From: a virus
Lineage: Duplodnaviria; Caudoviricetes
Length of the DNA stretch: 52,934 bases
Reading direction: 5' to 3' (one strand)
Virus record (IMG/VR): IMGVR_UViG_3300011126_000153
Coordinates: 1-52,934 of that record
Part shown: positions 1 through 52,934 of the stretch, in pieces
Layout of the letters: every line of letters begins with the position of its first letter
How positions within the stretch are numbered: position 1 is the stretch's first letter
Notes under the pieces: generated by a model
What the model was told of the DNA's origin: nothing
What the model saw: the letters and a program-made list of their open reading frames with translations, nothing else
Database searches by the model: none
Made by a program: the position numbers and the translations under genes

Positions 1-21
1 GACGACAACCAATATCAGAGA
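1..21. repeat. Terminal overlap copy 1 (circular assembly)
   Basis: GACGACAACCAATATCAGAGA is identical to 52914-52934; the capsid ORF is continuous across the join. Confidence 0.97.
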
Positions 22-630
22 CAATTCCCTGAAAATACTAGGTCACTTAAGTGTTCATTAGCTACTACTAAAAATACTTTTGGTGCTAATATTTTGAACA
101 ATGCTTTTAATCCAGCTCACTCTATCGGAGATGGTCAACCTGTATGTTCAAGGAATCATCCAATTGATGGCGGAGTATACTCTAATTCATTAGAAGGACA
201 GGCTACGGTTGACTTTAGTGAAGCAGGTGTAGAACAAGCTATCATTGAGATACAAAAATTCCCTATGCAAAGTGGTATTTTATCTCAAACTATGCCTAAA
301 AAGCTAATACTACCACGTGAGCTGCAATTTGCAGCATCAAGACTCTTAGATTCTAAGTTTCGTGTGGATGTAGCCAACAATGATATAAACGCTTTATATC
401 ATAATGATTACATTCCCGGTGGCTACAAAATCAACCAATATCTTACTTCACCCTCTGCTTGGTTCTTACTTACTGATGCAGAAGATGGGCTAAAGCATTT
501 TCAAAGATCTGCTGTTGAAACTGATACATATGTTGATTTCGCAACAGATAACATCATGGTTAAGGCGACTGAAAGATATTCTTTCGGTGTGTCTAATCCT
601 CGTGGAATCTTTGGTTCACCTGGAGTTTAA
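1..630 (+). CDS. Major capsid protein, 3' part (gene starts at 52638 and wraps; about 301 aa in total)
   Basis: Frame open from base 1 (DDNQYQRQFPEN...); motifs GDGQPVCSRNHP, PKKLILPREL, YLTSPSAWFL and ERYSFGVSNPRGIFGSPG are typical of HK97-fold capsids of the Mu gpT-like family. Confidence 0.9.
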   Translation, partial: DDNQYQRQFPENTRSLKCSLATTKNTFGANILNNAFNPAHSIGDGQPVCSRNHPIDGGVYSNSLEGQATVDFSEAGVEQAIIEIQKFPMQSGILSQTMPKKLILPRELQFAASRLLDSKFRVDVANNDINALYHNDYIPGGYKINQYLTSPSAWFLLTDAEDGLKHFQRSAVETDTYVDFATDNIMVKATERYSFGVSNPRGIFGSPGV

Positions 631-641
631 TAATTAAGCTT

Positions 642-676
642 AAGCAGCCTCGGACTCATTCCCTCCGAGGTTGTTT
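642..676 (+). terminator. Intrinsic terminator-like hairpin after the capsid gene
   Basis: AAGCAGCCTCGGA-9nt-TCCGAGGTTGTTT. Confidence 0.7.
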
Positions 677-699
677 ATATCGTTGAATAAGGTGTATTA

Positions 700-1359
700 A
701 TGACAGTATTTACAAAATTAAAATGGCCAGTACAGGATCTATCGGCTGTGTCTGCTTTGCAGGATGTGCTTATACCTGGTGATTTGCTATTAAATGGTAC
801 TTTGCTTAATCCCGATATTCCCGATCAAATCTCTTTTATTAGAGCAAGAATGATAAGATCTGTATCGCTTACTTCTATTAATGATTTAAGCCTTACGAAT
901 TTTATTATTACTGGGCTACAAAATGGTGGGTATGTATCAGAGACCATTAGTGGCCCTAACAATAATACAGTATATGGCACGAAATATTATGACACTATAA
1001 CGTCAGTAGTAGCTAGTACAGCAGTCTCAGGTATTCAAGCTGGCACTGGTGATGCTGGATTTTTACCATTATTGGAAATTAACACTATAGCAAATACTAT
1101 TAATTATTCTGCTCAAGTGTTATTGCCAGTAGGTTCTACTATTAATTATTCGTTATTTCAAACGCTAGATCAGATTAATAATAACTTTATTCCTTTTTTG
1201 AATCAGACGGCGCAATTATTCCCGGCTTTTGGACTTGCGAATGAAACGACCTCACAACTAGCTAATTCATTATTAATCACTAATTTTGTTCTATTAAAAG
1301 TGAATAGTTCTCTATTGCCTATTACAGATACTTTCGAATTTATATTATTACAGGAGTAA
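700..1359 (+). CDS. Virion structural protein, paralogue of 1362..2033
   Basis: Follows the capsid gene; shares LxLNG, RSxSLTSxN, GxQNG and ISGPNNNTV with the next ORF. Confidence 0.7.
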   Translation: MTVFTKLKWPVQDLSAVSALQDVLIPGDLLLNGTLLNPDIPDQISFIRARMIRSVSLTSINDLSLTNFIITGLQNGGYVSETISGPNNNTVYGTKYYDTITSVVASTAVSGIQAGTGDAGFLPLLEINTIANTINYSAQVLLPVGSTINYSLFQTLDQINNNFIPFLNQTAQLFPAFGLANETTSQLANSLLITNFVLLKVNSSLLPITDTFEFILLQE

Positions 1360-1361
1360 AC

Positions 1362-2033
1362 ATGTCAAGAAATTTAGAATACACATTTCCAGCAGCTAAT
1401 GAAGAAGATGTTTGCTTATTACAGGATACAGACGGCGGAGGTGATCCGCTTAAATTAAATGGTTTTCTAGTAAACTCTACTGGGGCAAAAGTATCGTTCC
1501 TAGAACGAGGTTATAGCCGTTCTCTTTCATTGACATCGGTTAATAATCTAGCCGCGGCACAATTCTTTGTGAATGGTATTCAGAACGGGGTGGAAATTCA
1601 AGAAATTATATCGGGGCCTAATAACAACACTGTTTTTACCACCGAAGTTTTTGATGAAATTACACGTGTTTTTGTTGGCCCAGCAGTTCAAGATATTAGC
1701 ATAGGTACAGGTGTAGATGGGTATTTTCCATTAATTGGAATAAATCTAGAAAGACCAGTGATAGATTATGCATTAAGTCTTGCTACATTTAATCGAACCG
1801 GAATTGTAACTATTATTTACGCTACGTTAGATGATATTCAGGAAAATGGCGAATCATATAACGATAATATAATAAATAACAAAAATTTAATTATATTAAA
1901 GCCAGCTAGTACTGAGAATAATTATATATTACCTCCTGAGGATGTAAGGATATATAAATCCTTATTAATAGAAATAATAGGTACTATATTAGATATAGAT
2001 GATGAAATTCAAATGAAATTTATACAAAGTTAA
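1362..2033 (+). CDS. Virion structural protein, paralogue of 700..1359
   Basis: Same shared motifs; RBS AGGAG upstream. Confidence 0.7.
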   Translation: MSRNLEYTFPAANEEDVCLLQDTDGGGDPLKLNGFLVNSTGAKVSFLERGYSRSLSLTSVNNLAAAQFFVNGIQNGVEIQEIISGPNNNTVFTTEVFDEITRVFVGPAVQDISIGTGVDGYFPLIGINLERPVIDYALSLATFNRTGIVTIIYATLDDIQENGESYNDNIINNKNLIILKPASTENNYILPPEDVRIYKSLLIEIIGTILDIDDEIQMKFIQS

Positions 2034-2042
2034 GGAGGAATT

Positions 2043-2222
2043 ATGTCGCAGAGTAGAGCAAAAAGAGAAGTCATGATTACAATGACTAAAGTAAAACCTG
2101 GTAGTTGCTCTAAAAAAGCCAGACATCATGGTGAAAAACAACAAGCAAAAGCCGATGATTCTAAAAATTCATCGACTGGAAACAAGGTTAATCTAGCAGA
2201 GATGTTAAAGGGTTTTATTTAA
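2043..2222 (+). CDS. Small basic protein, 59 aa (below the ORF-track cutoff)
   Basis: AGGAGG RBS; MSQSRAKREVMITMTKVKPG...NLAEMLKGFI fills the intergenic gap. Confidence 0.7.
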   Translation: MSQSRAKREVMITMTKVKPGSCSKKARHHGEKQQAKADDSKNSSTGNKVNLAEMLKGFI

Positions 2223-2252
2223 TAACAATATAATTTAAAAAGAGATGTTTCT

Positions 2253-3308
2253 ATGCATAATACCTCTGGTACTTATGATTTTCAATCTATCGAAGTTGAA
2301 CTTATTATAAGGGAAGCTTTTGAAAGAATTGGTATCTCTGGGGAATTTGTAGAACCTATAAAATTAGATTCAGCTAAAAGAAGTATCAATTTCTTGCTTC
2401 TTGATTGGATGAGTAAAAGTATTAATTTATGGACTTTAAAAAGCTTTTATATGACGCTAATAGAAGGGCAAAGAGAATATAAGTTAGCAACTGAAGTAAG
2501 TGATATTATTCAAGCTAATCTTAGAACATCAACGCGCCAGTTAAACGGCACTGCATCTTCTAGTGAGGGTAATGCTGCAAATGCATTTGATGGCGATTCT
2601 AGCACTGCGTGTACTCAAGTTACACCAGGGGGTGATATAACATATGATTATGGGGAGGGGGTAACTCAACAAATTACTTTTTTTGGTATTCAATCTAATG
2701 TGGAAACTAACCCTAACCTATTAGTAGAGATTTCTTTAGATAATATTAATTGGGTAACTATATTGTCAATTTTACCTAATGAGCACACCCTTGTTGTGGG
2801 AGTTATTGAATGGTTTGATATTCCAACTCCGTATGATGCAAGGTACTTTAGAGTTAGTAGTTTTTCAGATGAACCTCTTGATATTCAAGAGATATATTTT
2901 AATAACAACACTTTAGATTTTGCCATTACCAATGTAAGTAAGTACGAATACAATAATTACCCAAATAAATATCTGCAAGGTCGGCCTTCTGTTTATTATC
3001 TTGATCGTCAATCTGATCCTATTGTAAATATATGGCCTACTGCCTCAGAGCAATATAATTGCCTATTTATTTCGTATAAAGAAATGATGCAAGATGCAGG
3101 ATCTTATACCAACTCTCTTGATATTCCCTCAGGATTCTATCCTGCTTTAGTTTGGGGCTTAAGTTGGCACTTAGCTTTAAAATACAATCCTTCATTAGCC
3201 GAGATGCTAAAGAATGAATACGAGCAATCTTTTACTATTGCTACAAATGAAGATACAGAAAGCGTCCCTATACACCTTGGAATTGATGACAGTAGTTATA
3301 GAGAATAG
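2253..3308 (+). CDS. Head-tail adaptor-like virion protein with an inserted discoidin/galactose-binding-like domain
   Basis: N-terminal TSGTYDF...IIREAFERIG...AKRSINFLLLDW..NLW; central ANAFDGDSST...ARYFRV; C-terminal GRPSVYY..IWP..ALVWGL. Confidence 0.65.
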   Translation: MHNTSGTYDFQSIEVELIIREAFERIGISGEFVEPIKLDSAKRSINFLLLDWMSKSINLWTLKSFYMTLIEGQREYKLATEVSDIIQANLRTSTRQLNGTASSSEGNAANAFDGDSSTACTQVTPGGDITYDYGEGVTQQITFFGIQSNVETNPNLLVEISLDNINWVTILSILPNEHTLVVGVIEWFDIPTPYDARYFRVSSFSDEPLDIQEIYFNNNTLDFAITNVSKYEYNNYPNKYLQGRPSVYYLDRQSDPIVNIWPTASEQYNCLFISYKEMMQDAGSYTNSLDIPSGFYPALVWGLSWHLALKYNPSLAEMLKNEYEQSFTIATNEDTESVPIHLGIDDSSYRE

Positions 3309-3316
3309 GGGGATAT

Positions 3317-3658
3317 ATGAGCGGATCGAATAAAAGCCACGGAAAGTATGTAACTATAGACCCTAACAATCCATCCGCGGTTGGTGTTTGCGATCAAAGC
3401 GGATTTGTTTTTAATCATAAAGATTTAGTCAAACAGATGGAATGGAGAGGGGACTCTTTGGTTTGGACTGGGTTTTTAGTTGGAAAACCATTTTTAGATA
3501 TCCCTAATGAGCAAAACAGACCTCCTCTTGTAAAAGATGATCCGAAGGCGATTAAAAACCCCAGAATACCAGAATCTTACACCGATCCTGAATCTAATCC
3601 TGTGTTGCCACATGCGCAGCTTATGAAAAAATTAAATAATATGAATTGGGGTAGTTAA
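3317..3658 (+). CDS. Conserved phage morphogenesis-cluster protein
   Basis: AVGVCDQSGF...LVKQMEW...GFLV motif; operon position. Confidence 0.65.
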   Translation: MSGSNKSHGKYVTIDPNNPSAVGVCDQSGFVFNHKDLVKQMEWRGDSLVWTGFLVGKPFLDIPNEQNRPPLVKDDPKAIKNPRIPESYTDPESNPVLPHAQLMKKLNNMNWGS

Positions 3659-3662
3659 TGAC

Positions 3663-4331
3663 ATGAAATTTGATGTTTTACATAATTTTATTTCACCTGT
3701 AACTGGCAGAATATTATGCGATCCGGGTAAGATATTAGTAGGAGATGATGCAGGAATTGCTCAACCATCAACCGTTATTCCAATTGAAAGTTTACCAGAT
3801 CTAACATTCAATAAGATATGGCTGGGAGATCTTTTTAATCGCCCCGTAGAAAGTGGTATTTTAGATGAATTTGTAGCTGGCCCAGTAGAATCAGTCATCC
3901 CTTTGAATCTCACTATATGGGATGATTCATCAGGACGCCATATTAGAGATAGTGGTTATAATGTTGCTGGTTTAGCCGCTATAGCAGCAGCAGCAAATTT
4001 GGCTGCTGCTTCTGCTGCTGACGCGGCATTTGCTGCTGCTGTCGCTTCTGCTGCCGCTGTTGCTGCTGCTTCTGCTGCGTTTGCTTCTGCTGCTTTAGCA
4101 GGGGGTGAAGGAGACACTGGCGCACCTGGTTTTGGTTTTCCTGGCTCACCTGGTTTAGTTGGTGCAGCTGGAGTGTCTGGACAAAGTACGCTTTTTTTAG
4201 ATTCTAACATTAATGTTTCAGGTGGAAGAATCGAGGATATAGCCCCATCACCAGAAGCGGATTATGATGCTGTGAGCGCTAAATGGGTCTGGGATTTACT
4301 TAATGATAACGTTGAAATAAAATGGGAGTAA
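3663..4331 (+). CDS. Fibre-like protein with Ala-rich helix, short collagen-like Gly-X-Y and trimeric stalk/neck motif
   Basis: Poly-Ala stretch, GEGDTGAPGFGFPGSPG, IEDIAPSPEADYDAVS. Confidence 0.6.
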   Translation: MKFDVLHNFISPVTGRILCDPGKILVGDDAGIAQPSTVIPIESLPDLTFNKIWLGDLFNRPVESGILDEFVAGPVESVIPLNLTIWDDSSGRHIRDSGYNVAGLAAIAAAANLAAASAADAAFAAAVASAAAVAAASAAFASAALAGGEGDTGAPGFGFPGSPGLVGAAGVSGQSTLFLDSNINVSGGRIEDIAPSPEADYDAVSAKWVWDLLNDNVEIKWE

Positions 4332-4335
4332 TATT

Positions 4336-5583
4336 ATGCCAATGAGTACTATCACTGTAGCTGGGATTAGCCCGACTCTAAATGTCTTAGGAGCTACGCA
4401 ACAATTTAACTATACGCAGCCACTATCTGCATTACAAATAACAAATAGTTTTATTCCTAGCGTTGGTATTCCATCGCAATTTAATGAGGAATATCGCAAT
4501 AATTTATTATCTGGGTTTAGATGGACGCATACAACGACTGATACGGACACACACGGGTCTTTAACTCTTCAAAGTTTTGTTAATGCCCAGTCTTCAGGCG
4601 TTGATATGTTAAGTTTTACAGAAGATAATAATATAGATTTTATTGTGCCACTAATCATATCGTCTGATCTAGATATGAATAATAATAAAATTACTAATCT
4701 AGCAACTCCTATATTAGGTACAGATGCTGCTACAAAAGATTATGCAGATTTAGCAACGAGCGGACTCGTTACTTTAGTATCAGATGTCACAGGTAGCGGA
4801 AATGTTGGTACGAATATAACAACTACTTTTAAGCCAGATCCTATCTTTTTAGGAACTGGCTCTATAACTATCCCAGTAGGTACAACCGCTGAGCGTCCAG
4901 TTGCCCCAGCTGAAGGGATGAGTAGATATAATTCAACTATTTCTAATCAAGAGATTTACAACGGTTCTATCTGGCGCCCTGTGGGAAGTGGTGACGGAGA
5001 CGGAAGCGTAACAAGCATAACAGCTAGTACGGGTCTTGATGGTGGCGTTATTACTACTATTGGCTCAATAAGTATATCCGATACTGCGGTTACTCCAGCT
5101 AGTTATACCAATGCTAGTTTCACCGTTAATGCGCAGGGTCAACTAACCGCGGCAAATAGCAATCCTACGGGAGTGCAAGCCAGCTTATATATGGTAGGTA
5201 ATGTAGTTACTACTTCTATACTTATAGCAGATGATTTTGTGAAAGCAGAGGGAACAACTGTATCTACTATATTGAATGATTTCACTATGCCTTTAAACAA
5301 CCGTTTTCTTTACACTGGTATAGATAACATCACAACTCTTGTGCATGCTAATATTAGTTTTTCAGGAACTCTCTCTAATCGTGTATTTGGGATGGCTGTA
5401 TATAAAAATGGGGTGCAAGTCTTATCACCTAATTATAATAAGGTGGGTGGTAATACTATAACGAATTTTGTTGTCACAGTTCCAGTGGAGTTTGCTACCA
5501 ATGATTATATAGAGATTTTTGTCACTGCTAATAATACCAGTGTTATAACAGTTCAGAATATAAATTTATCTGTAACATTATAA
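4336..5583 (+). CDS. Tail fibre/spike-like protein
   Basis: KITNLATPILGTDAATKDY, PVGTTAERP..GMSRYNS, TVNAQGQLT motifs; beta-rich C-terminal head (NDYIEIFV). Confidence 0.75.
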   Translation: MPMSTITVAGISPTLNVLGATQQFNYTQPLSALQITNSFIPSVGIPSQFNEEYRNNLLSGFRWTHTTTDTDTHGSLTLQSFVNAQSSGVDMLSFTEDNNIDFIVPLIISSDLDMNNNKITNLATPILGTDAATKDYADLATSGLVTLVSDVTGSGNVGTNITTTFKPDPIFLGTGSITIPVGTTAERPVAPAEGMSRYNSTISNQEIYNGSIWRPVGSGDGDGSVTSITASTGLDGGVITTIGSISISDTAVTPASYTNASFTVNAQGQLTAANSNPTGVQASLYMVGNVVTTSILIADDFVKAEGTTVSTILNDFTMPLNNRFLYTGIDNITTLVHANISFSGTLSNRVFGMAVYKNGVQVLSPNYNKVGGNTITNFVVTVPVEFATNDYIEIFVTANNTSVITVQNINLSVTL

Positions 5584-5601
5584 TCATAAAGTGAAAAAAG
5601 G

Positions 5602-5610
5602 TGATATACT
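5602..5610 (+). promoter_or_regulatory. Extended -10 promoter element TGATATACT
   Basis: TGn-TAnnnT in intergenic DNA; similar TGATA(C/A/T)AAT at 29312, 41519, 42092, 44885 and 51583. Confidence 0.5.
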
Positions 5611-5627
5611 ACAATTATAAATAGTTG

Positions 5628-5675
5628 TACGAAACTTTAAATCGTATATTTGGTTATGTTTCTTCCCATAAAAGA
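5628..5675 (+). promoter_or_regulatory. Leader two-hairpin motif, copy 1
   Basis: TACGA-AACTTTAAA-TCGTA followed by TCTTCCCATAAAAGA. Confidence 0.7.
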
Positions 5676-5705
5676 TTTTTTTGATTAAATTTAAGAGATT
5701 CTTTT

Positions 5706-7064
5706 ATGCCTAAACCAGCTATTACTACCTTCTCTGGCGTTTCCGTGGCTCAAAGCCCTACAAACATAAATAATGGGCTTGGCGCTCCAGAGTTAACGCA
5801 AGCTCAAATAGATGCAATACCAAATGTTAAGAATGGAGTATTTGTATATAATACTGATACTAATAGTCTTGAAGTTAGAATAAATAATGCATGGGCTGAA
5901 TCAGGCACTGGAGGAGATGTTGATGGCCCAGCAGGTGCTACTAATAATAATTTTGCTGCATTTAATGGTGCAACTGGTAAACTAATAAAAGATAGTGGAA
6001 TAAATATTAACGATTTAGTTGATGGCCCAAACGGTGCTGTTGATGATAATATAGTTACATTTGACGGTACAACTGGTCTTTCAATAAAAGATAGCGGGGT
6101 AAGTATTACGGAGGTTCTTACTCCTTCTCCTAGTGAAACTTTCGCTTCAGAGCTTTATTTATCTACAGCTAGTAATTACATTGAGGATGCGGTGATACAA
6201 ACTGGTCACGAATTTGCCTGGTCTTCATCGCTTAAACTTCTTTTAAGGTCTTGTATAACAGGTGGTGGAGTTAGTAGTACTACTGATGGTGTAACTTGGT
6301 CAAATGTAGCGGATATGCCTTTAGGCAACTGGTGTGTCGCTTGGTCAGATGAGGAAGCGGTATTCTCTGCTACAGAATCAGGAGGGTCAGGTTTTTGTAG
6401 AAGCTATGATGGTGTAACTTGGTCTATAATCGCGAATACCACTGGTACGTTTAGTGCCTCTAGTGTTATATACAGCTCTGAGAGTAGTAGATTTTACGCC
6501 GGACACTCGGATGTTAATAATCGTATATATGGCTCAATAGATGGAGTTTCTTATGACCCTGATACAAGTGATAGAGAAGCTAGAGAGTTTGCTTTTGGAA
6601 ATGGTGTAACAGTTGCTGTTGGCAGTAATGGCCCTCAATATATAACCGCAGCTACTGCTGGTACTGGGATTTGGATTAATTCCGCAGCAACTTTTAGTGC
6701 AGAGTCTGTTGCCTTCTCTGAAGAACTTGGGTATTTCGTAGCCGTTCCAAGAGGCGGAGTATTAACAAATGTTTTTACAAGTGCTGATGGTATAAATTGG
6801 ACGACTCATACAAATGCATTTAATACCACAGATGACAAGCGGTTCATTTTATGGATACCTGCTTTATCAATGTTTCTTGCTGGTGGAGATGGTGAATATT
6901 TAGGTATATCTAAAGATGGCCTTACGTTTAAACAAGTAGCGGATTTTACTATTGCTACGGGTACTGATACATATCAAGGAATCTATATTGATGAATGGGG
7001 AGAATTAATAATGGGAAGAAATGCATTAAGTGTAACTAGAACAGCAAAAAGATTTATTTATTAA
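5706..7064 (+). CDS. Tail fibre/receptor-binding protein with Asp-box (SxDGxxW) beta-propeller
   Basis: Two GPxGAxxxN..FxGxTG..IKDSG repeats; TTDGVTW, SYDGVTW, SADGINW, SKDGLTF. Confidence 0.75.
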   Translation: MPKPAITTFSGVSVAQSPTNINNGLGAPELTQAQIDAIPNVKNGVFVYNTDTNSLEVRINNAWAESGTGGDVDGPAGATNNNFAAFNGATGKLIKDSGININDLVDGPNGAVDDNIVTFDGTTGLSIKDSGVSITEVLTPSPSETFASELYLSTASNYIEDAVIQTGHEFAWSSSLKLLLRSCITGGGVSSTTDGVTWSNVADMPLGNWCVAWSDEEAVFSATESGGSGFCRSYDGVTWSIIANTTGTFSASSVIYSSESSRFYAGHSDVNNRIYGSIDGVSYDPDTSDREAREFAFGNGVTVAVGSNGPQYITAATAGTGIWINSAATFSAESVAFSEELGYFVAVPRGGVLTNVFTSADGINWTTHTNAFNTTDDKRFILWIPALSMFLAGGDGEYLGISKDGLTFKQVADFTIATGTDTYQGIYIDEWGELIMGRNALSVTRTAKRFIY

Positions 7065-7083
7065 AAGAAGATAGAGAAAAACT

Positions 7084-7329
7084 ATGTCTAAGCAACAACA
7101 ATTAGATCTTTTAAATGCTGAGGTAGCTTTATGCAACGCATATATTCTGCAGAAAGATCAATATATAGTCGATTTGAATGCTGCTATTACTCAAACTGAA
7201 GCTCAAATTGTAACATTTAATTCTTCGGTAACACAAGCGAACACTGATAAAGCGAGTATTCAGGCTAATATAACTCTTTTTAATGAGATTATTACGATAA
7301 TCGGAGCTACGAGCGGAAATAACAATTAA
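7084..7329 (+). CDS. Small coiled-coil protein
   Basis: Heptad-like pattern; in the structural operon. Confidence 0.6.
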   Translation: MSKQQQLDLLNAEVALCNAYILQKDQYIVDLNAAITQTEAQIVTFNSSVTQANTDKASIQANITLFNEIITIIGATSGNNN

Positions 7330-7349
7330 TTATAAACAAAGGGAATTTT

Positions 7350-7622
7350 ATGAAAAACAATATTGAATTAATGATCGAAGAACAAAAAAATAAAAGCATT
7401 GTAGTCAATAGTTTGATGATTGATTTGCAATATATTCAGACATTAACTTCACAGCTTTTTGCTACAAATGCTAAATCACTACCTGAGTATAAAAACGGAT
7501 GTGTAGCTTTAAGTAATCTTTGCGATAAAACTGAGGTCTCATTGAGAGAATTAAAAGCAATGATTCCTGTTGAGGAAGACGATAAGGCTAAACCTCGTGT
7601 TGTAGAAGGGGTGGTGAAATAA
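7350..7622 (+). CDS. Hypothetical protein
   Basis: ORF in operon. Confidence 0.6.
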   Translation: MKNNIELMIEEQKNKSIVVNSLMIDLQYIQTLTSQLFATNAKSLPEYKNGCVALSNLCDKTEVSLRELKAMIPVEEDDKAKPRVVEGVVK

Positions 7623-7628
7623 AGAATT

Positions 7629-8015
7629 ATGGGAGTTTTTGTTGATTACGATAGTAACCCTTTTGTTGATCTAAGTGAAGTGCCAACTACTATTTTAGTG
7701 ACTGATGCGCATCCTATAGTAGTACTGGGTATTCTTGTTACCAACAGAGGATCTGAGGCTATTAGATTTACTTTAAAACACCTCGAAACAACTATTTCTC
7801 CTATTGAAACAGTTTCTATTCCTGAGTTTGAGATTAAACCTCTCACAGCTGTAGATATTGTAGCTGAATTTGGATTAACTATTATTCTAAAATATAAAGA
7901 AGCTCCAGATCCAAGCTTGGTTAGTAGTTTAATTTGTTTTACTAATGGTTATACACAAAAGTTTGATTGCACAGTCAGTTATCAAGTTCTTAAGGACTTA
8001 CCTTTGCTAGTCTAG
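7629..8015 (+). CDS. Putative virion protein (beta-rich)
   Basis: ORF in structural operon; IVVLGILVTN motif. Confidence 0.6.
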   Translation: MGVFVDYDSNPFVDLSEVPTTILVTDAHPIVVLGILVTNRGSEAIRFTLKHLETTISPIETVSIPEFEIKPLTAVDIVAEFGLTIILKYKEAPDPSLVSSLICFTNGYTQKFDCTVSYQVLKDLPLLV

Positions 8016-8019
8016 TTTC

Positions 8020-8068
8020 TACGAAACTTAAAATCGTATTAGGTTACTTATTCTTCTCCATAAAAGAA
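8020..8068 (+). promoter_or_regulatory. Leader two-hairpin motif, copy 2
   Basis: TACGA-AACTTAAAA-TCGTA followed by TTCTTCTCCATAAAAGAA. Confidence 0.7.
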
Positions 8069-8100
8069 TCTTTATATTTTAAAATTAAAAAGAGGATCTT

Positions 8101-8493
8101 ATGGAAAAGCCAGCAATAACACGTATCAACGGTGGTTTTGAAATCGTTGCAAACCCAAAATCTAATGAAAATAACGGTTTTTATCTACCGCGATTAAGTA
8201 CAGAACAAAGGGATGCACTAGAAAATGTGGGAGGACTTATGATATTTCATAATAACAATAATGCTTATGAAGTCGCTCAAAACGGTAATTGGTATCAGAT
8301 TAATAGAACTTTATCAACTCCTACTATTGGTGCAGGTCTCGCCCCTGGAAGCGCTCCAATCGTTCTGCCAATTGGAGAGGCGATTGATGTTCAAGTAGCA
8401 GCAAATGAAGTCAAAGGATTTATATATTATGACTCAACAAGTGAGACCTATAGAGCGTATCAGCAAAGCGGTTGGGTCGCGGTAACAGTTTAA
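8101..8493 (+). CDS. Short fibre-related protein; paralogous to the N-terminus of 5706..7064
   Basis: MxKPAIT...NNG..PxLxxxQxDA...W shared. Confidence 0.7.
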   Translation: MEKPAITRINGGFEIVANPKSNENNGFYLPRLSTEQRDALENVGGLMIFHNNNNAYEVAQNGNWYQINRTLSTPTIGAGLAPGSAPIVLPIGEAIDVQVAANEVKGFIYYDSTSETYRAYQQSGWVAVTV

Positions 8494-8505
8494 AGAGGTA
8501 TAATC

Positions 8506-9741
8506 ATGGATCCAGCACTTTTAAATTATTTGCAAAGTCAAGCTCAACAAGAGCAAGCTCCCGATATGGGGCAAGAGATGCCAATGCAAGCACCGCCAAT
8601 GCAAGCACCGCAGATGCAAGCACCGCAAGAGCAAGCCCCATACAATCCTTTTGATTCAGGGATTCAGAAAGCTATTTCAAGTGCAAGAGAATCTCTCGGG
8701 ATGACTGAGCAGCAGCAAGATAGAGCCTTAAGAAATTCAATACTTACTTTTGGCGATAATATAGGTCAGCAACCTAGGCAAAAAGGTTTTTGGAATAATT
8801 TCGGGTCAGCTGCTAGAGCTTTATCTCCTGCAATTCGTGATTATGATAATTCAGAGGATGCGGCTCTTACTCAAAATAATGCTCTTGCTAATCAAATACT
8901 AAATCGTCAAGCAGCTGAGCAACAAAGACAGAGTCAGCTTGAAGATACAAATTGGAAAAGAGGTTTTGACGAAGAGCAATTTGCAACTAAAAAGCAACAG
9001 GCAACAGACCAGCTTGCAGAGCAAGCGCGCTATCATGATTTGATGAAACCAAAACCCGCTGGAAACGAAGGGGGTAATGAAGGTACTTATGATAAAAAAA
9101 CTTTAGATCATATACATAAGAAAAACATCGACCACAGTGAAGATATATACAAAAAAAATAAGACTTCCGAAATAACGACCAAGGCATTAACTAGTATCAA
9201 AGACGTCCTTGCTAAGGAAAGAGACGCGGGAAGTTGGCAACAAGGCTCAGGTCTTTCGGCTAAAATATCTAGATATGTAGCTGCCTCTGCTGGCAAAAAC
9301 GATGCTCAAAAAGAAATATTATTAAAACGTATGCCTTTATTTGGTAGTTTAAAAGAAATGTTTGGGGCAAGAATCACTAACCTAGATTTAGAATTATTTA
9401 TAAAATCATTACCAGGATTGGATCAACCACCAGAGGTTGCGATAGCAGAATTAGAACAGCGTATTAATAATGAAAAATTATCTTCAAAGGAGAGGAGCTT
9501 AAGACAAGAGATTGTAGAAGACGAATTTAATAATAAAGTTCCTTTCTATTCTACGCAGGTAAATAAAAGAGTTGAAGAAAGGATGGGTCTTGCGCAAGAG
9601 CCGGATAACTTAGAGAAAAAGGTTGAGCCAAAAACCGGAATTACCTTATACGATCCAGCGATTAACAAAACTTACTATAATGTTACTCCTGAACACGCTC
9701 AGCATTACTTATCTCAGAATCCAAACTTGGTGCAACAATAA
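8506..9741 (+). CDS. Putative internal virion/DNA ejection protein
   Basis: Gln-rich and helical; MQAP repeats near the N-terminus; position in the tail cluster. Confidence 0.55.
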   Translation: MDPALLNYLQSQAQQEQAPDMGQEMPMQAPPMQAPQMQAPQEQAPYNPFDSGIQKAISSARESLGMTEQQQDRALRNSILTFGDNIGQQPRQKGFWNNFGSAARALSPAIRDYDNSEDAALTQNNALANQILNRQAAEQQRQSQLEDTNWKRGFDEEQFATKKQQATDQLAEQARYHDLMKPKPAGNEGGNEGTYDKKTLDHIHKKNIDHSEDIYKKNKTSEITTKALTSIKDVLAKERDAGSWQQGSGLSAKISRYVAASAGKNDAQKEILLKRMPLFGSLKEMFGARITNLDLELFIKSLPGLDQPPEVAIAELEQRINNEKLSSKERSLRQEIVEDEFNNKVPFYSTQVNKRVEERMGLAQEPDNLEKKVEPKTGITLYDPAINKTYYNVTPEHAQHYLSQNPNLVQQ

Positions 9742-11904
9742 ATGGCATATCCTGATATATCTTACTACGAGAAGAAAGAACCTAATGTAATGGCATATCC
9801 TGATATATCTCATTACGAGAGTAAAATCCCCCAAGAGATGAATCAAGAAGACGGGGGCATACTCTCTAATATAGGAAACTATTTATACGAAGGGGCGGGC
9901 AAATTAAGCGATACTCACGATTTTATGAGAAACACGCTTTTACAAAGCTTCGTTAAACCTATTGTTAATTTACCAAGTCAGGCTGCTGGAGTATTAGGTG
10001 ATGCTATTCAGTATCAAACTAATATAGAAAGAAAAAAATTAGGTGATTATGAACCTGCTCCTGAAATAGATATAAGTTCAAGAATTCCAACTTATGAAGG
10101 TGCTAGTGAGCTTACAGGAATTGGTGCAGCACGTGAACCTGAAAATGCCGCGGAAAGAATGTTCTCAAATATGTCTGATACGGCGTCAGTATTCGCCCCA
10201 TTTGGACTGATTGGCAAAGGAAAGGGGGCAGCAAAGGCGTTGCAATCAACTCTTACAGGTACTGCTGTTGGAGCAGGAAGTGGCTCGATGCAAGAAGTAG
10301 GAGTTAATCCTCTTGCTGCTGATCTTTTATCAGCATTCGCTGCACCAACAGCGGCAAGAGGACTTTCAAAAGCTGCAAAAGGAACTGGTAATTTATTGCA
10401 TAAATTTACCTCTGCTGGACAAGAAGCAAGTGCAAAAAGCGCGGCTAGTGATATTTTGAAAGATAAAATCGGTGATAAGAATATTCAAAAAGTAATTGAA
10501 AATTTAAACGCCAAGACTCCTTTTAACACTCAGCTTACCACTGCTGAATTGGGCGAAAATACAGGACTGTCATCTCTTGACAGAGCTTTGTCCTCTAATA
10601 TCCCAGCTATGGCAGAAAAACAAGCTATAACCGATGAAATAATCAGAAAACAACTAAATATGTTATCTCCTAAATCTGGCTTAGATCCTTCTGTACAAGG
10701 GGAGGCTGTTAGAGATTATTTATCTAAAGAATTAGGTGGTAGAAAAAAAATCAGGTCTGATGTTACAGAGCCTCTCTATAAAGAATTGAATGAAATAAGA
10801 CAAGGCGTTGATATTCCAAACACAAAAGCTTTTCTAGAAAGAGAAAAGAAATTTGCTAAAGGAGATATAAAAAAGAATCTCAATTATGTTGAAGATATTA
10901 TTCAAAGTAATACTACGTCTAAAAGAGATGCGGCTCAGTTTGATAAATTATATGGAAATTTAGGACAGAAGGCACGGTCACAACTCGAAAAAGAGGTTTC
11001 AGGGCAACCAGTACCAGCGGAACTAACAAACGCTTTAAAAGATATATCAGGAAGAATTGGTGTCGCTAAAAGATCTGGTAATAATGAAGTGGCGCGAGTT
11101 TTATCAAAGGCTAAAGAAAATATTCTTATGGATATGTCACAAATACCCGAAGAAAAAATAGCAAGAGATGCTTATTCTCGATTATCTAAACCAGTTTCTG
11201 CTATTGAACAACAGCCATTACCAGGGGGTATTGTAAAAAAAGATACTTTTGGACAAGAATTTTTAACTTCCCCGGAGCGTATACCTGGCAAGATATTGAG
11301 TAGTAGCGTAAAGGATACTAAAGCTTTGATGTCAGCAATAGGAAAAGATAAAAACACTCTAAATATGGTAAGAGGCTCAGTAGTTGATAAATTATTCAGC
11401 ACTTCTGAACTTTCCTCTATTAACGCCCTTGGACAACAAAACCTTTCATATAATAAACTAAATAACTTTTTAAAGAAGCAGAAAGGAAAGCTTGAGCATA
11501 TTTTTGATAAAAACCAAGTCAAGGTTTTAGATGATGTAAAAGGTATTCTAAAAAGACGTAATATGGTTGCCACAGTGGGTAGAGGAGTTGGTTCTAATAC
11601 TCAATCTCAAACTACTCTTTTAGAAGGTATTACTAACCCAGTTACACAATCCGTAGGAAAGAAATTTTTACAAAAAATACCAGGTGGAAAATATATAACA
11701 CCAGTATTTGAATTTGCGAAAGATTATCAAAAACAACAAATAACAAAAATATTAGAACAAGCATTACTAGATCCTAAGGTAGCTAATAAACTCTTGACTC
11801 CTGTAAGTTCGATTAAAAATGAGCAAAGTTTAAAAGCTCTTTTACAAGAAATTGGCATCCCCGCAACGGCTTATACTCTAACTAAACAAGGAGAGGAAAA
11901 ATAA
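9742..11904 (+). CDS. Putative DNA ejection/transfer protein (P22 gp16/gp20-like role)
   Basis: 720 aa helical with a Gly/Ala hydrophobic segment; GSNTQ..ALLDPK C-terminus; duplicated MAYPDISxYE N-terminus. Confidence 0.6.
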   Translation: MAYPDISYYEKKEPNVMAYPDISHYESKIPQEMNQEDGGILSNIGNYLYEGAGKLSDTHDFMRNTLLQSFVKPIVNLPSQAAGVLGDAIQYQTNIERKKLGDYEPAPEIDISSRIPTYEGASELTGIGAAREPENAAERMFSNMSDTASVFAPFGLIGKGKGAAKALQSTLTGTAVGAGSGSMQEVGVNPLAADLLSAFAAPTAARGLSKAAKGTGNLLHKFTSAGQEASAKSAASDILKDKIGDKNIQKVIENLNAKTPFNTQLTTAELGENTGLSSLDRALSSNIPAMAEKQAITDEIIRKQLNMLSPKSGLDPSVQGEAVRDYLSKELGGRKKIRSDVTEPLYKELNEIRQGVDIPNTKAFLEREKKFAKGDIKKNLNYVEDIIQSNTTSKRDAAQFDKLYGNLGQKARSQLEKEVSGQPVPAELTNALKDISGRIGVAKRSGNNEVARVLSKAKENILMDMSQIPEEKIARDAYSRLSKPVSAIEQQPLPGGIVKKDTFGQEFLTSPERIPGKILSSSVKDTKALMSAIGKDKNTLNMVRGSVVDKLFSTSELSSINALGQQNLSYNKLNNFLKKQKGKLEHIFDKNQVKVLDDVKGILKRRNMVATVGRGVGSNTQSQTTLLEGITNPVTQSVGKKFLQKIPGGKYITPVFEFAKDYQKQQITKILEQALLDPKVANKLLTPVSSIKNEQSLKALLQEIGIPATAYTLTKQGEEK

Positions 11905-11905
11905 T

Positions 11906-12547
11906 ATGGATTATAACTCCCTAACTAAGCAAATACAGGATTACTCGAACAGAACAGATGATTTTTTTCTAGACCAAATACCAGATTTTATTAATCAAGG
12001 TATTAGTAGAATTTATAGCGAAGCTCGAAGTATTGGTTTTCAGAAAATTGTAAATGGTAGTACCGCTTCTAATACTCCTATACTTAATAACCCCAATGAT
12101 TGGAAAGAAACAATTAGTTTATCTATTACTGATACAGATACCTCAACTCAAACTTTTTTGTTACCAAGATCTTATGAATTTTGCATAACATATGAACCTG
12201 ATATAAACGCAGCTAATAAACCTATGTTTTATGCAAATTATGAGATGCCAGCAGCTAATGACTCAACTAGTTTTACTTTTCTTTCTCCTAAACCTGATAA
12301 GGATTATAATTATGAGCTAATTTATTTAAGCTTACCATTATTTAATAAACAAAATCCCGAGAATTTTCTTACAGACAGATACCCAAGCTTGCTTTTATAT
12401 GCTTGTTTATTTGAAGCTATACCGTTTTTAAAAGATGACGAACGTATAGCTACGTTTGAGTCTTTATACAATAGAGCATTAAAAGACATCATGGGTGATT
12501 CTAAAGAAAGGCTCACAGATAGATTAAGTACTAGGGAGAAAACTTAA
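11906..12547 (+). CDS. Podoviral adaptor/tail tubular protein A-like
   Basis: YNSLTKQIQDYSNR..IPDFI; PKPDKDY; NFLTDRYPSLLLYACLFEAIPFLKDDERI. Confidence 0.75.
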   Translation: MDYNSLTKQIQDYSNRTDDFFLDQIPDFINQGISRIYSEARSIGFQKIVNGSTASNTPILNNPNDWKETISLSITDTDTSTQTFLLPRSYEFCITYEPDINAANKPMFYANYEMPAANDSTSFTFLSPKPDKDYNYELIYLSLPLFNKQNPENFLTDRYPSLLLYACLFEAIPFLKDDERIATFESLYNRALKDIMGDSKERLTDRLSTREKT

Positions 12548-14130
12548 TGGCAGCACAACTTTTTTCATTAGGATATAGCCCTGGTCTCAAAAGAGACGGA
12601 ACAATGTTTCAATCAAAATATTGTATTGATGGCAAATGGGTGAGATTTCATCAGAAGGGCAAGATTAGAAAAATAGGTGGAATGAAAGGAGCGCCAACCG
12701 ACCCCGCGATGAATATAGTTACTAAAACGATGGTTTTCCCTTGGAAAGATGGGGGAGAATCTGTAAATTTTATTTGTGGAGAGCTAGGAATTAGTGCGCA
12801 AATTAATTCGCCAGATTGGGTTTTTACTAGTAGTAAGGTTTTATTAAATTTGGGTCTAGGGGCTACCCAAATGTGGGAGGCTGAAACCGTTACTACGAAA
12901 ACTGAGAAGAAAACCTATGTATTATTTATGCTTACCCATAATGCAAACGATATAAATGAAGGAAAAACTGAAGCTATCTTTTATAGAAAAGATCTTTCTG
13001 CTGCAAATACGGCAGGAATTGAAGCAAACCCTATGACCGGTGTGAACCCATTAATTACTGGTGGTTTGGTTTTTAGTGATCCTTATCTATTCTTATATGG
13101 TTCTAATGGCTTAGTTCAATATAGTAAATCAAATGACCCATTTACTTTTGACAAAGATGACCTTGTATATCTTCCTACTCCACATAAAGTTATTTATGGT
13201 CGACCAACTCGTGGCGGTGATAAAAGCCCAACTCTTCTTTTTTGGACTACTTCTACTGTTGTAAGATTAACTAATCAAATAGGAGATGTAGCATCATTTA
13301 AACCAGATATTATATCAAGTAACACCTCAATTTTATCTAGTAAATGTGTAATTGAATATGACGGGTTATTTTTCTGGCCTGGAACTGATAGATTCTTCGT
13401 TTATAACGGAATTGTCCAAGAACTGGATAATAACATAAATCTCGATTATTTCTTTGACAATATTGACATGGATAGACGCCAACAAGTCTTTGGTGTGGAG
13501 AATACAAGATATGGTGAGATGTGGTGGTTTTATCCAGTAAAAGATGTGCCGGGTGCTAACTCCAGAGCTATTATATATAACAAAAGGGAGAATACTTGGT
13601 ACGATACAGATATTTCAAGAACGGCTGGTGTTTTTTCTGGTGACTTTGGTTTTATGAGTACATACGGGAAATTCCTCGAAATTGCTCCCGAAAGAAACCC
13701 AGAAGAGACTAACCTTTGGAAACATGAGGTGGGTTCTGTCCAAGACGGAGTCTATCCAGATGGGCAAAATATAACCCCAATAATTTCATCTTTTACTACA
13801 CCAATATTTTCATGGGCGGCGTTTCCTCCTAACTCTAATTCAGAGGAAAAAGCTCCTAAATTAGTCAATAGATGGGTGGATTTACAAAGAATAGAACCTG
13901 ATTTTGTTGTCAAGGATGGCCAAGGGCCTACTAATTTTACAGTAGCAGTTAACACGCAAGAATACGCTCAAAGTAAGATAGCAACTAGCGATCCAACGCC
14001 ATTTACGGCGGCTACGGAAAAACTCGATATGAGGGTTCAAGGGCGTAATATGAGTCTTACATTTTCCTCAGACAACTTTTTTCAAGCTGGGAATATAGTA
14101 TTGTTACTAGGTGTGGGGGATGCTCGATAA
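12547..14130 (+). CDS. Tail nozzle/tubular protein B-like (P22 gp10-like beta-propeller)
   Basis: PGLKRDGT..DGKWVRF..KIGG; RFFVYNGIV; GEMWWFYP; YNKRENTWY. Confidence 0.75.
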   Translation: MAAQLFSLGYSPGLKRDGTMFQSKYCIDGKWVRFHQKGKIRKIGGMKGAPTDPAMNIVTKTMVFPWKDGGESVNFICGELGISAQINSPDWVFTSSKVLLNLGLGATQMWEAETVTTKTEKKTYVLFMLTHNANDINEGKTEAIFYRKDLSAANTAGIEANPMTGVNPLITGGLVFSDPYLFLYGSNGLVQYSKSNDPFTFDKDDLVYLPTPHKVIYGRPTRGGDKSPTLLFWTTSTVVRLTNQIGDVASFKPDIISSNTSILSSKCVIEYDGLFFWPGTDRFFVYNGIVQELDNNINLDYFFDNIDMDRRQQVFGVENTRYGEMWWFYPVKDVPGANSRAIIYNKRENTWYDTDISRTAGVFSGDFGFMSTYGKFLEIAPERNPEETNLWKHEVGSVQDGVYPDGQNITPIISSFTTPIFSWAAFPPNSNSEEKAPKLVNRWVDLQRIEPDFVVKDGQGPTNFTVAVNTQEYAQSKIATSDPTPFTAATEKLDMRVQGRNMSLTFSSDNFFQAGNIVLLLGVGDAR

Positions 14131-14390
14131 TGCTAGTAGTTTGGCCAGAATACATATCTTTGAATAATTGGAGCGCAGCTTTAATAACAGATTATCCAAA
14201 TGATAATGTACCCATTTTATATGATGACAAGAAATGGAAGGACTGGGGAGCGTCTGTAGTTGAAGTAGGTATTTTTGCACGCAAATCCATCCCCTCTCCA
14301 TTTTCTATTAAGCAAGGCTCTAAAAAGGATTCTTTCAAAGATTGGCAAGAATGGGCTAAAACCGTCTATTTGATAATGAATAATGAATAA
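14130..14390 (+). CDS. Small Trp-rich tail-cluster protein
   Basis: Coupled (TAATG) to the previous gene; WKDWG and WQEWA. Confidence 0.65.
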   Translation: MLVVWPEYISLNNWSAALITDYPNDNVPILYDDKKWKDWGASVVEVGIFARKSIPSPFSIKQGSKKDSFKDWQEWAKTVYLIMNNE

Positions 14391-14423
14391 TGAATAACAA
14401 ACACAACGTAACAAGAGGTTAGA

Positions 14424-15920
14424 ATGTTTAACACAAGCTTTAATAATGGTTATCAAAACCAAGGTTCTTATAATTCGTACGGTCAAGATAATTCGTACGG
14501 TCAAGATAATTTATTATCTAATATGATGAATAATAACATTCCTTATCCCGTTGATCCTTCTCAATTAGCTCCTGATGCTAATGTTCCAAATTGGAACGCA
14601 AGGAATTATGCTAAGGGCGGAAAGGTAAAGAGAAAAAATGGGGGTAAAGCAGGGCTTGATTATTCAGGTATGGCTGAGAAGATCAGGCAACAAGGAGGTG
14701 ACGAAGACACTGTATTAGCTCATATCAACCCATTAGAAGAAATGATACTAAAAGAGATGGGCGGTAGTGGTGAAATAAATCCTGTCACTGGATTGCGACA
14801 ATATGGGATATTTAATAGCCCGGGTAAATGGTTTAAGTCTGTTATAGGGCCTAGTGTCGGAGCAGTGCTTGGTAATCTGATGTTACCTGGTATTGGTGGC
14901 GTTCTAGGGGGGGCGTTAGGTGGAGTCGGTGGCTCTATGGCTCGTGGTCGAAAGGATATGGGGCAATCTGCGCTTCGAGGGGGGATGATGGGATTAGCTC
15001 TGCCTACTGCTTCTGGTCTTCTTGGGAGCGGAGCAAGCGCTCTTGGTGCAAAAGGTCTAGGAACCAGCCTGAGTAATTATGGAGCTGCTAACGCAGTGTT
15101 ACCTTCTATAGGTCTAGGGGGTATGTTTGGAGGCGAGGCAGCGGCTGGAGCTGGTGCAGCAGAAGCAGCTAAGGCTGGAGCTGCTTCTGCTGGTTCTACG
15201 GCGGCCTCTACTGCCGCCTCTACAGCAGCGAAGGCTGCGGCAACTGAAGCAGCTAAAACCGCAGCAGCTGAAGCAGTAAAGAAAGGCATAATTGAAAAGA
15301 TGCTAACTGAACCGGCTAATCTTTTGGCATTAGGGTCTCTTGCTGGACAATTTATGAACCAACCGAAAGAGAAAAAAGAAAAAAGCCCAGAACAGCAGGC
15401 CGATGAAGCAAAGCGCCTAGAAATGTCATTGTTAAAAACCCCCTCTCAATTAGCTGCTATAGAAGCTAATAATCTTGCCACAATGCAGGGAAAAAGAAGA
15501 AATGCTAGAAGACAGTTTGTACCTGAAGAACGACTAGGTAATATTTCACCTCTATCTAATAGAAGTAATACCCCTGAGGAACGCCAACAACAGGGAAAAT
15601 GGTTAAATTATTATAATGAGGGTGGCGCGGTTTCTCCTAACGATATGTACGAACTTGAAATTGAATCATCCGAACAATCTCCAGAAGAAGGATATTATGT
15701 ATCAGGTGATACGGGGGGGCAAGATGATAAAATAAAGGCTTACCTTTCTGATGGCGAAGTTGTTGTACCGGCTGATATTGTAGCTCATTTAGGAGGAGGT
15801 AATAACGCTGCTGGAGCAAAGAATATAATAAATTCTTTTAAAAAACTCCGCAAGCATAGAGGCAGTTCAGTTAAAAAACTACCTCCAAAAGCAAAATCAT
15901 TTGAAAAATATTTAAAATAA
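14424..15920 (+). CDS. Putative pilot/ejection protein with Gly/Ala membrane-like core
   Basis: DTVLAHINPLE..GGSG.INPVTGL; Gly-zipper segments; C-terminal GGQDDKIKAYLSDGEVVVPA resembling tape-measure C-termini. Confidence 0.65.
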   Translation: MFNTSFNNGYQNQGSYNSYGQDNSYGQDNLLSNMMNNNIPYPVDPSQLAPDANVPNWNARNYAKGGKVKRKNGGKAGLDYSGMAEKIRQQGGDEDTVLAHINPLEEMILKEMGGSGEINPVTGLRQYGIFNSPGKWFKSVIGPSVGAVLGNLMLPGIGGVLGGALGGVGGSMARGRKDMGQSALRGGMMGLALPTASGLLGSGASALGAKGLGTSLSNYGAANAVLPSIGLGGMFGGEAAAGAGAAEAAKAGAASAGSTAASTAASTAAKAAATEAAKTAAAEAVKKGIIEKMLTEPANLLALGSLAGQFMNQPKEKKEKSPEQQADEAKRLEMSLLKTPSQLAAIEANNLATMQGKRRNARRQFVPEERLGNISPLSNRSNTPEERQQQGKWLNYYNEGGAVSPNDMYELEIESSEQSPEEGYYVSGDTGGQDDKIKAYLSDGEVVVPADIVAHLGGGNNAAGAKNIINSFKKLRKHRGSSVKKLPPKAKSFEKYLK

Positions 15921-15931
15921 GGAGATGAATT

Positions 15932-18148
15932 ATGGGTTACTATTATAACTACCTTGAAGATGTAGATAGAAACGCTCCTTTAGGTACTGATGATTATAAT
16001 TATATGGGTACTAATCTTGATCGAAAGAAAGTATATGAACAAAAACCACGGATAATGTTCCCAAGATCGAAAAACTATCCTAATTTAGCTCCTGAACAAG
16101 TTTTTGACGAAGCGGGTAGGGTTTTAGCTGGAGATAGAAGAAGATTTTCCGGCATGAGTCGTCCTCAATACAAGGGAAAGACAACCGCTCCCATGTCTTC
16201 CCTTACTCAAAGGTCAAGAGGTTTACAACAACAATTTGCTCAAAAACCAGCTCCTTATACTAAAAAAATAGAAAGCGTTTTAAATCGCCCTCGTACGGGT
16301 ATTTCTGAACAATCTTTACAAGATCAATTACAGGGTGTAACCCGTGGGCAAACTGATTTTAGTAACAGGAACATGCTAAACTCTTTACGCAAACAATTTG
16401 GAGAATCCTATGCGCCTAGAGAAGAAAGGTTTATGCGTAAAGGTCAAAAGGATATTAGAAGAGAAGCCGAAAGAGCCGCCGGTAGCTTTGGTGATATAAG
16501 AACGGCTAGTGAAAATTTAGAAGGCTCTAGCAACGCACAACTCGTAAAGGCTCTTAGAGCTCAACAGTCTCAAAAAACAGGTCGTAGAAGTGCTTTAACA
16601 GGGATGCTTGATAAGTTTGGTAGTCAGAAACATGCACATACTAATTTAGTTAATCAAGCTGCACGCAGTGAATTTGATGAAGAAGCAGCCGCGCCGTATA
16701 AAAGAATGGATATGCTAGGTAGAACTATTCAATCTTTAAAGGGAGAAACTGAATTAGGAGTGCATCCAGATAGACAGGATCAAGCGGGTCTAGATATGAT
16801 ACAAGCGTTAAAAGCATACGGCGTCGATACTAACGCTCCAACTGATACATGGACTGGAGGAGGAAAACCATCATATCCTGGACAGTTAGTTAAGAATCTT
16901 TCGCCTGAGACGGAAACTTCTCATAGAGTTTTAGAAGCAATGAGTCCAAAATATAGAGATGCTTTTTATGGTAGTCGCAAAAATTTGACTAAACAATTAA
17001 TGGAAAATCAAAGCATAGGCGGACAGGCTATGGAAGCAGTCCCGGAAAGAATGCGCGGAGAAGTAGAGGCGCTTGAATCTGAAGCAAAAAAGAAATTGAA
17101 AAAAGATTTATCATCTCTTAGTCAGAAGTTTATACAATCTAATCAATATAATTCTCCACAGCATATAAAGGCCGCAGAAAACAGGGCTAGAGAAATTTCA
17201 GCATCTACTTTTGGAGAAAGAAATAAATTGTTACAAGATGCAATGAAATCTGAATTAGACACAGCTCATAAAGGTCAAATTTCTAAGTTTAGTCAATTAG
17301 GTCTTGAAGGAGAACAAGGGCAAAAAGAATACCATGATGCACTTAAGACTATCCAAGACATGAATACTCTAGGGTCTACTAAATGGGATAATGAGCAAAC
17401 CGAAAATGAAGATTTGTATAAAAATTATCAAGGTAGTACCTCGTGGGATTGGCCACATATGCAAGGTAGTACTGCTGGAGGAGGCGGAGGTGGTAATATA
17501 TCTTTAGATCAATTAGATAAATTAAATACTAGTTATAGTGAATCGGAAAAAGAACCAATGCGTAATGTTACCCCTATCACTAAGGCTGATGAATTAAAAC
17601 CAGCTATGAATTATCAAAATACTTTGGAGGGTCTTCAGGAGAATCAGAAGAGGCTAGATAAAGAATACGAAGAAAGGGTTAATCGTTGGAATGATGGAGG
17701 TGGTAAATTAAAAGGTCAGGCTTATTACGACGCCCGAAAGATTCTGGATAAATCACAAACTGATGCAATGAGGAATCAGCATGAGATTAAGAGGTTGCGT
17801 TATCAGGACGACCCAGAACACCTTGAAAAAATTGATAAATTGTTTAGAGATAGGATGGACAATATGGCTAAACATGCAAAGGAAGGAGAAGTAACAGGTC
17901 TTAAACGAGATGCACAAAGAGAGGTGGACGAGAGGAATCAAGCAAAATATAAGGCGGAACAACAAAAAATGAGAGATGACCAACCAGGCGATCCTTTTGC
18001 ACATCCAGCAGTAATGGGCAGACAGAAACTTCTTGGGAAATTTAGCAAAAAGTACTGGACTGAAGACTATGCAAGAGATTGGTTAAAAAGAGGCAACATA
18101 CCGTGGACTAGGAAGCATCAAGAGGCTTACTACGCGTCTAAAAAATGA
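15932..18148 (+). CDS. Putative internal virion/ejection protein
   Basis: 738 aa Gln/Arg-rich helical protein; internal repeat PxYxGxxxAxxS; end of the structural operon. Confidence 0.55.
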   Translation: MGYYYNYLEDVDRNAPLGTDDYNYMGTNLDRKKVYEQKPRIMFPRSKNYPNLAPEQVFDEAGRVLAGDRRRFSGMSRPQYKGKTTAPMSSLTQRSRGLQQQFAQKPAPYTKKIESVLNRPRTGISEQSLQDQLQGVTRGQTDFSNRNMLNSLRKQFGESYAPREERFMRKGQKDIRREAERAAGSFGDIRTASENLEGSSNAQLVKALRAQQSQKTGRRSALTGMLDKFGSQKHAHTNLVNQAARSEFDEEAAAPYKRMDMLGRTIQSLKGETELGVHPDRQDQAGLDMIQALKAYGVDTNAPTDTWTGGGKPSYPGQLVKNLSPETETSHRVLEAMSPKYRDAFYGSRKNLTKQLMENQSIGGQAMEAVPERMRGEVEALESEAKKKLKKDLSSLSQKFIQSNQYNSPQHIKAAENRAREISASTFGERNKLLQDAMKSELDTAHKGQISKFSQLGLEGEQGQKEYHDALKTIQDMNTLGSTKWDNEQTENEDLYKNYQGSTSWDWPHMQGSTAGGGGGGNISLDQLDKLNTSYSESEKEPMRNVTPITKADELKPAMNYQNTLEGLQENQKRLDKEYEERVNRWNDGGGKLKGQAYYDARKILDKSQTDAMRNQHEIKRLRYQDDPEHLEKIDKLFRDRMDNMAKHAKEGEVTGLKRDAQREVDERNQAKYKAEQQKMRDDQPGDPFAHPAVMGRQKLLGKFSKKYWTEDYARDWLKRGNIPWTRKHQEAYYASKK

Positions 18149-18447
18149 TTAGACATAAATTTAGAGCTATCCCAACAGAGGTAGACGGGATTAAGTTCGC
18201 CTCTAAAAAAGAAGCAAAACGCTTTAGGGAACTAAGACTGCTAGAAAAATCAGGGGAGTTATTGTTTTTCATAAGACAGACTCCCTGGCATTTACCAGGA
18301 AATGTAAAATACTTAAGCGATTTCTTCTGTTTCTGGAAGGATGGAAGTGCTACGGTTGAGGATGTGAAAGGCATGAAGACTTCTATGTATATCTTGAAAA
18401 AGAAACAAGTAGAAGCCCTTTATGGCGTTGTTATTACGGAGATTTAA
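18145..18447 (+). CDS. DUF1064-family PD-(D/E)XK nuclease
   Basis: KFRAIPTEVDGIKFASKKEAKRF..YLSDF..VEDVKG. Confidence 0.85.
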   Translation: MIRHKFRAIPTEVDGIKFASKKEAKRFRELRLLEKSGELLFFIRQTPWHLPGNVKYLSDFFCFWKDGSATVEDVKGMKTSMYILKKKQVEALYGVVITEI

Positions 18448-18927
18448 TTATGAAATATTCTTATAAAGTTCTGCAATCGGTGTTTCAAAAATTTTTGAAA
18501 GTTTGTATATTATAGAACCAGGTATTTCATCATGAGTTGTTTCATATCTAATAACTTGTTCTGGAGATACATTTAGTTTAATTGCTAGTTCCTTACGATG
18601 CATTTTATGAGTTTTTCTTAGTTCTTTTAAATTCTCAGAAATCTTTTTATCCATATTAGAACACCATTCAATTGGAAGAGTCGTATCGTTTATTGAAAGT
18701 GATGTATTTGCATAAAACTCCTCAATAGGAGTTTTGAAAAATTTTGCAAGTATTGATAATGAGGCAGCTGATATTCTGTTGGTAGCTTTTTCATATTTTT
18801 GAATTTGTTGAATGCTAACATTTAACACATTTCCTAGTCTTCTCTGGCTAAGCCCTTCTTTTATTCTCATTTGTTTTACGTTATGAGCAAGCTGTTTATC
18901 AATTATTGTACTGCGTGTGTTAGTCAT
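18448..18927 (-). CDS. XRE-family regulator with two HTH domains
   Basis: LSQRRLGNVLNVSIQQIQKYEKATNRISA (alphaproteobacterial-type) and a second HTH ELAIKLNVSPEQVIRYE. Confidence 0.9.
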   Translation of the reverse strand: MTNTRSTIIDKQLAHNVKQMRIKEGLSQRRLGNVLNVSIQQIQKYEKATNRISAASLSILAKFFKTPIEEFYANTSLSINDTTLPIEWCSNMDKKISENLKELRKTHKMHRKELAIKLNVSPEQVIRYETTHDEIPGSIIYKLSKIFETPIAELYKNIS

Positions 18928-18977
18928 TATTATTCTCCTAATTTGAAAATTTTGTTATATTGATTCATCAACATAAG

Positions 18978-19898
18978 TTATTTCTCTGTTTTTACTAGTT
19001 CAATAAGTTCAAGGCTAGAACTTTTCTTCCAAGCTTCTTTTAAAGAAGCAGATCCTTTATCTGTAATTTTGTTGTGATCTATATATAAGTATTCAAGACT
19101 AGTGTTTATTTTTAAAGCCTCAGCAAAAGCGATAGCTCCTTCGTCTGAAATTTTGGTATAATCTAAATAAAGTGATTTAAGATTAGTGTTTGTTTTTAAA
19201 GCCTCGGCTAATGCAATAGCTCCTTTGTCTGTAATGTGATTCATGCCTAAATCAAGGGAGGTAAGACTAGTATTTGTTTTTAAAGCCTCAGCTAGAGCGA
19301 TCGTTCCTTTGTCTTCAAGGTTGTTAAAACTTAAATCAATAAAATTAAGTGTAGTGTTTGTTTTCAAAGATTCGGCTAATGCAATAACTCCTCTATCTGT
19401 AATTTCATTTTCACCTAAATTAAGAAAGTGAAGTGCAGCGCCTATTTTTAAAACATGCGCCAAAGCAATAGCTCCTTCATCTGCAATCCGGTTCTGAACT
19501 AGTTCAAGCCTATTAAGGGTTAAGTTTTCTTTTACTAAGTCTGGTCTCCAAAACCAATCTTGATCTATAACGTTTCTAGGTACTACAATTCTAGGTAATA
19601 CAACCCAATCTCCTCCTATCAACCAAATCTTAGTTAAAGCAATAACTCCTTCGTCTGAAATTCGGTTGTGACTTAAATCAATACTACGAATAGAAGTATT
19701 TACCTTCAAAGCGTTAGCAAAAGCGATAACTCCTTCGACTGAAATTTGATTATTAGGTAGAAAAAGATGTTTGACCTCTTTATTTGTCATCAATTCGTCG
19801 GCTAATTCTATAGCTCTTTCATCATCTATGCTGCTGTTATATAAACTTAACAGCCCGTCATTTATCCCCCTTATGTATCTTTTAATAGTTGTACTCAT
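18978..19898 (-). CDS. RNI-like (NLRC3-type) leucine-rich repeat protein
   Basis: 28-aa repeats GAIALAEALKTNTxLxxLxLxxNxITDK. Confidence 0.92.
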   Translation of the reverse strand: MSTTIKRYIRGINDGLLSLYNSSIDDERAIELADELMTNKEVKHLFLPNNQISVEGVIAFANALKVNTSIRSIDLSHNRISDEGVIALTKIWLIGGDWVVLPRIVVPRNVIDQDWFWRPDLVKENLTLNRLELVQNRIADEGAIALAHVLKIGAALHFLNLGENEITDRGVIALAESLKTNTTLNFIDLSFNNLEDKGTIALAEALKTNTSLTSLDLGMNHITDKGAIALAEALKTNTNLKSLYLDYTKISDEGAIAFAEALKINTSLEYLYIDHNKITDKGSASLKEAWKKSSSLELIELVKTEK

Positions 19899-19901
19899 AA
19901 G

Positions 19902-20555
19902 TCATTCCTCATTTTTAAAAATTTCGTTATATTGATTCACATATTCCTTTATCATAGGTATACATTCCTCAATTGTTTCGGTAATTAACTTTTGCATTTC
20001 ACTATCGTAATCAACTCTAAATATAAACAACCCATTACCTTTAGTTGCATGTTTGTCGTTATATAGCACGTAATCACACCATTTTCTAGAACAAACGAAC
20101 AAATTGAACTGCATTTGCCATCTATGCTCCTTTGAGATAGCCTCTACGCCCTTCTGAGAGATCTCTACGACCTGTCTAAAATAATTATTAGAATCTGGTG
20201 ACTTAATCTCAATCATGCCATCATCGCCCACTAATCCGTCGGGAGAACACGCTATGTAATCGTTCAATTGTACTAGCCCTACTTCATCAACAGCGGTAAA
20301 TTCAGAAACTATATATTCATTTCGTGCTATTGCTTCATTATCCCATCCTCGCTGAATATGAACATTTACATATTCAGCACCGTCTGATTTACAGCCCGTG
20401 ACTTTTTCGTTGGCTCTATCGTAAAGATATTTCTCACGCGCTGCTTTAGTACCTAGTAGTTTGTAAAAGCAAGAAGCAGTGATTTTACCTAGCCTTAACT
20501 TTAGCCATTCCTCACTGCCTTGCTCTATATCATTGTGTAACTGTATTTGCGACAT
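19902..20555 (-). CDS. YqaJ/lambda-exonuclease family protein
   Basis: QGSEEWLKLRLGKITAS, CSPDGLVG, IEIKSP, QMQFNL, WCDYV. Confidence 0.93.
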   Translation of the reverse strand: MSQIQLHNDIEQGSEEWLKLRLGKITASCFYKLLGTKAAREKYLYDRANEKVTGCKSDGAEYVNVHIQRGWDNEAIARNEYIVSEFTAVDEVGLVQLNDYIACSPDGLVGDDGMIEIKSPDSNNYFRQVVEISQKGVEAISKEHRWQMQFNLFVCSRKWCDYVLYNDKHATKGNGLFIFRVDYDSEMQKLITETIEECIPMIKEYVNQYNEIFKNEE

Positions 20556-21387
20556 TTAAAAACTGCTCTTTAAATTTAAAAAAATTCATTATGCCATTTT
20601 TTACCGTTTCCTTATCATTGCTATTGATATTATGAAAAGTAGCGAATTTCCCAGCGTCTATCTCATTATCTTTGCATAAGCCTATTAATTCTTTTACAAC
20701 TTCTACTTCCTCGCTTTTACTTTCTTCTACTTTTTTTATTTTTTGCGATTTATCATCATCTTTGATATTAAGGCTTTTTCCCTCCATTTCTTCCGCTGTT
20801 GGGTGTTGGCTAACAAATTCAGGAAATGCCTTACGTAACGCTTGTGCTTCAGTACATTTTGCAAGTTGCCCATATGGTCTCTTAGACCACATTGCATTAG
20901 GCGCTTGAGACTGAGATGCTATAGCCACATTTTCCATCCAATATTCTTTCGCGGAAAACTCAACAACTATCCCGTCTATTATTTTTTTTACTGTAACTTT
21001 GCACCATTTTGGATAGGTTATCTTTACTTGTCCAAAAGTGGTTGTTACATCTTCGCCATATTCAGGCTCAACAACACCTGCATATTGTCCACTACGCGCG
21101 GCTTGTATGCGATATAAGCCAATACCTGGCATTATAATATCCCTCCACTCAGAGTTTCTAGTCCCTGGGATTTTAATGTTCATTGGAACTATATGCACTG
21201 GCTTTTGCATTGGGTCTAATTTACCAGCCTTGCAATAATCCAAAACCATTAAAATACTTGCGTCTTTAGCTCCAGTGTATAAGCTGTTTTTAAGTGCCGA
21301 CCAAATAGAAGAGTCAATCCCATATTCATTGGTTGGTTTTGCTATTTGTACTTGTTCTTTTTTTTCTAAATTATTCATATTTTCCAT
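20530..21387 (-). CDS. bet: Phage single-strand annealing protein (Bet/RecT family)
   Basis: YCKAGKLDPMQKPVHIVPM, GIGLYRIQAARSGQYAG, MWSKRPYGQLAKCTEAQALRKAFPE. Confidence 0.92.
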   Translation of the reverse strand: MENMNNLEKKEQVQIAKPTNEYGIDSSIWSALKNSLYTGAKDASILMVLDYCKAGKLDPMQKPVHIVPMNIKIPGTRNSEWRDIIMPGIGLYRIQAARSGQYAGVVEPEYGEDVTTTFGQVKITYPKWCKVTVKKIIDGIVVEFSAKEYWMENVAIASQSQAPNAMWSKRPYGQLAKCTEAQALRKAFPEFVSQHPTAEEMEGKSLNIKDDDKSQKIKKVEESKSEEVEVVKELIGLCKDNEIDAGKFATFHNINSNDKETVKNGIMNFFKFKEQFLNVANTVTQ

Positions 21388-21661
21388 AATTACCTACAAT
21401 TGTTTTATTTGTGAATTTTATATTTTTAAAGTCATTATTAGCATTAAAGCTTACATCTTGACCAATGCTAAAAGGTACTATTTGTTCGCTCAGATCATCA
21501 CTATCACTAAGATTTATAATAACTAGCGCATCACAAACAAATTCGTCATGATCTTTTTTACAAACGTCTTTAAAATGTATTTTAATTTTTGGCGTTTTGC
21601 CCACGAACTCGCATTTAACAAATACCGCATTAAACAAAGTTTTGCCTTCTGAATATTCCAT
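21371..21661 (-). CDS. Hypothetical protein
   Basis: ORF in the recombination operon. Confidence 0.6.
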   Translation of the reverse strand: MEYSEGKTLFNAVFVKCEFVGKTPKIKIHFKDVCKKDHDEFVCDALVIINLSDSDDLSEQIVPFSIGQDVSFNANNDFKNIKFTNKTIVGNYGKYE

Positions 21662-21678
21662 ATCACCCTATCAATTAA

Positions 21679-22347
21679 TTAAAGTGTAGATCCAAGATAA
21701 TCCCATCGAAGATCTTGATTATGATGAAATTCCTCTGCTGTGAGTTCTTCTATCTTTTGTACTATACCCATTACATCATAACCAAAATCTTCCCAATTTA
21801 TGCCCACCTCTTCAGCATCTATGATTAATTCTTCAAATTCTGCTATCTTTTCAGGAAGAGTAACAAAATTGAGTTTATTAATATCATATTCAATACCGTA
21901 TTCATCGGCCTTTTGAAGTGTTCTATGATTTTCTATAGACAATAAAGAGTTATCATAACTTCTCTTAGCTTTGCGATTAATTATAGCTCCAACTTCAGAA
22001 GCTGGAATGCCAAAATCATCGTGTTGATTTTCTCGGAGTTGATTGAAAGTAGGAATTTCTGATAAATTAGGGGTGGCTATATTATTGTTTTCAGAAACTC
22101 CTACGTCAGGTTTTGATGTAACTTCTAGCACTTCTAGCACTTTAGCTACACTCATACCATCCCAGTTCGGAATAAAAGATTTAGTCATACTGCTCAACTC
22201 GTTATTAATGTCTGAGTTGATTTTAGCAGATGTTTTTGAATCCTTAGATTTTTCTACTTCAATTAAAATTTCTCTTAATTCAGAAGGAGATAAGAAGTTT
22301 GCGTTAGAAAACTGTTGCTTTCTTGGTATGTTTTTGATATTATCCAT
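21679..22347 (-). CDS. Hypothetical acidic protein
   Basis: First ORF of the leftward operon; internal A(D/E)ExGI repeat. Confidence 0.7.
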   Translation of the reverse strand: MDNIKNIPRKQQFSNANFLSPSELREILIEVEKSKDSKTSAKINSDINNELSSMTKSFIPNWDGMSVAKVLEVLEVTSKPDVGVSENNNIATPNLSEIPTFNQLRENQHDDFGIPASEVGAIINRKAKRSYDNSLLSIENHRTLQKADEYGIEYDINKLNFVTLPEKIAEFEELIIDAEEVGINWEDFGYDVMGIVQKIEELTAEEFHHNQDLRWDYLGSTL

Positions 22348-22404
22348 AATACTAACCTTGTTAAATTTTGTTTTGGTTGTTCATAATAAAAAAATAAACT
22401 TGGC

Positions 22405-22441
22405 AAAACGTTTGAAGTGTCCAGCTTCAGGCGTTTTTTTA
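22405..22441 (+). terminator. Hairpin with T-run, favoured on the + strand, in the leader of the leftward operon
   Basis: AAAACGTTTGAAG-7nt-CTTCAGGCGTTTTTTT; needs G-U pairs on +. Confidence 0.5.
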
Positions 22442-22459
22442 TGCCTTGTTCATAAAAGC

Positions 22460-22488
22460 ATGATAACGCTTGTCAAGTAGATTGTCAA
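22460..22488 (-). promoter_or_regulatory. Sigma70 promoter of the leftward operon with tandem TTGTCAAG repeats
   Basis: TTGACA-N17-TATCAT on the minus strand. Confidence 0.7.
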
Positions 22489-22506
22489 GCATTATATTTT
22501 AAAAAA

Positions 22507-22809
22507 TCAATTTAATTTTTCAGATAATAAAGAGGCTTTATATCTCTCTATTAATTCAACGGCTCTATCTGTATTAAGTTTGTATACAAAATTACCGTCT
22601 TTCTCCCTTTCTACAAACTTTCTATCTAATAGTGTTTTTAGGCTAGCGTTTACCGCTTGTCTTGTATGTCCCATAGCTTGTTCTATATTCTTTGCAGACA
22701 TCGGGTAATCGGAAGACTCAATAATATTTAATATATTTTTGTGACTATTAGCTAATATATCTGAATTTCTAATCGCTCTTGATAACATTGTTTTATCCTT
22801 TTTTTTCAT
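22507..22809 (-). CDS. Winged-helix (MarR/TrmB-like) regulator
   Basis: MSAKNIEQAMGHTRQAVNASLKTLLDRKFVER. Confidence 0.85.
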   Translation of the reverse strand: MKKKDKTMLSRAIRNSDILANSHKNILNIIESSDYPMSAKNIEQAMGHTRQAVNASLKTLLDRKFVEREKDGNFVYKLNTDRAVELIERYKASLLSEKLN

Positions 22810-23017
22810 AATTTATAATTCGTATATTTTGTCACTAATGTCAAGCTTGTAATACATTTATCTTGACTATACAAGAAATAATGTATTATATTAACAGAAA
22901 TCTTTAAAAATAATTTATGTAGAAGTTGTATGTAGAAAACAAATGTTTGAGAGAAAAAAGAGAAAGTAAAGGTTTTTGACGCGACAGAACCTAAAAACTG
23001 AAGTAAGAGACAACTTC

Positions 23018-23046
23018 ATAATAGTAAAGTTCTGTCAACAAGTCAA
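23018..23046 (-). promoter_or_regulatory. Antisense-oriented sigma70 promoter in the rep leader
   Basis: TTGACT-N17-TATTAT on the minus strand. Confidence 0.55.
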
Positions 23047-23087
23047 CTCCTTTTTTTATAAAAACAATATAATTTAAGAGTTTTGAA

Positions 23088-24347
23088 ATGGGATTAGCAC
23101 TAAGACAAGAAGAAACAGCAGAAAATCAACAACAAATAGGAAAACTTCTATCCTTCCGTGACGATAAATCTTATTACAGAAAAACATATATGAACTGGGA
23201 TAATATTGAACGAGCCAACAAAAACGATAATGCGGTTCATGGTAGAACTAAGCTTTTAAGTAATCGTGCGAAGAGTATAGCTGCTGTATCCGTGGGAAAA
23301 CTAACAAAAGGGCATAGGGTATTTTTCAATCATAAATACCTCTCTACTATCACCATGTGTGGAAAAAGACAGAACCTAACTATCATTGATGAATTAAGAG
23401 ATATACTTGAGATTACTTACCATAATACGGTCACTCATAACGGTAAGAAATATCGTTATTGTTATGAGTTTTCCTTTAAGTCGGAGAAGCCAGTAAACAC
23501 ACCTACTTCAGAAAGTTCTGTAGCGAGAAATAGCGTACATCAAAACGAAACACTCTATATACAAGAAGAAAATAAACATATTGAAGATATAGATCTATCA
23601 TCTAATATTTTAAATAATTCTTCCTTGCAAATTCAGACTGAAGATTCGAATTTACACGGTAATTCTTTTATAAAAAATTCAGTTACAAAAGCTTTAGCTG
23701 CAAACAGAAGAAAAAAAACCACCAATGCGCAGAAAAAAGCTAGGATTTACCGACCTATGTTCAATAATCAATATCCACAAACTAAAAATTTAGCTTGTCA
23801 TTACCCTTTGACAAGTGAGGATTGTTCATTGTTACAAAGCAGATCGGGTAGGGATTTTACTTTAAACGCTATGAATGAGATATTACTCGCCTTGTCTAAC
23901 AAACCTAAGGAGTCTGAGCATGAGTTCCCATCCAAAGAGGCTTTTCTGGCTTATATGAGCAAGATTTACAGGTATGAAAAACGAGATGCTGTTAAAACTA
24001 GCCAGATAAATTACCAGATAAAAGCAAACATGACCGAATTGGACATAATCGAGCAAACTAATTTCGCACAACGGGAGAAGTTTTTGGATAAAATAGAGCA
24101 AGAGGCAATAAGGCATGTGAGTTCTAATAACCAGCTAAAAGCCAAGCTAGCTAATACATTGCCACCAAGTGTAGCTTATGATTTTCTTTCTAAATTAAGG
24201 CGTTTTTATGTTAATGGGGGAATATTAGAGGCTCATCTAACATCAGCAATAGAACTCAGCCATTCGATACAGCAAATGATTGTAAAAGAGGCTAATGCTG
24301 TTGGTTATACTGGTGTTATGAGTTTAAAAGTGATACAAATGAAATGA
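23088..24347 (+). CDS. Replication initiator resembling Rickettsia-plasmid DnaA-like Rep (copy 1)
   Basis: FNHKYLSTITMCGKRQN..IIDELRDIL..YH..YCYE; LQSRSGRDFTLNAMNEILL; EKRDAVK; recognised from memory of the family. Confidence 0.75.
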   Translation: MGLALRQEETAENQQQIGKLLSFRDDKSYYRKTYMNWDNIERANKNDNAVHGRTKLLSNRAKSIAAVSVGKLTKGHRVFFNHKYLSTITMCGKRQNLTIIDELRDILEITYHNTVTHNGKKYRYCYEFSFKSEKPVNTPTSESSVARNSVHQNETLYIQEENKHIEDIDLSSNILNNSSLQIQTEDSNLHGNSFIKNSVTKALAANRRKKTTNAQKKARIYRPMFNNQYPQTKNLACHYPLTSEDCSLLQSRSGRDFTLNAMNEILLALSNKPKESEHEFPSKEAFLAYMSKIYRYEKRDAVKTSQINYQIKANMTELDIIEQTNFAQREKFLDKIEQEAIRHVSSNNQLKAKLANTLPPSVAYDFLSKLRRFYVNGGILEAHLTSAIELSHSIQQMIVKEANAVGYTGVMSLKVIQMK

Positions 24348-24352
24348 TGTAT

Positions 24353-24427
24353 TGGGATATAGCTCAGCGGTAGAGCGGTAGTCTTTGGTATTGCAGGTCG
24401 GAGGTTCGATCCCTCCTATCCCAGCCA
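24353..24427 (+). tRNA. tRNA-Gln(UUG) with encoded CCA
   Basis: Acceptor TGGGATA/TATCCCA, D arm GCTC/GAGC, anticodon loop CT-TTG-GT, T arm GGAGG-TTCGATC-CCTCC, discriminator G. Confidence 0.93.
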
Positions 24428-24477
24428 AAATAAACAGAAAGCAAAGTATAGTAACGTAAAGAAACAGAAGGTATAAC

Positions 24478-24885
24478 ATGGGTGAAGTAAAAAGAGAAAC
24501 AATTATTGCCGGAATAGCAGGAGTAATAGGAGTAGAGGCGGCGAAAGATTTAGTTAAGGAATCTGAGGATGAAGTAGAAAACGGTGATGTGATGAAAATC
24601 ATAAATATAAACAAAGCAAAAGATCTATCAGAAGAAGCGGTTACAAACATAGCCACTTTTCTAACTCAAATTAAATATCTAGATAAAAGCATGGAGTTTG
24701 TTGAATGTGGAAAGAAATTCGGGATTTTTGATCCTAGAACTATGGAGAAATGCAGGGATCTTAAGTCAGAGACAGCCGAGTGTGCAGATGATTTTATAGC
24801 TTCCACTGGGCATAAAAGATATTACAATGAAGAAGATCATCAAAAATTAAGAGCTAAGATACAAAAAGAATTAGAGAAGGTATAA
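24478..24885 (+). CDS. Hypothetical protein
   Basis: ORF; its 16-bp RBS/start block AGAAGGTATAACATGG is repeated before 24887. Confidence 0.7.
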   Translation: MGEVKRETIIAGIAGVIGVEAAKDLVKESEDEVENGDVMKIININKAKDLSEEAVTNIATFLTQIKYLDKSMEFVECGKKFGIFDPRTMEKCRDLKSETAECADDFIASTGHKRYYNEEDHQKLRAKIQKELEKV

Positions 24886-24886
24886 C

Positions 24887-25192
24887 ATGGCAACACTAGA
24901 CACACACACGATAATTAAGCAACTGATAAGTTCAGGTGTAAAAGAAAAAGAAGCCGAGATTTGGGTTGCTAGCTTTGTATCAAAGAGCGAATTTCTGGAA
25001 GCAGAAAAGGATAAGCAAGGTTTAATCACAAAAGCTGATATTGATATTATTAAGGGTGAAATCAATAACATCAAAGAGAACATGGCTACAAAAACTGATG
25101 TAGTTGAAATCAAAAACGATCTTAAGTGGTTAAAAGCTGCAATCGTTGGTATATTTGGATTATTGCTAAAAATAGCGTTCTTTACTAGCTAG
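24887..25192 (+). CDS. DUF1640/CCDC90-like coiled-coil protein with C-terminal membrane anchor
   Basis: LDTHTIIKQL..G..EKEAE; ITKADI and ATKTDV; hydrophobic C-terminus. Confidence 0.85.
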   Translation: MATLDTHTIIKQLISSGVKEKEAEIWVASFVSKSEFLEAEKDKQGLITKADIDIIKGEINNIKENMATKTDVVEIKNDLKWLKAAIVGIFGLLLKIAFFTS

Positions 25193-25559
25193 AGGAGACG
25201 TGTAACTTCAAAAACTTATCTATCCTAATCAACAACTCTGCTTTCCTTTTTTGCTGCTCAGATGGCTTATATTCGTCTTTATCGTCTATTTCTTCTGTGT
25301 GACGTGCTGCTTTCATAGTTGGTTTTCAATATTCATAGCTGTTAAATCAGCATTTCTTCTATTTTTAAATTCAATTCCCATAATTAAATACACACGCCTA
25401 TCCCTTGCAACAAGGGAAAATTCCATACATAAAATGCAACTCAGCACAGTAGTTAACGAAAGGTTACGAAAGTAATTTCGGTACTTGTTCTCAAAGTATA
25501 TTTCATCTGGTATCTTATTACAACGTAAATTCAGCGCTAACATAAAAAATAGGTTCGTA

Positions 25560-25904
25560 ATGAGTGAAGAAAACATAAATAACCCAGTTGTATGCGAGGT
25601 TTCTAGCTTTCGTTGTTTAGCTAAAATTAATGGCATACCCTTAATGGACGGGACATATCTAGAGCAATTAATTACATATCTTGCAAAAAAGAAAAATTTA
25701 ATACCTTTCGAAGGAATAGTGGACTTAAAAGACTTGTTATCTACCTTTTCTATGAAAAGTGCTAGAGGGATCAGGGCTGTTTTAAAGCGTTTATATAACT
25801 ATGGAGCTTTAATTTTGTACCAAAAAGTAGGTAAGCATCATCAGTATAAATATGCAATTTCAATCAATGCTAATTACGCACAATTCTTTTTCAAGGAAAT
25901 ATAG
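25560..25904 (+). CDS. Putative winged-helix DNA-binding protein
   Basis: DLLSTFSMKSARGIRAVLKRLYNYGAL; ATG start chosen over the upstream TTG. Confidence 0.5.
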   Translation: MSEENINNPVVCEVSSFRCLAKINGIPLMDGTYLEQLITYLAKKKNLIPFEGIVDLKDLLSTFSMKSARGIRAVLKRLYNYGALILYQKVGKHHQYKYAISINANYAQFFFKEI

Positions 25905-25912
25905 GACAACTC

Positions 25913-26050
25913 ATGAAGAAAACATTAGAAGACGCGGTAACAGTAGCTAATCGAATCAAGAGAACGATGAAAACAACAGATTCTACTTTTCATGATGTAG
26001 TCACGTTGCTTGATTTAATAGATGAATTAAAGGAGAAGGTCGATAAATGA
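25913..26050 (+). CDS. Small hypothetical protein, 45 aa (not in track)
   Basis: AGGA RBS; ATGA overlap with the next gene. Confidence 0.6.
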   Translation: MKKTLEDAVTVANRIKRTMKTTDSTFHDVVTLLDLIDELKEKVDK

Positions 26051-26355
26051 AATATACAATTGATGACACACGTAAGTTTATATCGAATATTTACATGTGG
26101 CTTACTACTAACGATGATTTGGACTATATCGAAAGTTGTGTAATGGATTGTTCCTCAGAGGAGTACATGAGGATTCGCTGCAAGTTAAACGCAATTTCAA
26201 AAGATAGTAGGTCTGCTCTTAATAAAGTCGCTGAGTATGTAGATGAGACCGATGCTTGCATGCGAATATTAAGAGTAGCTGCTGAAAGAGAGCGAAATAT
26301 TAGGAAAGAAGAAAAGGCTTATAAAAAGCTCAATAAGGGGGCTATTAATGAGTAA
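26047..26355 (+). CDS. Hypothetical protein
   Basis: ORF coupled to both neighbours. Confidence 0.7.
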   Translation: MKYTIDDTRKFISNIYMWLTTNDDLDYIESCVMDCSSEEYMRIRCKLNAISKDSRSALNKVAEYVDETDACMRILRVAAERERNIRKEEKAYKKLNKGAINE

Positions 26356-27613
26356 AGCATCAATGAAACGAATGCCTATAAATAACCTGTACTATTTTGA
26401 CAAGGGGGATCAAAAGCACAAATTCACCTACGACCAAGTTAAAAGGGCTACTAAATATATTACTCGTGCTAATGATAGAACTAAGACCATAGGGAACAAG
26501 CAAGCAGCTATTTTAGTTACGGACTTAGTGGATAGGCTAAATAAAAGCGAGAACGGATCTATTTATGTAGATCATGATTATCTTTCTAGCATCACGGATT
26601 GTTTGCCAGATCAGAATACAAAAATAATTAAGCAGCTAGCAGATATACTAGATTTTCAATATCACCGTTATGCAAGACAGGTAAAGCAATCATATTGCTA
26701 TGAAGTCAAATATACACATGATGGTGAAGATAGAATCAAAAACCCAGAACTATTTTATGATGTAAAACCTCCTAAAAACGAGGAAAGGAGGCCTAAAAAT
26801 ATCGCGATAGAACCAAAACCATACCCGATAAAAATCGGGGTTATAGCCGATAAAAATCAGCCATCATATATAGATATAAGAGATAAGGAAGAAATAAAAG
26901 AAAAAGAAGAATTAGATCCTTCTTTTTCTTTAGCGCGCGAGGTTATAACGAAATTTCCAACTAATTCTAAAACCCCAACCAAAACAAACGAGGAGAAAAC
27001 CGTGAACACGGAGAAAATTAAGCCCATAACGCAGTTATCATCCGAAATTTTTAGAAATTTTGATACTCAAACCAGTGAGGAGATCATAGAAAACTGTGTT
27101 TTTGAGGAGGTTACACCTAGTAAAATAGCCATCAACATAAAACCTAGCTTTGCTATGTCTGGCGAGAACAAGCAAAAAATTAAATCCTGTATTCGTAAGC
27201 TTTACGGGGAGGATGTACAGATGGTCAATGCCTCGTCTACCGTCCCGCAAAAACCTAAATTCTCTGTTGCAAAAGTAGCTCGTGAGGAGGGGAATCCACC
27301 AGAAACCCGAAAAAACGTTAGCCACGAATGGGGTGATATGAAAACGAAAATACTTGAGCGTTTTCCTTTGGATTACTACGATCACCTAAAGTCAGCATGG
27401 CTAGATAATCTAAATTTTATTAGGTTTGAAGATGAAAAAATAATAGTCCGAGCGCGTGCTTTTTATATTGATGAGATCTTTCAGCGATTCTCTCATGCAA
27501 TTGAACTAGCCGTGCTTAATACGAAGAAAAGCCTAGTTATTCAATACGAAAACAATGACCAACGACCGATCGAATTTTTATATAAACAAATTTTAAACAA
27601 GAGTAAAAAATGA
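26348..27613 (+). CDS. Replication initiator with C-terminal DnaA_N-like domain (copy 2)
   Basis: N-terminus paralogous to 23088 (ITRAN, HDYLSSITDC..QN..IIKQLADIL..YH..YCYE); C-terminal W..KSAWLDNL..IIVRA..FYIDEI..RF matches DnaA domain I. Confidence 0.8.
   Translation: MSKASMKRMPINNLYYFDKGDQKHKFTYDQVKRATKYITRANDRTKTIGNKQAAILVTDLVDRLNKSENGSIYVDHDYLSSITDCLPDQNTKIIKQLADILDFQYHRYARQVKQSYCYEVKYTHDGEDRIKNPELFYDVKPPKNEERRPKNIAIEPKPYPIKIGVIADKNQPSYIDIRDKEEIKEKEELDPSFSLAREVITKFPTNSKTPTKTNEEKTVNTEKIKPITQLSSEIFRNFDTQTSEEIIENCVFEEVTPSKIAINIKPSFAMSGENKQKIKSCIRKLYGEDVQMVNASSTVPQKPKFSVAKVAREEGNPPETRKNVSHEWGDMKTKILERFPLDYYDHLKSAWLDNLNFIRFEDEKIIVRARAFYIDEIFQRFSHAIELAVLNTKKSLVIQYENNDQRPIEFLYKQILNKSKK
26768..26861. 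repeat. Iteron-like repeats inside rep copy 2 (candidate origin)
   Basis: CCTCCTAAAAACGAGG, GGCCTAAAAATATCGC, CCCGATAAAAATCGGG, GCCGATAAAAATCAGC, followed by an A/T-rich tract. Confidence 0.6.
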
Positions 27614-28179
27614 TTATTTCAAGATTAAAGCCTTATGCCATCAGTATTTTATCTATTTTTGATAAAGAGCCTAAAAAAATGGGTGCATATGTAAAACCTA
27701 GTGTGCCAAAGGCTGTGAGGAGAAAATTGCGCAAGAAGTGTTTTCAATATAAAAGTTGGCCAAGAGGCTTAACTAGATATGATAAATTCACCGTTAATGA
27801 TCTAAACAAAGTTATAGAGAAAGGACAAAAAGGCTTTACGTTGAATGCTATAAACAGAAATAGTCATAATTTTTGTGGGCAGAACATAAGCTACGGTACT
27901 ATAAAAAAATGGTGGGATTTTTATAACTGCGACGTTAAAAACAGTATCGAACATAAGGGTATAAGCTCAGATAAACTTGATAAAACTTTAACTGCAAAAG
28001 AAGCGGCGGAAATTCTTGATATAAAACTATGTAACATTTGGGGTTTGCTAAATAGTAAAGTTCTCAAGGCTAGAAGAACTAACAAGAGAAAAAATGGGCA
28101 ATATTTAATATGCCATAAAAGCGTAGATGAATTAAAAAAAATCATAATAAACAATACTCAAAAAGGAGAAAAAGTATGA
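27610..28179 (+). CDS. DNA-binding protein with C-terminal excisionase-like (HTH_17) domain
   Basis: LTAKEAAEILDI..IWGLL..LKARR..GQYLI. Confidence 0.75.
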   Translation: MIISRLKPYAISILSIFDKEPKKMGAYVKPSVPKAVRRKLRKKCFQYKSWPRGLTRYDKFTVNDLNKVIEKGQKGFTLNAINRNSHNFCGQNISYGTIKKWWDFYNCDVKNSIEHKGISSDKLDKTLTAKEAAEILDIKLCNIWGLLNSKVLKARRTNKRKNGQYLICHKSVDELKKIIINNTQKGEKV

Positions 28180-28425
28180 ATACGGATGAGCATGAGGATG
28201 AGCATGAGAATGTGGATGTGGACGAAATAGCTAAAGGCCTTACTTTATCTTTTGAAAAAGCAATTGAAAAAATAAATGAAAAGGGTGAGGAGTATATATT
28301 TATGTCGATGGAAGAACCAGTTGTAGAGCGGAAGGGTAACGAAATTTTTATAGAATGGAAGGCAAAAAAGCCTAATTAAAAAACATAATAAACAATACTC
28401 AAAAAGGAGAAAAAGTATGAATACG
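28143..28425 (+). repeat. 42-bp direct repeat (28143-28184 and 28384-28425) spanning RBS and start
   Basis: CATAATAAACAATACTCAAAAAGGAGAAAAAGTATGAATACG twice. Confidence 0.9.
28176..28379 (+). CDS. Small acidic protein, paralogue of 28417
   Basis: Shared C-terminus MEEPVVERKGNEIFIEWKAK. Confidence 0.75.
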   Translation: MNTDEHEDEHENVDVDEIAKGLTLSFEKAIEKINEKGEEYIFMSMEEPVVERKGNEIFIEWKAKKPN

Positions 28426-28617
28426 ATAGATGAAAAATTATATTTAAAAGCCAAATTAACACATGAAGAAGATAAAGTCATTTTACAGGTCAAAGGAATG
28501 ACTAGAGAAGATGATGAAAAAGAAGATATAGAGGGGGGTGTATTTGAGATGATGGAAGACCCTATTGTACAAAGGAAGGGTGACGAATTTTTTATAGAAT
28601 GGAGGGCAAAAGTATGA
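28417..28617 (+). CDS. Small acidic protein, paralogue of 28176
   Basis: MEDPIVQRKGDEFFIEWRAK. Confidence 0.75.
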   Translation: MNTIDEKLYLKAKLTHEEDKVILQVKGMTREDDEKEDIEGGVFEMMEDPIVQRKGDEFFIEWRAKV

Positions 28618-28874
28618 ATACAATAGATATAAGGCGTGAATATGGCAGTGTTGTGTTTCGTTTAAGAGAGTCCGTTAAGGCTCGCGCGGACTGGTATGTT
28701 GAATATAATGAGCATGTTTATTCAAAAGAAGAAATATTTTACTTCGAGTTTTTAGATAAATGTATAGAGGATGATATTAAACAATTGCAATTAGCGGTAA
28801 AGCAGAATGAAAAAGATAACGATAAAAATATAATAAACTTTAAATCCAAGAATGGAGATAAAAATGAGAAATAG
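28614..28874 (+). CDS. Hypothetical protein (MNTID start)
   Basis: ATGA overlap; GGAGG RBS. Confidence 0.65.
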   Translation: MNTIDIRREYGSVVFRLRESVKARADWYVEYNEHVYSKEEIFYFEFLDKCIEDDIKQLQLAVKQNEKDNDKNIINFKSKNGDKNEK

Positions 28875-29283
28875 CGCAGAAATACAGCTGATAGGATATG
28901 TTTACCAAGATGCAAAATGCCCGAATGAGCAAGCTTATCCTAACTGGGTAACGTTTAAAGTTTGTGTTAATAAAAAATATAAAGATAAAAGCGGACAAGA
29001 ACAACAAGATACTAGCTGGTTCGAATGTAAATCTAATTCTGAAAAACAATCTCAGTTAATTAAATTATACGTTAAAGATAAAAGCGGAATACTCGTAAGA
29101 GGAATACCTAAAGTAAGAGCCTATACCTCGAGCGCAGGTACTGCTGAAGGTAGCATAGAAGTAATGGTTACATCCTTTGATGTTTTAACTAAGCCCAAGG
29201 GTAATAACACGACCTCTGAGAGTAACTATTCAAATAAGAGTGTACCTGTAGAATCGTTTAAAGATGATGATATCCCGTTTTAG
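28864..29283 (+). CDS. ssb: Single-stranded DNA-binding protein
   Basis: N..QLIG, YKDKSGQEQQDTSWF, acidic DDDIPF tail. Confidence 0.93.
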   Translation: MRNSAEIQLIGYVYQDAKCPNEQAYPNWVTFKVCVNKKYKDKSGQEQQDTSWFECKSNSEKQSQLIKLYVKDKSGILVRGIPKVRAYTSSAGTAEGSIEVMVTSFDVLTKPKGNNTTSESNYSNKSVPVESFKDDDIPF

Positions 29284-29343
29284 TAATTAAAATCGGGAAT
29301 AGTAGGAATACTGATATAATGTTTAATAATAAGAATAAAGGGA

Positions 29344-29859
29344 GTGATTATGAAGGATGAAGAGAAGAAGATAAATAAGACTAAGTGGGCGAATAAAAAA
29401 CCAAAAGGAAAGCAAAAGGTTAGTAGTAAAGCTAAAGCTAAAACTGACTATGAAGATAATCTGATAGAAAAAAAACATCCATTTGATAATGATGTTAATG
29501 AAGTCTACGTGCCATGGGACAGAGACAAAGAAATGTATGAGCATGTAATAACATCTGCTGAAGATAAGAAGATGAATAAGACTAAGTTGGCTAATAAAGT
29601 TACGGGAACGGTTATCTTAAATAGACCGAAGACAAAGCTAAAAAATAATGAAGACGATCTTTTATATGAAATAATAAGATGGGGCAAAGATAAGAAAAAA
29701 GCTGAAAAAGCTATAGAGGAAACCAAAAAGGATGTTCAGAAAACTTTAGAAGAAATAAAAATCATTCAAAGCTCTATAGAATCGGTTCAACGTAAAGTAG
29801 CAAAAAGATCAGAAAATGCAACTTGGAGTTGGATCAAAGGCTTATTTTATAACAAGTAA
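29344..29859 (+). CDS. Basic hypothetical protein with internal repeat
   Basis: EEKKINKTKWANK / EDKKMNKTKLANK. Confidence 0.65.
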   Translation: MIMKDEEKKINKTKWANKKPKGKQKVSSKAKAKTDYEDNLIEKKHPFDNDVNEVYVPWDRDKEMYEHVITSAEDKKMNKTKLANKVTGTVILNRPKTKLKNNEDDLLYEIIRWGKDKKKAEKAIEETKKDVQKTLEEIKIIQSSIESVQRKVAKRSENATWSWIKGLFYNK

Positions 29860-29899
29860 ATAATCAATAATCACTTACAAAATAACATATAGGGGGAGA

Positions 29900-30454
29900 A
29901 TGAAAACTAAAGAAGAATTTGTAAAGCATGTAAAAGTAGGGCAGCCTACTAAATATAAGGGTGACGAGCATATAGGTATGTTATTCGATACTATGGGAAA
30001 AGGAGAGGGGGTTATGGCATTTTGTGCTGAAGCCTCCATTAGTCAAACCACATTTAATCTATGGCTACGTACGCATAAAGAGTTTAAAGACGCTCATGAA
30101 ATAGTACTGAATATAGCCGGTAGGCAATGGGAGAAATACCCAAAGGATGATCCGGATTTTAATATAGCCTATTGGTCAGTAATAATGCGTAATCGCTATG
30201 GTTATGGTAAATCAAGAATTAGAGAAGCTAAGAACGAAACGCCACTTGCTCGTATAGAAACTATCTGGAAAGGCTTAGAAGAAGGAGAATTGGGGGCGCA
30301 AGAAGCAACGCAGTTAGCGTCCGTAGCAACTACACATGCTAATATTATAGCTAATTCGCAAGAAGAGCCAGGGGAAGTTAAGGTTGATAGCATAGAAGAT
30401 ATACTTGCAAAAGTAGCGATCATAAAAGGGGTGCTAGGTGACAATGCTAAATAA
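29900..30454 (+). CDS. Putative terminase small subunit
   Basis: GQPTKY...FCAEASISQTTFNLWLRTHKEFKDA...W..IMRNRYG, typical of TerS HTH families. Confidence 0.7.
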   Translation: MKTKEEFVKHVKVGQPTKYKGDEHIGMLFDTMGKGEGVMAFCAEASISQTTFNLWLRTHKEFKDAHEIVLNIAGRQWEKYPKDDPDFNIAYWSVIMRNRYGYGKSRIREAKNETPLARIETIWKGLEEGELGAQEATQLASVATTHANIIANSQEEPGEVKVDSIEDILAKVAIIKGVLGDNAK

Positions 30455-30800
30455 AAAGATCATGTCTATAGTAAAGCTGAACCATATATTTAAGGAGGTC
30501 AAAACTACCATTTTAGATATTATGTATTTGCTGGAGAAAGAAAAGGTTGATATACATCATCCGAAACTAATGCAAAGAGAAAGTGAGCTTGATGACGAGA
30601 TGGAAGAATTAACGAGCAAATTTAAACAATATAAGGCTCTTTCTGCTGCTACTGTAGTGAAGAATCAACATAGAAATAATTCAGAGAATGTAGATCGCTT
30701 ATTGAGATATTGTGATGAGTATATAGGACGTCCGGCAACTAAGGACGACAGATTTGTATTGGGTGATACGATTCGTTATAAAGAGGACTACATTGGTTGA
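30444..30800 (+). CDS. Hypothetical protein
   Basis: ORF overlapping the end of the TerS-like gene. Confidence 0.65.
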   Translation: MLNKKIMSIVKLNHIFKEVKTTILDIMYLLEKEKVDIHHPKLMQRESELDDEMEELTSKFKQYKALSAATVVKNQHRNNSENVDRLLRYCDEYIGRPATKDDRFVLGDTIRYKEDYIG

Positions 30801-30813
30801 AATAAGAATTTAG

Positions 30814-30841
30814 ACCATTTACCCCGAGTGAGGTAAATGGT
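30814..30841. terminator. Hairpin between convergent genes
   Basis: ACCATTTACC-8nt-GGTAAATGGT. Confidence 0.75.
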
Positions 30842-30847
30842 TCGCTG

Positions 30848-31519
30848 CTATTCGTCAATATAGTTGATTGTTCGTTCACCGCTTTCGCTAATGTGTAATA
30901 CGTCATAATCTTCTACTACAGTCATACTTTTTAGCTCAAGTTTCATAAGTGAATCATTTGTTCCCAGTGCCTCAGCAAATGCAATTGCTCCGTACTCGGA
31001 TATTATATTATGACTTAGATCAAGGTTTTTAAGAGTATGATTGAACTTTAAAGAATGGGCAATTGATGCTGCTCCGCTATAAGTAATCAAACACTGAATT
31101 AGCTCAAGAGTAGTGAGAGTAGTATTAACCTTTAAAGCCTGGGAAAATTCATCTGCCATTACATCCCCCATATAAGCATCTATTATACTAAGAGAAGATA
31201 GTTTTTTATTAAAATGTAAAGCCTCGGCGATAGCAGTAGTATCACACATTTTGGTATGGATTAGCTCTAGGCTCTCGAGAGTATCATTTACTTTTAAAGC
31301 TTCGCCTAATGCAATAGCTCCTTCCTCTTCTATTGATATGTCTCCTATATAAAGCCCGGTAACAGATTTATTTACTTTTAAAGCTTCCGCTAGAGCAATT
31401 ATTTCTTCAGTCGTTAGCTTTACAAATTCTTCACCTGAATTGTCGTAATTAGATAAGAATATCATGTTGTCTTTGTTTTTAGTGGCTAGAAATTCGTGTA
31501 TAATTGATAGGTATTTCAT
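30848..31519 (-). CDS. Second RNI-like (NLRC3-type) LRR protein
   Basis: Repeats such as GAIALGEALKVNDTLESLEL and LKFNHTLKNLDLSHNII; AGGAG RBS. Confidence 0.9.
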   Translation of the reverse strand: MKYLSIIHEFLATKNKDNMIFLSNYDNSGEEFVKLTTEEIIALAEALKVNKSVTGLYIGDISIEEEGAIALGEALKVNDTLESLELIHTKMCDTTAIAEALHFNKKLSSLSIIDAYMGDVMADEFSQALKVNTTLTTLELIQCLITYSGAASIAHSLKFNHTLKNLDLSHNIISEYGAIAFAEALGTNDSLMKLELKSMTVVEDYDVLHISESGERTINYIDE

Positions 31520-31570
31520 AATAGTTCTCCTTTAAGTTAACGTTTGGCACTGTGTAAGTGCTATAAAGCT

Positions 31571-31640
31571 ACTATAAAACACTATTTATTAGTTGTCAAT
31601 AGTTTTTTTTATTTACAACAACTATTTTATAATATATATT
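31571..31640. promoter_or_regulatory. Back-to-back sigma70 promoters (LRR gene leftward, RHH gene rightward)
   Basis: Minus TTGACA-N17-TATAGT (31599-31571); plus TTTACA-N17-TATATT (31612-31640). Confidence 0.7.
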
Positions 31641-31671
31641 ATGGAGACAATTAATTAAGTGAGTAAATATT

Positions 31672-31833
31672 ATGAGTAAAGAAGAAAAAAGTAAAACTAG
31701 TGTTATATCGGTATCAATGCCTAATGAGTTATATGATAAGCTAAGGGCGTATGCGGAGCAGAAGGATAGGTCAAAGGGTTCTGTTATGAGGACGGGACTT
31801 AAGTTGCTTTTAGAGGAGGAAAATAGAAAGTAG
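31672..31833 (+). CDS. CopG/ribbon-helix-helix regulator, 53 aa (not in track)
   Basis: MSKEEKSKTSVISVSMPNELYDKLRAYAEQKDRSKGSVMRTGLKLLL. Confidence 0.85.
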   Translation: MSKEEKSKTSVISVSMPNELYDKLRAYAEQKDRSKGSVMRTGLKLLLEEENRK

Positions 31834-31843
31834 GACTACAGAT

Positions 31844-31876
31844 AAACTATCTTAGCACGCCTCACTAAGATAGTTT
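31844..31876. terminator. Hairpin between the RHH gene and the end of the paralogue array
   Basis: AAACTATCTTAG-9nt-CTAAGATAGTTT. Confidence 0.75.
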
Positions 31877-31884
31877 GTTCTTTA

Positions 31885-32148
31885 TTAAAGGAGGGCAAAA
31901 AGCAAAACAGAAAGCACAATAGACGTAATACCTATGAGTATTATTCTTTTTGTTCTAAGGTTCTCTGCATCAAAAATCTTCTGAAACTTAATAGCATGCT
32001 CATCATCACACTCAAGAGGCTCATCAATGAGTGATAGGATAAAAACTGCCTCTTGCCCAGGTTCTAGTGTTATGGTGCTACATTCTTTTTTAGCTGCTCG
32101 AAGTTCTGCTATTTGCTGTTTTAGACTTGTGTTGTTATCTACTTTCAT
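31885..32148 (-). CDS. Array member 16, C-terminal transmembrane helix
   Basis: IILIGITSIVLSVLLFALL; TSLKxQ motif shared with the 22-aa ORF. Confidence 0.7.
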   Translation of the reverse strand: MKVDNNTSLKQQIAELRAAKKECSTITLEPGQEAVFILSLIDEPLECDDEHAIKFQKIFDAENLRTKRIILIGITSIVLSVLLFALL

Positions 32149-32821
32149 AATACAATTTATTTTCTCCGTTCATTATGGTTTTAAAAATATAAAATTCATC
32201 ATCAGTTAAGTTAAGAACATCAAAATTATGAGGACTTTTACCTAGGTATCCTTTTCTTTTTAAAAATCCAATTATTTTTAGTCTATGTTTTTTGGTATCA
32301 GGTTTAAATACATATGGAGTTTTTAAGGTTCTAAACTTATCAAGCCTAATGTTCATGTCATCCTGAAAAGTACACGTAGTTACAAATTTACTAGGCGATT
32401 GTAAAGATTCATCGAGAGATTCCTCAAACTTTGATAATTCAATTTCATTTCCGTGTGTTACAAATCCTATAGAGTGAATCATTGCGTGTTCTGAAATTTC
32501 ATTATTCAAAAACTTTTGAAGTACTTCTTTTGCTAAAGCACCCCTTAAATTGTTTAACGGATCTTTTTGCTTGTTTTTATGTATTTGGTTTAATGTTACA
32601 AAATAATAATCATTTTCGTTGTCTAAAAAATTTTTGCTATATTTAACTAATTTATCTTTAGCATCTTGGTTTAAATCTTCTATCAAGGCTATAGTATCTT
32701 CTTTAGTATTCTTTACTTTTTGTTTTTCGTCATTTAATTCAGATGCTTCAAAAAGAGCATATCCTAAATCGGATTCTTTAAACTTTATTAGTTCTAGTGC
32801 TAGTTTTTCGTTGTTAGTCAT
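32135..32821 (-). CDS. Array member 15
   Basis: ATGACTAA start; LKRKGYL..LNLTDDEFYIF motif. Confidence 0.8.
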   Translation of the reverse strand: MTNNEKLALELIKFKESDLGYALFEASELNDEKQKVKNTKEDTIALIEDLNQDAKDKLVKYSKNFLDNENDYYFVTLNQIHKNKQKDPLNNLRGALAKEVLQKFLNNEISEHAMIHSIGFVTHGNEIELSKFEESLDESLQSPSKFVTTCTFQDDMNIRLDKFRTLKTPYVFKPDTKKHRLKIIGFLKRKGYLGKSPHNFDVLNLTDDEFYIFKTIMNGENKLYYESR

Positions 32822-32829
32822 GCTGTTCC

Positions 32830-32898
32830 TTATTTTTTATAATTTTTTATGTTTGCTAGTTGCAGTTTTAGGCTTGTGGTCTGGTCTGGTTTAGTCAT
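32830..32898 (-). CDS. Array member 14, 22-aa mini-ORF MTKPDQTTSLKLQLANIKNYKK
   Basis: ATGACTAA start overlapping the upstream stop; fills the gap. Confidence 0.5.
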   Translation of the reverse strand: MTKPDQTTSLKLQLANIKNYKK

Positions 32899-33430
32899 AT
32901 TTACCTTCTACTGCGTTGTTAAAGTTGCTATATGCCATATCCATAAGTCTTTTATAAACCAAAAGTTCTATATCAGTTAGACAATTAGCAAAATCACAAT
33001 ATTGATTATCACATAGAACTATACTAGTATTAGTATATTTTATAAGCTTGCATTTTACCAAAGAGTCTAAAACTATGGTTATGTGACCTTCATATGATGG
33101 GAAGACATCTATTTTATAAGGGTTGTTATTATCCATTTTTTTAAACCGCTGATATATAGAGTCAAGTTTATCAGAAAAAATTATATTTTTAACAGGTGAT
33201 CTTTTATTCATTAGATCTTTCGCTAAATCAGAAATATAATCTTCATTTTTGATAGGGTCAGCCATTCTATCATCAAATGCAATATTATATTTAAAAGCCT
33301 CTTCCGCGTGTTTTAGCCTTGTTAGTTTCCCTATAGCTCCTTCTGCTAAGTACGGAGGGCTGAGTAAAATTAATTCTAGTTCTTCTTCTAGCTCCCTCTC
33401 CATAGCGTCTAGGTCATCTTGTTTAGTCAT
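32891..33430 (-). CDS. Array member 13
   Basis: MTKQDDLD head; LVKCKLI..LTDIELLVYK. Confidence 0.8.
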   Translation of the reverse strand: MTKQDDLDAMERELEEELELILLSPPYLAEGAIGKLTRLKHAEEAFKYNIAFDDRMADPIKNEDYISDLAKDLMNKRSPVKNIIFSDKLDSIYQRFKKMDNNNPYKIDVFPSYEGHITIVLDSLVKCKLIKYTNTSIVLCDNQYCDFANCLTDIELLVYKRLMDMAYSNFNNAVEGKYD

Positions 33431-33437
33431 ATTATCT

Positions 33438-33689
33438 CTACACGTTGGTTACTAAAATTATATAAAGCCTAACTTCATCATCAGTTAAACTATAAGGATT
33501 TATTGTGGAATGCATAATCATACATTCCGGCTCGCCATCCGAGGACTCTTTAATTAATCCTTTTTTTATTAGAGATTTTGCTACTTTCATTCTGTATTGC
33601 TCGTCTTGTAGATTAACAGATGGGCCTTGTAATTTCTCTGATCTCTTTACCATTTTTTCTTGAAATTCAATGATTTTTGTTATTGTCAT
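33438..33689 (-). CDS. Array member 12 (C-terminal module only)
   Basis: GAGG RBS before MTITK; LIKKGLI..LTDDEVRLY. Confidence 0.75.
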   Translation of the reverse strand: MTITKIIEFQEKMVKRSEKLQGPSVNLQDEQYRMKVAKSLIKKGLIKESSDGEPECMIMHSTINPYSLTDDEVRLYIILVTNV

Positions 33690-33819
33690 GCTGTTCCTCA
33701 TCTTTTATAATTTTTTCTATTCTCTTTTTTTCATTTGTCTTCATTTGTTGTAATTTTTTATATTTGCTTCTTGATCCACTGCTGCCCTTTCTTCCGGCTT
33801 TTCCTCTATCTTTAATCAT
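33667..33819 (-). CDS. Array member 11, 50-aa basic peptide (not in track)
   Basis: GAGGAGGAG RBS; MIKDRGKAGRKGSSGSRSKYKK... Confidence 0.55.
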   Translation of the reverse strand: MIKDRGKAGRKGSSGSRSKYKKLQQMKTNEKKRIEKIIKDEEQHDNNKNH

Positions 33820-33828
33820 TCTCCTCCT

Positions 33829-34188
33829 CTATTTTACTGTTGTAGTTACTTTTACCATTTTATTTCCGGTGTACCCAAATCGCATTATATCCTCTCGTGT
33901 AAAATAGTCTATCTTAGATGCTTTTTTAGGATCATCGGAATAAATACAGTATCTTATAAAGTCGTCATCATCGTGTACAACCGAGGAAGTTAGGTATTCT
34001 AATGCAGCGTCTCTCGTATGCTCTGTTATTTGGCTCGTCATATACAGCACATCGACTTTCTCTTCTAAGCTCTCTGGTGTTGGCATATACACTGGGGCAT
34101 ATCCTTCTGGAAGTCTTACAGGTATTCTACGTTGAAGCTTTCTCAGGTCGCATTTAGGTAGTGGTGTTTGTTCTTTGCCGTTAGTCAT
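33829..34188 (-). CDS. Array member 10
   Basis: LEEKVDVLYMTSQITEHTRDAALEYL; FIRYCIYSDD. Confidence 0.8.
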   Translation of the reverse strand: MTNGKEQTPLPKCDLRKLQRRIPVRLPEGYAPVYMPTPESLEEKVDVLYMTSQITEHTRDAALEYLTSSVVHDDDDFIRYCIYSDDPKKASKIDYFTREDIMRFGYTGNKMVKVTTTVK

Positions 34189-34555
34189 TTTTCTCCTCCT
34201 TAAAAATATCTAATAGACTTGGCCGCAAGAACTTCATAGACATGAAAATTGTATTTGGCATTCTAAATGGAACAAAGCGCCTTTTGTATTCTAGCATTTC
34301 TAATTTTTCCGCAGCTGAAGCTTTATGATATCTTGGAGAATCCATAACCTTTTGCAGTCCTTCTTCCACCTGTTTTTTATCATCATCAGTATACTTAAAT
34401 TCGTTTGCGTACTGCAACATTTTAAGTTTGTCAGTAGCTGATGCTTCGGCATATTGAGTAGAGTCTAAAACTACTTGTAGTTCTATCTCATGTTCATCTT
34501 TGTTATATTGTTGTTCTAGTTGTTCTATAGTATATATGTCGTCTGGTTTAGTCAT
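34181..34555 (-). CDS. Array member 9 with internal duplication
   Basis: LQxVxDSxxYxxASAxxKLxMLxY occurs twice. Confidence 0.8.
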   Translation of the reverse strand: MTKPDDIYTIEQLEQQYNKDEHEIELQVVLDSTQYAEASATDKLKMLQYANEFKYTDDDKKQVEEGLQKVMDSPRYHKASAAEKLEMLEYKRRFVPFRMPNTIFMSMKFLRPSLLDIFKEEKND

Positions 34556-35175
34556 GCTACTAATATATTTGATTCTAATTTTTTCCAGAAAGTCTTGAGG
34601 CCAACAAGCTCTTCGTCAGATAAACTGCAAAGATCTATCTTATGGAGCGAAGGTAACGAATATGTACCTTTCTCTTTGTTAAAAACAAGAGTTCCTCTTT
34701 TTTCTAGAGCGTCAAATGCCTTTGTACCAGCGTGTACATTTGCAAACATTGTAATGTCATAGTCGTACCCTAGTTCCTTAAATCTCTTCTTAAGATCATC
34801 GTCCATAATGCAGAATTGTATAAATTCATCAATGGGGGTCAATGCCTCTTCAAGCTTTGATATAAACGCGGTGGCTTGTTCTATTTTTTTTAACCACATC
34901 TCTTTTTCGCTAATCCAATTATACGGCTCAAAACTCATGAATCCAATAGTGCCATCTTCTTTTATTGTTTCTTGAGTAGATACATCCCCACTTTCAGATA
35001 AAAACGTTTTACTTTCACCAGTATGAGGGGTTTTTAAACATTCTTGAAGCTTTAGCTTATACTCATCTAGTTCCGATATCTTACTAAGGAAATGATCTTT
35101 TTTGCTAGCTGAGATCTGTTCGCTTGTATACAGTTCTTTAATTCGTTTTATAATCTCTAGGTTATCGTTAGTCAT
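34552..35175 (-). CDS. Array member 8
   Basis: MTNDNLE head; ELYTSEQIS; FIQFCIMDD; LEKRG..LSDEEL. Confidence 0.8.
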   Translation of the reverse strand: MTNDNLEIIKRIKELYTSEQISASKKDHFLSKISELDEYKLKLQECLKTPHTGESKTFLSESGDVSTQETIKEDGTIGFMSFEPYNWISEKEMWLKKIEQATAFISKLEEALTPIDEFIQFCIMDDDLKKRFKELGYDYDITMFANVHAGTKAFDALEKRGTLVFNKEKGTYSLPSLHKIDLCSLSDEELVGLKTFWKKLESNILVA

Positions 35176-35216
35176 GCTGCTCCTCTAATAATTAAAATAT
35201 ATATTTGGCTTGTTTA

Positions 35217-35660
35217 TCAAAGCTCAAGGGCATCTAGAAATTTTTTATAAATAAAAACCTCTAAATCAGATAAATTAGTTATAGTAGAAAGGTCAATATA
35301 GGCAAAATCATACGCTCCGAACTCACTACCCCTTTTTTTAATGAGTTTTTTGTTTATCAACGAGTCCATTATTTGTTCATATTGTTCCTTTGCTTTTAGG
35401 ATTAAACCCCTAGTATTCACTCCTTCATCTTGTAGTCTTTTCATCCTTTCGTATAAAGTGTCGCAGAAAATAGCTTGTTTTATAAAAGAACCTGATGTTA
35501 TAGATTCTTCTAAATCAGGAAGATATCCATTATCACTAGTATTGGCTAGCCTATCTAAGACTTTTTCTTTCATATTAATTGAAATTTCTTTGTTTACCCA
35601 AAGATCAATAACTTGCTCTTCTAGCTTTTGTTTCCTAGCATCTAGGTTGTCGTTAGTCAT
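35217..35660 (-). CDS. Array member 7
   Basis: MTNDNLDARKQKLEEQVIDLW; LINKKLI..LSDLEV. Confidence 0.8.
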   Translation of the reverse strand: MTNDNLDARKQKLEEQVIDLWVNKEISINMKEKVLDRLANTSDNGYLPDLEESITSGSFIKQAIFCDTLYERMKRLQDEGVNTRGLILKAKEQYEQIMDSLINKKLIKKRGSEFGAYDFAYIDLSTITNLSDLEVFIYKKFLDALEL

Positions 35661-36118
35661 GCTTCCTCTGTTATATTGTTATTCTTAAGATTATCCCTAT
35701 ACTCCATGGTTTCCATTGAGCATTGATTATAAACCGCAAACTCTTCATTAGTTAAAGTAGAAAGGTTTAGATTAGATTTATCATCAACAATACTATATTT
35801 GTCATCATTATGTTGCTCGAAAAACCCTTTTTTAATTAGAGTTTTAGCTATTTTTTTCATCTCGTTTTTATCAAACTCAAAGCTTTTATCCGAAATTTCC
35901 TCTAATTTTTTATCATAATCATTGGAAAAAATACATGTCTTAAGAAATTGATCTGATGATTCTAGAAACTTAGATGTATTATCGGCTTCTTCTAGTGCCT
36001 CTTCTAGCACTTCTAAAGCAGTATCTCTTGAGTAGTTTGATATCTGTTTGGTTACATACAAATCTATAACCTTTTCTTTTAAATTTTGCATTCTAGCATC
36101 TAGGCTGTCTTTAGTCAT
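35657..36118 (-). CDS. Array member 6
   Basis: MTKDSLDARMQNLKEKVIDLYVTKQIS; LIKKGF..LTNEEF. Confidence 0.8.
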   Translation of the reverse strand: MTKDSLDARMQNLKEKVIDLYVTKQISNYSRDTALEVLEEALEEADNTSKFLESSDQFLKTCIFSNDYDKKLEEISDKSFEFDKNEMKKIAKTLIKKGFFEQHNDDKYSIVDDKSNLNLSTLTNEEFAVYNQCSMETMEYRDNLKNNNITEEA

Positions 36119-36149
36119 ATTGTTCCTCCATATTATTTAATTCATATAA

Positions 36150-36434
36150 CTAGATACCATCTAATAATCTCTCTAGAGGCTTTAGAGAATTGGTAGCTGC
36201 AATATCGTCTACTATTTTAGATGAGTGAGCTTCATGAGCATTAAATTCTTTTACAAAATTGTCGGGATTTTTTATACGTTCCTCAACAATTGAAATAAAT
36301 TTAATATTAGCTCTGGATATTAAATTTAACATACCTATTTTAGCTATTTCCGAGAGATTATTATTTGTATAAAGATCAATAATTTTCTCTTTTAACTTCT
36401 GCTTCCTAACATCTAGGTCATCTTGTTTAGTCAT
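36150..36434 (-). CDS. Array member 5 (N-terminal module only)
   Basis: MTKQDDLDVRKQKLKEKIIDLY. Confidence 0.8.
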   Translation of the reverse strand: MTKQDDLDVRKQKLKEKIIDLYTNNNLSEIAKIGMLNLISRANIKFISIVEERIKNPDNFVKEFNAHEAHSSKIVDDIAATNSLKPLERLLDGI

Positions 36435-36462
36435 TCTTCTCTCCTTTAATTTGTTTAATAAA

Positions 36463-36657
36463 TTATAATTCTGATTCGCTTAGGTTTGAAGACATGGCTT
36501 CTTTAAGTTCCTTAAGGTTCATTGGTTTTGATTCCCTGCATTCTAATTCAAAAAGCTCTATTGATGCTGCTTCTATAAAATCAGCAAACGTTATACCCTT
36601 AACTATTTCATCTTCTAGCTTATACTTCCTAACTTCTAGGTTCTCAGGTTTAGTCAT
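36463..36657 (-). CDS. Array member 4
   Basis: MTKPENLEVRKYKLEDEI. Confidence 0.75.
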   Translation of the reverse strand: MTKPENLEVRKYKLEDEIVKGITFADFIEAASIELFELECRESKPMNLKELKEAMSSNLSESEL

Positions 36658-36658
36658 A

Positions 36659-37225
36659 TTAGTCCTCTTCTTCCATCTGTTCCAGAATATTTGTTTCTAT
36701 TATATGATAAACAAGAAACTCTGTGTCTGTTAACTTAAAAACATCCTCCTTAGTTCTGTTTTTAAAAATCATGCTCAACTTGTCATCGCCTTCATCATTT
36801 AAAAAACCTTTTTCTACTAGAGAGTTATGTATTTCTTCGCTCTCTTTTTTATTTAAATTCAATGTTATCTCAGATAATAAGTCTAATCTTTTAGAATATT
36901 CATGAGAATAGATGCAGTTCTGCAAGAATGATTCCTGTGATTCTATGAGTTCTGCGTCATTTGATCTTAAACTCCCTAATGCCGTGTCTCTAACAAACTC
37001 TGATATCTGTTTTGTCAGGTGCAAGTCAACAACCTTTTTTTCTAGGTCTTTCTTCCAATCCTCGAAATTTTCATCCTCTTTTTTATCCTCTGTAATTTCC
37101 ATTAGTCTTATTTCTACTCCATGCTTTGCCCAAGCTTTTTGATGAGCTTCCGCATGTTCCATAGTACTAGGAATATACATAACTCTTTTTTTTGATTGTG
37201 CTTTTAGGCTGTCTGGTTCAGTCAT
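36659..37225 (-). CDS. Array member 3
   Basis: LEKKVVDLHLTKQISEFVRDTAL; FLQNCIYS; LVEKGFL..LTDTEF. Confidence 0.8.
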   Translation of the reverse strand: MTEPDSLKAQSKKRVMYIPSTMEHAEAHQKAWAKHGVEIRLMEITEDKKEDENFEDWKKDLEKKVVDLHLTKQISEFVRDTALGSLRSNDAELIESQESFLQNCIYSHEYSKRLDLLSEITLNLNKKESEEIHNSLVEKGFLNDEGDDKLSMIFKNRTKEDVFKLTDTEFLVYHIIETNILEQMEEED

Positions 37226-37476
37226 GTTTTTCCTCTGCTTACTTCTTTCATTACCCCATAAAGATATAAAAATTCATCATCATTTAAAATGTCTATATCC
37301 ATATCTTTGTTATTAAAATTATCAGAAATTCTAATCTTTTTTTGATCTACTGAAGTGTCTAAAAAGCCTTTATCTACCAAATTTTTTCTAAGTTGTTTAG
37401 GATCTTTGAAGGTCATTTTTTCAATATCTAGTTCGTTCAGTTTCTTTCTGAATTTTTCATTAAATTCATTCGTCAT
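37222..37476 (-). CDS. Array member 2 (C-terminal module only)
   Basis: GAGG RBS before MTNEF; LVDKGFL..LNDDEFLY. Confidence 0.75.
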   Translation of the reverse strand: MTNEFNEKFRKKLNELDIEKMTFKDPKQLRKNLVDKGFLDTSVDQKKIRISDNFNNKDMDIDILNDDEFLYLYGVMKEVSRGKT

Positions 37477-37496
37477 TTTTACCTCTTCGTACATTT

Positions 37497-37955
37497 TTAC
37501 CTCTTTGAATTATAATGCTCTATGTTCATACCATTAACTTGTTCGTATAAAATAAATTCATCATCAGTTAAATTATCAATATCTGTTGCTGCATTTGTTA
37601 GGTCTAGTTTTATTAAAGAGAATCCCTCTCCGCCCGCTTCTTCTTTAGCAAAGCCTTTTTTTATAAGTGATTCCCCTAGTTTTTTTAAAACTTTTATATT
37701 ATTCATCTTAAAAGGACGATCTGCTAATTCGTCAATTCTTTTGTTATATTTATCATTATGATTAGATAGTCGTGCAAACAAGTCGGGATTTTTCAGAGAT
37801 TGCTCAACGCTTAAAAAATAAGCTGCGTCATCCGTGTTTATTCTGTGTAATATAAAGTCCCTAGTATCAACCGAGACTTGTTTATTAAAATACATCTCTA
37901 TGATTTGTGTTGTTAGTTTCTCTTTTCTAGAGTCTAGGTTGTCTTCGTCTGTCAT
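37497..37955 (-). CDS. Array member 1
   Basis: Start moved to MTDEDNLDSRK (GAGG RBS, downstream of the promoter); LIKKGF..LTDDEFILY. Confidence 0.8.
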   Translation of the reverse strand: MTDEDNLDSRKEKLTTQIIEMYFNKQVSVDTRDFILHRINTDDAAYFLSVEQSLKNPDLFARLSNHNDKYNKRIDELADRPFKMNNIKVLKKLGESLIKKGFAKEEAGGEGFSLIKLDLTNAATDIDNLTDDEFILYEQVNGMNIEHYNSKR

Positions 37956-37984
37956 ATTAATCCTCATTTTTAAATTGTTAGCGT

Positions 37985-38054
37985 ACAATAACTCAGGTTA
38001 TACTAAAAGTCAATTAAATATTTATTTGACTTTTAATGTAGATTCGTATATAAC
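37985..38054. promoter_or_regulatory. Divergent promoters built on a 32-bp near-perfect palindrome (38004-38035)
   Basis: TAAAAGTCAATTAAATATTTATTTGACTTTTA; minus TTGACT-N17-TATTGT, plus TTGACT-N17-TATAAC. Confidence 0.75.
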
Positions 38055-38083
38055 TATGTAATAAATTAAATCAATATAGAGCT

Positions 38084-38326
38084 ATGACAACAAAACAAAA
38101 GGCTATCAGAGGAAGACCTCCGTTAAATGAACCAAAACAATCTGTTTATATAAAAATAGATAAAGGTTTGCATAGGCAAGTTAAGGTGTATTGTGCGAAC
38201 AATGATAAAAAGATGGCTTTTGTAGTAAACGAAGCCTTAAAATCTTTTTTTAAAAATTCAGTGCAGGAATACATTGAAAACAAAATGCACGTATATATAG
38301 GTGATGAGAGTAAACAAGAGGATTAA
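38084..38326 (+). CDS. Ribbon-helix-helix regulator
   Basis: RGRPP..QSVYIKIDKGLHRQVKVYCANNDKKMAFVVNEALKSF. Confidence 0.85.
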   Translation: MTTKQKAIRGRPPLNEPKQSVYIKIDKGLHRQVKVYCANNDKKMAFVVNEALKSFFKNSVQEYIENKMHVYIGDESKQED

Positions 38327-38329
38327 ACT

Positions 38330-38515
38330 ATGAACTTAAAACAAGAACTACAGCTTTTAAGCACAAAACTAAAAGGAGTAATGAAATCTGTTGGTGGTAT
38401 TGAAAACGAGGAATACGTTAATCAAGATAAGATAATAAATACACAAGGTGATATTAAGTCTTTAGTTGAGCAATTAATGGACTTATCAGGTGAACTTGAG
38501 GATAGAGGTTTATGA
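38330..38515 (+). CDS. Small helical hypothetical protein
   Basis: GAGG RBS; ATGA overlap. Confidence 0.65.
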   Translation: MNLKQELQLLSTKLKGVMKSVGGIENEEYVNQDKIINTQGDIKSLVEQLMDLSGELEDRGL

Positions 38516-38889
38516 TAGAAGACGATCAAATATTCACAAAAGAACAGTTATTGAAAGTAACGGAATTAGCTGAATTATTTCCGAGTGAGAAGGTAGCTCA
38601 CGATTTTGGAATTAAGGCTGGTAGATTTGTGAAGTTAAGAAGAGAACAACCAGAATTAAATGAAGCTTATAATAAAGGCGCTAAAATCAGAGCGTTAAGG
38701 AGAATAGCTGATAAAGCTGCTGGTAGAACTGGAGCTAAAACTAAACTTATAAAAATGCCGGAATATATAGTTCCTATAGAGCTTAATTCAGAAAACGATG
38801 CTTGGGCTGGTTTTAAAAAGAAATTTCAAGAAAATAAGGAAAGAGAGCTAAAGAAAGAATTGAATGAGATAAGGAATATATTATTATGA
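38512..38889 (+). CDS. HTH protein, TerS-N-terminus-like
   Basis: EKVAHDFGIKAGRFVKLRREQPELNEAYNKG. Confidence 0.55.
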   Translation: MIEDDQIFTKEQLLKVTELAELFPSEKVAHDFGIKAGRFVKLRREQPELNEAYNKGAKIRALRRIADKAAGRTGAKTKLIKMPEYIVPIELNSENDAWAGFKKKFQENKERELKKELNEIRNILL

Positions 38890-38976
38890 AGGAACAAAAC
38901 GAACTAGAGTTTAATATCAATTATCATTATGCGCATACTAATTGCAATACCATGATGTTAGCTTTCATGCATAGAT

Positions 38977-39000
38977 TCCAGAAAACGGCCGTTTTCTGGA
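38977..39000. repeat. Perfect 24-bp palindrome without spacer
   Basis: TCCAGAAAACGGCCGTTTTCTGGA. Confidence 0.9.
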
Positions 39001-39130
39001 CATGCTGATAATATGTTCGAAAACGCCTATAATTCGCTAGTTAACTCATTCCATTTATCTAAACAAGTTTAACCCCTCGGTTTTATCTTTTTAGATGAAT
39101 ATATATAATAAACAAAACAGGAGAAAAGTT

Positions 39131-39475
39131 ATGACTGAAGAAAACAACAAAGATTATGAAAAATTATATCAGTTTATGCTTGAAAATAATCTTATAAATT
39201 ATAAGGGTTCGGCCTCATGGTTTTTAACAAAGATCAGAGATCACGATAAACCAAAGGATGAAAAATATAAAATGATGTTCGATTGTATAGAGAAAATCGT
39301 AATAAACAAGGTTAAGATGAGTGATAAAGACAATGTATTTGATGTATTGGGTATGCTTCAAGGATTAATTGATATAGTTGAACCAATCTTTGACGATAAT
39401 AATAAAATTATAGGATATGGAATTTATGACAAGGAATATAGTAAAATTATAAATGATATTATGAGCATCTGCTAA
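39131..39475 (+). CDS. Hypothetical protein
   Basis: AAACAGGAGA..TTATGACTGAA start block shared with 39497. Confidence 0.7.
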   Translation: MTEENNKDYEKLYQFMLENNLINYKGSASWFLTKIRDHDKPKDEKYKMMFDCIEKIVINKVKMSDKDNVFDVLGMLQGLIDIVEPIFDDNNKIIGYGIYDKEYSKIINDIMSIC

Positions 39476-39496
39476 CAAATAAACAGGAGAGAAATT

Positions 39497-39727
39497 ATGA
39501 CTGAATACAAAATTTTAAATGAGGAAAGGGTGAAAAATACGAAGGAACATGGCATTTTAATGGAGGAAAGAAGAAAAAATATGACTAAAGAAGACGACGA
39601 ATCAATGAAAGAAACATTACATTTACAATCTATACAAAGGGCATTAGATATATTCAATAAACATAACATAGATCCTTTGAAAGAGTGGATTCTTTGTGAT
39701 GAAGTTTTGGGAGAAGACAATACTTGA
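39497..39727 (+). CDS. Hypothetical protein ending in VLGEDNT
   Basis: AGGAG RBS. Confidence 0.7.
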   Translation: MTEYKILNEERVKNTKEHGILMEERRKNMTKEDDESMKETLHLQSIQRALDIFNKHNIDPLKEWILCDEVLGEDNT

Positions 39728-39757
39728 TTAGCCAAGTTGTTAATTAAGTAATATAAA

Positions 39758-39802
39758 AACATGCGCTGAGTCCATTGGTATAAAAAGGATGCAGCGCATG
39801 TT
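39758..39802. terminator. Long hairpin upstream of the membrane-protein pair
   Basis: AACATGCGCTG...CAGCGCATGTT with inner GTCC/GGAT. Confidence 0.55.
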
Positions 39803-39825
39803 GTGTTAATTGTTGGAGGTAGACG

Positions 39826-39993
39826 ATGTTAAAAGTTTTTATAGATGTTTTATTAATATGGGTTGTTGTAAGCGAATTGGAACATTTTAGTGTGATATCT
39901 ACAGATAATCACTATATCAATATAATTTGTGGTTGTGTGGGTATGGGTTTAGTAATGGTATTTAGCTACATGAAAAAAAGTAAAAAGAAGTAG
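39826..39993 (+). CDS. 55-aa protein with two hydrophobic segments and a basic tail (holin-like; not in track)
   Basis: GGAGG RBS; MLKVFIDVLLIWVVVSELEHFSVISTDNHYINIICGCVGMGLVMVFSYMKKSKKK; paralogue of 40001. Confidence 0.65.
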   Translation: MLKVFIDVLLIWVVVSELEHFSVISTDNHYINIICGCVGMGLVMVFSYMKKSKKK

Positions 39994-40000
39994 GTAGAAG

Positions 40001-40333
40001 ATGTTAAGATGGTTGATAAATGTTTTATGCGTAATTTTGGTGGTTAAAGGACTTGAATATTTTGATGTGTTATCTGTAGATTATCACTATATCAGTATAA
40101 TTTGTGGGTATATGTATTTGGATTTATCAAGCGATATAGACAAAGTAATAAAAACTCAACAAGAAAAACTGGATGAAATAATAAAAGCTCAAGGAGAATT
40201 AAAAGAATCTCAAGGAGAATTAAAAAAAGAGTCTTGGGAAGAGAGAAGATTGGCTGTTAAACATTTAGCAAAGTTTATTAAGTATGAACATAAAACAATA
40301 TTGGAAGAAATAAGAGGGGAATATAAAAAATAG
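40001..40333 (+). CDS. Membrane protein with coiled-coil tail; paralogue of 39826
   Basis: Shared LExF.V.S.D.HYI.IICG. Confidence 0.7.
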   Translation: MLRWLINVLCVILVVKGLEYFDVLSVDYHYISIICGYMYLDLSSDIDKVIKTQQEKLDEIIKAQGELKESQGELKKESWEERRLAVKHLAKFIKYEHKTILEEIRGEYKK

Positions 40334-40428
40334 GCAAAGAATAGATTGCTAGGATTAAGACTTTGTAAAAATCAACAAAAACTAAGTTTTTAACGATCGT
40401 ACACCAAAATTAGTGATATTTAAGTGAC

Positions 40429-40456
40429 ACTTTCCATAATCAACATTATGACGCTA
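40429..40456 (-). other. dif-like XerC/XerD recombination site
   Basis: Minus strand TAGCGTCATAA-TGTTGA-TTATGGAAAGT: 11-6-11 layout with CATAA/TTATG inner dyad. Confidence 0.75.
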
Positions 40457-40511
40457 ATTTTGGGCGAGAGTTTTCTTAATGAAATTTAGTGGGATTTAAA
40501 AAATATAATTG

Positions 40512-40545
40512 GTCGGCTTAGAAGAACTTAATCTTCTAAGTCGAT
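40512..40545. terminator. 14-bp hairpin
   Basis: GTCGGCTTAGAAGA-ACTTAA-TCTTCTAAGTCGAT. Confidence 0.6.
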
Positions 40546-40549
40546 AAAA

Positions 40550-40664
40550 GGAAATAAATGCATTCAGCGAAAGCGGAAACTACTATGAAAAAGCTTTCGC
40601 TAATACATCTAATTAAGCGTAGTAATCAATCAATTAAATATTAAAAGAAAATTCTTAATTAGGT
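40550..40664 (-). ncRNA. Candidate sRNA A (ends approximate)
   Basis: Promoter TTGCAC-N17-TAGTGT; stem CUAAUUAAG/CUUAAUUAG, loop UUGAUUACU, second stem AGCGAAAGC/GCUUUCGCU. Confidence 0.5.
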
Positions 40665-40702
40665 AAATATACACTACACTAGAAAGTAGATCGGTGCAAT
40701 GT

Positions 40703-40820
40703 ATAATTTAGCGGGATCAAAAATGATTGCAAAAGACCTAAAAAACCCCGCTAAATACCCAATTAAAATCAATATAGAAAGTAATCAACTAAATAGAAAT
40801 ACGAAAAATCTTAATCAGGC
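40703..40820 (-). ncRNA. Candidate sRNA B, paralogue of A (ends approximate)
   Basis: Promoter TTGCAA-N17-TAGTTT; stem CCUGAUUAAGAUU/GAUUUUAAUUGGG, loop UUGAUUACU, second stem UUUAGCGGG/CCCGCUAAA. Confidence 0.5.
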
Positions 40821-40872
40821 AATGGAAAACTACTATAAAACATTGCCGGTTGCAATTAAAAAACATTTAGAC

Positions 40873-40935
40873 TGAAATAAGGAGATCTTTTTGACTCCTT
40901 ATTTCAATCTACTCGTCATTTTGAAATAAGGAGAT
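40873..40935. repeat. Triple 12-bp element (direct-inverted-direct)
   Basis: TGAAATAAGGAG at 40873 and 40922; its complement CTCCTTATTTCA at 40895. Confidence 0.85.
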
Positions 40936-40946
40936 AGTGAACAAAG

Positions 40947-41261
40947 TTATCCTAACTCTAGTGCAGCCATAACATCATCCTCACCCCAGCCAAGAGTTTT
41001 TGCATAATCTTCTATTGTTAACCCAATTATAGGAAGCTCTGTATCTGGCATTATTGCTGGTGTAAAGCCGTAATCTTCATGATTGCTATATTGCAGAGTA
41101 ACATGATCAATATAACTAGAAACTATTTGGTTTAATCCTTTGATATCATGTTTATTAAGAAGATCTATAATAACAGGACATAAATCATTAATTCGTGCTT
41201 CTAATTCAGGGAAGTCATATATAGTATCTTCTTGTGAATCTTCTTGGGCGTCTTTTTCCAT
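40947..41261 (-). CDS. Acidic hypothetical protein
   Basis: AAGG RBS; stand-alone ORF. Confidence 0.65.
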   Translation of the reverse strand: MEKDAQEDSQEDTIYDFPELEARINDLCPVIIDLLNKHDIKGLNQIVSSYIDHVTLQYSNHEDYGFTPAIMPDTELPIIGLTIEDYAKTLGWGEDDVMAALELG

Positions 41262-41562
41262 TTTTTTTCCTTAAATATAATTAATATAATGCGTAAATAT
41301 TAAATATTATTCGCATAATTGTATTATAATATAAAATTATATAAATAGCAACGTGTTAGTATTACCAGTGTAACTAGCGGAATTTATTTTTTTCAATCCC
41401 TTTGTCTATATAGGTTTGAGAGGTGTTTAGAAAATCGTTTAATACTATATAACTTCTAATAAGTTAGATAGCAACCTAATCAAGGTTTAGCATAAATTTC
41501 TCACGTCTTTAATAGGTATGATAAAATAAATTACAAGCAAATCAATTAAACGGAGAGCTGTA

Positions 41563-42066
41563 ATGACTAAAGGATTTTTAACAGACTATAACAATCGTAT
41601 ATTTTCTCATATTAAAACTACGGATATAGCCAAAAATAAACAAGGATCTCCTTTGGATAACCACTCATTAAGAGATAAGCAAGAAGAGCTTATCAAAGAA
41701 CAAGAGGTATCTATAAGAGAAAGACAACAGAATATAAATCTAGCAACAGTCGAACAAAATAACTTAATGAGAGAGAGAGAAGAGTCTATCAAGGCTCAAG
41801 AAGAGGCTCTTGAGATTAGACAGCAGAATATAATCCGCATAGCATCTGAGTGTGATTTGGAAAGGGAGGCTTTGGTATTATTGGTGATTGAACAAGCTCA
41901 AGAAAGAGATTGGTTAAATGAAGTTAAGAGATTACAGGAAGAAGAAAGAGAGCGATTAGCTATAGTAATAAATGAAGAAGAAGCTAATCTTTATAATATA
42001 GCTTTAGAACCTAATATAGAAAACGATTATGTAGTACCTGTCTTAGGAGAGGATAATGAATTTTAG
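41563..42066 (+). CDS. Glu-rich coiled-coil protein ending in VLGEDNEF
   Basis: Own extended -10 (41519) and GGAG RBS. Confidence 0.75.
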   Translation: MTKGFLTDYNNRIFSHIKTTDIAKNKQGSPLDNHSLRDKQEELIKEQEVSIRERQQNINLATVEQNNLMREREESIKAQEEALEIRQQNIIRIASECDLEREALVLLVIEQAQERDWLNEVKRLQEEERERLAIVINEEEANLYNIALEPNIENDYVVPVLGEDNEF

Positions 42067-42134
42067 ATTTATCTAGAAAATCGAAAAAACGTGATAAAAT
42101 ATAGAATTACATTAAAAAGAATAGGTTAAAGACT

Positions 42135-42854
42135 ATGGTTAACAATAAATTCGTTGCTTTTGTTACATTAAGCTTATTGATAGCAATTAATTATGCATCA
42201 ATATCATGCGCAGAACCTAAGCAAAACCAATATTATATAAAGATGGTAAATACACTCTCTAATATATCGGGTATTAAAGCAAATGAGCCTGATTTAAATT
42301 TCAAATTAACGCAGGGGTCAAAGCTGTCTCCATCTATTGGTTTGGGTTTTGGTTATTATATTAATGATAGATTTAGAGTTGATACTATATTTGAGTTAGC
42401 AAGATTTAATTTCGACAAAGAATCCTCCGGCTTCGAATGTAATAACGGAATTTCTACATCAGTAGGGACTAAATCCATGCAACGTAAGAGTAGCAGTAAA
42501 TCTATAATGTTCAATGGTTATGCAGATCTAGCAGAGAGGAACGGACATAAAATATTTATAGGTGCAGGTGTCGGAGCTATAAGAATATCAGAGAAAATAA
42601 CTCATACTTTGTCAGGAACTACTTTATCACCTCTTGGCGCTCATACCTTTCCTTTGCTAACTGAAAATAATACTAACAAAGTGAGAAACAAGTTAGCTTA
42701 TTCATTGATGTTAGGTAGTAGCTTTAAGGTGTATCCTCAAATAAATATTGAGCTAATGTATAGTTGGAAAAATCTAGGTAAAGTTAAATGCTCGAATTTT
42801 AATAGCCAATATAAAGGTCATCATTTTTCTATTGGATCACGCTTTGATATTTAA
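42135..42854 (+). CDS. Outer-membrane beta-barrel protein (opacity/OmpA-TM-like; Rickettsiales surface antigen type)
   Basis: Signal peptide; GLGFGYYINDRFRVD, MFNGYADL, FIGAGVG, IELMYSWKNLG, C-terminal GSRFDI. Confidence 0.9.
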   Translation: MVNNKFVAFVTLSLLIAINYASISCAEPKQNQYYIKMVNTLSNISGIKANEPDLNFKLTQGSKLSPSIGLGFGYYINDRFRVDTIFELARFNFDKESSGFECNNGISTSVGTKSMQRKSSSKSIMFNGYADLAERNGHKIFIGAGVGAIRISEKITHTLSGTTLSPLGAHTFPLLTENNTNKVRNKLAYSLMLGSSFKVYPQINIELMYSWKNLGKVKCSNFNSQYKGHHFSIGSRFDI

Positions 42855-42869
42855 CTAGTAGTTAAGGGA

Positions 42870-44492
42870 ATGACTAACAATACCAATAAAAAGTTATCTG
42901 ATCTTGAAGTAGATACATTAGAAAGTCATGCAAATGCATTGATGGCGGAGATATCGTTATATGAGTTCTTAAAGCAGGCATGGCCTAATATAGTAGGTGA
43001 TCAGGAATTTATTGGAGGGAAGCACATAGAGGTGATTTGTGAGCATTTAGAGCTTGTAGCTAGCCGCAAGATAAAAAAATTACTTATTAATCTCCCTCCT
43101 AGATTCTCTAAATCAACATTGATTTCTGTAGCCTTTCCCGCTTGGGTTTGGTTACGTAATCCTTCTGAGAGATTTTTATGCTCTAGTTACGCTTTGCAAT
43201 TAGCTCATCGTGATTCTAGGTTTTGTCGTACTCTTATGCAGTCTCCATGGTATAAGAAACACTGGAAAGCTCGTTTTTCATTATTAAAAGATCAGAATAC
43301 CAAGGGAAGATTTGATAATACACATAGGGGGTCTCGTATAGCTACTTCTTCCAAGAGTGCAGCCACTGGAGAGGGTGGCTCTATTTTGATAAGTGATGAT
43401 GCTAATAATATCAAAGATGGACAATCGAAGGTAGATAGAGAGGGGCGAATAAATTGGTGGTCGCAGGTTTGGTCTACTAGATTAAATAACAAGAAAAATG
43501 ACTGCATGATTGTTGTTCAACAAAGATCACATGAACGAGATATCTCGGGCTATATTATGGATAATGATGTAAGTGATTCTTGGGTTAAATTAATTATGCC
43601 TATGGAGTTTGAGCTAAATAGAAAGGCTAAAACAGTAGTATTGCCATCTACCAACGGTAAAGTATGGGAGGATTGGAGAACAGAAGAAGGAGAACTACTT
43701 TGTCCAGAGCGTTTTGGTGCTAAAGAAGTTGAGCAAACAAAAGAGGATTTAGGCAGTTATGGTTATGCAGGACAATATCAACAACGTCCTTCACCAGCAA
43801 AAGGCTGTATAATTCAGAAGGAATGGTTTAGATGGTGGAAAGATTCAACTCCTCCACAAATTGATTTTGTTGTTCAGAGTTGGGATACAGCTCTTACTAC
43901 AAAGAAAATTACACAGGAAGCTGGGGGTGGAATAACATCTTATTCGGCCTGTACTACATGGGGAGTATTCAATGATGAGAATAATATACCTAACGTTATT
44001 TTATTATCTATGTGGAGAGGAAGGGAGGAATATCCGGAGGTTAGAGAAAGAACTAAACGTTTATACTTTGATTATAGGGATACGGGAAAAGAAAGAGAAC
44101 CTAGATTTAAAGGTAAAAATGTAGATATGTGCCTTATTGAATCTAAGGCCTCAGGATCTCCTTTAATTCAAGATTTAATATTAGCGGGAGTTCAAGCTAT
44201 GCCTTTTGATCCTAAAAAACATGGTGATAAAGAGGGAAGGGTGCGTTTAATTACTCCTTTAATAGAAGGTGGTAGGGTGTGGCTTCCTGCTAGAGCGCCT
44301 AAATTCACTGCTTTATTACCATTTGCAGATGAGTTTTTAGAGGCAGTCTCTGGTTTTCCTAACGCTGAGTCTAAAGATATAGTAGATACTATGTCTCAAG
44401 CTTTCCTGAAATTAAAATACGGTTATTTTATCTCAAGTCCAAAGGACGAAAGGCATTCACAACCTTATGTAAAAGAGGTGAATCTCTACTAA
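42870..44492 (+). CDS. terL: Terminase large subunit
   Basis: LLINLPPRFSKS Walker A, TGEGGSILISDD, GQYQQRP, QSWDTA, IESKASG, FPNAESKDIVD. Confidence 0.95.
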   Translation: MTNNTNKKLSDLEVDTLESHANALMAEISLYEFLKQAWPNIVGDQEFIGGKHIEVICEHLELVASRKIKKLLINLPPRFSKSTLISVAFPAWVWLRNPSERFLCSSYALQLAHRDSRFCRTLMQSPWYKKHWKARFSLLKDQNTKGRFDNTHRGSRIATSSKSAATGEGGSILISDDANNIKDGQSKVDREGRINWWSQVWSTRLNNKKNDCMIVVQQRSHERDISGYIMDNDVSDSWVKLIMPMEFELNRKAKTVVLPSTNGKVWEDWRTEEGELLCPERFGAKEVEQTKEDLGSYGYAGQYQQRPSPAKGCIIQKEWFRWWKDSTPPQIDFVVQSWDTALTTKKITQEAGGGITSYSACTTWGVFNDENNIPNVILLSMWRGREEYPEVRERTKRLYFDYRDTGKEREPRFKGKNVDMCLIESKASGSPLIQDLILAGVQAMPFDPKKHGDKEGRVRLITPLIEGGRVWLPARAPKFTALLPFADEFLEAVSGFPNAESKDIVDTMSQAFLKLKYGYFISSPKDERHSQPYVKEVNLY

Positions 44493-44541
44493 TATACTTG
44501 AAAAACAACTGGTTAAAGGAGTTTTTTAACAACAATAAAAT

Positions 44542-44883
44542 CTAATAAGAAAAATTATTCGCAATAAATTCATTCAATAATCTGTCAACTTCTTCAGCGG
44601 AAGTTTTTGTCTTACTATCAATACTCAAGAGTGGCATTTTATTATCCATGAATACTTTGTCTATATCAGTAGCTTTTGATGCACTCGTTACAAGGAAAAC
44701 AACATGAATTTTCTTATCTATATTACTTTCTCTTGGTAGTTGAAAAAGACTACCTCCCTGTTCGCGATGTTCACAAATTATTATTTCGGGAAATACAAGA
44801 ATATGTTCATCATCTTGAGCTATAACACTGTGTTTTCCTAGCTTTTTTATAGTTTGAAGAAATTTCTCAAGAATCTTAGACAT
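44542..44883 (-). CDS. Hypothetical protein inserted antisense between terminase and portal (moron-like)
   Basis: ORF of about 113 aa filling the gap. Confidence 0.6.
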   Translation of the reverse strand: MSKILEKFLQTIKKLGKHSVIAQDDEHILVFPEIIICEHREQGGSLFQLPRESNIDKKIHVVFLVTSASKATDIDKVFMDNKMPLLSIDSKTKTSAEEVDRLLNEFIANNFSY

Positions 44884-44934
44884 ATGATACAATCTTATTA
44901 ATATGAAATATATATACTACAAATAATAGATATC

Positions 44935-44980
44935 TACCAGCTAATATTGAAGTTTTGATACGCATAAATATTAGCTGGTA
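44935..44980. promoter_or_regulatory. 14-bp perfect inverted repeat in the portal leader
   Basis: TACCAGCTAATATT-18nt-AATATTAGCTGGTA downstream of TGATACAAT (44885). Confidence 0.65.
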
Positions 44981-45015
44981 TTCGCTCAATAAAAACATGA
45001 GATGATTCATAATAT

Positions 45016-52934: not shown

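Follow-up and report, generated by a model that had tools for sequence, protein, structure and literature searches.

The stretch of DNA analysed here (the window; 52,934 nucleotides) is a complete phage genome of 52.9 kb, in which short structured repeats lie upstream of three genes with starts at 5706, 8101 and 51840. The string TACGAAACTTWAAATCGTA occurs in three exact copies, at 5628, 8020 and 51635, all on the plus strand, against 0.12 expected by chance; none of 100 shuffles contained three copies or more. A covariance model run on the window returns four A-type units, again all on the plus strand, and nothing further at E ≤ 10. The fourth of these is a diverged copy at 51742-51770 (AGTT-T-TGCGA-AACT-...-TCGCA), and a variant C-type unit at 51680-51703, also on the plus strand, has the same fold as a set of 35 C-type units. 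An earlier note on this DNA had described a repeated motif before these three genes, which the three exact copies and four model matches confirm; its count of five A copies stands as a number of units, but the composition is four A-type units and one C-type unit. The spacing of about 60-70 nt that it gave is likewise borne out, since the distance from the 3' end of element A to the ATG measures 60 nt (5706), 63 nt (8101) and 70 nt (51840); the A copy at 51635 lies 205 nt upstream of the 51840 ATG. As the note also held, the 5706 and 8101 genes are paralogous, their products being 39% identical in the first 67 residues (E 1e-9), and the product of 51840 shows no relationship to the 5706 product (best E 0.21). 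For positions 1-9000 of the window, four DNA runs from two studies are listed, with no RNA run among them.

A complete unit of about 58-63 nt is composed of three parts: a 25-nt H-type pseudoknot (element A), a GGUY tetranucleotide and a hairpin (element B). The pseudoknot combines a first helix, S1 (AGUU:AACU), a loop L1 of 1-2 nt, a second helix, S2 (UACGN:N'CGUA), and an A-rich loop L3. In the 5706 leader, a promoter-like extended -10 element, TGATATACT (5602..5610, plus strand; a match to TGNTAYAMT), lies 12 nt before unit 1, whose pseudoknot (5623..5646, plus strand; 47.7 bits, E 1.7e-7) pairs AGTT 5623-5626 with AACT 5633-5636 across an L1 of a single G (5627) and TACGA 5628-5632 with TCGTA 5642-5646, L3 being TTAAA (5637-5641). 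GGTT (5652-5655) and hairpin B follow on the same strand as one feature (5652..5675), the hairpin pairing TCTT 5661-5664 with AAGA 5672-5675 around the loop CCCATAA. Unit 2, before 8101, is the highest-scoring copy (pseudoknot 8014..8038, plus strand; 64.6 bits, E 8.1e-11), with S1 formed by AGTT 8014-8017 and AACT 8025-8028, S2 by TACGA 8020-8024 and TCGTA 8034-8038, and an L3 of TAAAA (8029-8033); its GGTT (8042-8045) and hairpin B make up the feature 8042..8069, the stem pairing ATTCTT 8050-8055 with AAGAAT 8064-8069 around the loop CTCCATAA. The TACGA of this copy, at 8020, begins 5 nt after the stop codon TAG (8013-8015), as reported earlier, and the AGTT arm overlaps that codon.

The leader of 51840 is longer and carries several units in series, all on the plus strand. 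At its head is a promoter-like extended -10 element, TGATACAAT (51583..51591), followed by unit 3 (51630..51679; 41.8 bits), in which the arms AGTT 51630-51633, TACGA 51635-51639, AACT 51640-51643 and TCGTA 51649-51653 are succeeded by an 8-bp hairpin, ATCACTTT/AAAGTGAT (51660-51679), that differs from element B, and GGTT is absent. The C-type unit with its flanking GGTC and weak hairpin (51680..51737) pairs TGTC 51680-51683 with GACA 51690-51693 (S1) and GACG 51685-51688 with CGTC 51700-51703 (S2), has the L3 TTAAAG, and continues into GGTC (51711-51714) and the weak hairpin with a CCC loop (51720-51735). Unit 4 (51742..51802; 45.2 bits) contains the arms AGTT 51742-51745, TGCGA 51747-51751, AACT 51752-51755 and TCGCA 51766-51770, which include a compensated G-C pair, a long A-rich L3 (51756-51765), GGTT (51774-51777) and hairpin B (51780-51802) with the loop ATCCTCAAA. 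Element B thus follows three of the A copies, at 5661-5675, 8050-8069 and 51780-51802. An intrinsic-terminator-like hairpin with a T-rich tail (645..680, plus strand; -14.9 kcal/mol) lies after the major capsid gene, at the end of the transcription unit that begins with the 51840 leader. No other strong intergenic candidate for a terminator was found on the plus strand of the late region, and the position of this one after the capsid gene makes promoter, leader and two capsid genes a closed, high-output unit.

Element A had been labelled a hairpin; it is better described, from its sequence, as a compact H-type pseudoknot whose fold takes in the 5' arm AGUU. The strands follow the order S1a-S2a-S1b-S2b, and both helices are kept by compensatory change, so that the covariation in homologues whose absence the earlier note had named as a refutation is present in each. 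Among A-type units, 95.7% of cells are paired, compared with 88.9% in shuffles, and double-change cells number 39, compared with 8.0, neither value being reached in any of 500 shuffles, although such tests overstate significance because the sequences are related. Helices slid out of register as controls are only 25-50% paired. Double changes affect two of the four S1 pairs and four of the five S2 pairs in the A-type set; the 35 distinct C-type units behave in the same way (94.3% paired versus 86.3%; 28 double-change cells versus 6.6; 0/500 shuffles), with double changes in one of four S1 pairs and all four S2 pairs. Different variants of an S2 pair co-exist within one genome, A-U and G-C in the window and U-A and C-G in another (L024). 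In the sense orientation, G·U-type cells outnumber A·C-type cells by 20 to 4, and loop lengths vary from 4 to 11 nt. RNAalifold recovers S2 unaided, with a consensus energy for this helix of only -2.1 kcal/mol, and most units can also form a 6-bp hairpin, AGUUUC/GAAACU with the loop UAC, that competes with S2. From these helices we infer the tertiary fold of the pseudoknot.

The same units occur well beyond this genome. The models find 147 matches in 93 sources, every one on the strand of its downstream gene, and five related genomes have 18 matches, three or four each and on one strand per genome, again that of the downstream gene. In these genomes the units precede a gene whose product begins MAYG..NAPFGLRP, genes whose products begin MPxPxIT.. 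and, once, a different gene of 409 aa. The downstream genes are a capsid-associated gene and genes of the fibre region, capsid leaders carry up to three units in tandem, and 28-42 nt separate the end of the last unit from the ATG. Among phages that share only about 50% protein identity, the core does not vary.

Complete promoter-like sites are found upstream of element A and not within it. There are eight matches to TGNTAYAMT in the window, four of them intergenic and on the plus strand (5602, 29312, 44885 and 51583). Of 57 first units, 39 have a sigma-70-like promoter in the 60 nt that precede them, compared with 179 of 1764 background windows. In relatives, TGnTATAAT or TGnTATACT stands 11-15 nt before the unit orthologous to unit 1, and the head of the 51840 leader has TTGACA/TTGACG-N17-TACAAT or TGnTATAAT in the same place as the 51583 site; upstream of unit 2, the relatives show no conserved promoter. 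As most first units are situated just downstream of sigma-70-type promoters, the units are probably transcribed. The earlier note had argued for an RNA-level role on the grounds that the 8020 copy leaves no room for a promoter. The copy is indeed tight behind the stop codon, but the argument is unneeded because other copies sit downstream of promoters and would be transcribed anyway. The site at 44885, before the portal gene, has a different leader from which the unit is absent. Element A itself includes TAAAAT but has no conserved -35 or TG of a sigma-70 promoter. Generic promoter and terminator scans gave no more than the shuffled expectation (57 versus 62.7 and 59 versus 60.3), and no evidence is taken from them. 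Readings of A or its flank as a sigma-54, ECF-type or Bacteroidota-type promoter were set aside by eye, their spacings misfitting the consensus sequences.

Hairpin B has a pyrimidine-rich loop with an invariant CC and an A-rich 3' arm. Its stem covaries: in an arm-swap test, cognate arms form 5.16 bp and non-cognate arms 4.34 bp, and none of 5000 permutations reaches the cognate value. The stability of the hairpin B regions does not exceed that of dinucleotide shuffles (MFE z -0.24; best stem 6.2 versus 5.3), and of the tests of the B stem only the arm swap supports it. It does not resemble an intrinsic terminator, the stems being 4-8 bp and A/U-rich with a U-tract after some copies only, and no unit is among the candidates of the terminator scans. 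A second pseudoknot between the GG of GGUY and the loop CC stays no more than an idea: it would have just two invariant G-C pairs, and the third position pairs in a minority of units.

Elements of hairpin B could also contact the start site. The region from the Shine-Dalgarno (SD) sequence to the AUG has complementary sequence in the loop, the 3' arm and the tail of B, with z against shuffles below -2.5 in 13 of 36 units. In the window, CAUAAAAGA (5667-5675, in hairpin B of unit 1) is complementary to UCUUUUAUG, which ends in the 5706 start codon; the duplex of unit 2 B with the 8101 SD-AUG region has an energy of -11.5 kcal/mol (z -3.3 versus shuffles); and CCUC in the unit 4 loop is predicted to pair with GAGG in the 51840 SD. 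Cognate B/start duplexes sum to -333.6, compared with -299.9 ± 10.5 for permuted ones (p 0.0004), with a mean cognate z of only -0.54. Internal units far from start codons score the same as gene-proximal ones (-8.6 versus -8.6 kcal/mol), and the proposal that a match to the start site is confined to the proximal B was therefore rejected; the signal may be largely one of A-runs meeting U-runs.

The units match no catalogued RNA family. A search of the whole window against Rfam 15 gave only a tRNA at the gathering threshold, 12 leader-bearing loci searched at E ≤ 5 gave three chance-level matches, none on a unit, and no host element matching the units was found; the comparison with Rfam and known host elements called for by the earlier note is thus negative on both counts. 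A 7 kb nucleotide search against 50,697 phage records gave no match, and among 185,579 species genomes there is a single occurrence of the core motif, which lies on a phage-like contig. In a survey of IMG/VR, thousands of candidate cis-regulatory structures without names are recorded upstream of phage genes, five of them upstream of a major capsid protein family (PMC10690425); the unit core strings were not found in six of the supplementary files of that publication, which the search covered. Pfam and PHROGs assign no RNA-binding, polymerase or sigma family to any product of the genome. Against PDB sequences, the 51840 product has no match at E ≤ 1 and the 5706 product four chance-level ones (E 0.81-0.93). 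The nearest cultured-phage homologue of the 51840 product is gp39 of Pelagibacter phage HTVC023P, which is 28.5% identical and encoded beside the capsid gene of that phage, with an upstream gap of only 53 nt. No defining motif of a CRISPR-repeat mimic, of type III antitoxin repeats or of a hammerhead or pistol core was seen in the units. A frameshift or read-through stimulator at 8020 was rejected as well, since no spacer separates the stop codon from the pseudoknot, whose first nucleotides fall within that codon, and the other copies have no upstream open reading frame.

The covariation, the G·U bias, the constancy of strand and the promoter-like sites upstream support the earlier proposal of an orientation-dependent element acting as RNA, and the unit is, with high probability, an RNA-level cis element. 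As to what it does, the explanation that we tentatively prefer is that of a cis-acting leader RNA that sets translation or stability through a partner-bound pseudoknot, by analogy with T4 gene 32. In such a scheme, host RNA polymerase would transcribe the units from the sigma-70-type promoters, unit 2 being the exception that would be read through from upstream, and each unit would act after transcription has started, on the gene immediately downstream. The pseudoknot would be what a conserved partner recognises, whether this is a host component (such as the ribosome or a nuclease) or a phage single-strand or RNA-binding protein. Together with hairpin B and the A+U-rich tract that extends to the ribosome-binding site, the partner could determine how often translation starts and how long the mRNA lasts for the genes of the fibre region, the capsid-associated gene and the major capsid gene. 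Hairpin B may alternate between forming its stem and pairing with the SD-AUG region. The partner and the effect on translation or stability are what we infer. Points counted against this explanation are the weak thermodynamics, the generic complementarity between B and start site, the competing hairpin, the kinship of the sequences and the lack of an RNA-binding family in Pfam and PHROGs.

In the gene 32 operator of T4, the pseudoknot stands 67 nt upstream of the start codon; an A+U-rich tract containing UUAA(A) repeats comes next and reaches the ribosome-binding site, and the mRNA is very stable (PMC3014915). The likeness is one of architecture only: a small coaxial pseudoknot in a phage leader some 60-100 nt before the start codon, and an A+U-rich tract with UUAAA-like repeats extending to the ribosome-binding site or SD. 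In contrast, the sequence of the unit is unrelated, the unit precedes virion genes rather than the gene for a single-strand-binding protein (SSB), it occurs at three loci and in tandem copies, and a further conserved hairpin, B, belongs to it along with GGUY and CC. The SSB of this phage is of the bacterial PF00436 type and not a gp32, and its gene (28852-29283) carries no unit; with capsid-associated and fibre-region genes downstream, the arrangement does not match gp32-style autoregulation.

A number of other models can be considered. The first, which we hold to be somewhat unlikely, is that the unit stabilises the mRNA, acts as a nuclease barrier or marks a processing site. Compact pseudoknots close to the 5' end, or just ahead of an internal gene, would then block 5'-end-dependent or 5'-to-3' decay or define a cleavage site, and stable mRNAs for abundant virion proteins would accumulate. 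Fibre-region units begin 11-15 nt after the -10, only a few nucleotides from the likely 5' end, and the tandem units of the capsid leader and strict orientation would also fit, as would an invariant core maintained despite the divergence of the proteins, which suits a host partner that is itself conserved or a role that is structural only. One unit inside an operon, directly before a gene, is also in keeping with this model. However, the predicted helices are short and A/U-rich, and the model overlaps the preferred one without excluding it. A more speculative and unlikely reading is a new class of RNA-only device that gates virion-protein translation without a dedicated protein, either by halting host exonucleases, as a phage counterpart of viral xrRNAs, or by switching between two folds. 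At that same low probability, its form would be tandem compact triplex-type pseudoknots plus a hairpin, the switch lying between extended hairpin and pseudoknot and between the B stem and B-start pairing.

Processive antitermination of the put or nut type, in which RNA polymerase would be bound by the nascent RNA, with or without a phage protein, and would read through terminators in the late region, is improbable. HK022 put RNA binds the zinc-binding domain of the polymerase beta' subunit and suppresses both pausing and termination. The putL and putR sites of HK022 are about 70 nt long with two stem-loops and lie directly after PL and about 270 nt after PR (PMC9378689). The units resemble them in size (about 60-70 nt), two-module build, several sequence-similar copies per genome and position just downstream of host-type promoters, in cis and in one orientation, the cis action of the unit being a proposal; RNA polymerase as a conserved host partner would also explain the invariant core. 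The differences are considerable: put consists of two stem-loops, whereas the unit is a pseudoknot of interleaved covarying helices plus a hairpin, and put lies in early operons preceded by terminators, whereas the units lie in late leaders. Moreover, the units are tandem (up to three, where one put suffices), keep a fixed distance to the start codon that antitermination does not require in its narrow 28-42 nt range, and are absent from the leader of another late promoter, at 44885 before the portal gene. Of a put-like context, there are promoter-like sites before 39 of 57 first units and, in the window, one strong intergenic terminator candidate in the late region. That terminator-like hairpin could be read in favour of antitermination, but it sits after the capsid gene, where attenuation is expected, and not where an override is needed. 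The nut site of phage lambda comprises a linear boxA and a boxB hairpin with a 5-nt GNRA-like loop, bound by an Arg-rich protein of the N type. The unit shares with it a linear conserved element and small hairpin in a leader, one copy following a stop codon, but it has no boxA-like string, its B loop of 7-10 nt is not a GNRA-like pentaloop, and neither Pfam nor PHROGs finds an Arg-rich N-like protein.

There is also little probability that the RNA acts by itself, as a small self-cleaving ribozyme or a riboswitch that senses a ligand, with the pseudoknot as aptamer or catalytic core and hairpin B as platform. About 25 nearly invariant nucleotides, unpaired ones included, form a pseudoknot with an A-rich loop, two conformations (the extended hairpin and S2) compete, and B is predicted to be able to pair with the SD-AUG region. 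PreQ1-I-type aptamers are H-type pseudoknots that run from the S1 5' arm through L1, the S2 5' arm, the S1 3' arm and an A-rich L3 to the S2 3' arm; this strand order is identical to that of the element A pseudoknot, and both are under 35 nt. Despite this shared topology, the unit has no Rfam match even at E ≤ 5, A-type units lack the L2 linker between S2 and S1 that would form a pocket, S1 is shorter and S2 longer, and the gene context is unrelated to queuosine. Tandem units differ in sequence, the C-type S2 varies freely, which suits a scaffold better than a catalytic core, and B lies about 30 nt from the SD with an inconsistent U-tract after it.

Slightly smaller still is the chance of a DNA-level site, be it a promoter for a phage-specific sigma factor or polymerase, an operator with the dyad TACGA-N9-TCGTA to which a dimeric regulator would bind, or a repressor site of the stoperator kind. 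This would account for 19-25 conserved bp with dyad symmetry at a fixed 60-100 bp before start codons, and the genome encodes HTH, MarR-like and RHH proteins. TAnnTTTG, the Bacteroidota -7 motif, follows some units and two relatives fall in Bacteroidota bins; nevertheless it follows a minority of units only, and strong Shine-Dalgarno sequences would argue against a Bacteroidota host. A DNA site is further disfavoured by the co-existence of differently compensated variants of one pair in one genome, by the strand-specific 20 to 4 bias of the G·T-type departures, by covariation of both interleaved helices, by the variable loop lengths, by the position of units downstream of complete sigma-70-type promoters and by the failure to detect a polymerase or sigma family. 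Finally, a recombination or module-exchange linker, or a repeat that duplication has spread and that plays no part in expression, is highly improbable: the units do flank genes with a conserved N-terminal module and a variable remainder, and their nucleotide identity is far above that of their flanks, but compensatory changes in three helices are unexpected for a mere linker, a unit also precedes an unrelated capsid-associated gene, and neither target-site duplications nor scattered copies were seen in the window and five related genomes.

To our knowledge, it is poorly understood how a phage that lacks an RNA polymerase of its own controls the quantity of each virion protein, and the characterised phage leader RNAs that we know of are very few, the T4 gene 32 pseudoknot being the textbook case. 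Here, a small, covariation-rich module recurs before the same small set of late genes in dozens of genomes of uncultured phages. RNA family libraries do not contain it, and it is short, hence directly testable. The unit provides a nucleotide marker for this group of phages and may represent a new portable element for the control of bacterial gene expression.

The repeated leader motif described in the earlier note is real: TACGAAACTTWAAATCGTA occurs three times in the window (5628, 8020 and 51635), each time on the + strand, versus 0.12 copies expected, and a fourth, diverged A copy is found at 51742-51770. With a covariance model derived from relatives, those four units and no others in the window were matched at E<=10; a variant fifth unit is located at 51680-51703, and element B is present 3' of three A copies. 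The distances reported from motif to start codon (about 60-70 nt) and the motif's overlap with a stop codon (8013-8015) both hold. As had also been proposed, the products of the genes starting at 5706 and 8101 are paralogous N-terminally (39% over 67 residues), and that of gene 51840 is unrelated to this pair.

The element originally read as 'hairpin A' does contain an inverted repeat, but it is not a plain hairpin. Its 5' flank, AGTT, is invariant, the next 1-2 nt differ between units in both sequence and number (TC, C, G, T, CC, AC, TT, CT), and AGTT is complementary to the AACT directly 3' of the 5' arm of the TACGA/TCGTA helix. This invariance and complementarity, together with the strand order, show A to go beyond a hairpin: the order S1a-L1-S2a-S1b-L3-S2b (helices S1 and S2 with 5' arms a and 3' arms b; loops L1 and L3) matches an H-type pseudoknot whose L3, of 4-11 nt, always ends in A's. 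Across 85 distinct model-aligned sequences of the main, A-type form, in an alignment fitted to S2 by covariance model, 95.7% of cells carry standard pairs versus 88.9% in shuffles, with 39 double-change cells versus 8.0. The variant C-type form (NGUC-A-NNNN-A-GACN-UUAAAA-NNNN) has the same helix order, and its covariation is freer (94.3% of cells paired versus 86.3%; 28 double-change cells versus 6.6); none of 500 shuffles reached any of these four values, a significance that is overstated because the sequences are related. Sliding the partners by 1-3 columns left A-type pairing at only 25-50%. Exchanges occur in A-type S1 (G-C to A-U; U-A to G-C) and in S2, where pair 2 is A-U (n=58), G·U (n=12) or G-C (n=10) and pair 5 is A-U (n=68), C-G (n=6) or U-A (n=1). 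RNAalifold recovered four S2 pairs from an unfitted MAFFT alignment, at only -2.1 kcal/mol. An extended 6-bp hairpin (AGUUUC/GAAACU, loop UAC) that competes with S2 is possible in most units; changes at the shared nucleotide are nevertheless compensated in S2 and not in this hairpin.

Differing compensated variants co-exist inside single genomes, a pattern that co-evolution with a dimeric DNA-binding protein would leave unexplained. Departures from Watson-Crick pairing comprise 20 G·U-type cells versus 4 of A·C type, an excess that points to the + sense strand as the one that folds. It is likely that the element works at the RNA level, the role favoured in the earlier note; action as RNA, in cis and in a single orientation, is well supported.

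GGUY follows A, and then hairpin B, whose 4-8 bp stem differs widely in sequence (e.g. UUCUU/AAGAA, UCUCU/AGAGA, AAUCU/AGAUU, UUCC/GGAA, CCCC/GGGG, GCUUCU/AGAAGC) and in whose loop of ~7-10 nt an invariant CC precedes WUAAA. When the 3' arms of 51 distinct units were exchanged, the best uninterrupted stem fell from 5.16 bp to 4.34 bp, with 0 of 5000 permutations reaching the cognate value. B has no excess stability over dinucleotide shuffles of the same region, so its support is comparative, not thermodynamic.

The exact 19-mer TACGAAACTTWAAATCGTA was found in 18 more IMG/VR contig stretches, whilst the 51840 protein as query identified 74 loci (viral, 21; metagenomic, 50; genome-bin, 3). Of these, 50 carry one or more A-type units and 8 carry C-type matches alone, by a loose pattern; no unit was found in 16, 5 of which have <80 nt of upstream sequence. 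The covariance model gave 147 matches across 93 sources. Five larger related genomes hold 3-4 matches each, on a single strand within each genome; of these 18, 10 precede the 51840 homologue (MAYG.NAPFGLRP...), 7 precede MP.P.IT... genes resembling 5706 and 8101, and 1 precedes a different 409-aa gene, with 28-42 nt between the end of the gene-proximal unit and the ATG. Capsid-gene leaders of relatives also carry a separate 7-9 bp hairpin between promoter and first unit, e.g. TCCCACAAC...TTGTGGGA (L026, L034 and L063-L066, ~60-100 nt upstream of the first unit; L043, L070), whose window counterpart (~51602-51624) is weak. The leaders of distant relatives (L088-L092) are without pseudoknot units and keep a B-like hairpin ~45 nt upstream of the start codon (ATCTA-GCCTTTCAAA-TAGAT, with GGGC on its 5' side), GCCUU in the loop being complementary to their own AAGGU Shine-Dalgarno (SD) sequence.

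The window, 52,934 bp at 35% G+C, makes up a complete virus record, which carries direct terminal repeats. The terminal repeat duplicates residues DDNQYQR of the head protein gene (52638-52934 plus 1-630), and the record is therefore a circular permutation cut within that gene. PHROGs and Pfam identified the large terminase (42870-44492), portal (45016-47664), major head protein (52638 to 630, spanning the record ends), virion structural proteins, two differing SU10-adaptor-domain proteins (2253-3308, with an additional weak F5/8 type C (discoidin) domain match, and 11906-12547), a RecT/exonuclease pair, SSB and several HTH/RHH proteins; neither named an RNA polymerase, sigma factor or RNA-binding family in the window. 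The late region, with all genes on the + strand, starts at ~38 kb, crosses the end of the record and continues to 18.4 kb, and a tRNA-Gln gene (anticodon TTG; 24353-24427) is flanked by early- and middle-region genes. When 7 kb of the window was compared at the nucleotide level with 50,697 phage records, no match was found.

By consensus match, the leaders of 51840 homologues contain a complete sigma-70-type promoter 5' of the first unit (TTGACA/TTGACG-N17-TACAAT or TGnTATAAT), and fibre-region leaders carry TGnTATAMT 11-15 nt upstream of AGTT. A promoter-like site lies within 60 nt upstream of 39 of 57 first units, a pattern-found set that includes some false matches inside genes, versus 179 of 1764 background windows; 8020-type units, which have no such site, are necessarily read through from upstream. 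The extended -10 form TGATAYAMT is common to four intergenic + strand sites (5602, 29312, 44885 and 51583), which may be this phage's strong host-type promoter set, as predicted from consensus. Directly 3' of the major capsid gene, at 645-680, a G+C-rich hairpin with a T-rich tail (CCTCGGA...TCCGAGG; -14.9 kcal/mol) is the only strong intergenic + strand terminator candidate in the late region; it resembles an intrinsic terminator and would make promoter, leader, 51840 and capsid gene a separate high-output transcription unit.

Sigma-70-type promoters and strong SD sequences are atypical of Bacteroidota, and their presence here, the latter of AAGAGG type, argues against a Bacteroidota host. 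Two genome-bin relatives come from Bacteroidota bins and one from a Saccharibacteria bin; the closest cultured-phage homologue of the 51840 product belongs to a Pelagibacter phage (28.5% identity). Two early-region proteins contain LRR_6-type leucine-rich repeats (18978-19898, - strand, E 1.3e-45; 30848-31519, - strand, E 1.5e-5), which are unusual in a phage and may hint at host type. A match to a host element was sought and none was found: across 185,579 species genomes a single stretch carries the 22-nt core pattern, a 14-kb phage-like contig in a Bacteroidota bin, and the element is thus not a host repeat. No Rfam family matched the units in the window at gathering thresholds, or any unit in 12 leader-bearing loci at E<=5. 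A 2023 IMG/VR survey lists thousands of unnamed candidate structures (PMC10690425); the core strings are absent from the six of its supplementary files that were searched, and the element may already be listed there as an anonymous candidate.

What the element does we infer, and the leading, if still tentative, reading is that it controls how well the adjacent mRNA is translated or how stable it is. The last unit is narrowly spaced from the start codon, an A+U-rich tract extends from B up to the SD, B loops are anti-SD-like (AUCCUC, CUCCU, AUCCUU), and the SD-AUG region is complementary to B's loop, 3' arm and tail. In the leader of 5706, CAUAAAAGA is complementary to UCUUUUAUG (B and SD-AUG region, respectively); the match covers 12/13 positions in L007, and the duplex reaches -15.9 kcal/mol (z -4.8) in L048. 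Such duplexes have z < -2.5 against shuffles in 13 of 36 units, and cognate pairs outperform permuted ones (p 0.0004), but internal B hairpins a long way from any start codon score no differently from proximal ones, which weighs against this detail of pairing. The closest analogue is the T4 gene 32 operator, of similar overall build, in which an upstream pseudoknot is followed by an A+U-rich tract with UUAAA-like repeats reaching the ribosome-binding site (PMC3014915). Antitermination of the put kind fits less well: the units share size, modularity and promoter-proximal position with HK022 put RNA (PMC9378689), but they occur in tandem copies at fixed spacing to start codons, the single terminator is positioned after the capsid gene, and the portal-gene leader (44885-45016) has a promoter-like site, TGATACAAT, followed by a different leader with no pseudoknot unit. 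That leader contains a long inverted repeat without mismatches, ACCAGCTAATATT ... AATATTAGCTGGT. Less likely readings of the unit, each of which fails at least one expectation, are a ribozyme, a riboswitch or a DNA site.

The 25-nt core is invariant across phages that share only ~50% protein identity, which suggests a partner that is itself conserved and may come from the host. The original observation is confirmed and extended to what is, on comparative grounds, a new family of pseudoknot-hairpin leader modules, supported by covariation, that precede late virion genes and in which each unit may control the translation or stability of the adjacent gene's mRNA.

Follow-up and report, generated by a model that had tools for sequence, protein, structure and literature searches.

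Paralogous genes with replication-initiator anatomy, one enclosing an origin-like site, in a tailed phage of a Rickettsia-like endosymbiont

The DNA analysed here (the window, 52,934 nucleotides) is a complete record with terminal repeats, and it encodes terminase, portal and structural proteins. It is best explained as the complete 53-kb genome of a tailed phage whose host is a Megaira-like (Rickettsiaceae), Rickettsia-like endosymbiont. No integrase was found in the window. The genes and leader elements at the locus of interest are as follows.

22507..22809, minus strand: MarR-like winged-helix regulator, divergent from ORF1 (Pfam MarR_2, E 2.8e-8; PHROG transcriptional regulator)
22863..22892, plus strand: sigma-70-like promoter match (TTGACT, 18 nt, TATATT; 10/12 positions), ~195 nt before ORF1 begins; overall, the region has no excess of promoter-like matches over chance (28 vs 24.3 +/- 5.7 in shuffles)
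22983-22990 / 23029-23036: outer inverted repeat flanking the leader hairpin
22999..23018, plus strand: conserved ORF1-leader hairpin identified by covariation, with 6 pairs in the window and an 8-nt loop
23088..24347, plus strand: ORF1 (type 1), 419 aa, intact frame
23703..24344, plus strand: M and KH1 part of ORF1, sharing homology with the C-terminal region of the DnaA-like proteins of Rickettsia plasmids (tblastn, hhalign)
24353..24427, plus strand: tRNA-Gln (anticodon ttg), 5 nt past the ORF1 stop (ARAGORN; Rfam tRNA, 62 bits)
26047..26355, plus strand: 102-aa ORF, conserved as the neighbour preceding the type-2 gene, its end overlapping the ORF2 start by 8 nt
26348..27613, plus strand: ORF2 (type 2), 421 aa, intact frame
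27610..28179, plus strand: HTH_17 / excisionase-like DNA-binding protein, its start overlapping the ORF2 stop (Pfam HTH_17, E 2.2e-5, below the curated cut-off; PHROG excisionase, E 0.0018)
28852..29283, plus strand: single-strand DNA-binding protein, downstream in the same operon-like block (PHROG 44, E 9.8e-14)

In the related locus L007, a tRNA-Gln gene also follows the ORF1 homologue, an arrangement not seen in 18 other loci scanned. The 102-aa ORF (87% identical) lies directly before the ORF2 homologue of L007, and the HTH_17 protein (70% identical) occupies the same place. A single-strand DNA-binding protein gene follows the type-2 gene in L040, L042, L046 and L058. A preliminary description of this DNA had stated that no helicase is encoded, and a DnaB_C search, together with family scans of ~50 of the 77 ORFs, likewise found no DnaB-type helicase in the window.

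ORF1 and ORF2 had been described as two proteins of about 420 aa with common motifs. Residues 35-130 of ORF1 align by BLASTP with residues 26-122 of ORF2 (34% identity over 99 aa, E 3e-13), and I.RAN, H.YLS.IT.C, QN..II..L.DIL, YH and YCYE all fall within this alignment, with R-A-N and Q-N residues conserved in the N domains of both proteins. The C-terminal halves, which had been called different, do differ by pairwise BLAST, but profile-profile comparison of the ORF1 family with the ORF2 family yields a nearly full-length alignment (probability 99.5%, E 3.8e-23). ORF1 and ORF2 are paralogues descended from one design. Searches with Pfam, PHROG and NCBIfam models gave no match for either protein. 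Relative to L007, dN/dS is 0.26 for ORF1 and 0.32 for ORF2, and purifying selection acts on both.

ORF1 consists of a winged-helix N domain (~aa 26-131), a disordered linker (134-208), a conserved M domain (206-312) and KH1 (340-419), which has a DnaA-domain-I-like fold. In ORF2, a winged-helix N' domain (~aa 10-140) and a disordered linker (142-224) are followed by KH1' (225-296) and KH2' (318-402), both of which have the order alpha-alpha-beta-beta-alpha-beta. The AF2 models of ORF1 and ORF2, whose overall confidence is modest (mean pLDDT 61.7 and 64.7), both place a domain of this order at the C-terminus. Its best solved match is DnaA domain I (4tps_D) in each case (ORF1 345-418, Z 8.4, rmsd 2.4, 73 aligned; ORF2 318-401, Z 8.2, rmsd 2.8, 80 aligned), where a Z of ~8 lies just at the upper edge of the range reached by unrelated models. 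The Foldseek list also includes the DciA helicase loader (E 0.036) and, at 22% identity, RepA initiators of staphylococci (E 0.009-0.14). The DnaA domain I fold contacts the replicative helicase in DnaA and DciA.

Only ORF2 had been credited with a clear DnaA_N-like end. This distinction holds in part: the last domain of ORF2 aligns to an extra terminal domain of longer ORF1 relatives that passes Pfam DnaA_N and is missing from ORF1, but the DnaA-domain-I fold ends both models, and Pfam DnaA_N matches neither protein at E<=0.1 and nothing window-wide at E<=1. The extra domain is present in the closest relative of ORF1 (529 aa). The ~420-aa form of ORF1 is common in nature, with many relatives of 405-448 aa, and the commonest type-1 form (~345 aa) carries no DnaA-domain-I-like domain. 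A replication-initiator anatomy is supported for both ORF1 and ORF2.

The proposed link between rickettsial plasmid Reps and phages is borne out by the M and KH1 part of ORF1. With this part, tblastn finds matches in plasmid records of Rickettsia (24) and Megaira (11), and hhalign of the ORF1 family with residues 492-815 of the R. monacensis pRM protein gives a probability of 99.5% (E 2.1e-22). In the DnaA-like protein (DALP) of Rickettsia plasmids such as pRM, pRAM18 and pRAM32, the conserved C-terminal region is homologous to ORF1 ~206-419. The terminal Pfam DnaA_N domain of the DALP is shared with the longer ORF1 relatives, and the pRM and pRPR genes carry a 22-bp-phased dyad repeat pair in their coding sequence, upstream of the M domain. 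However, the DALP is longer (750-930 aa), and its N-terminal ~490 aa gave no match to the phage N domain; ORF1 lacks the last DnaA_N domain and lies in a phage early operon with no adjoining parA. In published shuttle vectors, autonomous replication is supported by a region of pRAM18 and pRAM32 that holds parA and the dnaA-like gene (PMC3244465), and the DnaA-like protein is reported to be the sole protein common to all Rickettsia plasmids (PMC4316617). We lean slightly toward ORF1 being an initiator.

Within the linker-coding part of ORF2 lie repeats, an AT-rich stretch and a palindrome. These and their flanking elements, given without strand, are as follows.

26768-26783 and 26790-26805: two A-tract dyads, weaker and picked out by eye
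26825..26860: two dyad-symmetric repeats, CCGATAAAAATCGG and CCGATAAAAATCAG, candidate iterons, 22 bp from start to start and in different codon phases
26866..26896: AT-rich stretch with ATATATAGATATA core, between repeats and palindrome (read directly), a candidate unwinding element
26897..26931: 35-nt palindrome within ORF2, with 16-nt arms, 1 mismatch and a 3-nt loop
26932-26939: GC-rich run right after the palindrome

The window holds just two clear copies of the iteron-like repeats that had been noted inside this gene, with no further copies at up to 2 mismatches, and if only copy number is counted, repeats like these are frequent in this AT-rich DNA. Confirmation comes from comparison. 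The 22-bp phasing is found in 9 of 12 type-2 genes versus 34 of 3096 background windows (1.1%), for which a binomial P overstates independence because the compared loci share descent. Control spacings of 18-21 and 23-26 occur in 0-1 of the 12 genes, and a spacing of 44 in 6. At the homologous place, all 12 have a hairpin whose arms measure 11 nt or more (background 0.71 per kb); its arm sequences differ among the genes, and its starts fall in all three codon phases. The type-2 genes of relatives also carry an ATATATA element at the same position as the AT-rich core. Spacing 22 is not enriched in type-1 genes (5/27). Neither phased repeats nor an origin-like site could be attributed to ORF1, in which the linker palindrome of other type-1 genes is degenerate, and a second origin was not found in the window.

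In lambda O, a linker joins a DNA-binding N-terminal domain to a C-terminal domain for recruitment, and ori lambda, with four repeats, is located inside gene O. ORF2 appears to have the same domain order, and the layout of dyad repeats, then AT-rich stretch, then palindrome in its linker-coding DNA resembles that of ori lambda. However, lambda O has no sequence or family match to ORF2, the window has two clear repeats rather than four, and the C-terminus of ORF2 is formed by two DnaA-domain-I-like modules. This architecture suggests that ORF2 may contact the host helicase directly, without a P-like partner. In the RepA_N family of staphylococcal multiresistance plasmids, the origin is also found inside the rep gene. 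The N-terminal DNA-binding domain of these initiators (PDB 4pql, 4pt7, 4pta, 5kbj) ranks among the top Foldseek matches of the ORF2 model, at 22% identity, but the matches are weak (E 0.009-0.14; Z 6.2, rmsd 6.1), Pfam RepA_N gives no match, and the C-terminal domains are unlike those of ORF2. We consider it likely that ORF2 serves as an initiator and has its origin within its own gene.

The regulated-looking leader ascribed to ORF1 is upheld by comparative data. RNAalifold of 15 leaders predicts a hairpin of 7 pairs with compensatory changes at 5, in which 88.9% of cells are paired versus 65.4 +/- 3.4 in shuffles (0/500 reach the observed value). Its covariation score is 0.528, versus 0.04-0.20 with partners slid. 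When the ORF1 leader is folded singly, its stability is not unusual (z -0.91). Over its proximal 130 nt, the leader is near-identical in L007, where the adjacent MarR-like protein is just 39% identical. The MarR-like gene, beside which ORF1 is the first gene, has a homologue at the same position in many related loci and probably encodes the phage repressor of the switch region.

Pairs of an ORF1-type and an ORF2-type gene recur among related phage loci, in no fewer than 22 of 49 (17/49 within the fetched flank, 4/5 further records and 1/3 more). The complete MAnkyphage genome has type 2 only, and CP113869, a circular 64-kb Megaira 'plasmid' with ParA and terminase, has type 1 only, so one type can exist in nature without the other. 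On this ground, ORF1 and ORF2 can be read as two separable replicons. The phage family of the window also occurs as ParA-bearing circular 'plasmids': some relatives are filed as Megaira plasmids, three Megaira 'plasmids' carry terminase genes, and ParA is present in 5/5 related records examined. In the window itself, ParA (CbiA) and ParB_N gave no match, and BLAST against three ParA-bearing stretches revealed no counterpart of the relatives' ParA.

Our best explanation for the whole locus, held tentatively and as a nearly balanced judgement, is that it carries two separable replicons, with ORF1 serving episomal maintenance and ORF2 phage replication. We infer DNA binding, origin function, helicase recruitment and the assignment of genes to modes. 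ORF2 would be a phage-type, lambda O-like initiator, with a dimer of its N' domain probably binding the dyad repeats, phased at 22 bp, within its own linker-coding DNA. The AT-rich stretch and palindrome beside the repeats would then open, and the two C-terminal modules would bring in host DnaB. ORF1 would be a plasmid-type initiator, in which the same kind of N domain is fused to the M and KH1 core of the Rickettsia plasmid Rep.

The P1 plasmid prophage has RepA acting with oriR and RepL acting with oriL, the latter origin lying inside repL. The preliminary description had proposed a P1-like division of labour built from one family. The separable types, the lack of an integrase match in the window and the ParA of the related records speak for this proposal, and P1 is matched by one phage having two putative initiator genes, by an origin candidate inside its own initiator gene, as with oriL, and by episomal, ParA-bearing relatives. 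However, ORF1 and ORF2 differ from the P1 proteins in being paralogues of one family, and they have no homology to RepA or RepL (the region's only Pfam RepL match is weak and lies in the MarR-like protein). The window also lacks partition genes and offers an origin-like site for ORF2 only. Furthermore, ORF1, the proposed maintenance gene, lies directly under the repressor-like switch, a position that would also suit a lytic early gene. A true division between plasmid and lytic modes is plausible, yet we lean somewhat against it.

A single replicon is a serious but unlikely alternative, in which ORF2 with its in-gene origin would be the sole initiator and ORF1 an accessory or regulatory paralogue. 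ORF1 might then be an early transcription regulator, a controller of copy number or origin occupancy that binds similar dyads via its N domain, or a helicase-delivery adaptor. Its place as first gene by the repressor-like gene, with a conserved structured leader, would fit such roles, as would the type-1 genes having no detected origin-like phased repeats and the commonest type-1 form having no DnaA-domain-I-like domain. The N domains have R-A-N and Q-N residues in common, and so the two proteins could bind related DNA sites; many type-1 linkers have a single palindrome that resembles the type-2 repeats (GGACA..TGTCC class). However, the conserved part of the Rickettsia plasmid Rep corresponds to the M and KH core of ORF1, and a plasmid region with that Rep gene and parA is reported to replicate autonomously. 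Moreover, CP113869 combines ParA and type 1 on a circle without type 2, and MAnkyphage manages without type 1.

It is improbable that the ORF2 repeats and palindrome, rather than being an origin, work in the RNA (through attenuation, processing or a pause in translation) or serve packaging or recombination, with ORF1 and ORF2 as DNA-binding regulators. The palindrome folds as RNA too (-12 to -25 kcal/mol), and a consensus scan flags terminator-like hairpins there on the minus strand, but the exact 22-bp phasing, no multiple of 3, is a feature of the DNA helix, and the repeats are dyad-symmetric and adjoin an AT-rich stretch in a layout that agrees with ori lambda. Although no family model names either protein and origin function is deduced, the DnaA-domain-I-like domains in both models, the homology of ORF1 to plasmid Rep, and the SSB gene after ORF2 in the same block argue for replication. 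Finally, that one copy is a decaying, non-functional duplicate, the case the preliminary description had set against itself, is very improbable given the intact frames, the low dN/dS values, the recurrence of the pair and the frequency of the ~420-aa form, even though ORF1 lacks the terminal DnaA_N of its 529-aa relative.

A close counterpart of ORF2 is UXM65462 of the Megaira phage MAnkyphage_25.80 (OP381185), a type-2 homologue with 41% identity over ORF2 residues 1-137. HMM comparison recovers N', KH1' and KH2' in this protein, and at the position corresponding to that in ORF2 its gene carries a perfect palindrome together with three phased repeats. It differs in being annotated as hypothetical only, and its phage differs in having no type-1 gene and in carrying a gene annotated as resolvase.

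ORF1 and ORF2, the type-1 and type-2 genes of the window, encode paralogous proteins in which approximately 99 residues near the N-terminus can be aligned (34% identity, E 3e-13), and this alignment contains all of the shared motifs listed in the preliminary description. Neither protein has a match in Pfam, PHROGs or NCBIfam. The ORF1 family comprises 184 proteins at E<=0.001 and the ORF2 family 10; a search of 1.84 billion proteins with the N-terminal winged-helix (N) domain alone yields 116 representative clusters. The dN/dS ratios relative to the closest related locus, L007, are 0.26 (ORF1) and 0.32 (ORF2). An unnamed family of putative initiators is defined, with a winged-helix N domain, a middle (M) domain and DnaA-domain-I-like modules (KH domains). 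The N-domain search also returned two proteins of about 2190 aa (P0174 and P0196) with an unexpected multi-copy architecture of five or six matched N winged-helix stretches. Furthermore, a 153-aa ORF consisting only of an N domain directly precedes a long type-1 gene on pPCS148 and on one viral contig (L002 5535-5993 and L008 7995-8453).

The window spans an entire virus record (52,934 bp), which is bounded by direct terminal repeats and is estimated to be complete; virion and tail-fibre-like proteins are also encoded. Among named elements, its closest relatives come from Candidatus Megaira polyxenophila: the phage MAnkyphage_25.80 and several records filed as plasmids. The genes and sites that bear on replication and phage identity are as follows.

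19902-21387, minus strand: RecT/RecE-like recombination pair
22507-22809, minus strand: MarR-like regulator
about 195 nt upstream of ORF1: promoter-like site
23088-24347: ORF1, 419 aa
26348-27613: ORF2, 421 aa
28852-29283: SSB
42870-44492: large terminase
45016-47664: portal

AF2 models were built on the family alignments (mean pLDDT 61.7 and 64.7, with folded domains mostly at about 70-90). The ORF2 model predicts a winged helix (residues 16-136) and, beyond a disordered linker (142-224), two domains of alpha-alpha-beta-beta-alpha-beta topology (226-294 and 320-400). The ORF1 model predicts a winged helix (59-130) and a disordered linker (134-208), followed in the C-terminal half by an M domain that is helical with a beta hairpin (243-312) and by one alpha-alpha-beta-beta-alpha-beta domain (346-417). 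In an all-against-all structural search covering 48,161 solved chains, the top match to ORF2 residues 318-401 was B. subtilis DnaA domain I (4tps_D; Z 8.2, rmsd 2.8, 80 of 84 residues), and the same chain ranked second for ORF1 residues 345-418 (Z 8.4, rmsd 2.4, 73 residues). H. pylori DnaA domain I (2wp0_D) matched the ORF2 and ORF1 models at Z 6.7 and 7.8, respectively, and the helicase loader DciA matched the ORF1 model at Z 6.5. Local pLDDT in the stretches that match DnaA domain I is mostly about 75-90. The N domain models have many winged-helix matches (Z 6-8.8), among them a staphylococcal RepA_N initiator (22% identity, Foldseek E 0.009-0.14, VIA Z 6.2); Pfam RepA_N itself has no match in either protein. 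Foldseek gave zero solved matches at E<=0.001 for both models, and an Atlas look-up provided leads only (scores 0.78-0.84).

Relatives of ORF1 occur in three lengths: about 345 aa (N-M), about 420 aa (N-M-KH1, the form of ORF1) and about 485-554 aa (N-M-KH1-KH2). The KH2 domain of the long forms passes Pfam DnaA_N, for example in a 529-aa protein with 72% identity to ORF1, where it covers residues 457-516; ORF1 stops after KH1 and is missing this terminal domain. Profile comparison by hhalign pairs the first KH domain of ORF2 with KH1 of ORF1, and the last domain of ORF2 with the long-form DnaA_N, the latter pairing sitting in a match driven mainly by the N domain. An HMM of the DnaA_N segment matches the type-2 proteins of four loci (L039, L040, L042 and L046; E 8e-5 to 6e-9) and not ORF2 of the window, and the family profile matches residues 1-76 of T. 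maritima DnaA at E 0.083. Each protein is therefore predicted to end in a DnaA-domain-I-like fold, with ORF1 lacking the last module and ORF2 lacking M. The preliminary description had assigned a DnaA_N-like terminus to the second protein only. The predicted fold of ORF2 agrees with that assignment, but its restriction to ORF2 does not hold, since the ORF1 model has this fold as well. Pfam DnaA_N (PF11638) matches neither protein at E<=0.1, nor anything across the window at E<=1. A complex prediction for ORF2 residues 225-421 with ORF1 residues 335-419 scored 0.00, which says nothing for or against binding.

The linker-coding part of ORF2 contains a set of elements, spanning 26825-26931, that resembles a replication origin.

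26825 and 26847 (starts): two dyad-symmetric repeats, 22 bp apart and in differing codon phases
between the repeats and the palindrome: AT-rich stretch
26897-26931: 35-nt palindrome, followed by a GC-rich run

The repeat motif has no other copy in the window and is absent from 55 loci of other sources. It is the layout, and not the repeat sequence, that relatives share. This was evaluated with 12 type-2 genes that have matches to HMMs of the type-2 KH domains and lie whole within their locus; two genes truncated at the edge of a locus were excluded. A hairpin with arms of >=11 nt is present at the homologous place in all 12, compared with a background rate of 0.71 hairpins per kb (146 in 204 kb). 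The folding energies of these hairpins range from -12 to -25 kcal/mol, all three codon phases are represented among their start positions, and their arm sequences vary by locus, with one element common to L011 and L059 only. The hairpins are reported singly because MAFFT alignments of the palindromes were too asymmetric for covariation scoring; a measure of self versus cross complementarity was blurred by bulges and was set aside.

Within the 130 nt 5' of the hairpin, a pair of 11-mers at a spacing of exactly 22 nt is found in 9 of the 12 genes, versus 34 of 3096 background windows. Control spacings of 18-21 and 23-26 nt are seen in 0-1 of the 12 genes, and a spacing of 44 nt in six. The nominal binomial P of 5e-16 for the 22-nt spacing is overstated because the loci share descent. 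The repeat units vary among phages, all being short dyads around an A/T tract. Thus, the iteron-like repeats that had been noticed inside the second gene are borne out, both by the two dyads of ORF2 and by the 22-nt-spaced pairs in its relatives. Repeat copy number was also considered as evidence, was not significant alone, and was replaced by the spacing statistic. Type-2 variants with another C-terminus carry a hairpin at gene positions 450-625 in 8 of 10 cases. A k-mer scan of 17-32 kb for clusters of >=4 repeat copies returned only protein-coding leucine-rich repeats.

The origin of phage lambda, ori lambda, lies inside gene O and has the same layout of repeats, AT-rich stretch and palindrome. 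It is mainly because the ORF2 layout matches this arrangement that we read ORF2 as an initiator with an origin in its own gene. ORF1 and ORF2 differ from lambda O, however, in that neither belongs to a phage replication protein O family (Pfam E<=0.1, PHROG 0.01). GC skew, which the preliminary description had proposed as a check, is taken to be uninformative: it tracks the direction of the genes, and its turning point is the divergent switch around 21-23 kb rather than ORF2. The ORF2 layout provides a concrete and testable origin candidate, with coordinates, repeats and palindrome, for a family of endosymbiont phages and phage-plasmids.

The C-terminal half of ORF1 has tblastn matches to 'DnaA N-terminal domain-containing' proteins in plasmid records of Rickettsia (24) and Megaira (11), with 29-30% identity across ORF1 residues of about 190-410 in the Rickettsia records. 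The ORF1 family profile can be aligned to the pRM plasmid protein (820 aa) over residues 492-815 (hhalign probability 99.5%, E 2.1e-22). The earlier suggestion of a link between rickettsial plasmid Reps and phages is supported by this homology. According to one report, the DnaA-like protein is the sole protein common to all sequenced Rickettsia plasmids, and only its C-terminal region is conserved (PMC4316617). It is this conserved region that is homologous to the C-terminal half of ORF1. The plasmid proteins differ from ORF1 in carrying a terminal Pfam DnaA_N domain and in being plasmid-borne next to parA, a gene that the window lacks. The accessible parts of two shuttle-vector papers indicate that fragments with parA, the dnaA-like gene and the intervening sequence can sustain autonomous replication, and do not contain the words 'origin of replication' or 'iteron' (PMC3244465, PMC9004397).

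In each of the DnaA-like genes of pRM and pRPR, two dyad/A-tract repeats, about 23 nt long, form a pair spaced at exactly 22 bp (gene positions 1228-1272 and 1023-1067, respectively), located 250-370 nt 5' of the part that codes for the M domain. In pRM, AT-rich repeats and palindromes come after this pair. At the threshold used, no such pair was found in the DnaA-like genes of pRF, pRA1 and pRiCimp001, so that two of the five Rickettsia plasmids examined have it. Judged from sequence, the pair in pRM and pRPR may represent the unmapped plasmid origin, and the ORF2 layout hints at where the origin of Rickettsia plasmids should be sought.

In type-1 genes, the 22-bp phasing is not seen (5 of 27). 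Their linkers keep a CTCTATATATA element, and many short forms have a perfect palindrome of about 24-28 bp located about 20 bp upstream of CTCTATATATA. Such perfect palindromes lie at gene positions of about +370 to +440 in seven loci (L014, L020, L021, L029, L039, L042 and L044); their sequences differ among distant loci, and they are degenerate in the window and L007. The leader of ORF1 is not unusually stable when folded alone (z -0.91) and matches no Rfam family. Nevertheless, 15 related leaders share a hairpin of seven base pairs, five of which show compensatory changes; 88.9% of cells are paired, versus 65.4 +/- 3.4 in shuffles, and the covariation score is 0.528, versus 0.04-0.20 for slid partners. 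The regulated appearance of this leader, remarked on previously, is borne out by this comparison. Five nucleotides past the ORF1 stop lies a tRNA-Gln (ttg; 24353-24427), the sole match in an Rfam scan, which is also present behind the ORF1 homologue in L007 and is absent from 18 other related loci.

The best-supported account has three parts: ORF2 would be a lambda-O-like initiator with the origin in its own gene, its DnaA-domain-I-like modules serving to recruit the host helicase; ORF1 would be a paralogue bearing the core of the rickettsial plasmid Rep; and the two would be separable replication modules. Which gene serves which mode, an origin of its own for ORF1 and plasmid upkeep of the window phage are points that we infer. 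The chief competing reading invokes one replicon only, with ORF1 in a regulatory or auxiliary role. As regards the P1-type dual replicon proposed in the preliminary description, two initiator-like genes are present in the window; a site resembling an origin turned up for ORF2 alone, and CbiA/ParA and ParB_N are absent. Six-frame searches of the window for tyrosine integrase, serine recombinase, DnaB_C helicase, CbiA-type ParA and ParB_N found none of these, and the statement that no helicase is encoded stands as regards DnaB_C. ParA is present in all five related records tested, several kb away.

A search with the ORF1 profile yielded 49 viral loci, of which 17 have a type-2 gene downstream within the fetched flank. 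Whole records were searched for five loci whose flank showed none, and the gene was found farther off in four, the fifth being a 45%-complete fragment; three more whole records yielded it once. The pair is therefore present in at least 22 of the 49 loci, 24 others being covered within the flank only. Some relatives with no type-2 gene in the flank have an SSB-like ORF and a DEAD/SNF2-like helicase ORF (read by eye) downstream of the type-1 gene. In the complete genome of MAnkyphage the type-2 gene occurs alone, and CP113869, a circular 64-kb Megaira record with tail-fibre, RecT, terminase, ParA and toxin-antitoxin genes, has type 1 only. Such natural one-gene variants offer a test of whether one protein family runs both maintenance and lytic replication. 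Three M. polyxenophila records filed as plasmids (CP113869.1, CP113870.1 and AP017967.1) are circular and encode a terminase about 50% identical to that of the window; they look like phage-plasmids or decaying ones. CP113869 also carries PemK/MazE genes, several group II introns and IS copies.

In-gene-origin initiators and dual replicons are each already a known kind. What may be new is that paralogues of one unnamed family do both jobs. Also new are the connection that this family appears to make between endosymbiont phages and Rickettsia plasmids, and the putative origin-like layout that the DnaA-like genes of both pRM and pRPR contain. In the accessible portions of the literature, no paper was found on paired paralogous initiators or their phage-to-Rickettsia-plasmid link, those on iterons and origins of replication did not deal with Rickettsia plasmids, and those on phage-plasmids in Rickettsiales held nothing on paired initiators; a search on Megaira DnaA-like proteins found none. 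A bolder scenario, which we regard as rather doubtful, is that an ancestral in-gene-origin initiator was duplicated in a phage of Rickettsiaceae endosymbionts to give two compatible replicons, and that the type-1 copy either gave rise to the DnaA-like Rep that all Rickettsia plasmids carry or was acquired from it. If the type-1 module does have such a shared origin, rickettsial plasmids and these phage-plasmids would have one replication ancestry, and the unmapped Rickettsia plasmid origin would be located within the DnaA-like gene, where pRM and pRPR have their 22-bp-phased dyads.

Several other features of the window were noted. Eukaryote-like repeat proteins such as leucine-rich-repeat proteins are often carried by endosymbiont phages, and two are encoded here by 84-nt DNA repeats, both on the minus strand (18978-19898, LRR_6 E 1.3e-45; and 30848-31519). 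At the end of the leftward block, a second repressor-like gene (18448-18927, minus strand) encodes a protein with two Cro/C1-type HTH domains (HTH_3, E 6.8e-21). Two small paralogous ORFs of 67 and 66 aa (28176-28379 and 28417-28617) have 48-nt upstream stretches that are 98% identical. Immediately 5' of the terminase gene lies a gene for an outer-membrane beta-barrel-like protein (42135-42854; OMP_b-brl, E 2.5e-4, below the cut-off), and a porin-annotated gene likewise adjoins the terminase gene in CP113869. Within the 3' part of the portal gene, an 87-nt unit is repeated in tandem about 4.9 times (47194-47618). Among small ORFs at 39817-40126, a 135-nt unit is present in two copies that are 73% similar and separated by 175 nt.

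Follow-up and report, generated by a model that had tools for sequence, protein, structure and literature searches.

The Array and Its Genomic Setting

The window, that is, the whole stretch of 52,934 nucleotides analysed here, is a complete 52.9-kb tailed-phage genome whose record carries direct terminal repeats. TerL and portal genes were identified in it, a RecT and YqaJ recombinase pair is encoded at 19902-21387, and its nearest terminases, at less than 40% identity, come from phages that infect marine and soil Alphaproteobacteria. About a tenth of the genome (11%) is occupied by a leftward operon at 31885-37955, on the minus strand, the one opposite to the structural genes. This interval is tiled by 15 minus-strand ORFs, one fewer than the 16 genes counted in the first-pass annotation, whose description of a packed, co-oriented array of one modular family is otherwise sound: about 13 of the 15 are family members, g11 and g15 being the exceptions. 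The ORFs meet in six overlaps of 4–23 nt and eight gaps of 1–69 nt, several with the start/stop overlaps typical of coupled translation, and a purine-rich ribosome site can be seen by eye just upstream of most of the 15. The features are listed below in the direction of array transcription; A, B, C and D are the protein modules discussed in the next section, and E values refer to the foreign-only profile described there unless another source is named.

38084..38326, plus strand: Arc-like ribbon-helix-helix (RHH) protein, 80 aa (Pfam 56B_RHH 6e-9; PHROG Arc-like repressor 3.1e-5)
37956..38083, no strand: divergent control region shared by array and rightward RHH gene (palindrome, promoter-like boxes)
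37497..37955, minus strand: g01, full-length (A+B+C), 152 aa (E 1.5e-21)
37222..37476, minus strand: g02, C module alone, 84 aa (E 9.2e-8)
36659..37225, minus strand: g03, full-length with an N-terminal extension of ~50 aa, 188 aa (E 2.3e-17)
36463..36657, minus strand: g04, short A-like member, 64 aa (blastp to g05 5e-6)
36150..36434, minus strand: g05, A(+B) only, 94 aa (E 8.9e-9)
35657..36118, minus strand: g06, full-length, 153 aa, modelled (E 7.1e-19)
35217..35660, minus strand: g07, full-length, 147 aa (E 3.7e-16)
34552..35175, minus strand: g08, full-length, A and B separated by an insert, 207 aa (E 4.8e-8)
34181..34555, minus strand: g09, two D (A-like) repeats, 124 aa (blastp to g13 1.6e-5, internal repeat)
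33829..34188, minus strand: g10, A+B with an N-terminal extension, 119 aa (E 4.5e-4)
33667..33819, minus strand: g11, basic 50-aa ORF, pI 10.2 (no PHROG match)
33438..33689, minus strand: g12, C module alone, 83 aa, second modelled member (E 9e-11)
32891..33430, minus strand: g13, D/A-like N-terminus and C module, 179 aa (E 1.9e-6)
32135..32821, minus strand: g14, full-length with an 85-aa N-terminal extension, 228 aa (E 1.9e-4)
31885..32148, minus strand: g15, last gene of the operon, non-member, 87 aa (hydrophobic C-terminal membrane helix, by eye)
31844..31876, no strand: 12-bp stem with 9-nt loop (by eye; inverted self-match)
31672..31833, plus strand: Arc-like RHH protein, 53 aa (PHROG repressor 8.2e-8, Arc-like 1.5e-4)

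Two Arc-like RHH genes thus flank the array, one on each side. The 80-aa RHH gene diverges from it, and its product is a candidate regulator of the control region that the two share. This region contains a palindrome at 37999-38040 (21+21 nt, 86% complementary, no spacer) with a TTGACT box in each arm, as well as a plus-strand TTGACT/TATAAC pair seen by eye. The single promoter proposed earlier is plausible to the extent that one sigma-70-like site (9/12) lies upstream of the array, the minus-strand TTGACT-17-TATTGT at 38013-37985, but promoter-like sites in the region are no commoner than in shuffled sequence (36 vs 31.7, sd 5.7). At the opposite end, the 53-aa RHH gene is convergent with the end of the array and nearly identical in the close relative L001, and between it and g15 sits the hairpin, a likely terminator, whose stems are identical among co-occurring variants while seven positions of its loop (31857-31864) vary. 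The low-complexity g11 may not be a real gene, while g15 is conserved in L001, where its copy has an MTKPD-type head.

A Previously Undescribed Protein Family

The array encodes a previously undescribed family of small phage proteins. Pairwise blastp among the 15 ORFs gives E values down to 1.8e-27, the paralogs being 25–36% identical to each other. A profile built from 10 foreign proteins only and run against 645 six-frame ORFs of the genome matches 11 array ORFs (E 1.5e-21 to 4.5e-4), and among those 645 ORFs it finds nothing below E 0.14 elsewhere in the genome, so that the similarity noticed in the first-pass annotation is significant. It leaves g04 and g09 unmatched; these are tied to the family through paralogs only (5e-6 and 1.6e-5), and their scores against profile A1 (9.4e-16 and 6.1e-22) come from a profile that itself includes both. 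That annotation had not recognised the family, and no member tested has a match in Pfam, PHROGs, NCBIfam or PADLOC (in the last, no convincing one, 1 of 13 members reaching E 0.0043), among deposited phages or plasmids, or among PDB and BFVD folds. Known anti-defence, takeover or effector families in the libraries searched were likewise matched by no member.

Modules A, B and C, as delineated earlier, are real and map onto structural elements of the model, and the mixed make-up described at that time is also found, A-only, C-only and full-length members all being present. Module D, in turn, aligns with A and is best read as a diverged A. AlphaFold models of g06 (pLDDT 87, pTM 0.76) and g12 (pLDDT 83.8, pTM 0.71) predict an N-terminal helical part (A+B) and a C-terminal module (C) of helix, beta-hairpin and helix, which on these models would be winged-helix-like at most; Foldseek gave no significant fold match (best E 1.0). 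Full-length proteins are small and mostly acidic (pI 4.6–6.7 for 13 members, several with a net charge of -9 to -17), and conserved positions lie mostly in the hydrophobic core.

Conserved Gene Starts

Common beginnings are a genuine feature of the array, albeit in slightly smaller numbers than first reported: ATGAC opens 13 of 15 genes (not 14 of 16) and ATGACTAA opens nine (not ten), with the ACCTAGA continuation in six array genes. Outside the array, where genes were crudely called, the corresponding figures are 8/61 and 4/61, the users of ATGACTAA being TerL and three other genes. It is also the case, as had been noted, that the first 23 nt are identical at the starts 36434 and 33430 and that the head leucine is always CTA (7/7 heads in the window with Leu there). 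The head consists of a ribosome site, ATGACTAA and then an MT[KN]xD[ND]LD peptide, and MT[KNDEI] begins every array gene bar g11 and g15. Identical codons among heads amount to 68% in the first 12 codons vs 44–52% further on, an apparent excess that is modest; head conservation largely reflects a shared N-terminal peptide, and the head could be no more than an efficient translation start passed down from a common ancestor.

Relatives, Expansion and Turnover

Distant relatives of about 140 aa are rare, and the complete 58-kb relative G001 (L003) has one full and one partial copy vs 11 matches in the window. Foreign relatives separate from the window and L001 copies with tree support of 98/96, so the array is a lineage-specific expansion; with end branches that are very long, its copies are evidently old and diversified. 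The foreign single-copy relatives are without the head and located in replication modules. The lone full copy of G001 and of L002 follows a DnaB_C protein (6.2e-66), its start lying one base past the helicase stop codon, in a module that has two proteins in common with the window, whose own scanned ORFs include no DnaB_C match. This placement points to an ancestor engaged in housekeeping rather than in an arms race.

The array also varies among close relatives, which answers the question of invariance raised by the first-pass annotation. In L001, flanks are 77–95% identical in nucleotides, an ortholog of g07 is present at 95% nt identity with an in-frame TGA, and two other members replace g08–g14. 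Members also occur in L001 and L004 at two more sites, which in the window are occupied by unrelated genes. One member of L001, P0018, closes its rightward early/replication operon. The only holders found were marine sediment metagenome runs, none of them an RNA run with the array region; together with the terminase affinities, this leaves an earlier link to Rickettsiales without a basis. In two of three runs of the one sample that contains the window, g06 is missing exactly, from start codon to start codon (joint 35661->36120), and contigs of the same sample show other joints, all read from short-read contigs of one sample matched at 85% likeness, some of which may be assembly chimeras. Joint ends fall within 20 nt of a gene start in 6 of 16 cases (expected share 0.098, binomial tail 0.003), an enrichment that is not independent of head conservation since an alignment of diverged copies tends to stop at the point where they cease to be alike. 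Of the earlier view that recombination diversifies the array with heads as breakpoints, the turnover of content and the enrichment at starts are supported, and heads as dedicated exchange points or as a targeting tag would be a conjecture. As read from the sequences, turnover is the gain, loss and reordering of whole genes with breakpoints preferentially at conserved starts. Estimates of dN/dS stay below 1 in the array genes (0.53–0.81 vs 0.23 for the RHH gene, few changes), on which constraint looks looser than on the RHH gene.

What the Array Might Do

To our minds, and at somewhat less than an even chance, the array would be an operon of accessory genes, shuffled by recombination, whose diversified, host-binding products serve host takeover or counter-defence. 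The products would be accessory binding proteins that differ in the host or competitor target to which each is adapted, and the RHH-controlled promoter would deliver them in a burst. The conserved head would supply short homology for gene turnover, which the phage's RecT/YqaJ pair may drive. Such an array would be akin to viral ‘accordion’ families and to other hypervariable accessory loci of phages.

Several other roles can be envisioned. The position of the G001 (L003)/L002 copy directly behind a DnaB_C gene, and of P0018 at the end of its operon in L001, fits proteins that bind a DnaB-type helicase as loader, adaptor or inhibitor, the expanded copies in the window phage then capturing or blocking host helicases. 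This is unlikely: a helper that replication needs is not expected to exist in 13 diverged copies, some reduced to a single domain and some lost in individual strains, and unrelated accessory genes also sit behind helicase genes in many phages. A complex prediction for the L003 helicase and its neighbour gave a weak 0.42 (runs 0.00, 0.42 and 0.45; partner pLDDT at least 70, between-run contact agreement at least 0%) vs 0.16 for the best control. Among 80 solved complexes 58 pass the mark applied to this score, as do two of 110 mismatched pairs; at scores of 0.60 or less, only seven of the 80 pass it, along with both mismatches, and in that range the score is more often wrong than right. A weak Pfam match of g06 to Lin1244_N (E 0.052) points the same way and fails the cut-off. 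Alternatively, if the C module, with its helix, helix ending in KKG, beta-hairpin and helix, were a true winged helix, the paralogs could reprogramme the transcription of phage or host, acting as transcription factors or nucleoid-binding proteins. Searched against PDB sequences, the family profile comes closest to the recognition helix and wing of MecI (E 0.078), sub-threshold Pfam matches of single members include Penicillinase_R (0.057), GMT-wHTH (0.065), APAF-1-like_WHD (0.13) and WH_DRP (0.16), and the C-only model finds its best structural neighbours in the CAP-like domain of type IA topoisomerases (Z 4.5, rmsd 2.6, 57 aligned). However, all of these matches are non-significant, Z 4.5 lying in the stated noise range of the tool (VIA) and each winged-helix Pfam family being matched by only one of 16 members; a pI below 7 in 13 of 13 members, several strongly negative, is unusual for DNA binders, and conservation is that of a hydrophobic core, all of which makes this role quite unlikely.

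It might also be argued that the array is neutral debris, the decaying remains of a past amplification of one accessory gene, in which short A-only and C-only ORFs are fragments, functionless in themselves, and strain differences are ongoing loss. Single-domain members, the 50-aa low-complexity ORF, the in-frame TGA in the L001 copy of g07, a dN/dS as high as 0.5–0.8 and the very long end branches would all fit. Against this, reading frames are open in 13 of 13 members, most ORFs are preceded by ribosome sites (by eye) and several have start/stop overlaps, conserved cores and high model confidence characterise both domains, dN/dS is below 1, and the array retains 11% of the genome despite the packaging pressure on phage genomes; we therefore regard debris as quite improbable. 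Very unlikely indeed is a set of virion-packaged proteins ejected as a first strike, with the head as a capsid-targeting or processing tag. The MT[KNDEI] start on all array genes bar g11 and g15 would suit such a tag, and the MTKPD head on the unrelated L001 membrane protein g15′ implies that the head travels independently of the body. Yet MT[KN] starts TerL and other genes too, the array is opposite in strand to the structural genes with its own divergent promoter, the foreign single-copy relatives in replication modules are without the head, and no prohead protease was found among 10 structural-region ORFs scanned with PHROGs.

Comparison with Known Systems

The array has partial counterparts in several known systems. 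The C module resembles BlaI/MecI (Penicillinase_R) and MarR repressors in its order of elements, from a helix with KKG(F/L) at its end through a beta-hairpin to another helix, and residues 17–70 of MecI are the best, non-significant, PDB sequence match; the array proteins differ in being acidic, in their N-terminal part, and in having no significant sequence or fold match to these repressors. Multi-copy paralogs within one phage genome are also seen in a PhiKZ-like inner-body/head family, several copies of which are described, in the part of the report available, as individually dispensable (10.1101/2025.11.23.690004). That family belongs to a jumbo phage and consists of virion proteins with the Pfam domain PF12699. 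The array, in contrast, has no Pfam domain and lies in a 53 kb genome.

In acr-aca operons and the P22 immI Arc/Mnt-ant region, a strong promoter drives small accessory genes with a small repressor gene attached. The two Arc-like RHH genes and the palindromic divergent promoter region are reminiscent of this layout, and the RHH proteins would presumably repress the array promoter. Unlike acr operons, whose genes are usually unrelated, the array consists of paralogs, and it has no convincing PADLOC match (1/13 at E 0.0043).

One idea about the T-even internal protein (IP) genes, which have a capsid-targeting sequence in common, is that they are shuffled through conserved 5′ sequences. In the available part of one account, these proteins are diverse defence proteins with only a short N-terminal sequence in common, and the set, described as counter-defence, differs among related phages (PMC3012670). 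The likeness to that description lies in small, diverse accessory proteins with a conserved short N-terminus and differing bodies (PMC3012670). There are differences, as array bodies are homologous (one family) whereas IP bodies are unrelated, and the array genes are not in the direction of late/structural transcription.

Poxvirus K3L is one case of a genomic accordion. T4 provides another, amplifying the counter-defence gene tifA by microhomology recombination, according to the part of that study available (10.1101/2022.04.14.488369). The array shares with it, as described there, tandem copies of a small accessory gene that arise via short homologies, the virus having recombination functions of its own (10.1101/2022.04.14.488369). 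Accordion copies, however, are recent, near-identical and unstable, whereas those of the array, 25–36% identical and varied in domain make-up, are evidently old.

Layout of the Array within a Complete Phage Genome

The window is an entire virus genome of 52,934 bp with direct terminal repeats and a completeness rating of 100%, and 11% of it is taken up by 15 minus-strand ORFs (g01-g15) that tile positions 31885-37955, overlapping by 4-23 nt at six junctions and lying 1-69 nt apart at eight. Elsewhere the genome encodes a large terminase (PHROG, 9.8e-85), a portal, tail-fibre-like proteins, an SSB and a two-HTH repressor-like protein, together with the features listed below. No deposited phage has a terminase more than 39.6% identical to this one, the closest being from Roseobacter, Paracoccus and Rhizobium phages. 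Only three sequencing runs were found to hold the array region, all from one marine sediment metagenome sample, and no RNA runs are among the listed holders.

Features of the genome outside the array
18978-19898, minus: RNI-type leucine-rich-repeat protein (LRR_6, 1.3e-45)
19902-21387, minus: YqaJ-type exonuclease and RecT recombinase pair (2.1e-15 and 3.1e-24)
23088-24347, plus: first ~420-aa protein of the early/replication module; no Pfam or PHROG match
24353-24427, plus: tRNA-Gln, anticodon TTG, between early genes
26348-27613, plus: second ~420-aa protein of the early/replication module; no Pfam or PHROG match
30848-31519, minus: RNI-type leucine-rich-repeat protein (LRR_6, 1.5e-5)
42135-42854, plus: protein of 239 aa immediately upstream of the large terminase; N-terminal segment signal-like by eye
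48104-48583, plus: ORF of 159 aa within the head module, whose PHROG match (2.9e-9) is annotated as co-chaperonin GroES

Rfam, run on the window, returned only the tRNA. The 239-aa protein, which is kept in contig L004, has a sub-threshold match to an OMP beta-barrel (2.5e-4, 21.7 bits, cut-off 28.7).

A first-pass annotation that counted 16 genes had reported ATGAC starts in 14 of them and ATGACTAA starts in ten; both starts are indeed common, albeit at 13/15 and 9/15 ORFs, and the 23 identical nucleotides at the beginning of g05 and g13 (starts 36434 and 33430) were found as described. The start is followed by ACCTAGA in 6 of the 15. Among crudely called genes outside the array, ATGAC opens 8/61 and ATGACTAA 4/61, TerL included.

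A Family of Two-Domain Proteins

The similarity claimed for the array proteins is significant, with blastp among the 15 reaching E values down to 1.8e-27 at 24-36% identity. A profile made from 10 foreign proteins only, and run on 645 six-frame ORFs of the genome, finds 11 array ORFs (g01, g02, g03, g05, g06, g07, g08, g10, g12, g13 and g14) at E 1.5e-21 to 4.5e-4, the next ORF following at E 0.14. Two more, g04 and g09, are linked to the family by blastp through g05 and g13 only, and g11 and g15 fall outside it. Such recognition by foreign sequences, together with contigs from one of the sample's runs (X1) that cover 31899-35258, 35567-36176 and 36379-38053 in the reference form without differences, led us to reject an assembly artefact or chance as the source of the array. 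As for the four modules initially proposed, A, B and C exist; the fourth, D, lines up with A in the alignment, and we therefore read it as a probable diverged A.

An AlphaFold2 model of g06, built on a 16-row alignment, is confident (pLDDT 87, pTM 0.76) and places the modules as follows.

Modules of g06 in the AlphaFold2 model
Module A: helices 3-22 and 28-43, a helical hairpin
Module B: helices 45-53 and 55-74
Module C: helix 84-96 with terminal KKG, beta-hairpin 100-110, and helix 124-147, which starts at the LT[DN]xEF motif

The C-only member g12, modelled alone, takes on the same helix/helix/hairpin/helix unit (pLDDT 83.8); the family therefore has, by these models, two separable domains, its short members being single domains. 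The 13 members have pI values of 4.6-6.7 (acidic to neutral), which weakly counts against DNA binding.

That the family is not a known one, as had been supposed, is borne out by the libraries searched, in which no tested member has a match. Nothing significant was returned by Pfam for g01-g10 or for 16 family members, by PHROGs for all 15 ORFs and protein P0029, or by NCBIfam for 13 members. PADLOC, whose models describe defence rather than anti-defence, gave a single row for one of 13 members, at an E of 0.0043 that we put down to chance. Matches in the ESM Atlas reached at most 0.80, with TM at most 0.36; no match came from deposited phages when the array was run by blastn, nor from phages or plasmids in tblastn with g06, P0029 and P0021. 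Fused longer forms of members were sought and none found, a search that counts as weak evidence. The literature on tandem phage paralog arrays and capsid-targeting sequences, covered as open-access text by word searches, offers analogies and nothing like this family, although such negatives do not prove that it has never been published.

Fold searches were similarly unproductive. The whole g06 model found nothing significant with Foldseek (best E 1.3 in PDB and 0.53 in BFVD), and its best VIA wide match (Z 7.0) is confined to the helical hairpin at residues 1-47. For the C-only model the best Foldseek hit has an E of 1.0, not significant; with VIA the best is a CAP-like domain of type IA topoisomerases (Z 4.5, rmsd 2.6, 57 residues), and a few winged-helix chains appear at Z 2.4-2.6, all in the noise range. 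In a PDB profile search, the top sequence match covers the recognition helix and the wing of MecI with a non-significant E of 0.078, and Pfam Penicillinase_R picks up one of 16 members under its cut-off (E 0.057). Because none of these sequence and structure matches is significant, "winged-helix-like" is kept here as a description of the C module that assigns no membership.

Relatives and Origin of the Expansion

Searching 1.84 billion representative proteins with a profile gave 26 matches at E <= 1e-3, of which 12 are ORFs of the window or fragments nearly identical to them, leaving 14 others; a second, word-indexed search gave 14 proteins, none with a Pfam domain or name. The foreign relatives are ~140 aa long and keep A, B and C, and they start with MKAK.. 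or MEKEK.., without the MT[KN]xDNLD head of the array. No further relatives came from a metagenome scan with protein P0015, from genome-contig searches with P0029 and A3, or from viral-contig searches with g15, the 80-aa RHH (ribbon-helix-helix) protein and A3. The head DNA pattern does occur in 17 viral contigs, but these are chance matches, as 0/17 encode a family member.

Two distant relatives, a complete 58-kb phage (L003, complete form G001) and a provirus fragment (L002), have one full copy each. In both, this copy begins one base past the stop codon of a DnaB_C helicase (6.2e-66), and an A-only-like ORF lies 3 kb beyond it. Two proteins are common to the window and the replication module of these relatives at 45-50% identity; the ~420-aa pair (23088-24347 and 26348-27613) occurs in both at this identity and also in the close relative's contig L001, its second member sitting before the DnaB-like helicase in L002 and L003, and it may constitute an undescribed initiator family. 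L003 also carries, at 4700-6127 on the minus strand, a 475-aa multi-pass membrane protein with the look of a solute transporter (by eye), and this gene is part of a virus record that has terminal repeats and is rated complete.

A maximum-likelihood tree splits the ten foreign proteins off from the nine copies of the window and L001 with 98/96 support, and the array is therefore an expansion within the phage lineage of the window.

Turnover at Gene Boundaries

Invariance among relatives would have been difficult to square with a diversifying array, and it was not seen, since both L001 and co-occurring contigs differ from the window. L001, a 22-kb piece of a close relative's genome with flanks 77-95% identical in DNA, has the same 53-aa RHH gene as the window and an ortholog of g15 (g15'). 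Upstream of the latter it has only a 270-aa member with a g07-like C-terminal part, a 103-aa A-only member and the g07 ortholog, where the window has g08-g14. The g07 ortholog (12295-12696, minus; 95% nucleotide identity) has an in-frame TGA against GGA in the window, either a pseudogene or a sequencing error. A further L001 member, encoded on the opposite strand, closes the early operon, at the position of the window's leucine-rich-repeat gene at 30848-31519; since L001 has an array-family member there instead, this site is a second variable spot. At the start of L004, from the same sample as L001, a fragment of the C module precedes the terminase region; the ORF found there in the window is unrelated.

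Within the window's own sample, contigs of three runs, aligned to 31000-39000 at >=85% likeness, confirm the reference order in long error-free pieces and contain variant joints. At 35661->36120, exactly g06 is lost, the deletion extending from its start codon to that of g07, at a depth of 23.8 in X1 and 3 in a second run, X3. The joint 32135->35231 has 34 inserted letters with a gene head and corresponds to an L001-like form, and those at 37177->34105 and 34484->37948 change the array order. Joint ends fall within 20 nt of a gene start in 6/16 cases (expected 9.8%, binomial tail 0.003), a figure that comes from short-read assemblies of one sample, with mutually dependent ends and alignments that stop where similarity stops. 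Array genes have dN/dS values of 0.53-0.81, compared with 0.23 for the RHH gene, and this fits looser or diversifying constraint on the array, with few changes underlying the values. Overall, these forms demonstrate that array membership turns over at gene boundaries, and the RecT/YqaJ pair is a candidate engine of the process.

Gene Heads and Control Elements

The conserved head comprises a ribosome site, ATGACTAA and the first ~10 codons. Amino-acid identity over the first 12 codons is 52%, and identical residues use the same codon in 68% of cases, a modest excess over the 44-52% found further on. All four L001 array genes start with ATGAC[TG]AA, the unrelated membrane protein g15' included, and because of this shared start the head can, on sequence grounds, sit on differing bodies. 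A 13-nt mini-palindrome has 6/7 of its genome matches in heads. Covariation does not back an RNA hairpin at this element, which pairs at 78% against 74.3% in shuffles (54/500 equally high). The heads may reflect descent combined with a favourable translation start, may be sites of gene conversion or exchange, or may encode a peptide tag.

Upstream of g01, a 21+21-nt palindrome in perfect register (37999-38040) has one TTGACT box per arm, each facing a -10-like hexamer, and an Arc-like RHH gene starts beyond its far side from g01. Past the end of g15, a hairpin at 31844-31876 (12-bp stem, 9-nt loop) lies between the array and another Arc-like RHH gene, which is convergent with it; in co-occurring strain variants this hairpin has seven loop changes and zero stem changes. 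Taken together, this arrangement suggests a single operon under a repressible promoter.

Possible Functions and Significance

The evidence as a whole establishes that the array is a tandem family of two-domain proteins, diversified and specific to this lineage. We infer, because it resembles other variable accessory loci, that its products would be accessory binders directed against host or competitor components, with an RHH-controlled promoter driving the genes together and the heads giving homology for RecT-type exchange. T-even internal proteins are described in PMC3012670 as diverse defence proteins conserved only in their N-terminal targeting sequence, and amplification of tifA by microhomology recombination is recounted for T4 in 10.1101/2022.04.14.488369. 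The main rival to accessory binding is a role in replication through a DnaB-type helicase. The adjacency to such a gene occurs in L002 and L003 only, and DnaB_C was not found among the window ORFs scanned. A complex predicted for the helicase and its neighbour in L003 (partner pLDDT at least 70, between-run contact agreement at least 0%) weakly suggests an interaction, its score of 0.42 standing against 0.16 for the best control, on a scale where the mark is reached by 58/80 solved complexes and 2/110 mismatches, yet at scores <=0.60 by just 7 of the 80 and by both passing mismatches. The two readings can be combined, in that the ancestor may have been a helicase partner and the expanded copies hijackers.

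A more ambitious and, in our judgement, improbable extension envisions a self-renewing system of portable heads, RecT/YqaJ turnover and gene capture that supplies a changing arsenal against host defences or machines. The conserved head (ATGACTAA plus ~10 codons) would be kept as a portable unit of recombination and expression, which the RecT/YqaJ pair would use for gene insertion, deletion, reordering and re-heading, with unrelated genes such as g15' in L001 captured as well. The phage population would thereby carry a changing arsenal built on one new two-domain binder fold, each member neutralising another host defence or hijacking another machine, such as the replicative helicase.

Returning to the diversified tandem family itself, hypervariable accessory operons and viral gene-family expansions are a known kind of locus, and the unusual part is to find ~13 diverged paralogs sharing one new fold together with derivatives reduced to a single domain and with heads that are conserved and portable. 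Hypervariable accessory regions have in the past been a source of new phage counter-defence and takeover functions; here one fold is multiplied ~13-fold and cassette turnover is visible inside one sample. Such a natural series of diverged scaffold variants should aid in finding the scaffold's binding partners and specificity changes, and the array offers a concrete test case for whether conserved gene heads serve as recombination handles. Should the helicase link hold, these proteins would form a new class of replication hijackers. For an uncultured phage such as this one, immediate use is limited.

Comparison with Known Systems

Winged-helix repressors such as BlaI/MecI and MarR combine a three-helix bundle with a beta-hairpin wing; the C module is modelled as helix-helix-hairpin-helix, with fold scores that lie within noise, and the family profile has no significant sequence match to these repressors. 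Integron arrays have a site-specific integrase and attC-type sites at cassette ends; here the sole repeated element is the 5′ head, and the ORFs scanned included no integrase. Hallmarks of the T-even internal proteins are a conserved N-terminal capsid-targeting sequence on diverse bodies, cleavage by a prohead protease and presence in the virion; the array proteins have a conserved N-terminal head with a possible targeting role, and no prohead protease was found among 10 structural-region ORFs scanned. In acr-aca anti-defence operons a regulator gene and an operator are attached to the operon, and the array has Arc-like RHH genes at both of its ends, the counterpart of the operator being the palindrome across its divergent promoter region, to which an RHH protein would probably bind.

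Follow-up and report, generated by a model that had tools for sequence, protein, structure and literature searches.

A Conserved dif-Like Module in a Family of Tailed, Apparently Temperate Rickettsiales Phages: A Candidate Host-XerCD Site for Keeping the Phage Genome Monomeric

Introduction

The plasmid sites cer of ColE1 and psi of pSC101, multimer-resolution sites of host XerCD, share several traits with the phage locus described here: a replicon without its own recombinase, a single dif-like core, a centre unlike that of chromosomal dif and extra conserved sequence beside the core. The two cases differ in the carrier, which here is a 40-53-kb tailed Rickettsiales phage in which no plasmid partition genes were found, and in the flanks, which in the phages lie on both sides of the core and are short (~45 nt and 17-20 nt). 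The Cre-loxP system of phage P1 offers a further comparison. P1 is a temperate tailed phage kept as a circle, and a single site serves to make and keep its monomer circles. P1, however, encodes the recombinase, whereas the phage analysed here appears to rely on that of its host.

The principle of plasmid multimer resolution by host XerCD is set out in the Figure 1 legend of PMC11705084. The same paper describes Xer sites of Acinetobacter plasmids in which binding and cutting depend on an ATAA-centre-TTAT motif and the permitted partners on the sequence of the centre. The phage sites resemble these sites (xrs/pdif) in the conserved ATAA-centre-TTAT and in the diversity of their 6-bp centres, and may be likened to them also in that centres decide partners and recombination between replicons shuffles modules. 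In the Acinetobacter plasmids, however, several sites flank cassettes, whereas the phages have one site per genome, with one exact site in each phage record. Integrative mobile elements exploiting Xer (IMEX) comprise CTXphi, VGJphi, TLCphi and the gonococcal island and also non-tailed temperate vibriophages, double jelly-roll phages and microviruses. Like the phage, they lack an integrase, carry a dif-like site and rely on host XerCD, a reliance that is probable for the phage. Unlike IMEX, the phage is a tailed virus with centres unlike host dif, and no integrated copy or dif-phage junction was found. On these comparisons, the phage site would be functionally nearest to cer, psi and the Acinetobacter plasmid Xer sites, and IMEX-like in lacking an integrase.

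It is established that mobile DNA of several kinds, namely plasmids, filamentous phages and some small non-tailed phages, makes use of host XerCD. Among the titles and abstracts listed in our searches, none described a tailed phage using Xer, the Xer-dependent viruses among them being filamentous, double jelly-roll, microvirus-like or otherwise non-tailed; no literature uniting phage-plasmids, multimer resolution and Xer was found. To our knowledge, few Rickettsiales phages are known beyond phage WO of Wolbachia, and none of the titles and abstracts listed for Megaira and its prophages describes the present family. If the reading proposed below is true, host-XerCD use extends to tailed phages, and the persistence of temperate-looking phages without an integrase would be explained. 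A phage family with a recombination site that host enzymes should recognise could also become a genetic handle in bacteria that are hard to manipulate.

Genome, Source and Host Group

The window, that is, the whole stretch of 52,934 bp that was analysed, is a complete viral record with a 21-bp repeat at both ends, as after assembly of a circular or circularly permuted genome. Its principal genes are as follows.

2253-3308: SU10-type adaptor domain, virion gene
18448-18927: double-HTH repressor-like protein, a gene typical of temperate phages
18978-19898, 30848-31519 and 42135-42854: LRR_6-type leucine-rich-repeat proteins and an outer-membrane beta-barrel protein
19902-21387: RecT-like annealing protein and exonuclease, typical of temperate phages
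24353-24427: tRNA-Gln
28852-29283: single-stranded DNA-binding protein (SSB), typical of temperate phages
42870-44492: large terminase (TerL), virion gene
45016-47664: portal, virion gene

The remaining virion genes encode tail-fibre-like proteins and a virion structural protein. Leucine-rich-repeat proteins and the outer-membrane beta-barrel protein are among the accessory genes, which belong with the temperate-type genes and are of a kind met in intracellular bacteria, and the bulk of the other ORFs had no family match. The family is tailed, podovirus-like and apparently temperate, with Rickettsiales hosts. A 421-aa ORF (26348-27613) led to replication initiators (HTH_36, DnaA_N, Phage_rep_O) in an atlas search, which is a lead only. 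This protein and a second one of ~420 aa (23088-24347) appear to be paralogues, as both matched the same Megaera ORF; neither matched a Pfam or PHROG family. When the 421-aa and 419-aa ORFs were checked as hidden recombinases, no relative was found among solved structures.

The record derives from a marine sediment metagenome (one sample, three runs), available as contigs only, in which molecule ends and rare junctions are invisible; no RNA data set with the stretch was listed. Two strains of the window phage occurred together in this sample. Across the region 38500-42500, the second strain resembled the closest relative, L001, with a 42-nt insertion after 40502 and the L001 variant of the site's centre. 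A tRNA-Leu gene lies in the gap of L001 that holds the dif-like site, and the window is without tRNA-Leu there. A blastn search of the site region against a phage collection gave no match.

The host group was approached through TerL, and hence by evidence independent of the site. In a profile search of genomes, the closest relatives (55-58% identity) were found in Candidatus Bandiella numerosa and Candidatus Megaera venefica, both Rickettsiales. Three more matches lay on contigs of 1.6-4.9 kb in bins labelled Saccharibacteria, which we take to be mis-binned. A terminase match at E <= 1e-30 was present in 283 of 400 sampled Rickettsiales genomes; among the matches listed, the Bandiella and Megaera venefica assemblies alone exceeded 41% TerL identity, and the rest (33-41%, mostly one per genome) look like gene-transfer-agent-type terminases. 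The host group is thus Rickettsiales, an assignment at the level of the order. PMC2731167 states that the dif/Xer machinery is retained in this order, and XerD/XerC-type genes were present in all three host assemblies checked (G001, G002 and G123).

The 28-bp Site

The site and its surroundings were resolved into the following parts, all read on the minus strand.

40372-40428, minus strand: flank on the XerD-arm side, GTCACTTAAATATCAC in the window and GTTGCTAATTTAyCACG in the family consensus; conserved
40429-40456, minus strand: dif-like core of 28 bp (11-6-11), kept in L001 and the whole phage family
40429-40439, minus strand: XerD-type arm TTATGGAAAGT, identical at 10 of 11 bases to the Rickettsiales arm TTATGGAAAAT
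40440-40445, minus strand: 6-bp centre TGTTGA, putative strand-exchange region; the sole variable stretch among three otherwise identical relatives
40446-40456, minus strand: XerC-type arm TAGCGTCATAA, with inner CATAA conserved and the outer six bases divergent
40457-40509, minus strand: conserved stretch next to the XerC arm, containing A/T tracts and a TTAAG-AAA box; a candidate for accessory sequence (alignments A3 and A4)

On this strand, the site reads TAGCGTCATAA-TGTTGA-TTATGGAAAGT. The first-pass annotation had described a dif-like 11-6-11 site with the centre TGTTGA in non-coding DNA, and this description holds as given, since no ORF of at least 40 aa overlaps 40334-40698. The layout of a Xer site, with two 11-bp arms around a centre of 6-8 bp and inner ATAA...TTAT, was also kept in all 23 aligned elements of the family. 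In the window, the site was single-copy even when three mismatches were allowed.

Comparison with the dif sites of the host group gave different results for the two arms. Full Rickettsiales dif sites include TGAATACATAA-TATATA-TTATGGAAAAT and TAGGCCGATAA-TGTATA-TTATGGAAAAT; in Table 1 of Carnoy and Roten (2009; PMC2731167), dif of Ehrlichia ruminantium is ATATTACATAATGTATATTATGGAAAAT, and that of Rickettsia prowazekii has the same right arm. The pattern ATAA-N6-TTATGGAAA was found in 119 of 151 sampled Rickettsiales genomes, with TATATA, TGTATA or TCTATA as the centre in at least 50 of the 150 matches listed (hand count). A resemblance of the right arm to alphaproteobacterial XerD arms had been noted from the sequence; with 10 of 11 bases equal to TTATGGAAAAT, it can be sharpened to a resemblance to the Rickettsiales XerD arm. 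The alignment to Rickettsiales dif that had been suggested as a check was favourable for this arm. The XerC-type arm of the window shares 5-6 of 11 bases with known arms (dif sites of Rickettsiales genomes and Table 1 of PMC2731167), a poor match in which the inner CATAA is common to host dif and little besides. The centre TGTTGA agrees with the host-type TGTATA at four of six positions. Among the relatives, TTA or ATA stands at arm positions 4-6, before CATAA, in 16 of 23, and likewise in the dif sites of Ehrlichia and of L022, L026, L027 and L010. One Rickettsiales genome, G114, holds a phage-type site as well as two canonical dif copies; their XerD arms agree at 11 of 11 positions, and the phage-type centre CATTGA agrees with the dif centre TGTATA at two of six.

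Taken alone, the single site is only weakly significant. The exact pattern ATAA-N6-TTATGGAAA occurred once in the window against 0.03 expected, and in 3 of 100 dinucleotide shuffles. With one mismatch allowed, there were two matches against 0.59 expected, and at least two matches in 13 of 100 shuffles. Scored with a position-weight matrix that was derived from 11 dif sites of chromosomes, the site reached 12.1 bits, within chance when set against the top scores of simulated genomes (9.7 +/- 3.4), and the inner palindrome ATAA-N6-TTAT had 11 occurrences in the window. A second, one-mismatch dif-like string at 31622-31649, CTATTTTATAA-TATATA-TTATGGAGACA, overlaps a TATAAT-type promoter before a small ribbon-helix-helix ORF starting near 31674 and was read as chance. 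The case for the site rests on conservation.

The common palindrome and the unexceptional matrix score are what a chance resemblance in an A+T-rich genome would produce. Such a resemblance would, however, have to account for an exact host-type pattern expected only 0.03 times, for a site kept across phages whose TerL proteins are merely 47-75% identical, for the presence of one site per genome and for variation restricted to the centre. Chance is very unlikely as the explanation, and would require the family-wide conservation described below to be an artefact of the search patterns.

A Conserved Module in a Phage Family

The 28-bp site is the core of a non-coding module of ~130 nt, with extra conserved sequence on both sides that the first reading had not seen; the nhmmer match of the window to this module spans 40372-40509. 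When a viral collection was scanned with CATAA-N6-TTATGGAAANTGT, 57 stretches were retrieved, 29 of which contained the whole module. The 29 contigs were relatives of the window phage by synteny of terminase (47-75% identity), portal, outer-membrane protein, SSB and the 421-aa protein. A metagenome scan, in which the pattern forced the XerD-type arm and the right flank only, yielded 44 stretches, comprising 27 full modules, one module cut by a contig end and 16 unrelated sequences; CATAA, which was unforced here, was present in all 27 full elements. The two counts overlap, as some contigs were shared, judged by equal lengths. Most family members were found with patterns that force part of the core. 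A search with the flanks alone returned 25 matches, of which four were family members, all with the arms, and the other 21 were unrelated; it brought no family members beyond those already found.

The absence of the site from relatives had been named as grounds for abandoning the first reading, and the reverse was observed. In L001, whose terminase is 88-90% identical, both arms are unchanged and two adjacent bases of the centre differ, giving TGTGTA; the variant co-occurring in the source sample has the same two-adjacent-base difference from the window. Exactly one exact site was present in the window and in each of five whole records of relatives (CheckV completeness 100% for four, 84% for one). 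Two gene arrangements occur in the family, with either the outer-membrane protein and terminase or tail-fibre genes next to the left arm of the module. In one of them, 1.5-5 kb separate the module from the replication-initiator-like gene; in the other, TerL lies ~2.4 kb downstream of the module. Among 151 Rickettsiales genomes, the whole module was present in two, G002 (Candidatus Megaera venefica) and G114, and two Megaera contigs had the same arrangement as the window within a longer block of alignable sequence. In the Bandiella relative, no module was found within 10 kb upstream or ~6 kb downstream of TerL.

Entropies were computed on alignment A4, which comprises 23 elements. The first nine bases (TTATGGAAA) and the last T of the XerD arm were invariant, these ten positions being forced by the search, and the unforced position 10 was A, G or T across the family. 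The outer six positions of the left, XerC-type arm had an entropy of 1.55 bits, and its inner CATAA was fixed. This combination of a XerD arm fixed at forced positions and a loose outer XerC arm is the asymmetry typical of dif sites (PMC3025954). The centre was highly variable (mean 1.48 bits), with 21 different sequences in the 23 elements. Its commonest base at each position gives CCTTCA, compared with T-N-TATA in host dif, and it begins with C in 15 of 23 elements, whereas the dif-type centres found begin with T. The flank of ~45 nt on the XerC-arm side averaged 1.10 bits. The most conserved unforced stretch was the 15 nt at positions +3 to +17 past the XerD arm (TGCTAATTTAyCACG; 0.66 bits). 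These conserved flanks exceed the needs of a plain Xer site, and another protein may also bind; the XerD-side flank may hold an accessory factor.

It is also conceivable, if improbable, that the module mainly binds a phage-encoded or other host protein, whether it acts in transcription (operator or promoter), as an origin of replication or in DNA packaging, and that its likeness to dif is incidental or secondary. The 15 nt past the XerD-type arm, which a plain Xer site does not need, are the main reason to consider this, together with the position of the module 1.5-5 kb from a replication-initiator-like gene or ~2.4 kb upstream of TerL, the within-chance matrix score of the single site, and a weak sigma-70-like match (GTGATA, 16 nt, CATAAT) on the plus strand across flank and arm. 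Promoter-like matches in the region were, however, at background (13 against 11.0 +/- 3.7 in shuffles), and a cos or pac site is made less likely by the two gene arrangements, which show that the module can lie apart from the terminase genes. Binding by another protein would also not explain why the right arm is that of dif in an independently inferred host group (11 of 11 in the G114 pair), why the left arm of most relatives is of the TACATAA type of Rickettsiales dif, or why variation is bounded exactly by ATAA and TTAT. The promoter and terminator scan revealed no terminator-like site in the module region. An RNA element was considered and rejected: folding of the 23-element alignment gave a 5-bp palindrome only, with covariation at none of five predicted pairs, and a search of 39800-41600 against Rfam returned only a snoRNA match of 28.5 bits, compared with a gathering score of 90.

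Centre Swaps Bounded by the Arms

Over 628 aligned columns, the metagenome contigs L230, L231 and L240 agreed at 622; the remaining six made up the centre exactly. Their sites are listed below.

L230:4488-4515: dif-like site, centre CGCTTA
L231:6448-6475: dif-like site, centre CCTACT
L240:2382-2409: dif-like site, centre TCCATA

Leftward, L230 and L231 were identical over ~1.3 kb except for one indel window. Ordinary mutation cannot account for three to five changes within a run of six positions when the other 622 have none. The borders of the variation, ATAA and TTAT, coincide with the positions of the expected XerC and XerD cuts. We read such a swap of the centre as the probable footprint of strand exchange by a tyrosine recombinase with a 6-bp overlap at a partner site with a different centre; the confinement of strand exchange to the centre is suggested by comparison of the three contigs, which differ there and nowhere else in the aligned columns. 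A break of identity at the core (98% between L106 and L231 on one side, 71% on the other) and the two gene arrangements of the family are in line with strand exchange. Centres can also be stable, as L110, L114, L118, L122 and L247 differ in their flanks and all keep TAAAGC.

Identical sister copies cannot yield such swaps, which need recombination between different molecules. For this reason, integration at dif has to be weighed as well. The main alternative to a monomerisation site is an attachment site of IMEX type, through which the phage would integrate at chromosomal dif or a dif-like site by means of host XerCD and excise again. Whole-centre swaps between otherwise identical genomes are expected from integration and excision at sites with different centres; site-affinity mutants of lambda provide the ground for this expectation. 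Some centres are one base off the dif type, namely TGTGTA in L001 and TCCATA in L240. Most, however, are unlike host dif, with agreement at two of six positions in G114 and a first base C in 15 of 23 elements, and homology of the centre with host dif on at least one side, which would be expected of an IMEX, was seen neither in the G114 pair nor in the commonest centre bases of the family.

The swaps also bear on a broader proposal, which we put forward tentatively and with some doubt. The phage family might have lost its own recombinase and depend on host XerCD through a dif mimic whose 6-bp centre serves as an exchangeable compatibility code. As a rule, this code would differ from host dif and from the centres of other phages, so that recombination stays between sister copies; now and then it would be replaced wholesale by Xer exchange with other sites, which would also join genome modules at this point. 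If this is true, the swaps are natural footprints of Xer strand exchange in uncultured hosts. The centre-swap variants themselves form a natural data set on how centres control the partners of Xer sites.

Recombinase Genes, Partition Genes and Junctions

The genome had been called integrase-less from its ORFs, which proved correct for the two main families: neither tyrosine recombinases (PF00589) nor serine recombinases (PF00239) had a six-frame match in the window at E <= 1. PF00589 was likewise absent from the whole records of all five relatives, and PF00239 was found in one of them, as a small resolvase of 202 aa, leaving four of five without a tyrosine or serine recombinase. As far as PF00589 and PF00239 are concerned, the phage thus has no integrase of its own, as is the case for IMEX. 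For DUF3653, the family of Xer-activation factors, the one match lay within TerL and was below threshold. Genes of ParA type (PF13614) and for ParB (PF02195) were not detectable in the window.

Contigs joining host DNA at 40440-40445 had been proposed as a sign of integration, and none came to light. Hybrid junctions between a phage flank and a foreign flank were absent from all 28 family matches in the metagenome contigs. In the contigs of the source sample, there was no joint or loose end at 40429-40456, and contigs bridged the site in both variants, which weighs weakly against integration since contigs drop rare forms. The 151 Rickettsiales genomes, whose assemblies are fragmented, contained only whole modules (G002 and G114) or copies truncated by a host repeat, and none of them showed a phage copy integrated at the terminus of the host chromosome between dif or dif-like sites. 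In favour of an attachment site of IMEX type remain the missing integrase, the dif mimic with a host XerD arm and the phage DNA in the Megaira assembly, which is interrupted by a host repeat and is therefore a long-standing resident there. With the junction searches against it, we regard the integration reading as unlikely.

Proposed Role

The reading that we prefer, with about an even chance of being right, is that host XerCD acts on the module to maintain the phage genome as an extrachromosomal monomer circle, and that the centre of the site is specific to each lineage and differs from that of host dif. In this mechanism, which is drawn from sequence comparison, host XerD would bind the invariant TTATGGAAA-type arm and host XerC the (T)ACATAA-type arm, and the two enzymes would swap strands over the 6-bp centre. 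The reaction would act on two directly repeated copies, such as those of a dimeric or concatemeric circular genome or the pair carried by injected DNA with terminal redundancy, and the products would be monomer circles, as cer and psi yield for plasmids. A lineage-specific centre unlike host dif would confine recombination to sister copies and spare the chromosome, the conserved flanks would serve as accessory sequences, and the phage genome would remain extrachromosomal. Rare events with other sites could give rise to the centre swaps and module junctions of the relatives. That monomerisation is the main job, accompanied by occasional recombination between different molecules, seems to us about as probable as its opposite.

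A cer-like role fits because the site is single-copy, its centre is lineage-specific, no recombinase gene was found and the 421-aa ORF leads to replication initiators; the last point fits an autonomous circular replicon. It also fits the Acinetobacter work, in which the choice of partner by a Xer site depends on its centre (PMC11705084). Points against it are the undetected ParA and ParB, the poor XerC-type arm, the matrix score within chance and the TerL region of the Bandiella relative, which is without the module. The first-pass annotation had offered two outcomes of borrowing host XerCD, a monomeric plasmid or integration at dif. The borrowing itself is favoured by the layout, the XerD arm, the host group and the missing recombinases; its integration branch gained no support, and the plasmid branch is weakened by the lack of partition genes.

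Other dif-Like Sites and Repeats

Several further sites were encountered in the searches. The contigs of G005, G036, G043, G044, G066, G068, G127 and G141 with extra dif-like sites contained no genes of the window phage. In G005 (L056, L057 and L058) and G141 (L059), four contigs share a dif-like site whose flanks are much alike on either side. Three of these read TTGTCGCATAA-TATCTG-TTATGGAAAAT or a one-base variant of its left arm, and L056 reads TTCTCGCATAA-TATCCG-TTATGGAAAAT; this is another repeated element bearing a Xer site in Rickettsiales. On a 252-kb Rickettsiales contig (G068:C2), two dif-like sites in direct orientation (L050:7813-7840 and L052:2461-2488) lay 34.6 kb apart with no window-phage genes between them, and may mark the integration of some other Xer-dependent element. 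In G114, the two canonical copies of dif (L253 and L254; ...TCTATAA-TGTATA-TTATGGAAAAT) have ~30 nt of the XerD-side flank in common and differ on the XerC side, which could come from insertion of an element at dif or from a bin that combines two strains.

In G002, a repeated end, AGTC[T/C]CTCCGTCAAAACTC..., was located near dif-like sites on five contigs (L203:77-154, L047:2306-2419, L014:457-484, L046:448-562 and L045:1-384). It lay 3 nt inside the XerD-type arm on one contig, followed the arm at a distance of 9 nt on two and of 20 nt on another, and was ~330 nt away on the fifth. This repeat looks like an insertion-sequence end, and its proximity to the sites may reflect repeat density, as the contigs are tiny. 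It is reminiscent of the IS1202/ISAba32 group, which, according to a preprint (bioRxiv 10.1101/2022.12.17.520857), targets Xer sites at a distance of 5 bp.

A gene-transfer-agent-like terminase in G123 (G123:C1:497511-499067, L022), 36% identical to the window TerL, begins at a distance of 186 bp from dif of the chromosome; several further genomes have such a terminase and dif within ~6-110 kb of one another. Five unrelated viral contigs with 44-61% G+C (L099, L101, L131, L137 and L139) carried canonical-looking dif-type sites, such as ACATTGCATAA-TATATA-TTATGGAAAAT, and may stem from further Xer-dependent viruses or from the ends of prophages, with host dif included.

Follow-up and report, generated by a model that had tools for sequence, protein, structure and literature searches.

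Two sibling, structurally constrained non-coding units on the minus strand of an uncultured phage genome probably represent a very narrow family of small RNA genes

The minus strand of a non-coding gap in the genome of an uncultured phage carries two paralogous, non-coding, structurally constrained units, B (40857-40701) and A (40701-40556). They are probably sibling small RNA genes of a new, lineage-restricted and very narrow family. All coordinates refer to the window, the whole stretch of 52,934 nucleotides that was analysed, unless another locus is named. In the explanation that we favor, with a probability of about 0.55 for the reading as a whole, minus strand 40,498-40,857 would be a small non-coding transcription unit located between two hairpin-plus-U-run terminators, and it would encode two sibling small RNAs that act in trans.

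The virus record is complete, 52,934 bp long, with direct terminal repeats and a G+C content of 35%. The terminase is at most 39.6% identical to that of any deposited phage, the nearest being Roseobacter phage CRP-902, and the 50,697 records of cultured and deposited phages hold no DNA match to the window. The portal protein is the sole family match in a PHROGs scan of 20 window proteins. The three DNA runs that contain the phage as contigs come from one marine-sediment sample, and no RNA run contains it. The gap spans 40334-40946 (613 nt) and is delimited by converging open reading frames, one on the plus strand (40001-40333) and one encoding 104 amino acids on the minus strand (40947-41261), which is the upstream neighbor of the units. 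The 104-residue protein has one other cluster among 5.8 billion proteins, which is identical to the protein of the sister phage described below, and is without a family in Pfam, PHROG and PADLOC; the Atlas gave no useful lead. An RHH regulator gene (38084-38326) lies 2.3 kb from the units.

Unit B is composed of a promoter-like site and two stem-loops. The promoter-like site, TTGCAA-N17-TAGTTT, occupies 40855-40827 on the minus strand, with TTGCAA at 40855-40850 and TAGTTT at 40832-40827; TATAGT at 40836-40831 is an alternative -10 element. Stem-loop 1 (40821-40756) has a 15-bp stem that includes five G-U pairs, with the 5' arm CCTGATTAAG at 40819-40810 and the 3' arm TTTTAATTGGG at 40768-40758. 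Its loop of about 36 nt is A/U-rich and contains UUGAUUACU, and the 9-mer of the unit, TTGATTACT, is positioned at 40788-40780. Stem-loop 2, AUUUAGCGGGG...CCCGCUAAAU, extends over 40756-40706 and is formed by the second stem ATTTAGCGGG/CCCGCTAAAT, in which 40756-40747 pairs with 40715-40706. Stem-loop 2 is not followed by a U-run, and unit B is without a terminator.

Unit A has the same organization. Its promoter-like site, TTGCAC-N17-TAGTGT, is located at 40699-40671 on the minus strand (TTGCAC at 40699-40694, TAGTGT at 40676-40671). Stem-loop 1 (40662-40609) consists of a 9-bp stem, CUAAUUAAG/CUUAAUUAG, and a 36-nt loop, in which the 9-mer UUGAUUACU lies at 40629-40621; the stem arms CTAATTAAG and CTTAATTAG lie at 40662-40654 and 40617-40609. 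Stem-loop 2 (40601-40566) has the stem AGCGAAAGC/GCUUUCGCU and an 18-nt loop, UUUUUCAUAGUAGUUUCC, and its arms AGCGAAAGC and GCTTTCGCT occupy 40601-40593 and 40574-40566.

The minus-strand elements that the initial annotation had listed for the two units are all present in their places. Common to both are the TTGCA-N17-TAnnnT site, the CCURAUUAAG stem, the loop 9-mer UUGAUUACU and a second stem of the form AGCG...CGCU, and the -35-like sites are 156 nt apart. The described repetition of the -10 region of unit B within the stem-loop 2 loop of unit A extends over 13 of 14 bases. A third copy of this 14-mer is found at 31566-31579 on the minus strand; the three matches to the pattern, which was picked post hoc, compare with 0.37 expected, and none of 100 shuffles reaches three. 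The sequence CTRATTAAG is not rare by itself (three matches in the genome, 2.5 expected), and all three of its matches fall within the units. Likewise, the 9-mer with at most one mismatch is not rare (27 matches, 29.6 expected).

The only close relative found is the IMG/VR contig L005/L008, which was reached through the cluster of the 104-residue protein and is called the sister phage here. Both the window type and the L005 type are present in the marine-sediment sample, and its three DNA runs gave no further variants. The gap of the sister phage shares 83% mean column identity with that of the window (alignment A1) and includes both units, named L1 and L2. A tRNA-Leu(UAA) gene, detected by ARAGORN and scoring 48.4 bits in Rfam, lies on the units' strand at 4552-4632 of L005, between L1 and L2 and 3 nt past the second hairpin of L1. 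Copies of the direct repeat AAATTAT enclose the tRNA gene together with a 16-nt spacer, and therefore the window looks like a deleted form of the locus, or L005 like an inserted form. A tRNA on the same strand between the units is the best available support for the earlier proposal that the minus strand is the RNA-gene strand.

The two units are paralogs, as had been proposed. When a covariance model is trained on unit A and L2 only, it recovers L1 with 56.8 bits (E 1.6e-8) and unit B with 32.5 bits (E 8.7e-4), each over its full length and on the same strand; the next match among 67,291 bases has an E-value of 0.057. In stem-loop 1, L1 shares 91% identity with unit A and 77% with unit B; in stem-loop 2 it is closer to unit B (90%) than to unit A (72%). 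Since hairpin 1 of L1 is nearest to unit A and hairpin 2 to unit B, the siblings have swapped modules by recombination. An extra blastn match agrees with module exchange between siblings. The loop motif AUYACU is found in all four copies, the remainder of the loops having diverged, and UUGAUUACU is found in three of the four. The stem-loop 2 loop reads UUUUUUCAUAAAAAUUU in L2, as opposed to UUUUUCAUAGUAGUUUCC in unit A.

Each of the four copies in the two genomes folds as two long-range hairpins with loops of 18-40 nt. On the minus strand, units B and A have folding z-scores of -3.8 and -4.2, as compared to -1.9 and -3.5 on the plus strand; the sister-phage copies have z-scores of -6.7 and -6.1 in the window-minus sense and -5.3 and -4.8 in the other sense. 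The first stem of unit B is specific to the minus strand, as the initial annotation had noticed: it needs five G-U pairs and is absent from the plus-strand fold. One U-G pair each occurs in stem-loop 2 of L1 and in that of unit A, and the terminal hairpin of L005, located past the second unit, has one G-U pair. Also in agreement with the initial annotation, the stems differ in sequence yet keep pairing, with compensatory and G-U changes that maintain the two-hairpin fold. In alignment A8, which contains four sequences from two genomes fitted to the model structure, 96.3% of the 80 stem cells are paired, and both sides have changed in 5 of the 20 pairs (7 cells). The covariation score is reached by 3 of 500 shuffles, and when the partners are slid by 1-3 columns, 28-58% of the cells are paired. 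The secondary structure is conserved, with compensatory pairs beyond the controls in this model-fitted alignment of four sequences. The pairing of stem-loop 1 is partly trivial, because its core UAAUUA is a palindrome, and 6 of its 10 pairs are invariant. In the minimum free energy fold of the whole two-unit transcript, the arms of stem-loop 1 prefer pairing across the units.

The palindromic sequences raise the question of whether the inverted repeats act as DNA, for example as an operator bound by the RHH protein (38084-38326), as an origin or as a recombination site, with the RNA folds being incidental. The arms of stem-loop 1 contain the palindrome TAATTA, TTGCAA is palindromic as well, the units are located at a module boundary adjoining a conserved core that does not fold, and the RHH regulator is encoded 2.3 kb away. 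However, stem-loop 1 of unit B has five G-U pairs, each of which would be a C-A mismatch if the palindrome acted as DNA or were read from the other strand, and the compensatory changes preserve pairing rather than sequence. CTRATTAAG occurs in the units (3 of 3 matches) and nowhere else in the genome, and is therefore not a dispersed operator. We consider a DNA site very improbable.

It is also conceivable that an A/T-rich terminator region was recently duplicated by neutral processes and that the resulting units themselves have no function. The confinement of the family to two co-occurring phage variants and the weakness of the promoters fit such an origin. Nevertheless, sibling units that are only 67-75% identical per module still have 96% of their stem cells paired, and every substitution in the stem of the terminal hairpin between the two phages keeps pairing, which makes a functionless duplication quite unlikely.

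The plus strand opposite the units offers coding alternatives. An open reading frame of 58 amino acids (40699-40875), which the initial annotation had singled out as the feature that might be conserved and translated instead, is broken in L005, so the units are non-coding. In the sister phage, indels of 1, 2 and 5 nt turn it into unrelated pieces of 29 and 37 amino acids (alignment A1). Opposite unit A, a plus-strand reading frame starting with MKKLSL is 19 residues long in the window and 22 residues long in L005, with the same ATG. We therefore weighed a type I toxin-antitoxin-like pair, in which the MKKLSL peptide would be the toxin and the minus-strand RNA its antisense antitoxin. The frame is indeed present in both genomes with the ATG placed in loop 2 of unit A and the first six residues equal. 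However, the shared residues coincide with nucleotides that the stems force to be conserved, and beyond them both sequence and length differ. The Shine-Dalgarno sequence is no better than GGA, the peptides are not hydrophobic, and the corresponding reading frame of unit B is not conserved. We rejected a type I system as extremely unlikely: there is no conserved small reading frame, the agreement between the MKKLSL frames being limited to stem-constrained DNA.

The units are flanked by terminator-like structures, and hence sit between them. On the upstream side, the hairpin region past the stop of the 104-residue gene (40933-40858, minus strand) contains the arm TGAAATAAGGAG/CTCCTTATTTCA three times. 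It includes a 17-bp hairpin (40911-40868) followed by UGUUUUUU and a U6 run at 40863-40858. The region has a minimum free energy of -27.1 and a z-score of -5.7, and the hairpin is kept in L005, with 13 pairs of which one is changed on both sides. The first arm of the region (40933-40921) can alternatively pair with the second. This hairpin and its U6 run probably terminate the 104-residue gene and delimit the small-RNA unit on its upstream side. On the downstream side, the terminal hairpin (40544-40513, minus strand) is followed 9 nt later by a U6 run at 40503-40498. Between the window and L005, two of its 12 pairs are changed on both sides and one is changed from A-U to G-U, so that all five substitutions in the stem preserve pairing; in L005 about 42 nt are inserted between the stem and the U-run (alignment A1). 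A terminator scan gave no site at the units that passes its rules, and the hairpin 40544-40513 is not among the sites listed; we regard this hairpin with its U6 run as the probable transcript end.

Transcription initiation at the units would depend on sites of limited strength. The initial annotation had assumed two separate promoters, an assumption weakened by the poor agreement with the sigma-70 consensus (7 of 12 positions in the hexamers of unit B, 6 of 12 in those of unit A). TTGCA-N17-TAnnnT is present in all four units, matches the consensus at 6-8 of 12 positions and is absent from the promoter-scan listings; ATTGCA and T-A...T are conserved in all four. The promoter scan of 40000-41700 listed 13 sites, with 10.0 expected and none at the units. 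Elsewhere in the genome, the TTGCA-spacer-TAnnnT pattern has no intergenic site. As to the suggested RNA size of about 115 nt, unit B has no terminator, so that a two-unit transcript of about 325 nt, ending at the hairpin 40544-40513 and its U6 run, is equally likely. In the sister phage, the interval 4250-4950 has no consensus-grade promoter on either strand, with 3.4 expected, and it would consequently be the L1 site (TTGCAA-N17-TATGTT) or read-through that drives tRNA-Leu. Judged from the sequence, L1 is the 5' leader of tRNA-Leu under either transcription route.

The proximity to a tRNA gene opens the possibility that the units are cis-acting hairpins of a small tRNA/RNA operon, without a function in trans. 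Such leader and spacer hairpins would guide processing, protect the RNA from exonucleases or insulate transcription, and those in the window would be a remnant left after the loss of tRNA-Leu. The arrangement in L005, where the first unit directly forms the 5' leader of tRNA-Leu and the second unit follows the tRNA, speaks for this possibility. It is also in line with the AAATTAT direct repeats around the tRNA and its 16-nt spacer, which fit a simple deletion or insertion, with the missing terminator of unit B, and with the fact that no trans target stands out. On the other hand, the units of the window keep their fold though they are without the tRNA, AUYACU is kept in four of four copies while the other loop sequence diverges, and distant relatives retain a slot with a promoter and hairpins in five loci that have no tRNA gene. 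We consider purely cis-acting hairpins unlikely, and continue with trans-acting sibling RNAs as the preferred reading.

The comparison with known RNA families placed the units in none of them. Across the whole window, Rfam 15 gave no match at the gathering score except for the tRNA at 24353-24424. The nine matches with E<=10 in 40200-41600 are all far under gathering, the best having 28.5 bits against a threshold of 90, and the tRNA-Leu of L005 is the one match that reaches gathering in six related loci. Eighty related IMG/VR loci were gathered with a terminase profile. Within them, the sole significant match from blastn and nhmmer is L019, which is the same contig as L005/L008. The covariance model R2, applied to 79 loci (L007 and L020-L097, 805 kb; L019 was left out), gave a best E-value of 2.5, and so the wider related phages, where the initial annotation had proposed to look for further members, contain no copies in these 79 loci.

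Pattern searches were also made in larger collections. In viral contigs, the unit pattern is present in two stretches, L008 and L009, the latter being a chance match that leads into a coding gene. Nine stretches from metagenome contigs match the pattern, and none of the nine is unit-like when read beyond it: a single coding-like sequence accounts for six of them and another hairpin for two, and the ninth is unrelated. Two patterns of the conserved core found only L008 in viral contigs and nothing in genome contigs, and a search of genome contigs for prophages with the terminase found none. To the extent that these sequence searches reach, the family does not extend beyond the two co-occurring phage variants.

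Distant relatives share with the window a short sequence downstream of the units. A core of about 100 nt was recognized when L041, used as a query, matched L024, L020, L038, L026 and itself. The window and L005 do not match the L041 core at E 1e-3, and are linked to it by weak nhmmer matches with E-values of 0.58 and 0.97. The block CATAA-N6-TTATGGAAA.TGT is common to all seven rows of alignment A10. In each of the five core loci (L020, L024, L026, L038 and L041), a single CTTGAC-N18-TAnnnT site precedes the core by 70-190 nt on the same strand, and this site is stronger than those of the units; the pattern is present in only 12 of 97 loci. L041, L024 and L038 share the site by descent, which leaves about three independent lineages. 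Past each CTTGAC site there is a hairpin-rich, non-homologous segment of 70-146 nt. The z-scores of the five segments are -3.9, -1.8, -6.9, -5.3 and -2.1 on this strand and -2.4, -2.9, -4.0, -5.0 and -1.7 on the other. The segment of L024 folds better on the opposite strand, and that of L026 ends in a 15-bp stem and a long U-run. The gene upstream of the slot differs, being the 104-residue reading frame in the window and a ParE-family toxin in L041. None of the five loci has a tRNA gene.

These observations, made partly by inspection of the sequences, suggest that the relatives have a conserved slot for a variable small RNA. We speculate further, while regarding it as rather unlikely, that the gap is a fast-evolving small-RNA cassette slot common to a group of uncultured phages. 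A fixed minus-strand promoter and a fixed core (CATAA-N6-TTATGGAAAGTGT...) would flank an RNA module that is replaced wholesale, and the module of the present phage would have been duplicated, had its parts shuffled and been combined with a tRNA. Were this the case, turnover at the slot would fit an arms race, in which a decoy or guide RNA opposes a host defense or a host RNA-binding protein, and would fit housekeeping regulation less well.

Targets within the phage were searched for by means of a list of 11-mer complements, a genome-wide duplex scan and a shuffle test on 78 start regions. The initial annotation had suggested that the 9-mer serves as a seed, but none of the 78 phage start regions stands out as a partner of the loops that contain it: the two stem-loop 1 loops are equalled by 61 and 98 of 100 shuffles. 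The stem-loop 2 loop of unit A pairs with gene 30848-31519 with -16.5 kcal/mol, a value reached by 4 of 100 shuffles. The duplex consists of 16 pairs, two of them G-U, with one bulge, spans the Shine-Dalgarno sequence and the AUG, and is the best match of this loop in the genome-wide duplex scan. Because four loops were tested, gene 30848-31519 is only suggestive as a candidate target of unit A loop 2. The promoter of this gene, TTGACA-N17-TATAGT, carries the third copy of the 14-mer, and the product has a leucine-rich-repeat match.

Two exact complements were discarded as targets. The stem-loop 1 loop of unit B has a 13-nt complement at 38068-38080, just upstream of the ATG of the RHH gene, and that of unit A has an 11-nt complement at 41540-41550, next to the start codon of 41563-42066. 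Their energies are not exceptional, and L006 does not preserve the complement at 41540-41550. A search of the phage for a repeated complementary target yielded none. Kissing-loop pairing inside the units was rejected, as three of the four units perform no better than shuffles (337, 436 and 438 of 500 do as well); unit A is marginal, with 31 of 500. The antitoxin-like decoy of the initial annotation lacks its counterpart, since there is no toxin gene beside the units and no toxin model among the seven neighboring proteins. Six of these seven are without a PADLOC match, and none fits a defense or toxin model.

In the trans-acting reading, units B and A would be two sibling small RNAs, each composed of two long-stemmed hairpins with large A/U-rich loops. 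The RNAs would be made singly from the weak TTGCA-N17-TAnnnT sites, or together as one precursor of about 325 nt. We hypothesize that the single-stranded loops carry the recognition determinants, namely AUYACU, UUGAUUACU and, in unit A, the 18-nt loop, whose sequence mirrors a ribosome-binding region. The RNAs would most likely act in trans through pairing of the loops with a phage or host mRNA, the target being more probably in the host; a host RNA-binding protein as partner is less likely than mRNA pairing. In the sister phage, cleavage by RNase P would release L1 from the 5' leader of tRNA-Leu(UAA). The promoter, stem-loop 1 and stem-loop 2 would be modules that recombination has exchanged between the siblings.

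To our knowledge, phage-encoded small RNAs are known almost exclusively from phages of model bacteria, and it has rarely been documented that such RNAs are duplicated as siblings, exchange hairpin modules or gain or lose a tRNA between them. In a 2025 review of phage small RNAs (PMC12197685), the words tRNA, tandem, paralog and duplicat are absent. The new small-RNA family would come from an uncultured marine-sediment phage whose proteins are almost without named relatives, and the case appears, from the compared sequences, to display sibling duplication, module exchange, and a tRNA gene that was gained or lost between siblings. The evidence suggests that related phages may keep a dedicated slot for variable structured RNAs. 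The predicted RNAs come with precise coordinates and a covariance model.

Among known systems, the C4 family of Rfam comprises antisense immunity RNAs, c4 of phages P1 and P7 and CI of P4, which are matured by RNase P. The units resemble C4 RNAs in the use of loops as presumed recognition elements, and release by RNase P from a longer transcript is plausible for L1. Unlike C4, they reach no Rfam gathering threshold, either in the window or in six loci, C4 is absent among the listed matches with E<=10 in 40200-41600, and the phage is without a repeated complementary target. Repeats of the ToxI type are about 36 nt long, nearly identical, and located upstream of a toxin gene in the same operon. 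The units are likewise tandem structured non-coding RNA units on a mobile element, but they are about 156 nt long, 67-75% identical and downstream of a terminator. A type III toxin-antitoxin system was rejected, as the units lie downstream of the 104-residue gene and its terminator and no neighboring protein matches a toxin model.

Sibling small RNAs of bacteria include OmrA/OmrB, PrrF1/PrrF2 and LhrC1-5, each of which has its own intrinsic terminator as well as proven transcripts and targets. The units share with them adjacent paralogous genes on one strand and a short conserved single-stranded motif amid diverged sequence. They differ in that only the distal unit precedes a hairpin and a U-run, the promoters are weak, the carrier is a phage, and no relation was found either in sequence or in Rfam. 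OmrA and OmrB are mentioned in PMC11979758. Phage T4 encodes RNAC and RNAD, small RNAs of the tRNA region described as having unknown roles (PMC3014915). The window phage differs from T4 as it has no tRNA at this place. The units nevertheless resemble RNAC and RNAD, by description rather than by sequence, in being structured phage RNAs that are linked to tRNA genes and, in the sister phage, probably freed by tRNA processing.

The units, a tandem pair of two-hairpin small-RNA candidates on the minus strand (unit B at 40857-40701 and unit A at 40701-40556), are closely followed downstream by a non-coding core at 40360-40500. Aligned with its counterpart in the contig of the only close relative found (L005), the core displays approximately 97% identity, whereas the flanking genes reach only 80-90%. 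A CATAA-N6-TTATGGAAA.TGT block of the core is found again in five more distant relatives. Neither strand of the 40360-40500 segment folds significantly (z -1.7 and -1.8). It may serve as a binding site for a protein, or form the 3' portion of the putative transcript that carries the units.

On the minus strand, the block preceding the units is an exchangeable accessory cassette, since the position of the 104-aa gene of the window is occupied in the related phage locus L041 by a gene for a ParE-family toxin (4790-5062, minus strand, E 2.1e-10), and likewise in loci L024 and L038. Three copies of a hairpin arm, TGAAATAAGGAG/CTCCTTATTTCA, are located beyond the stop of the 104-aa gene (40868-40933), and the two arm sequences resemble an SD and an anti-SD sequence. 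Arm 2 can pair alternatively with arm 1 or arm 3, and a run of six U follows the hairpin of arms 2 and 3. Therefore, the arms may possibly form a terminator/anti-terminator switch governing read-through into the units.

The motif TTTYATAGTAGYTT occurs in three copies in the window, all on the minus strand. The copy at 31566-31579 belongs to a strong promoter, in its -10 region; that at 40577-40590 falls within the second-hairpin loop of unit A, and that at 40827-40840 within unit B's promoter-like site.

The rightward gene block opens with a gene for an 80-aa ribbon-helix-helix regulator (38084-38326; Pfam 56B_RHH, E 6e-9), preceded by a TTGACT-N17-TATAAC promoter-like site (region 38026-38326). 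The gene is absent from the list of open reading frames, for which a minimum length of 90 aa was set. The adjacent open reading frames 39826-39993 and 40001-40333 look like paralogous small membrane proteins, judging by their similar hydrophobic N-termini, which begin with MLKVFIDVLLIWVVV and MLRWLINVLCVILVV, respectively; their counterpart in L005 is 140 aa long and differs at the N-terminus. The 239-aa protein encoded at 42135-42854 has weak matches to outer-membrane β-barrels, under the Pfam cut-offs. Its gene lies immediately upstream of that of the large terminase, a position kept in 12 related loci, and a putative β-barrel protein is an unusual neighbor for a packaging gene.

The products of two further genes carry leucine-rich repeats, of the RNI-like LRR_6 type. 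The protein encoded at 18978-19898 contains six repeats (E 1.3e-45), and the second is encoded at 30848-31519 (E 1.5e-5), the gene whose start region was a candidate target for the second-hairpin loop of unit A. RNI-like LRR_6 proteins are commoner in eukaryotes and intracellular bacteria, and their presence in the phage may therefore hint at the lifestyle of its host.
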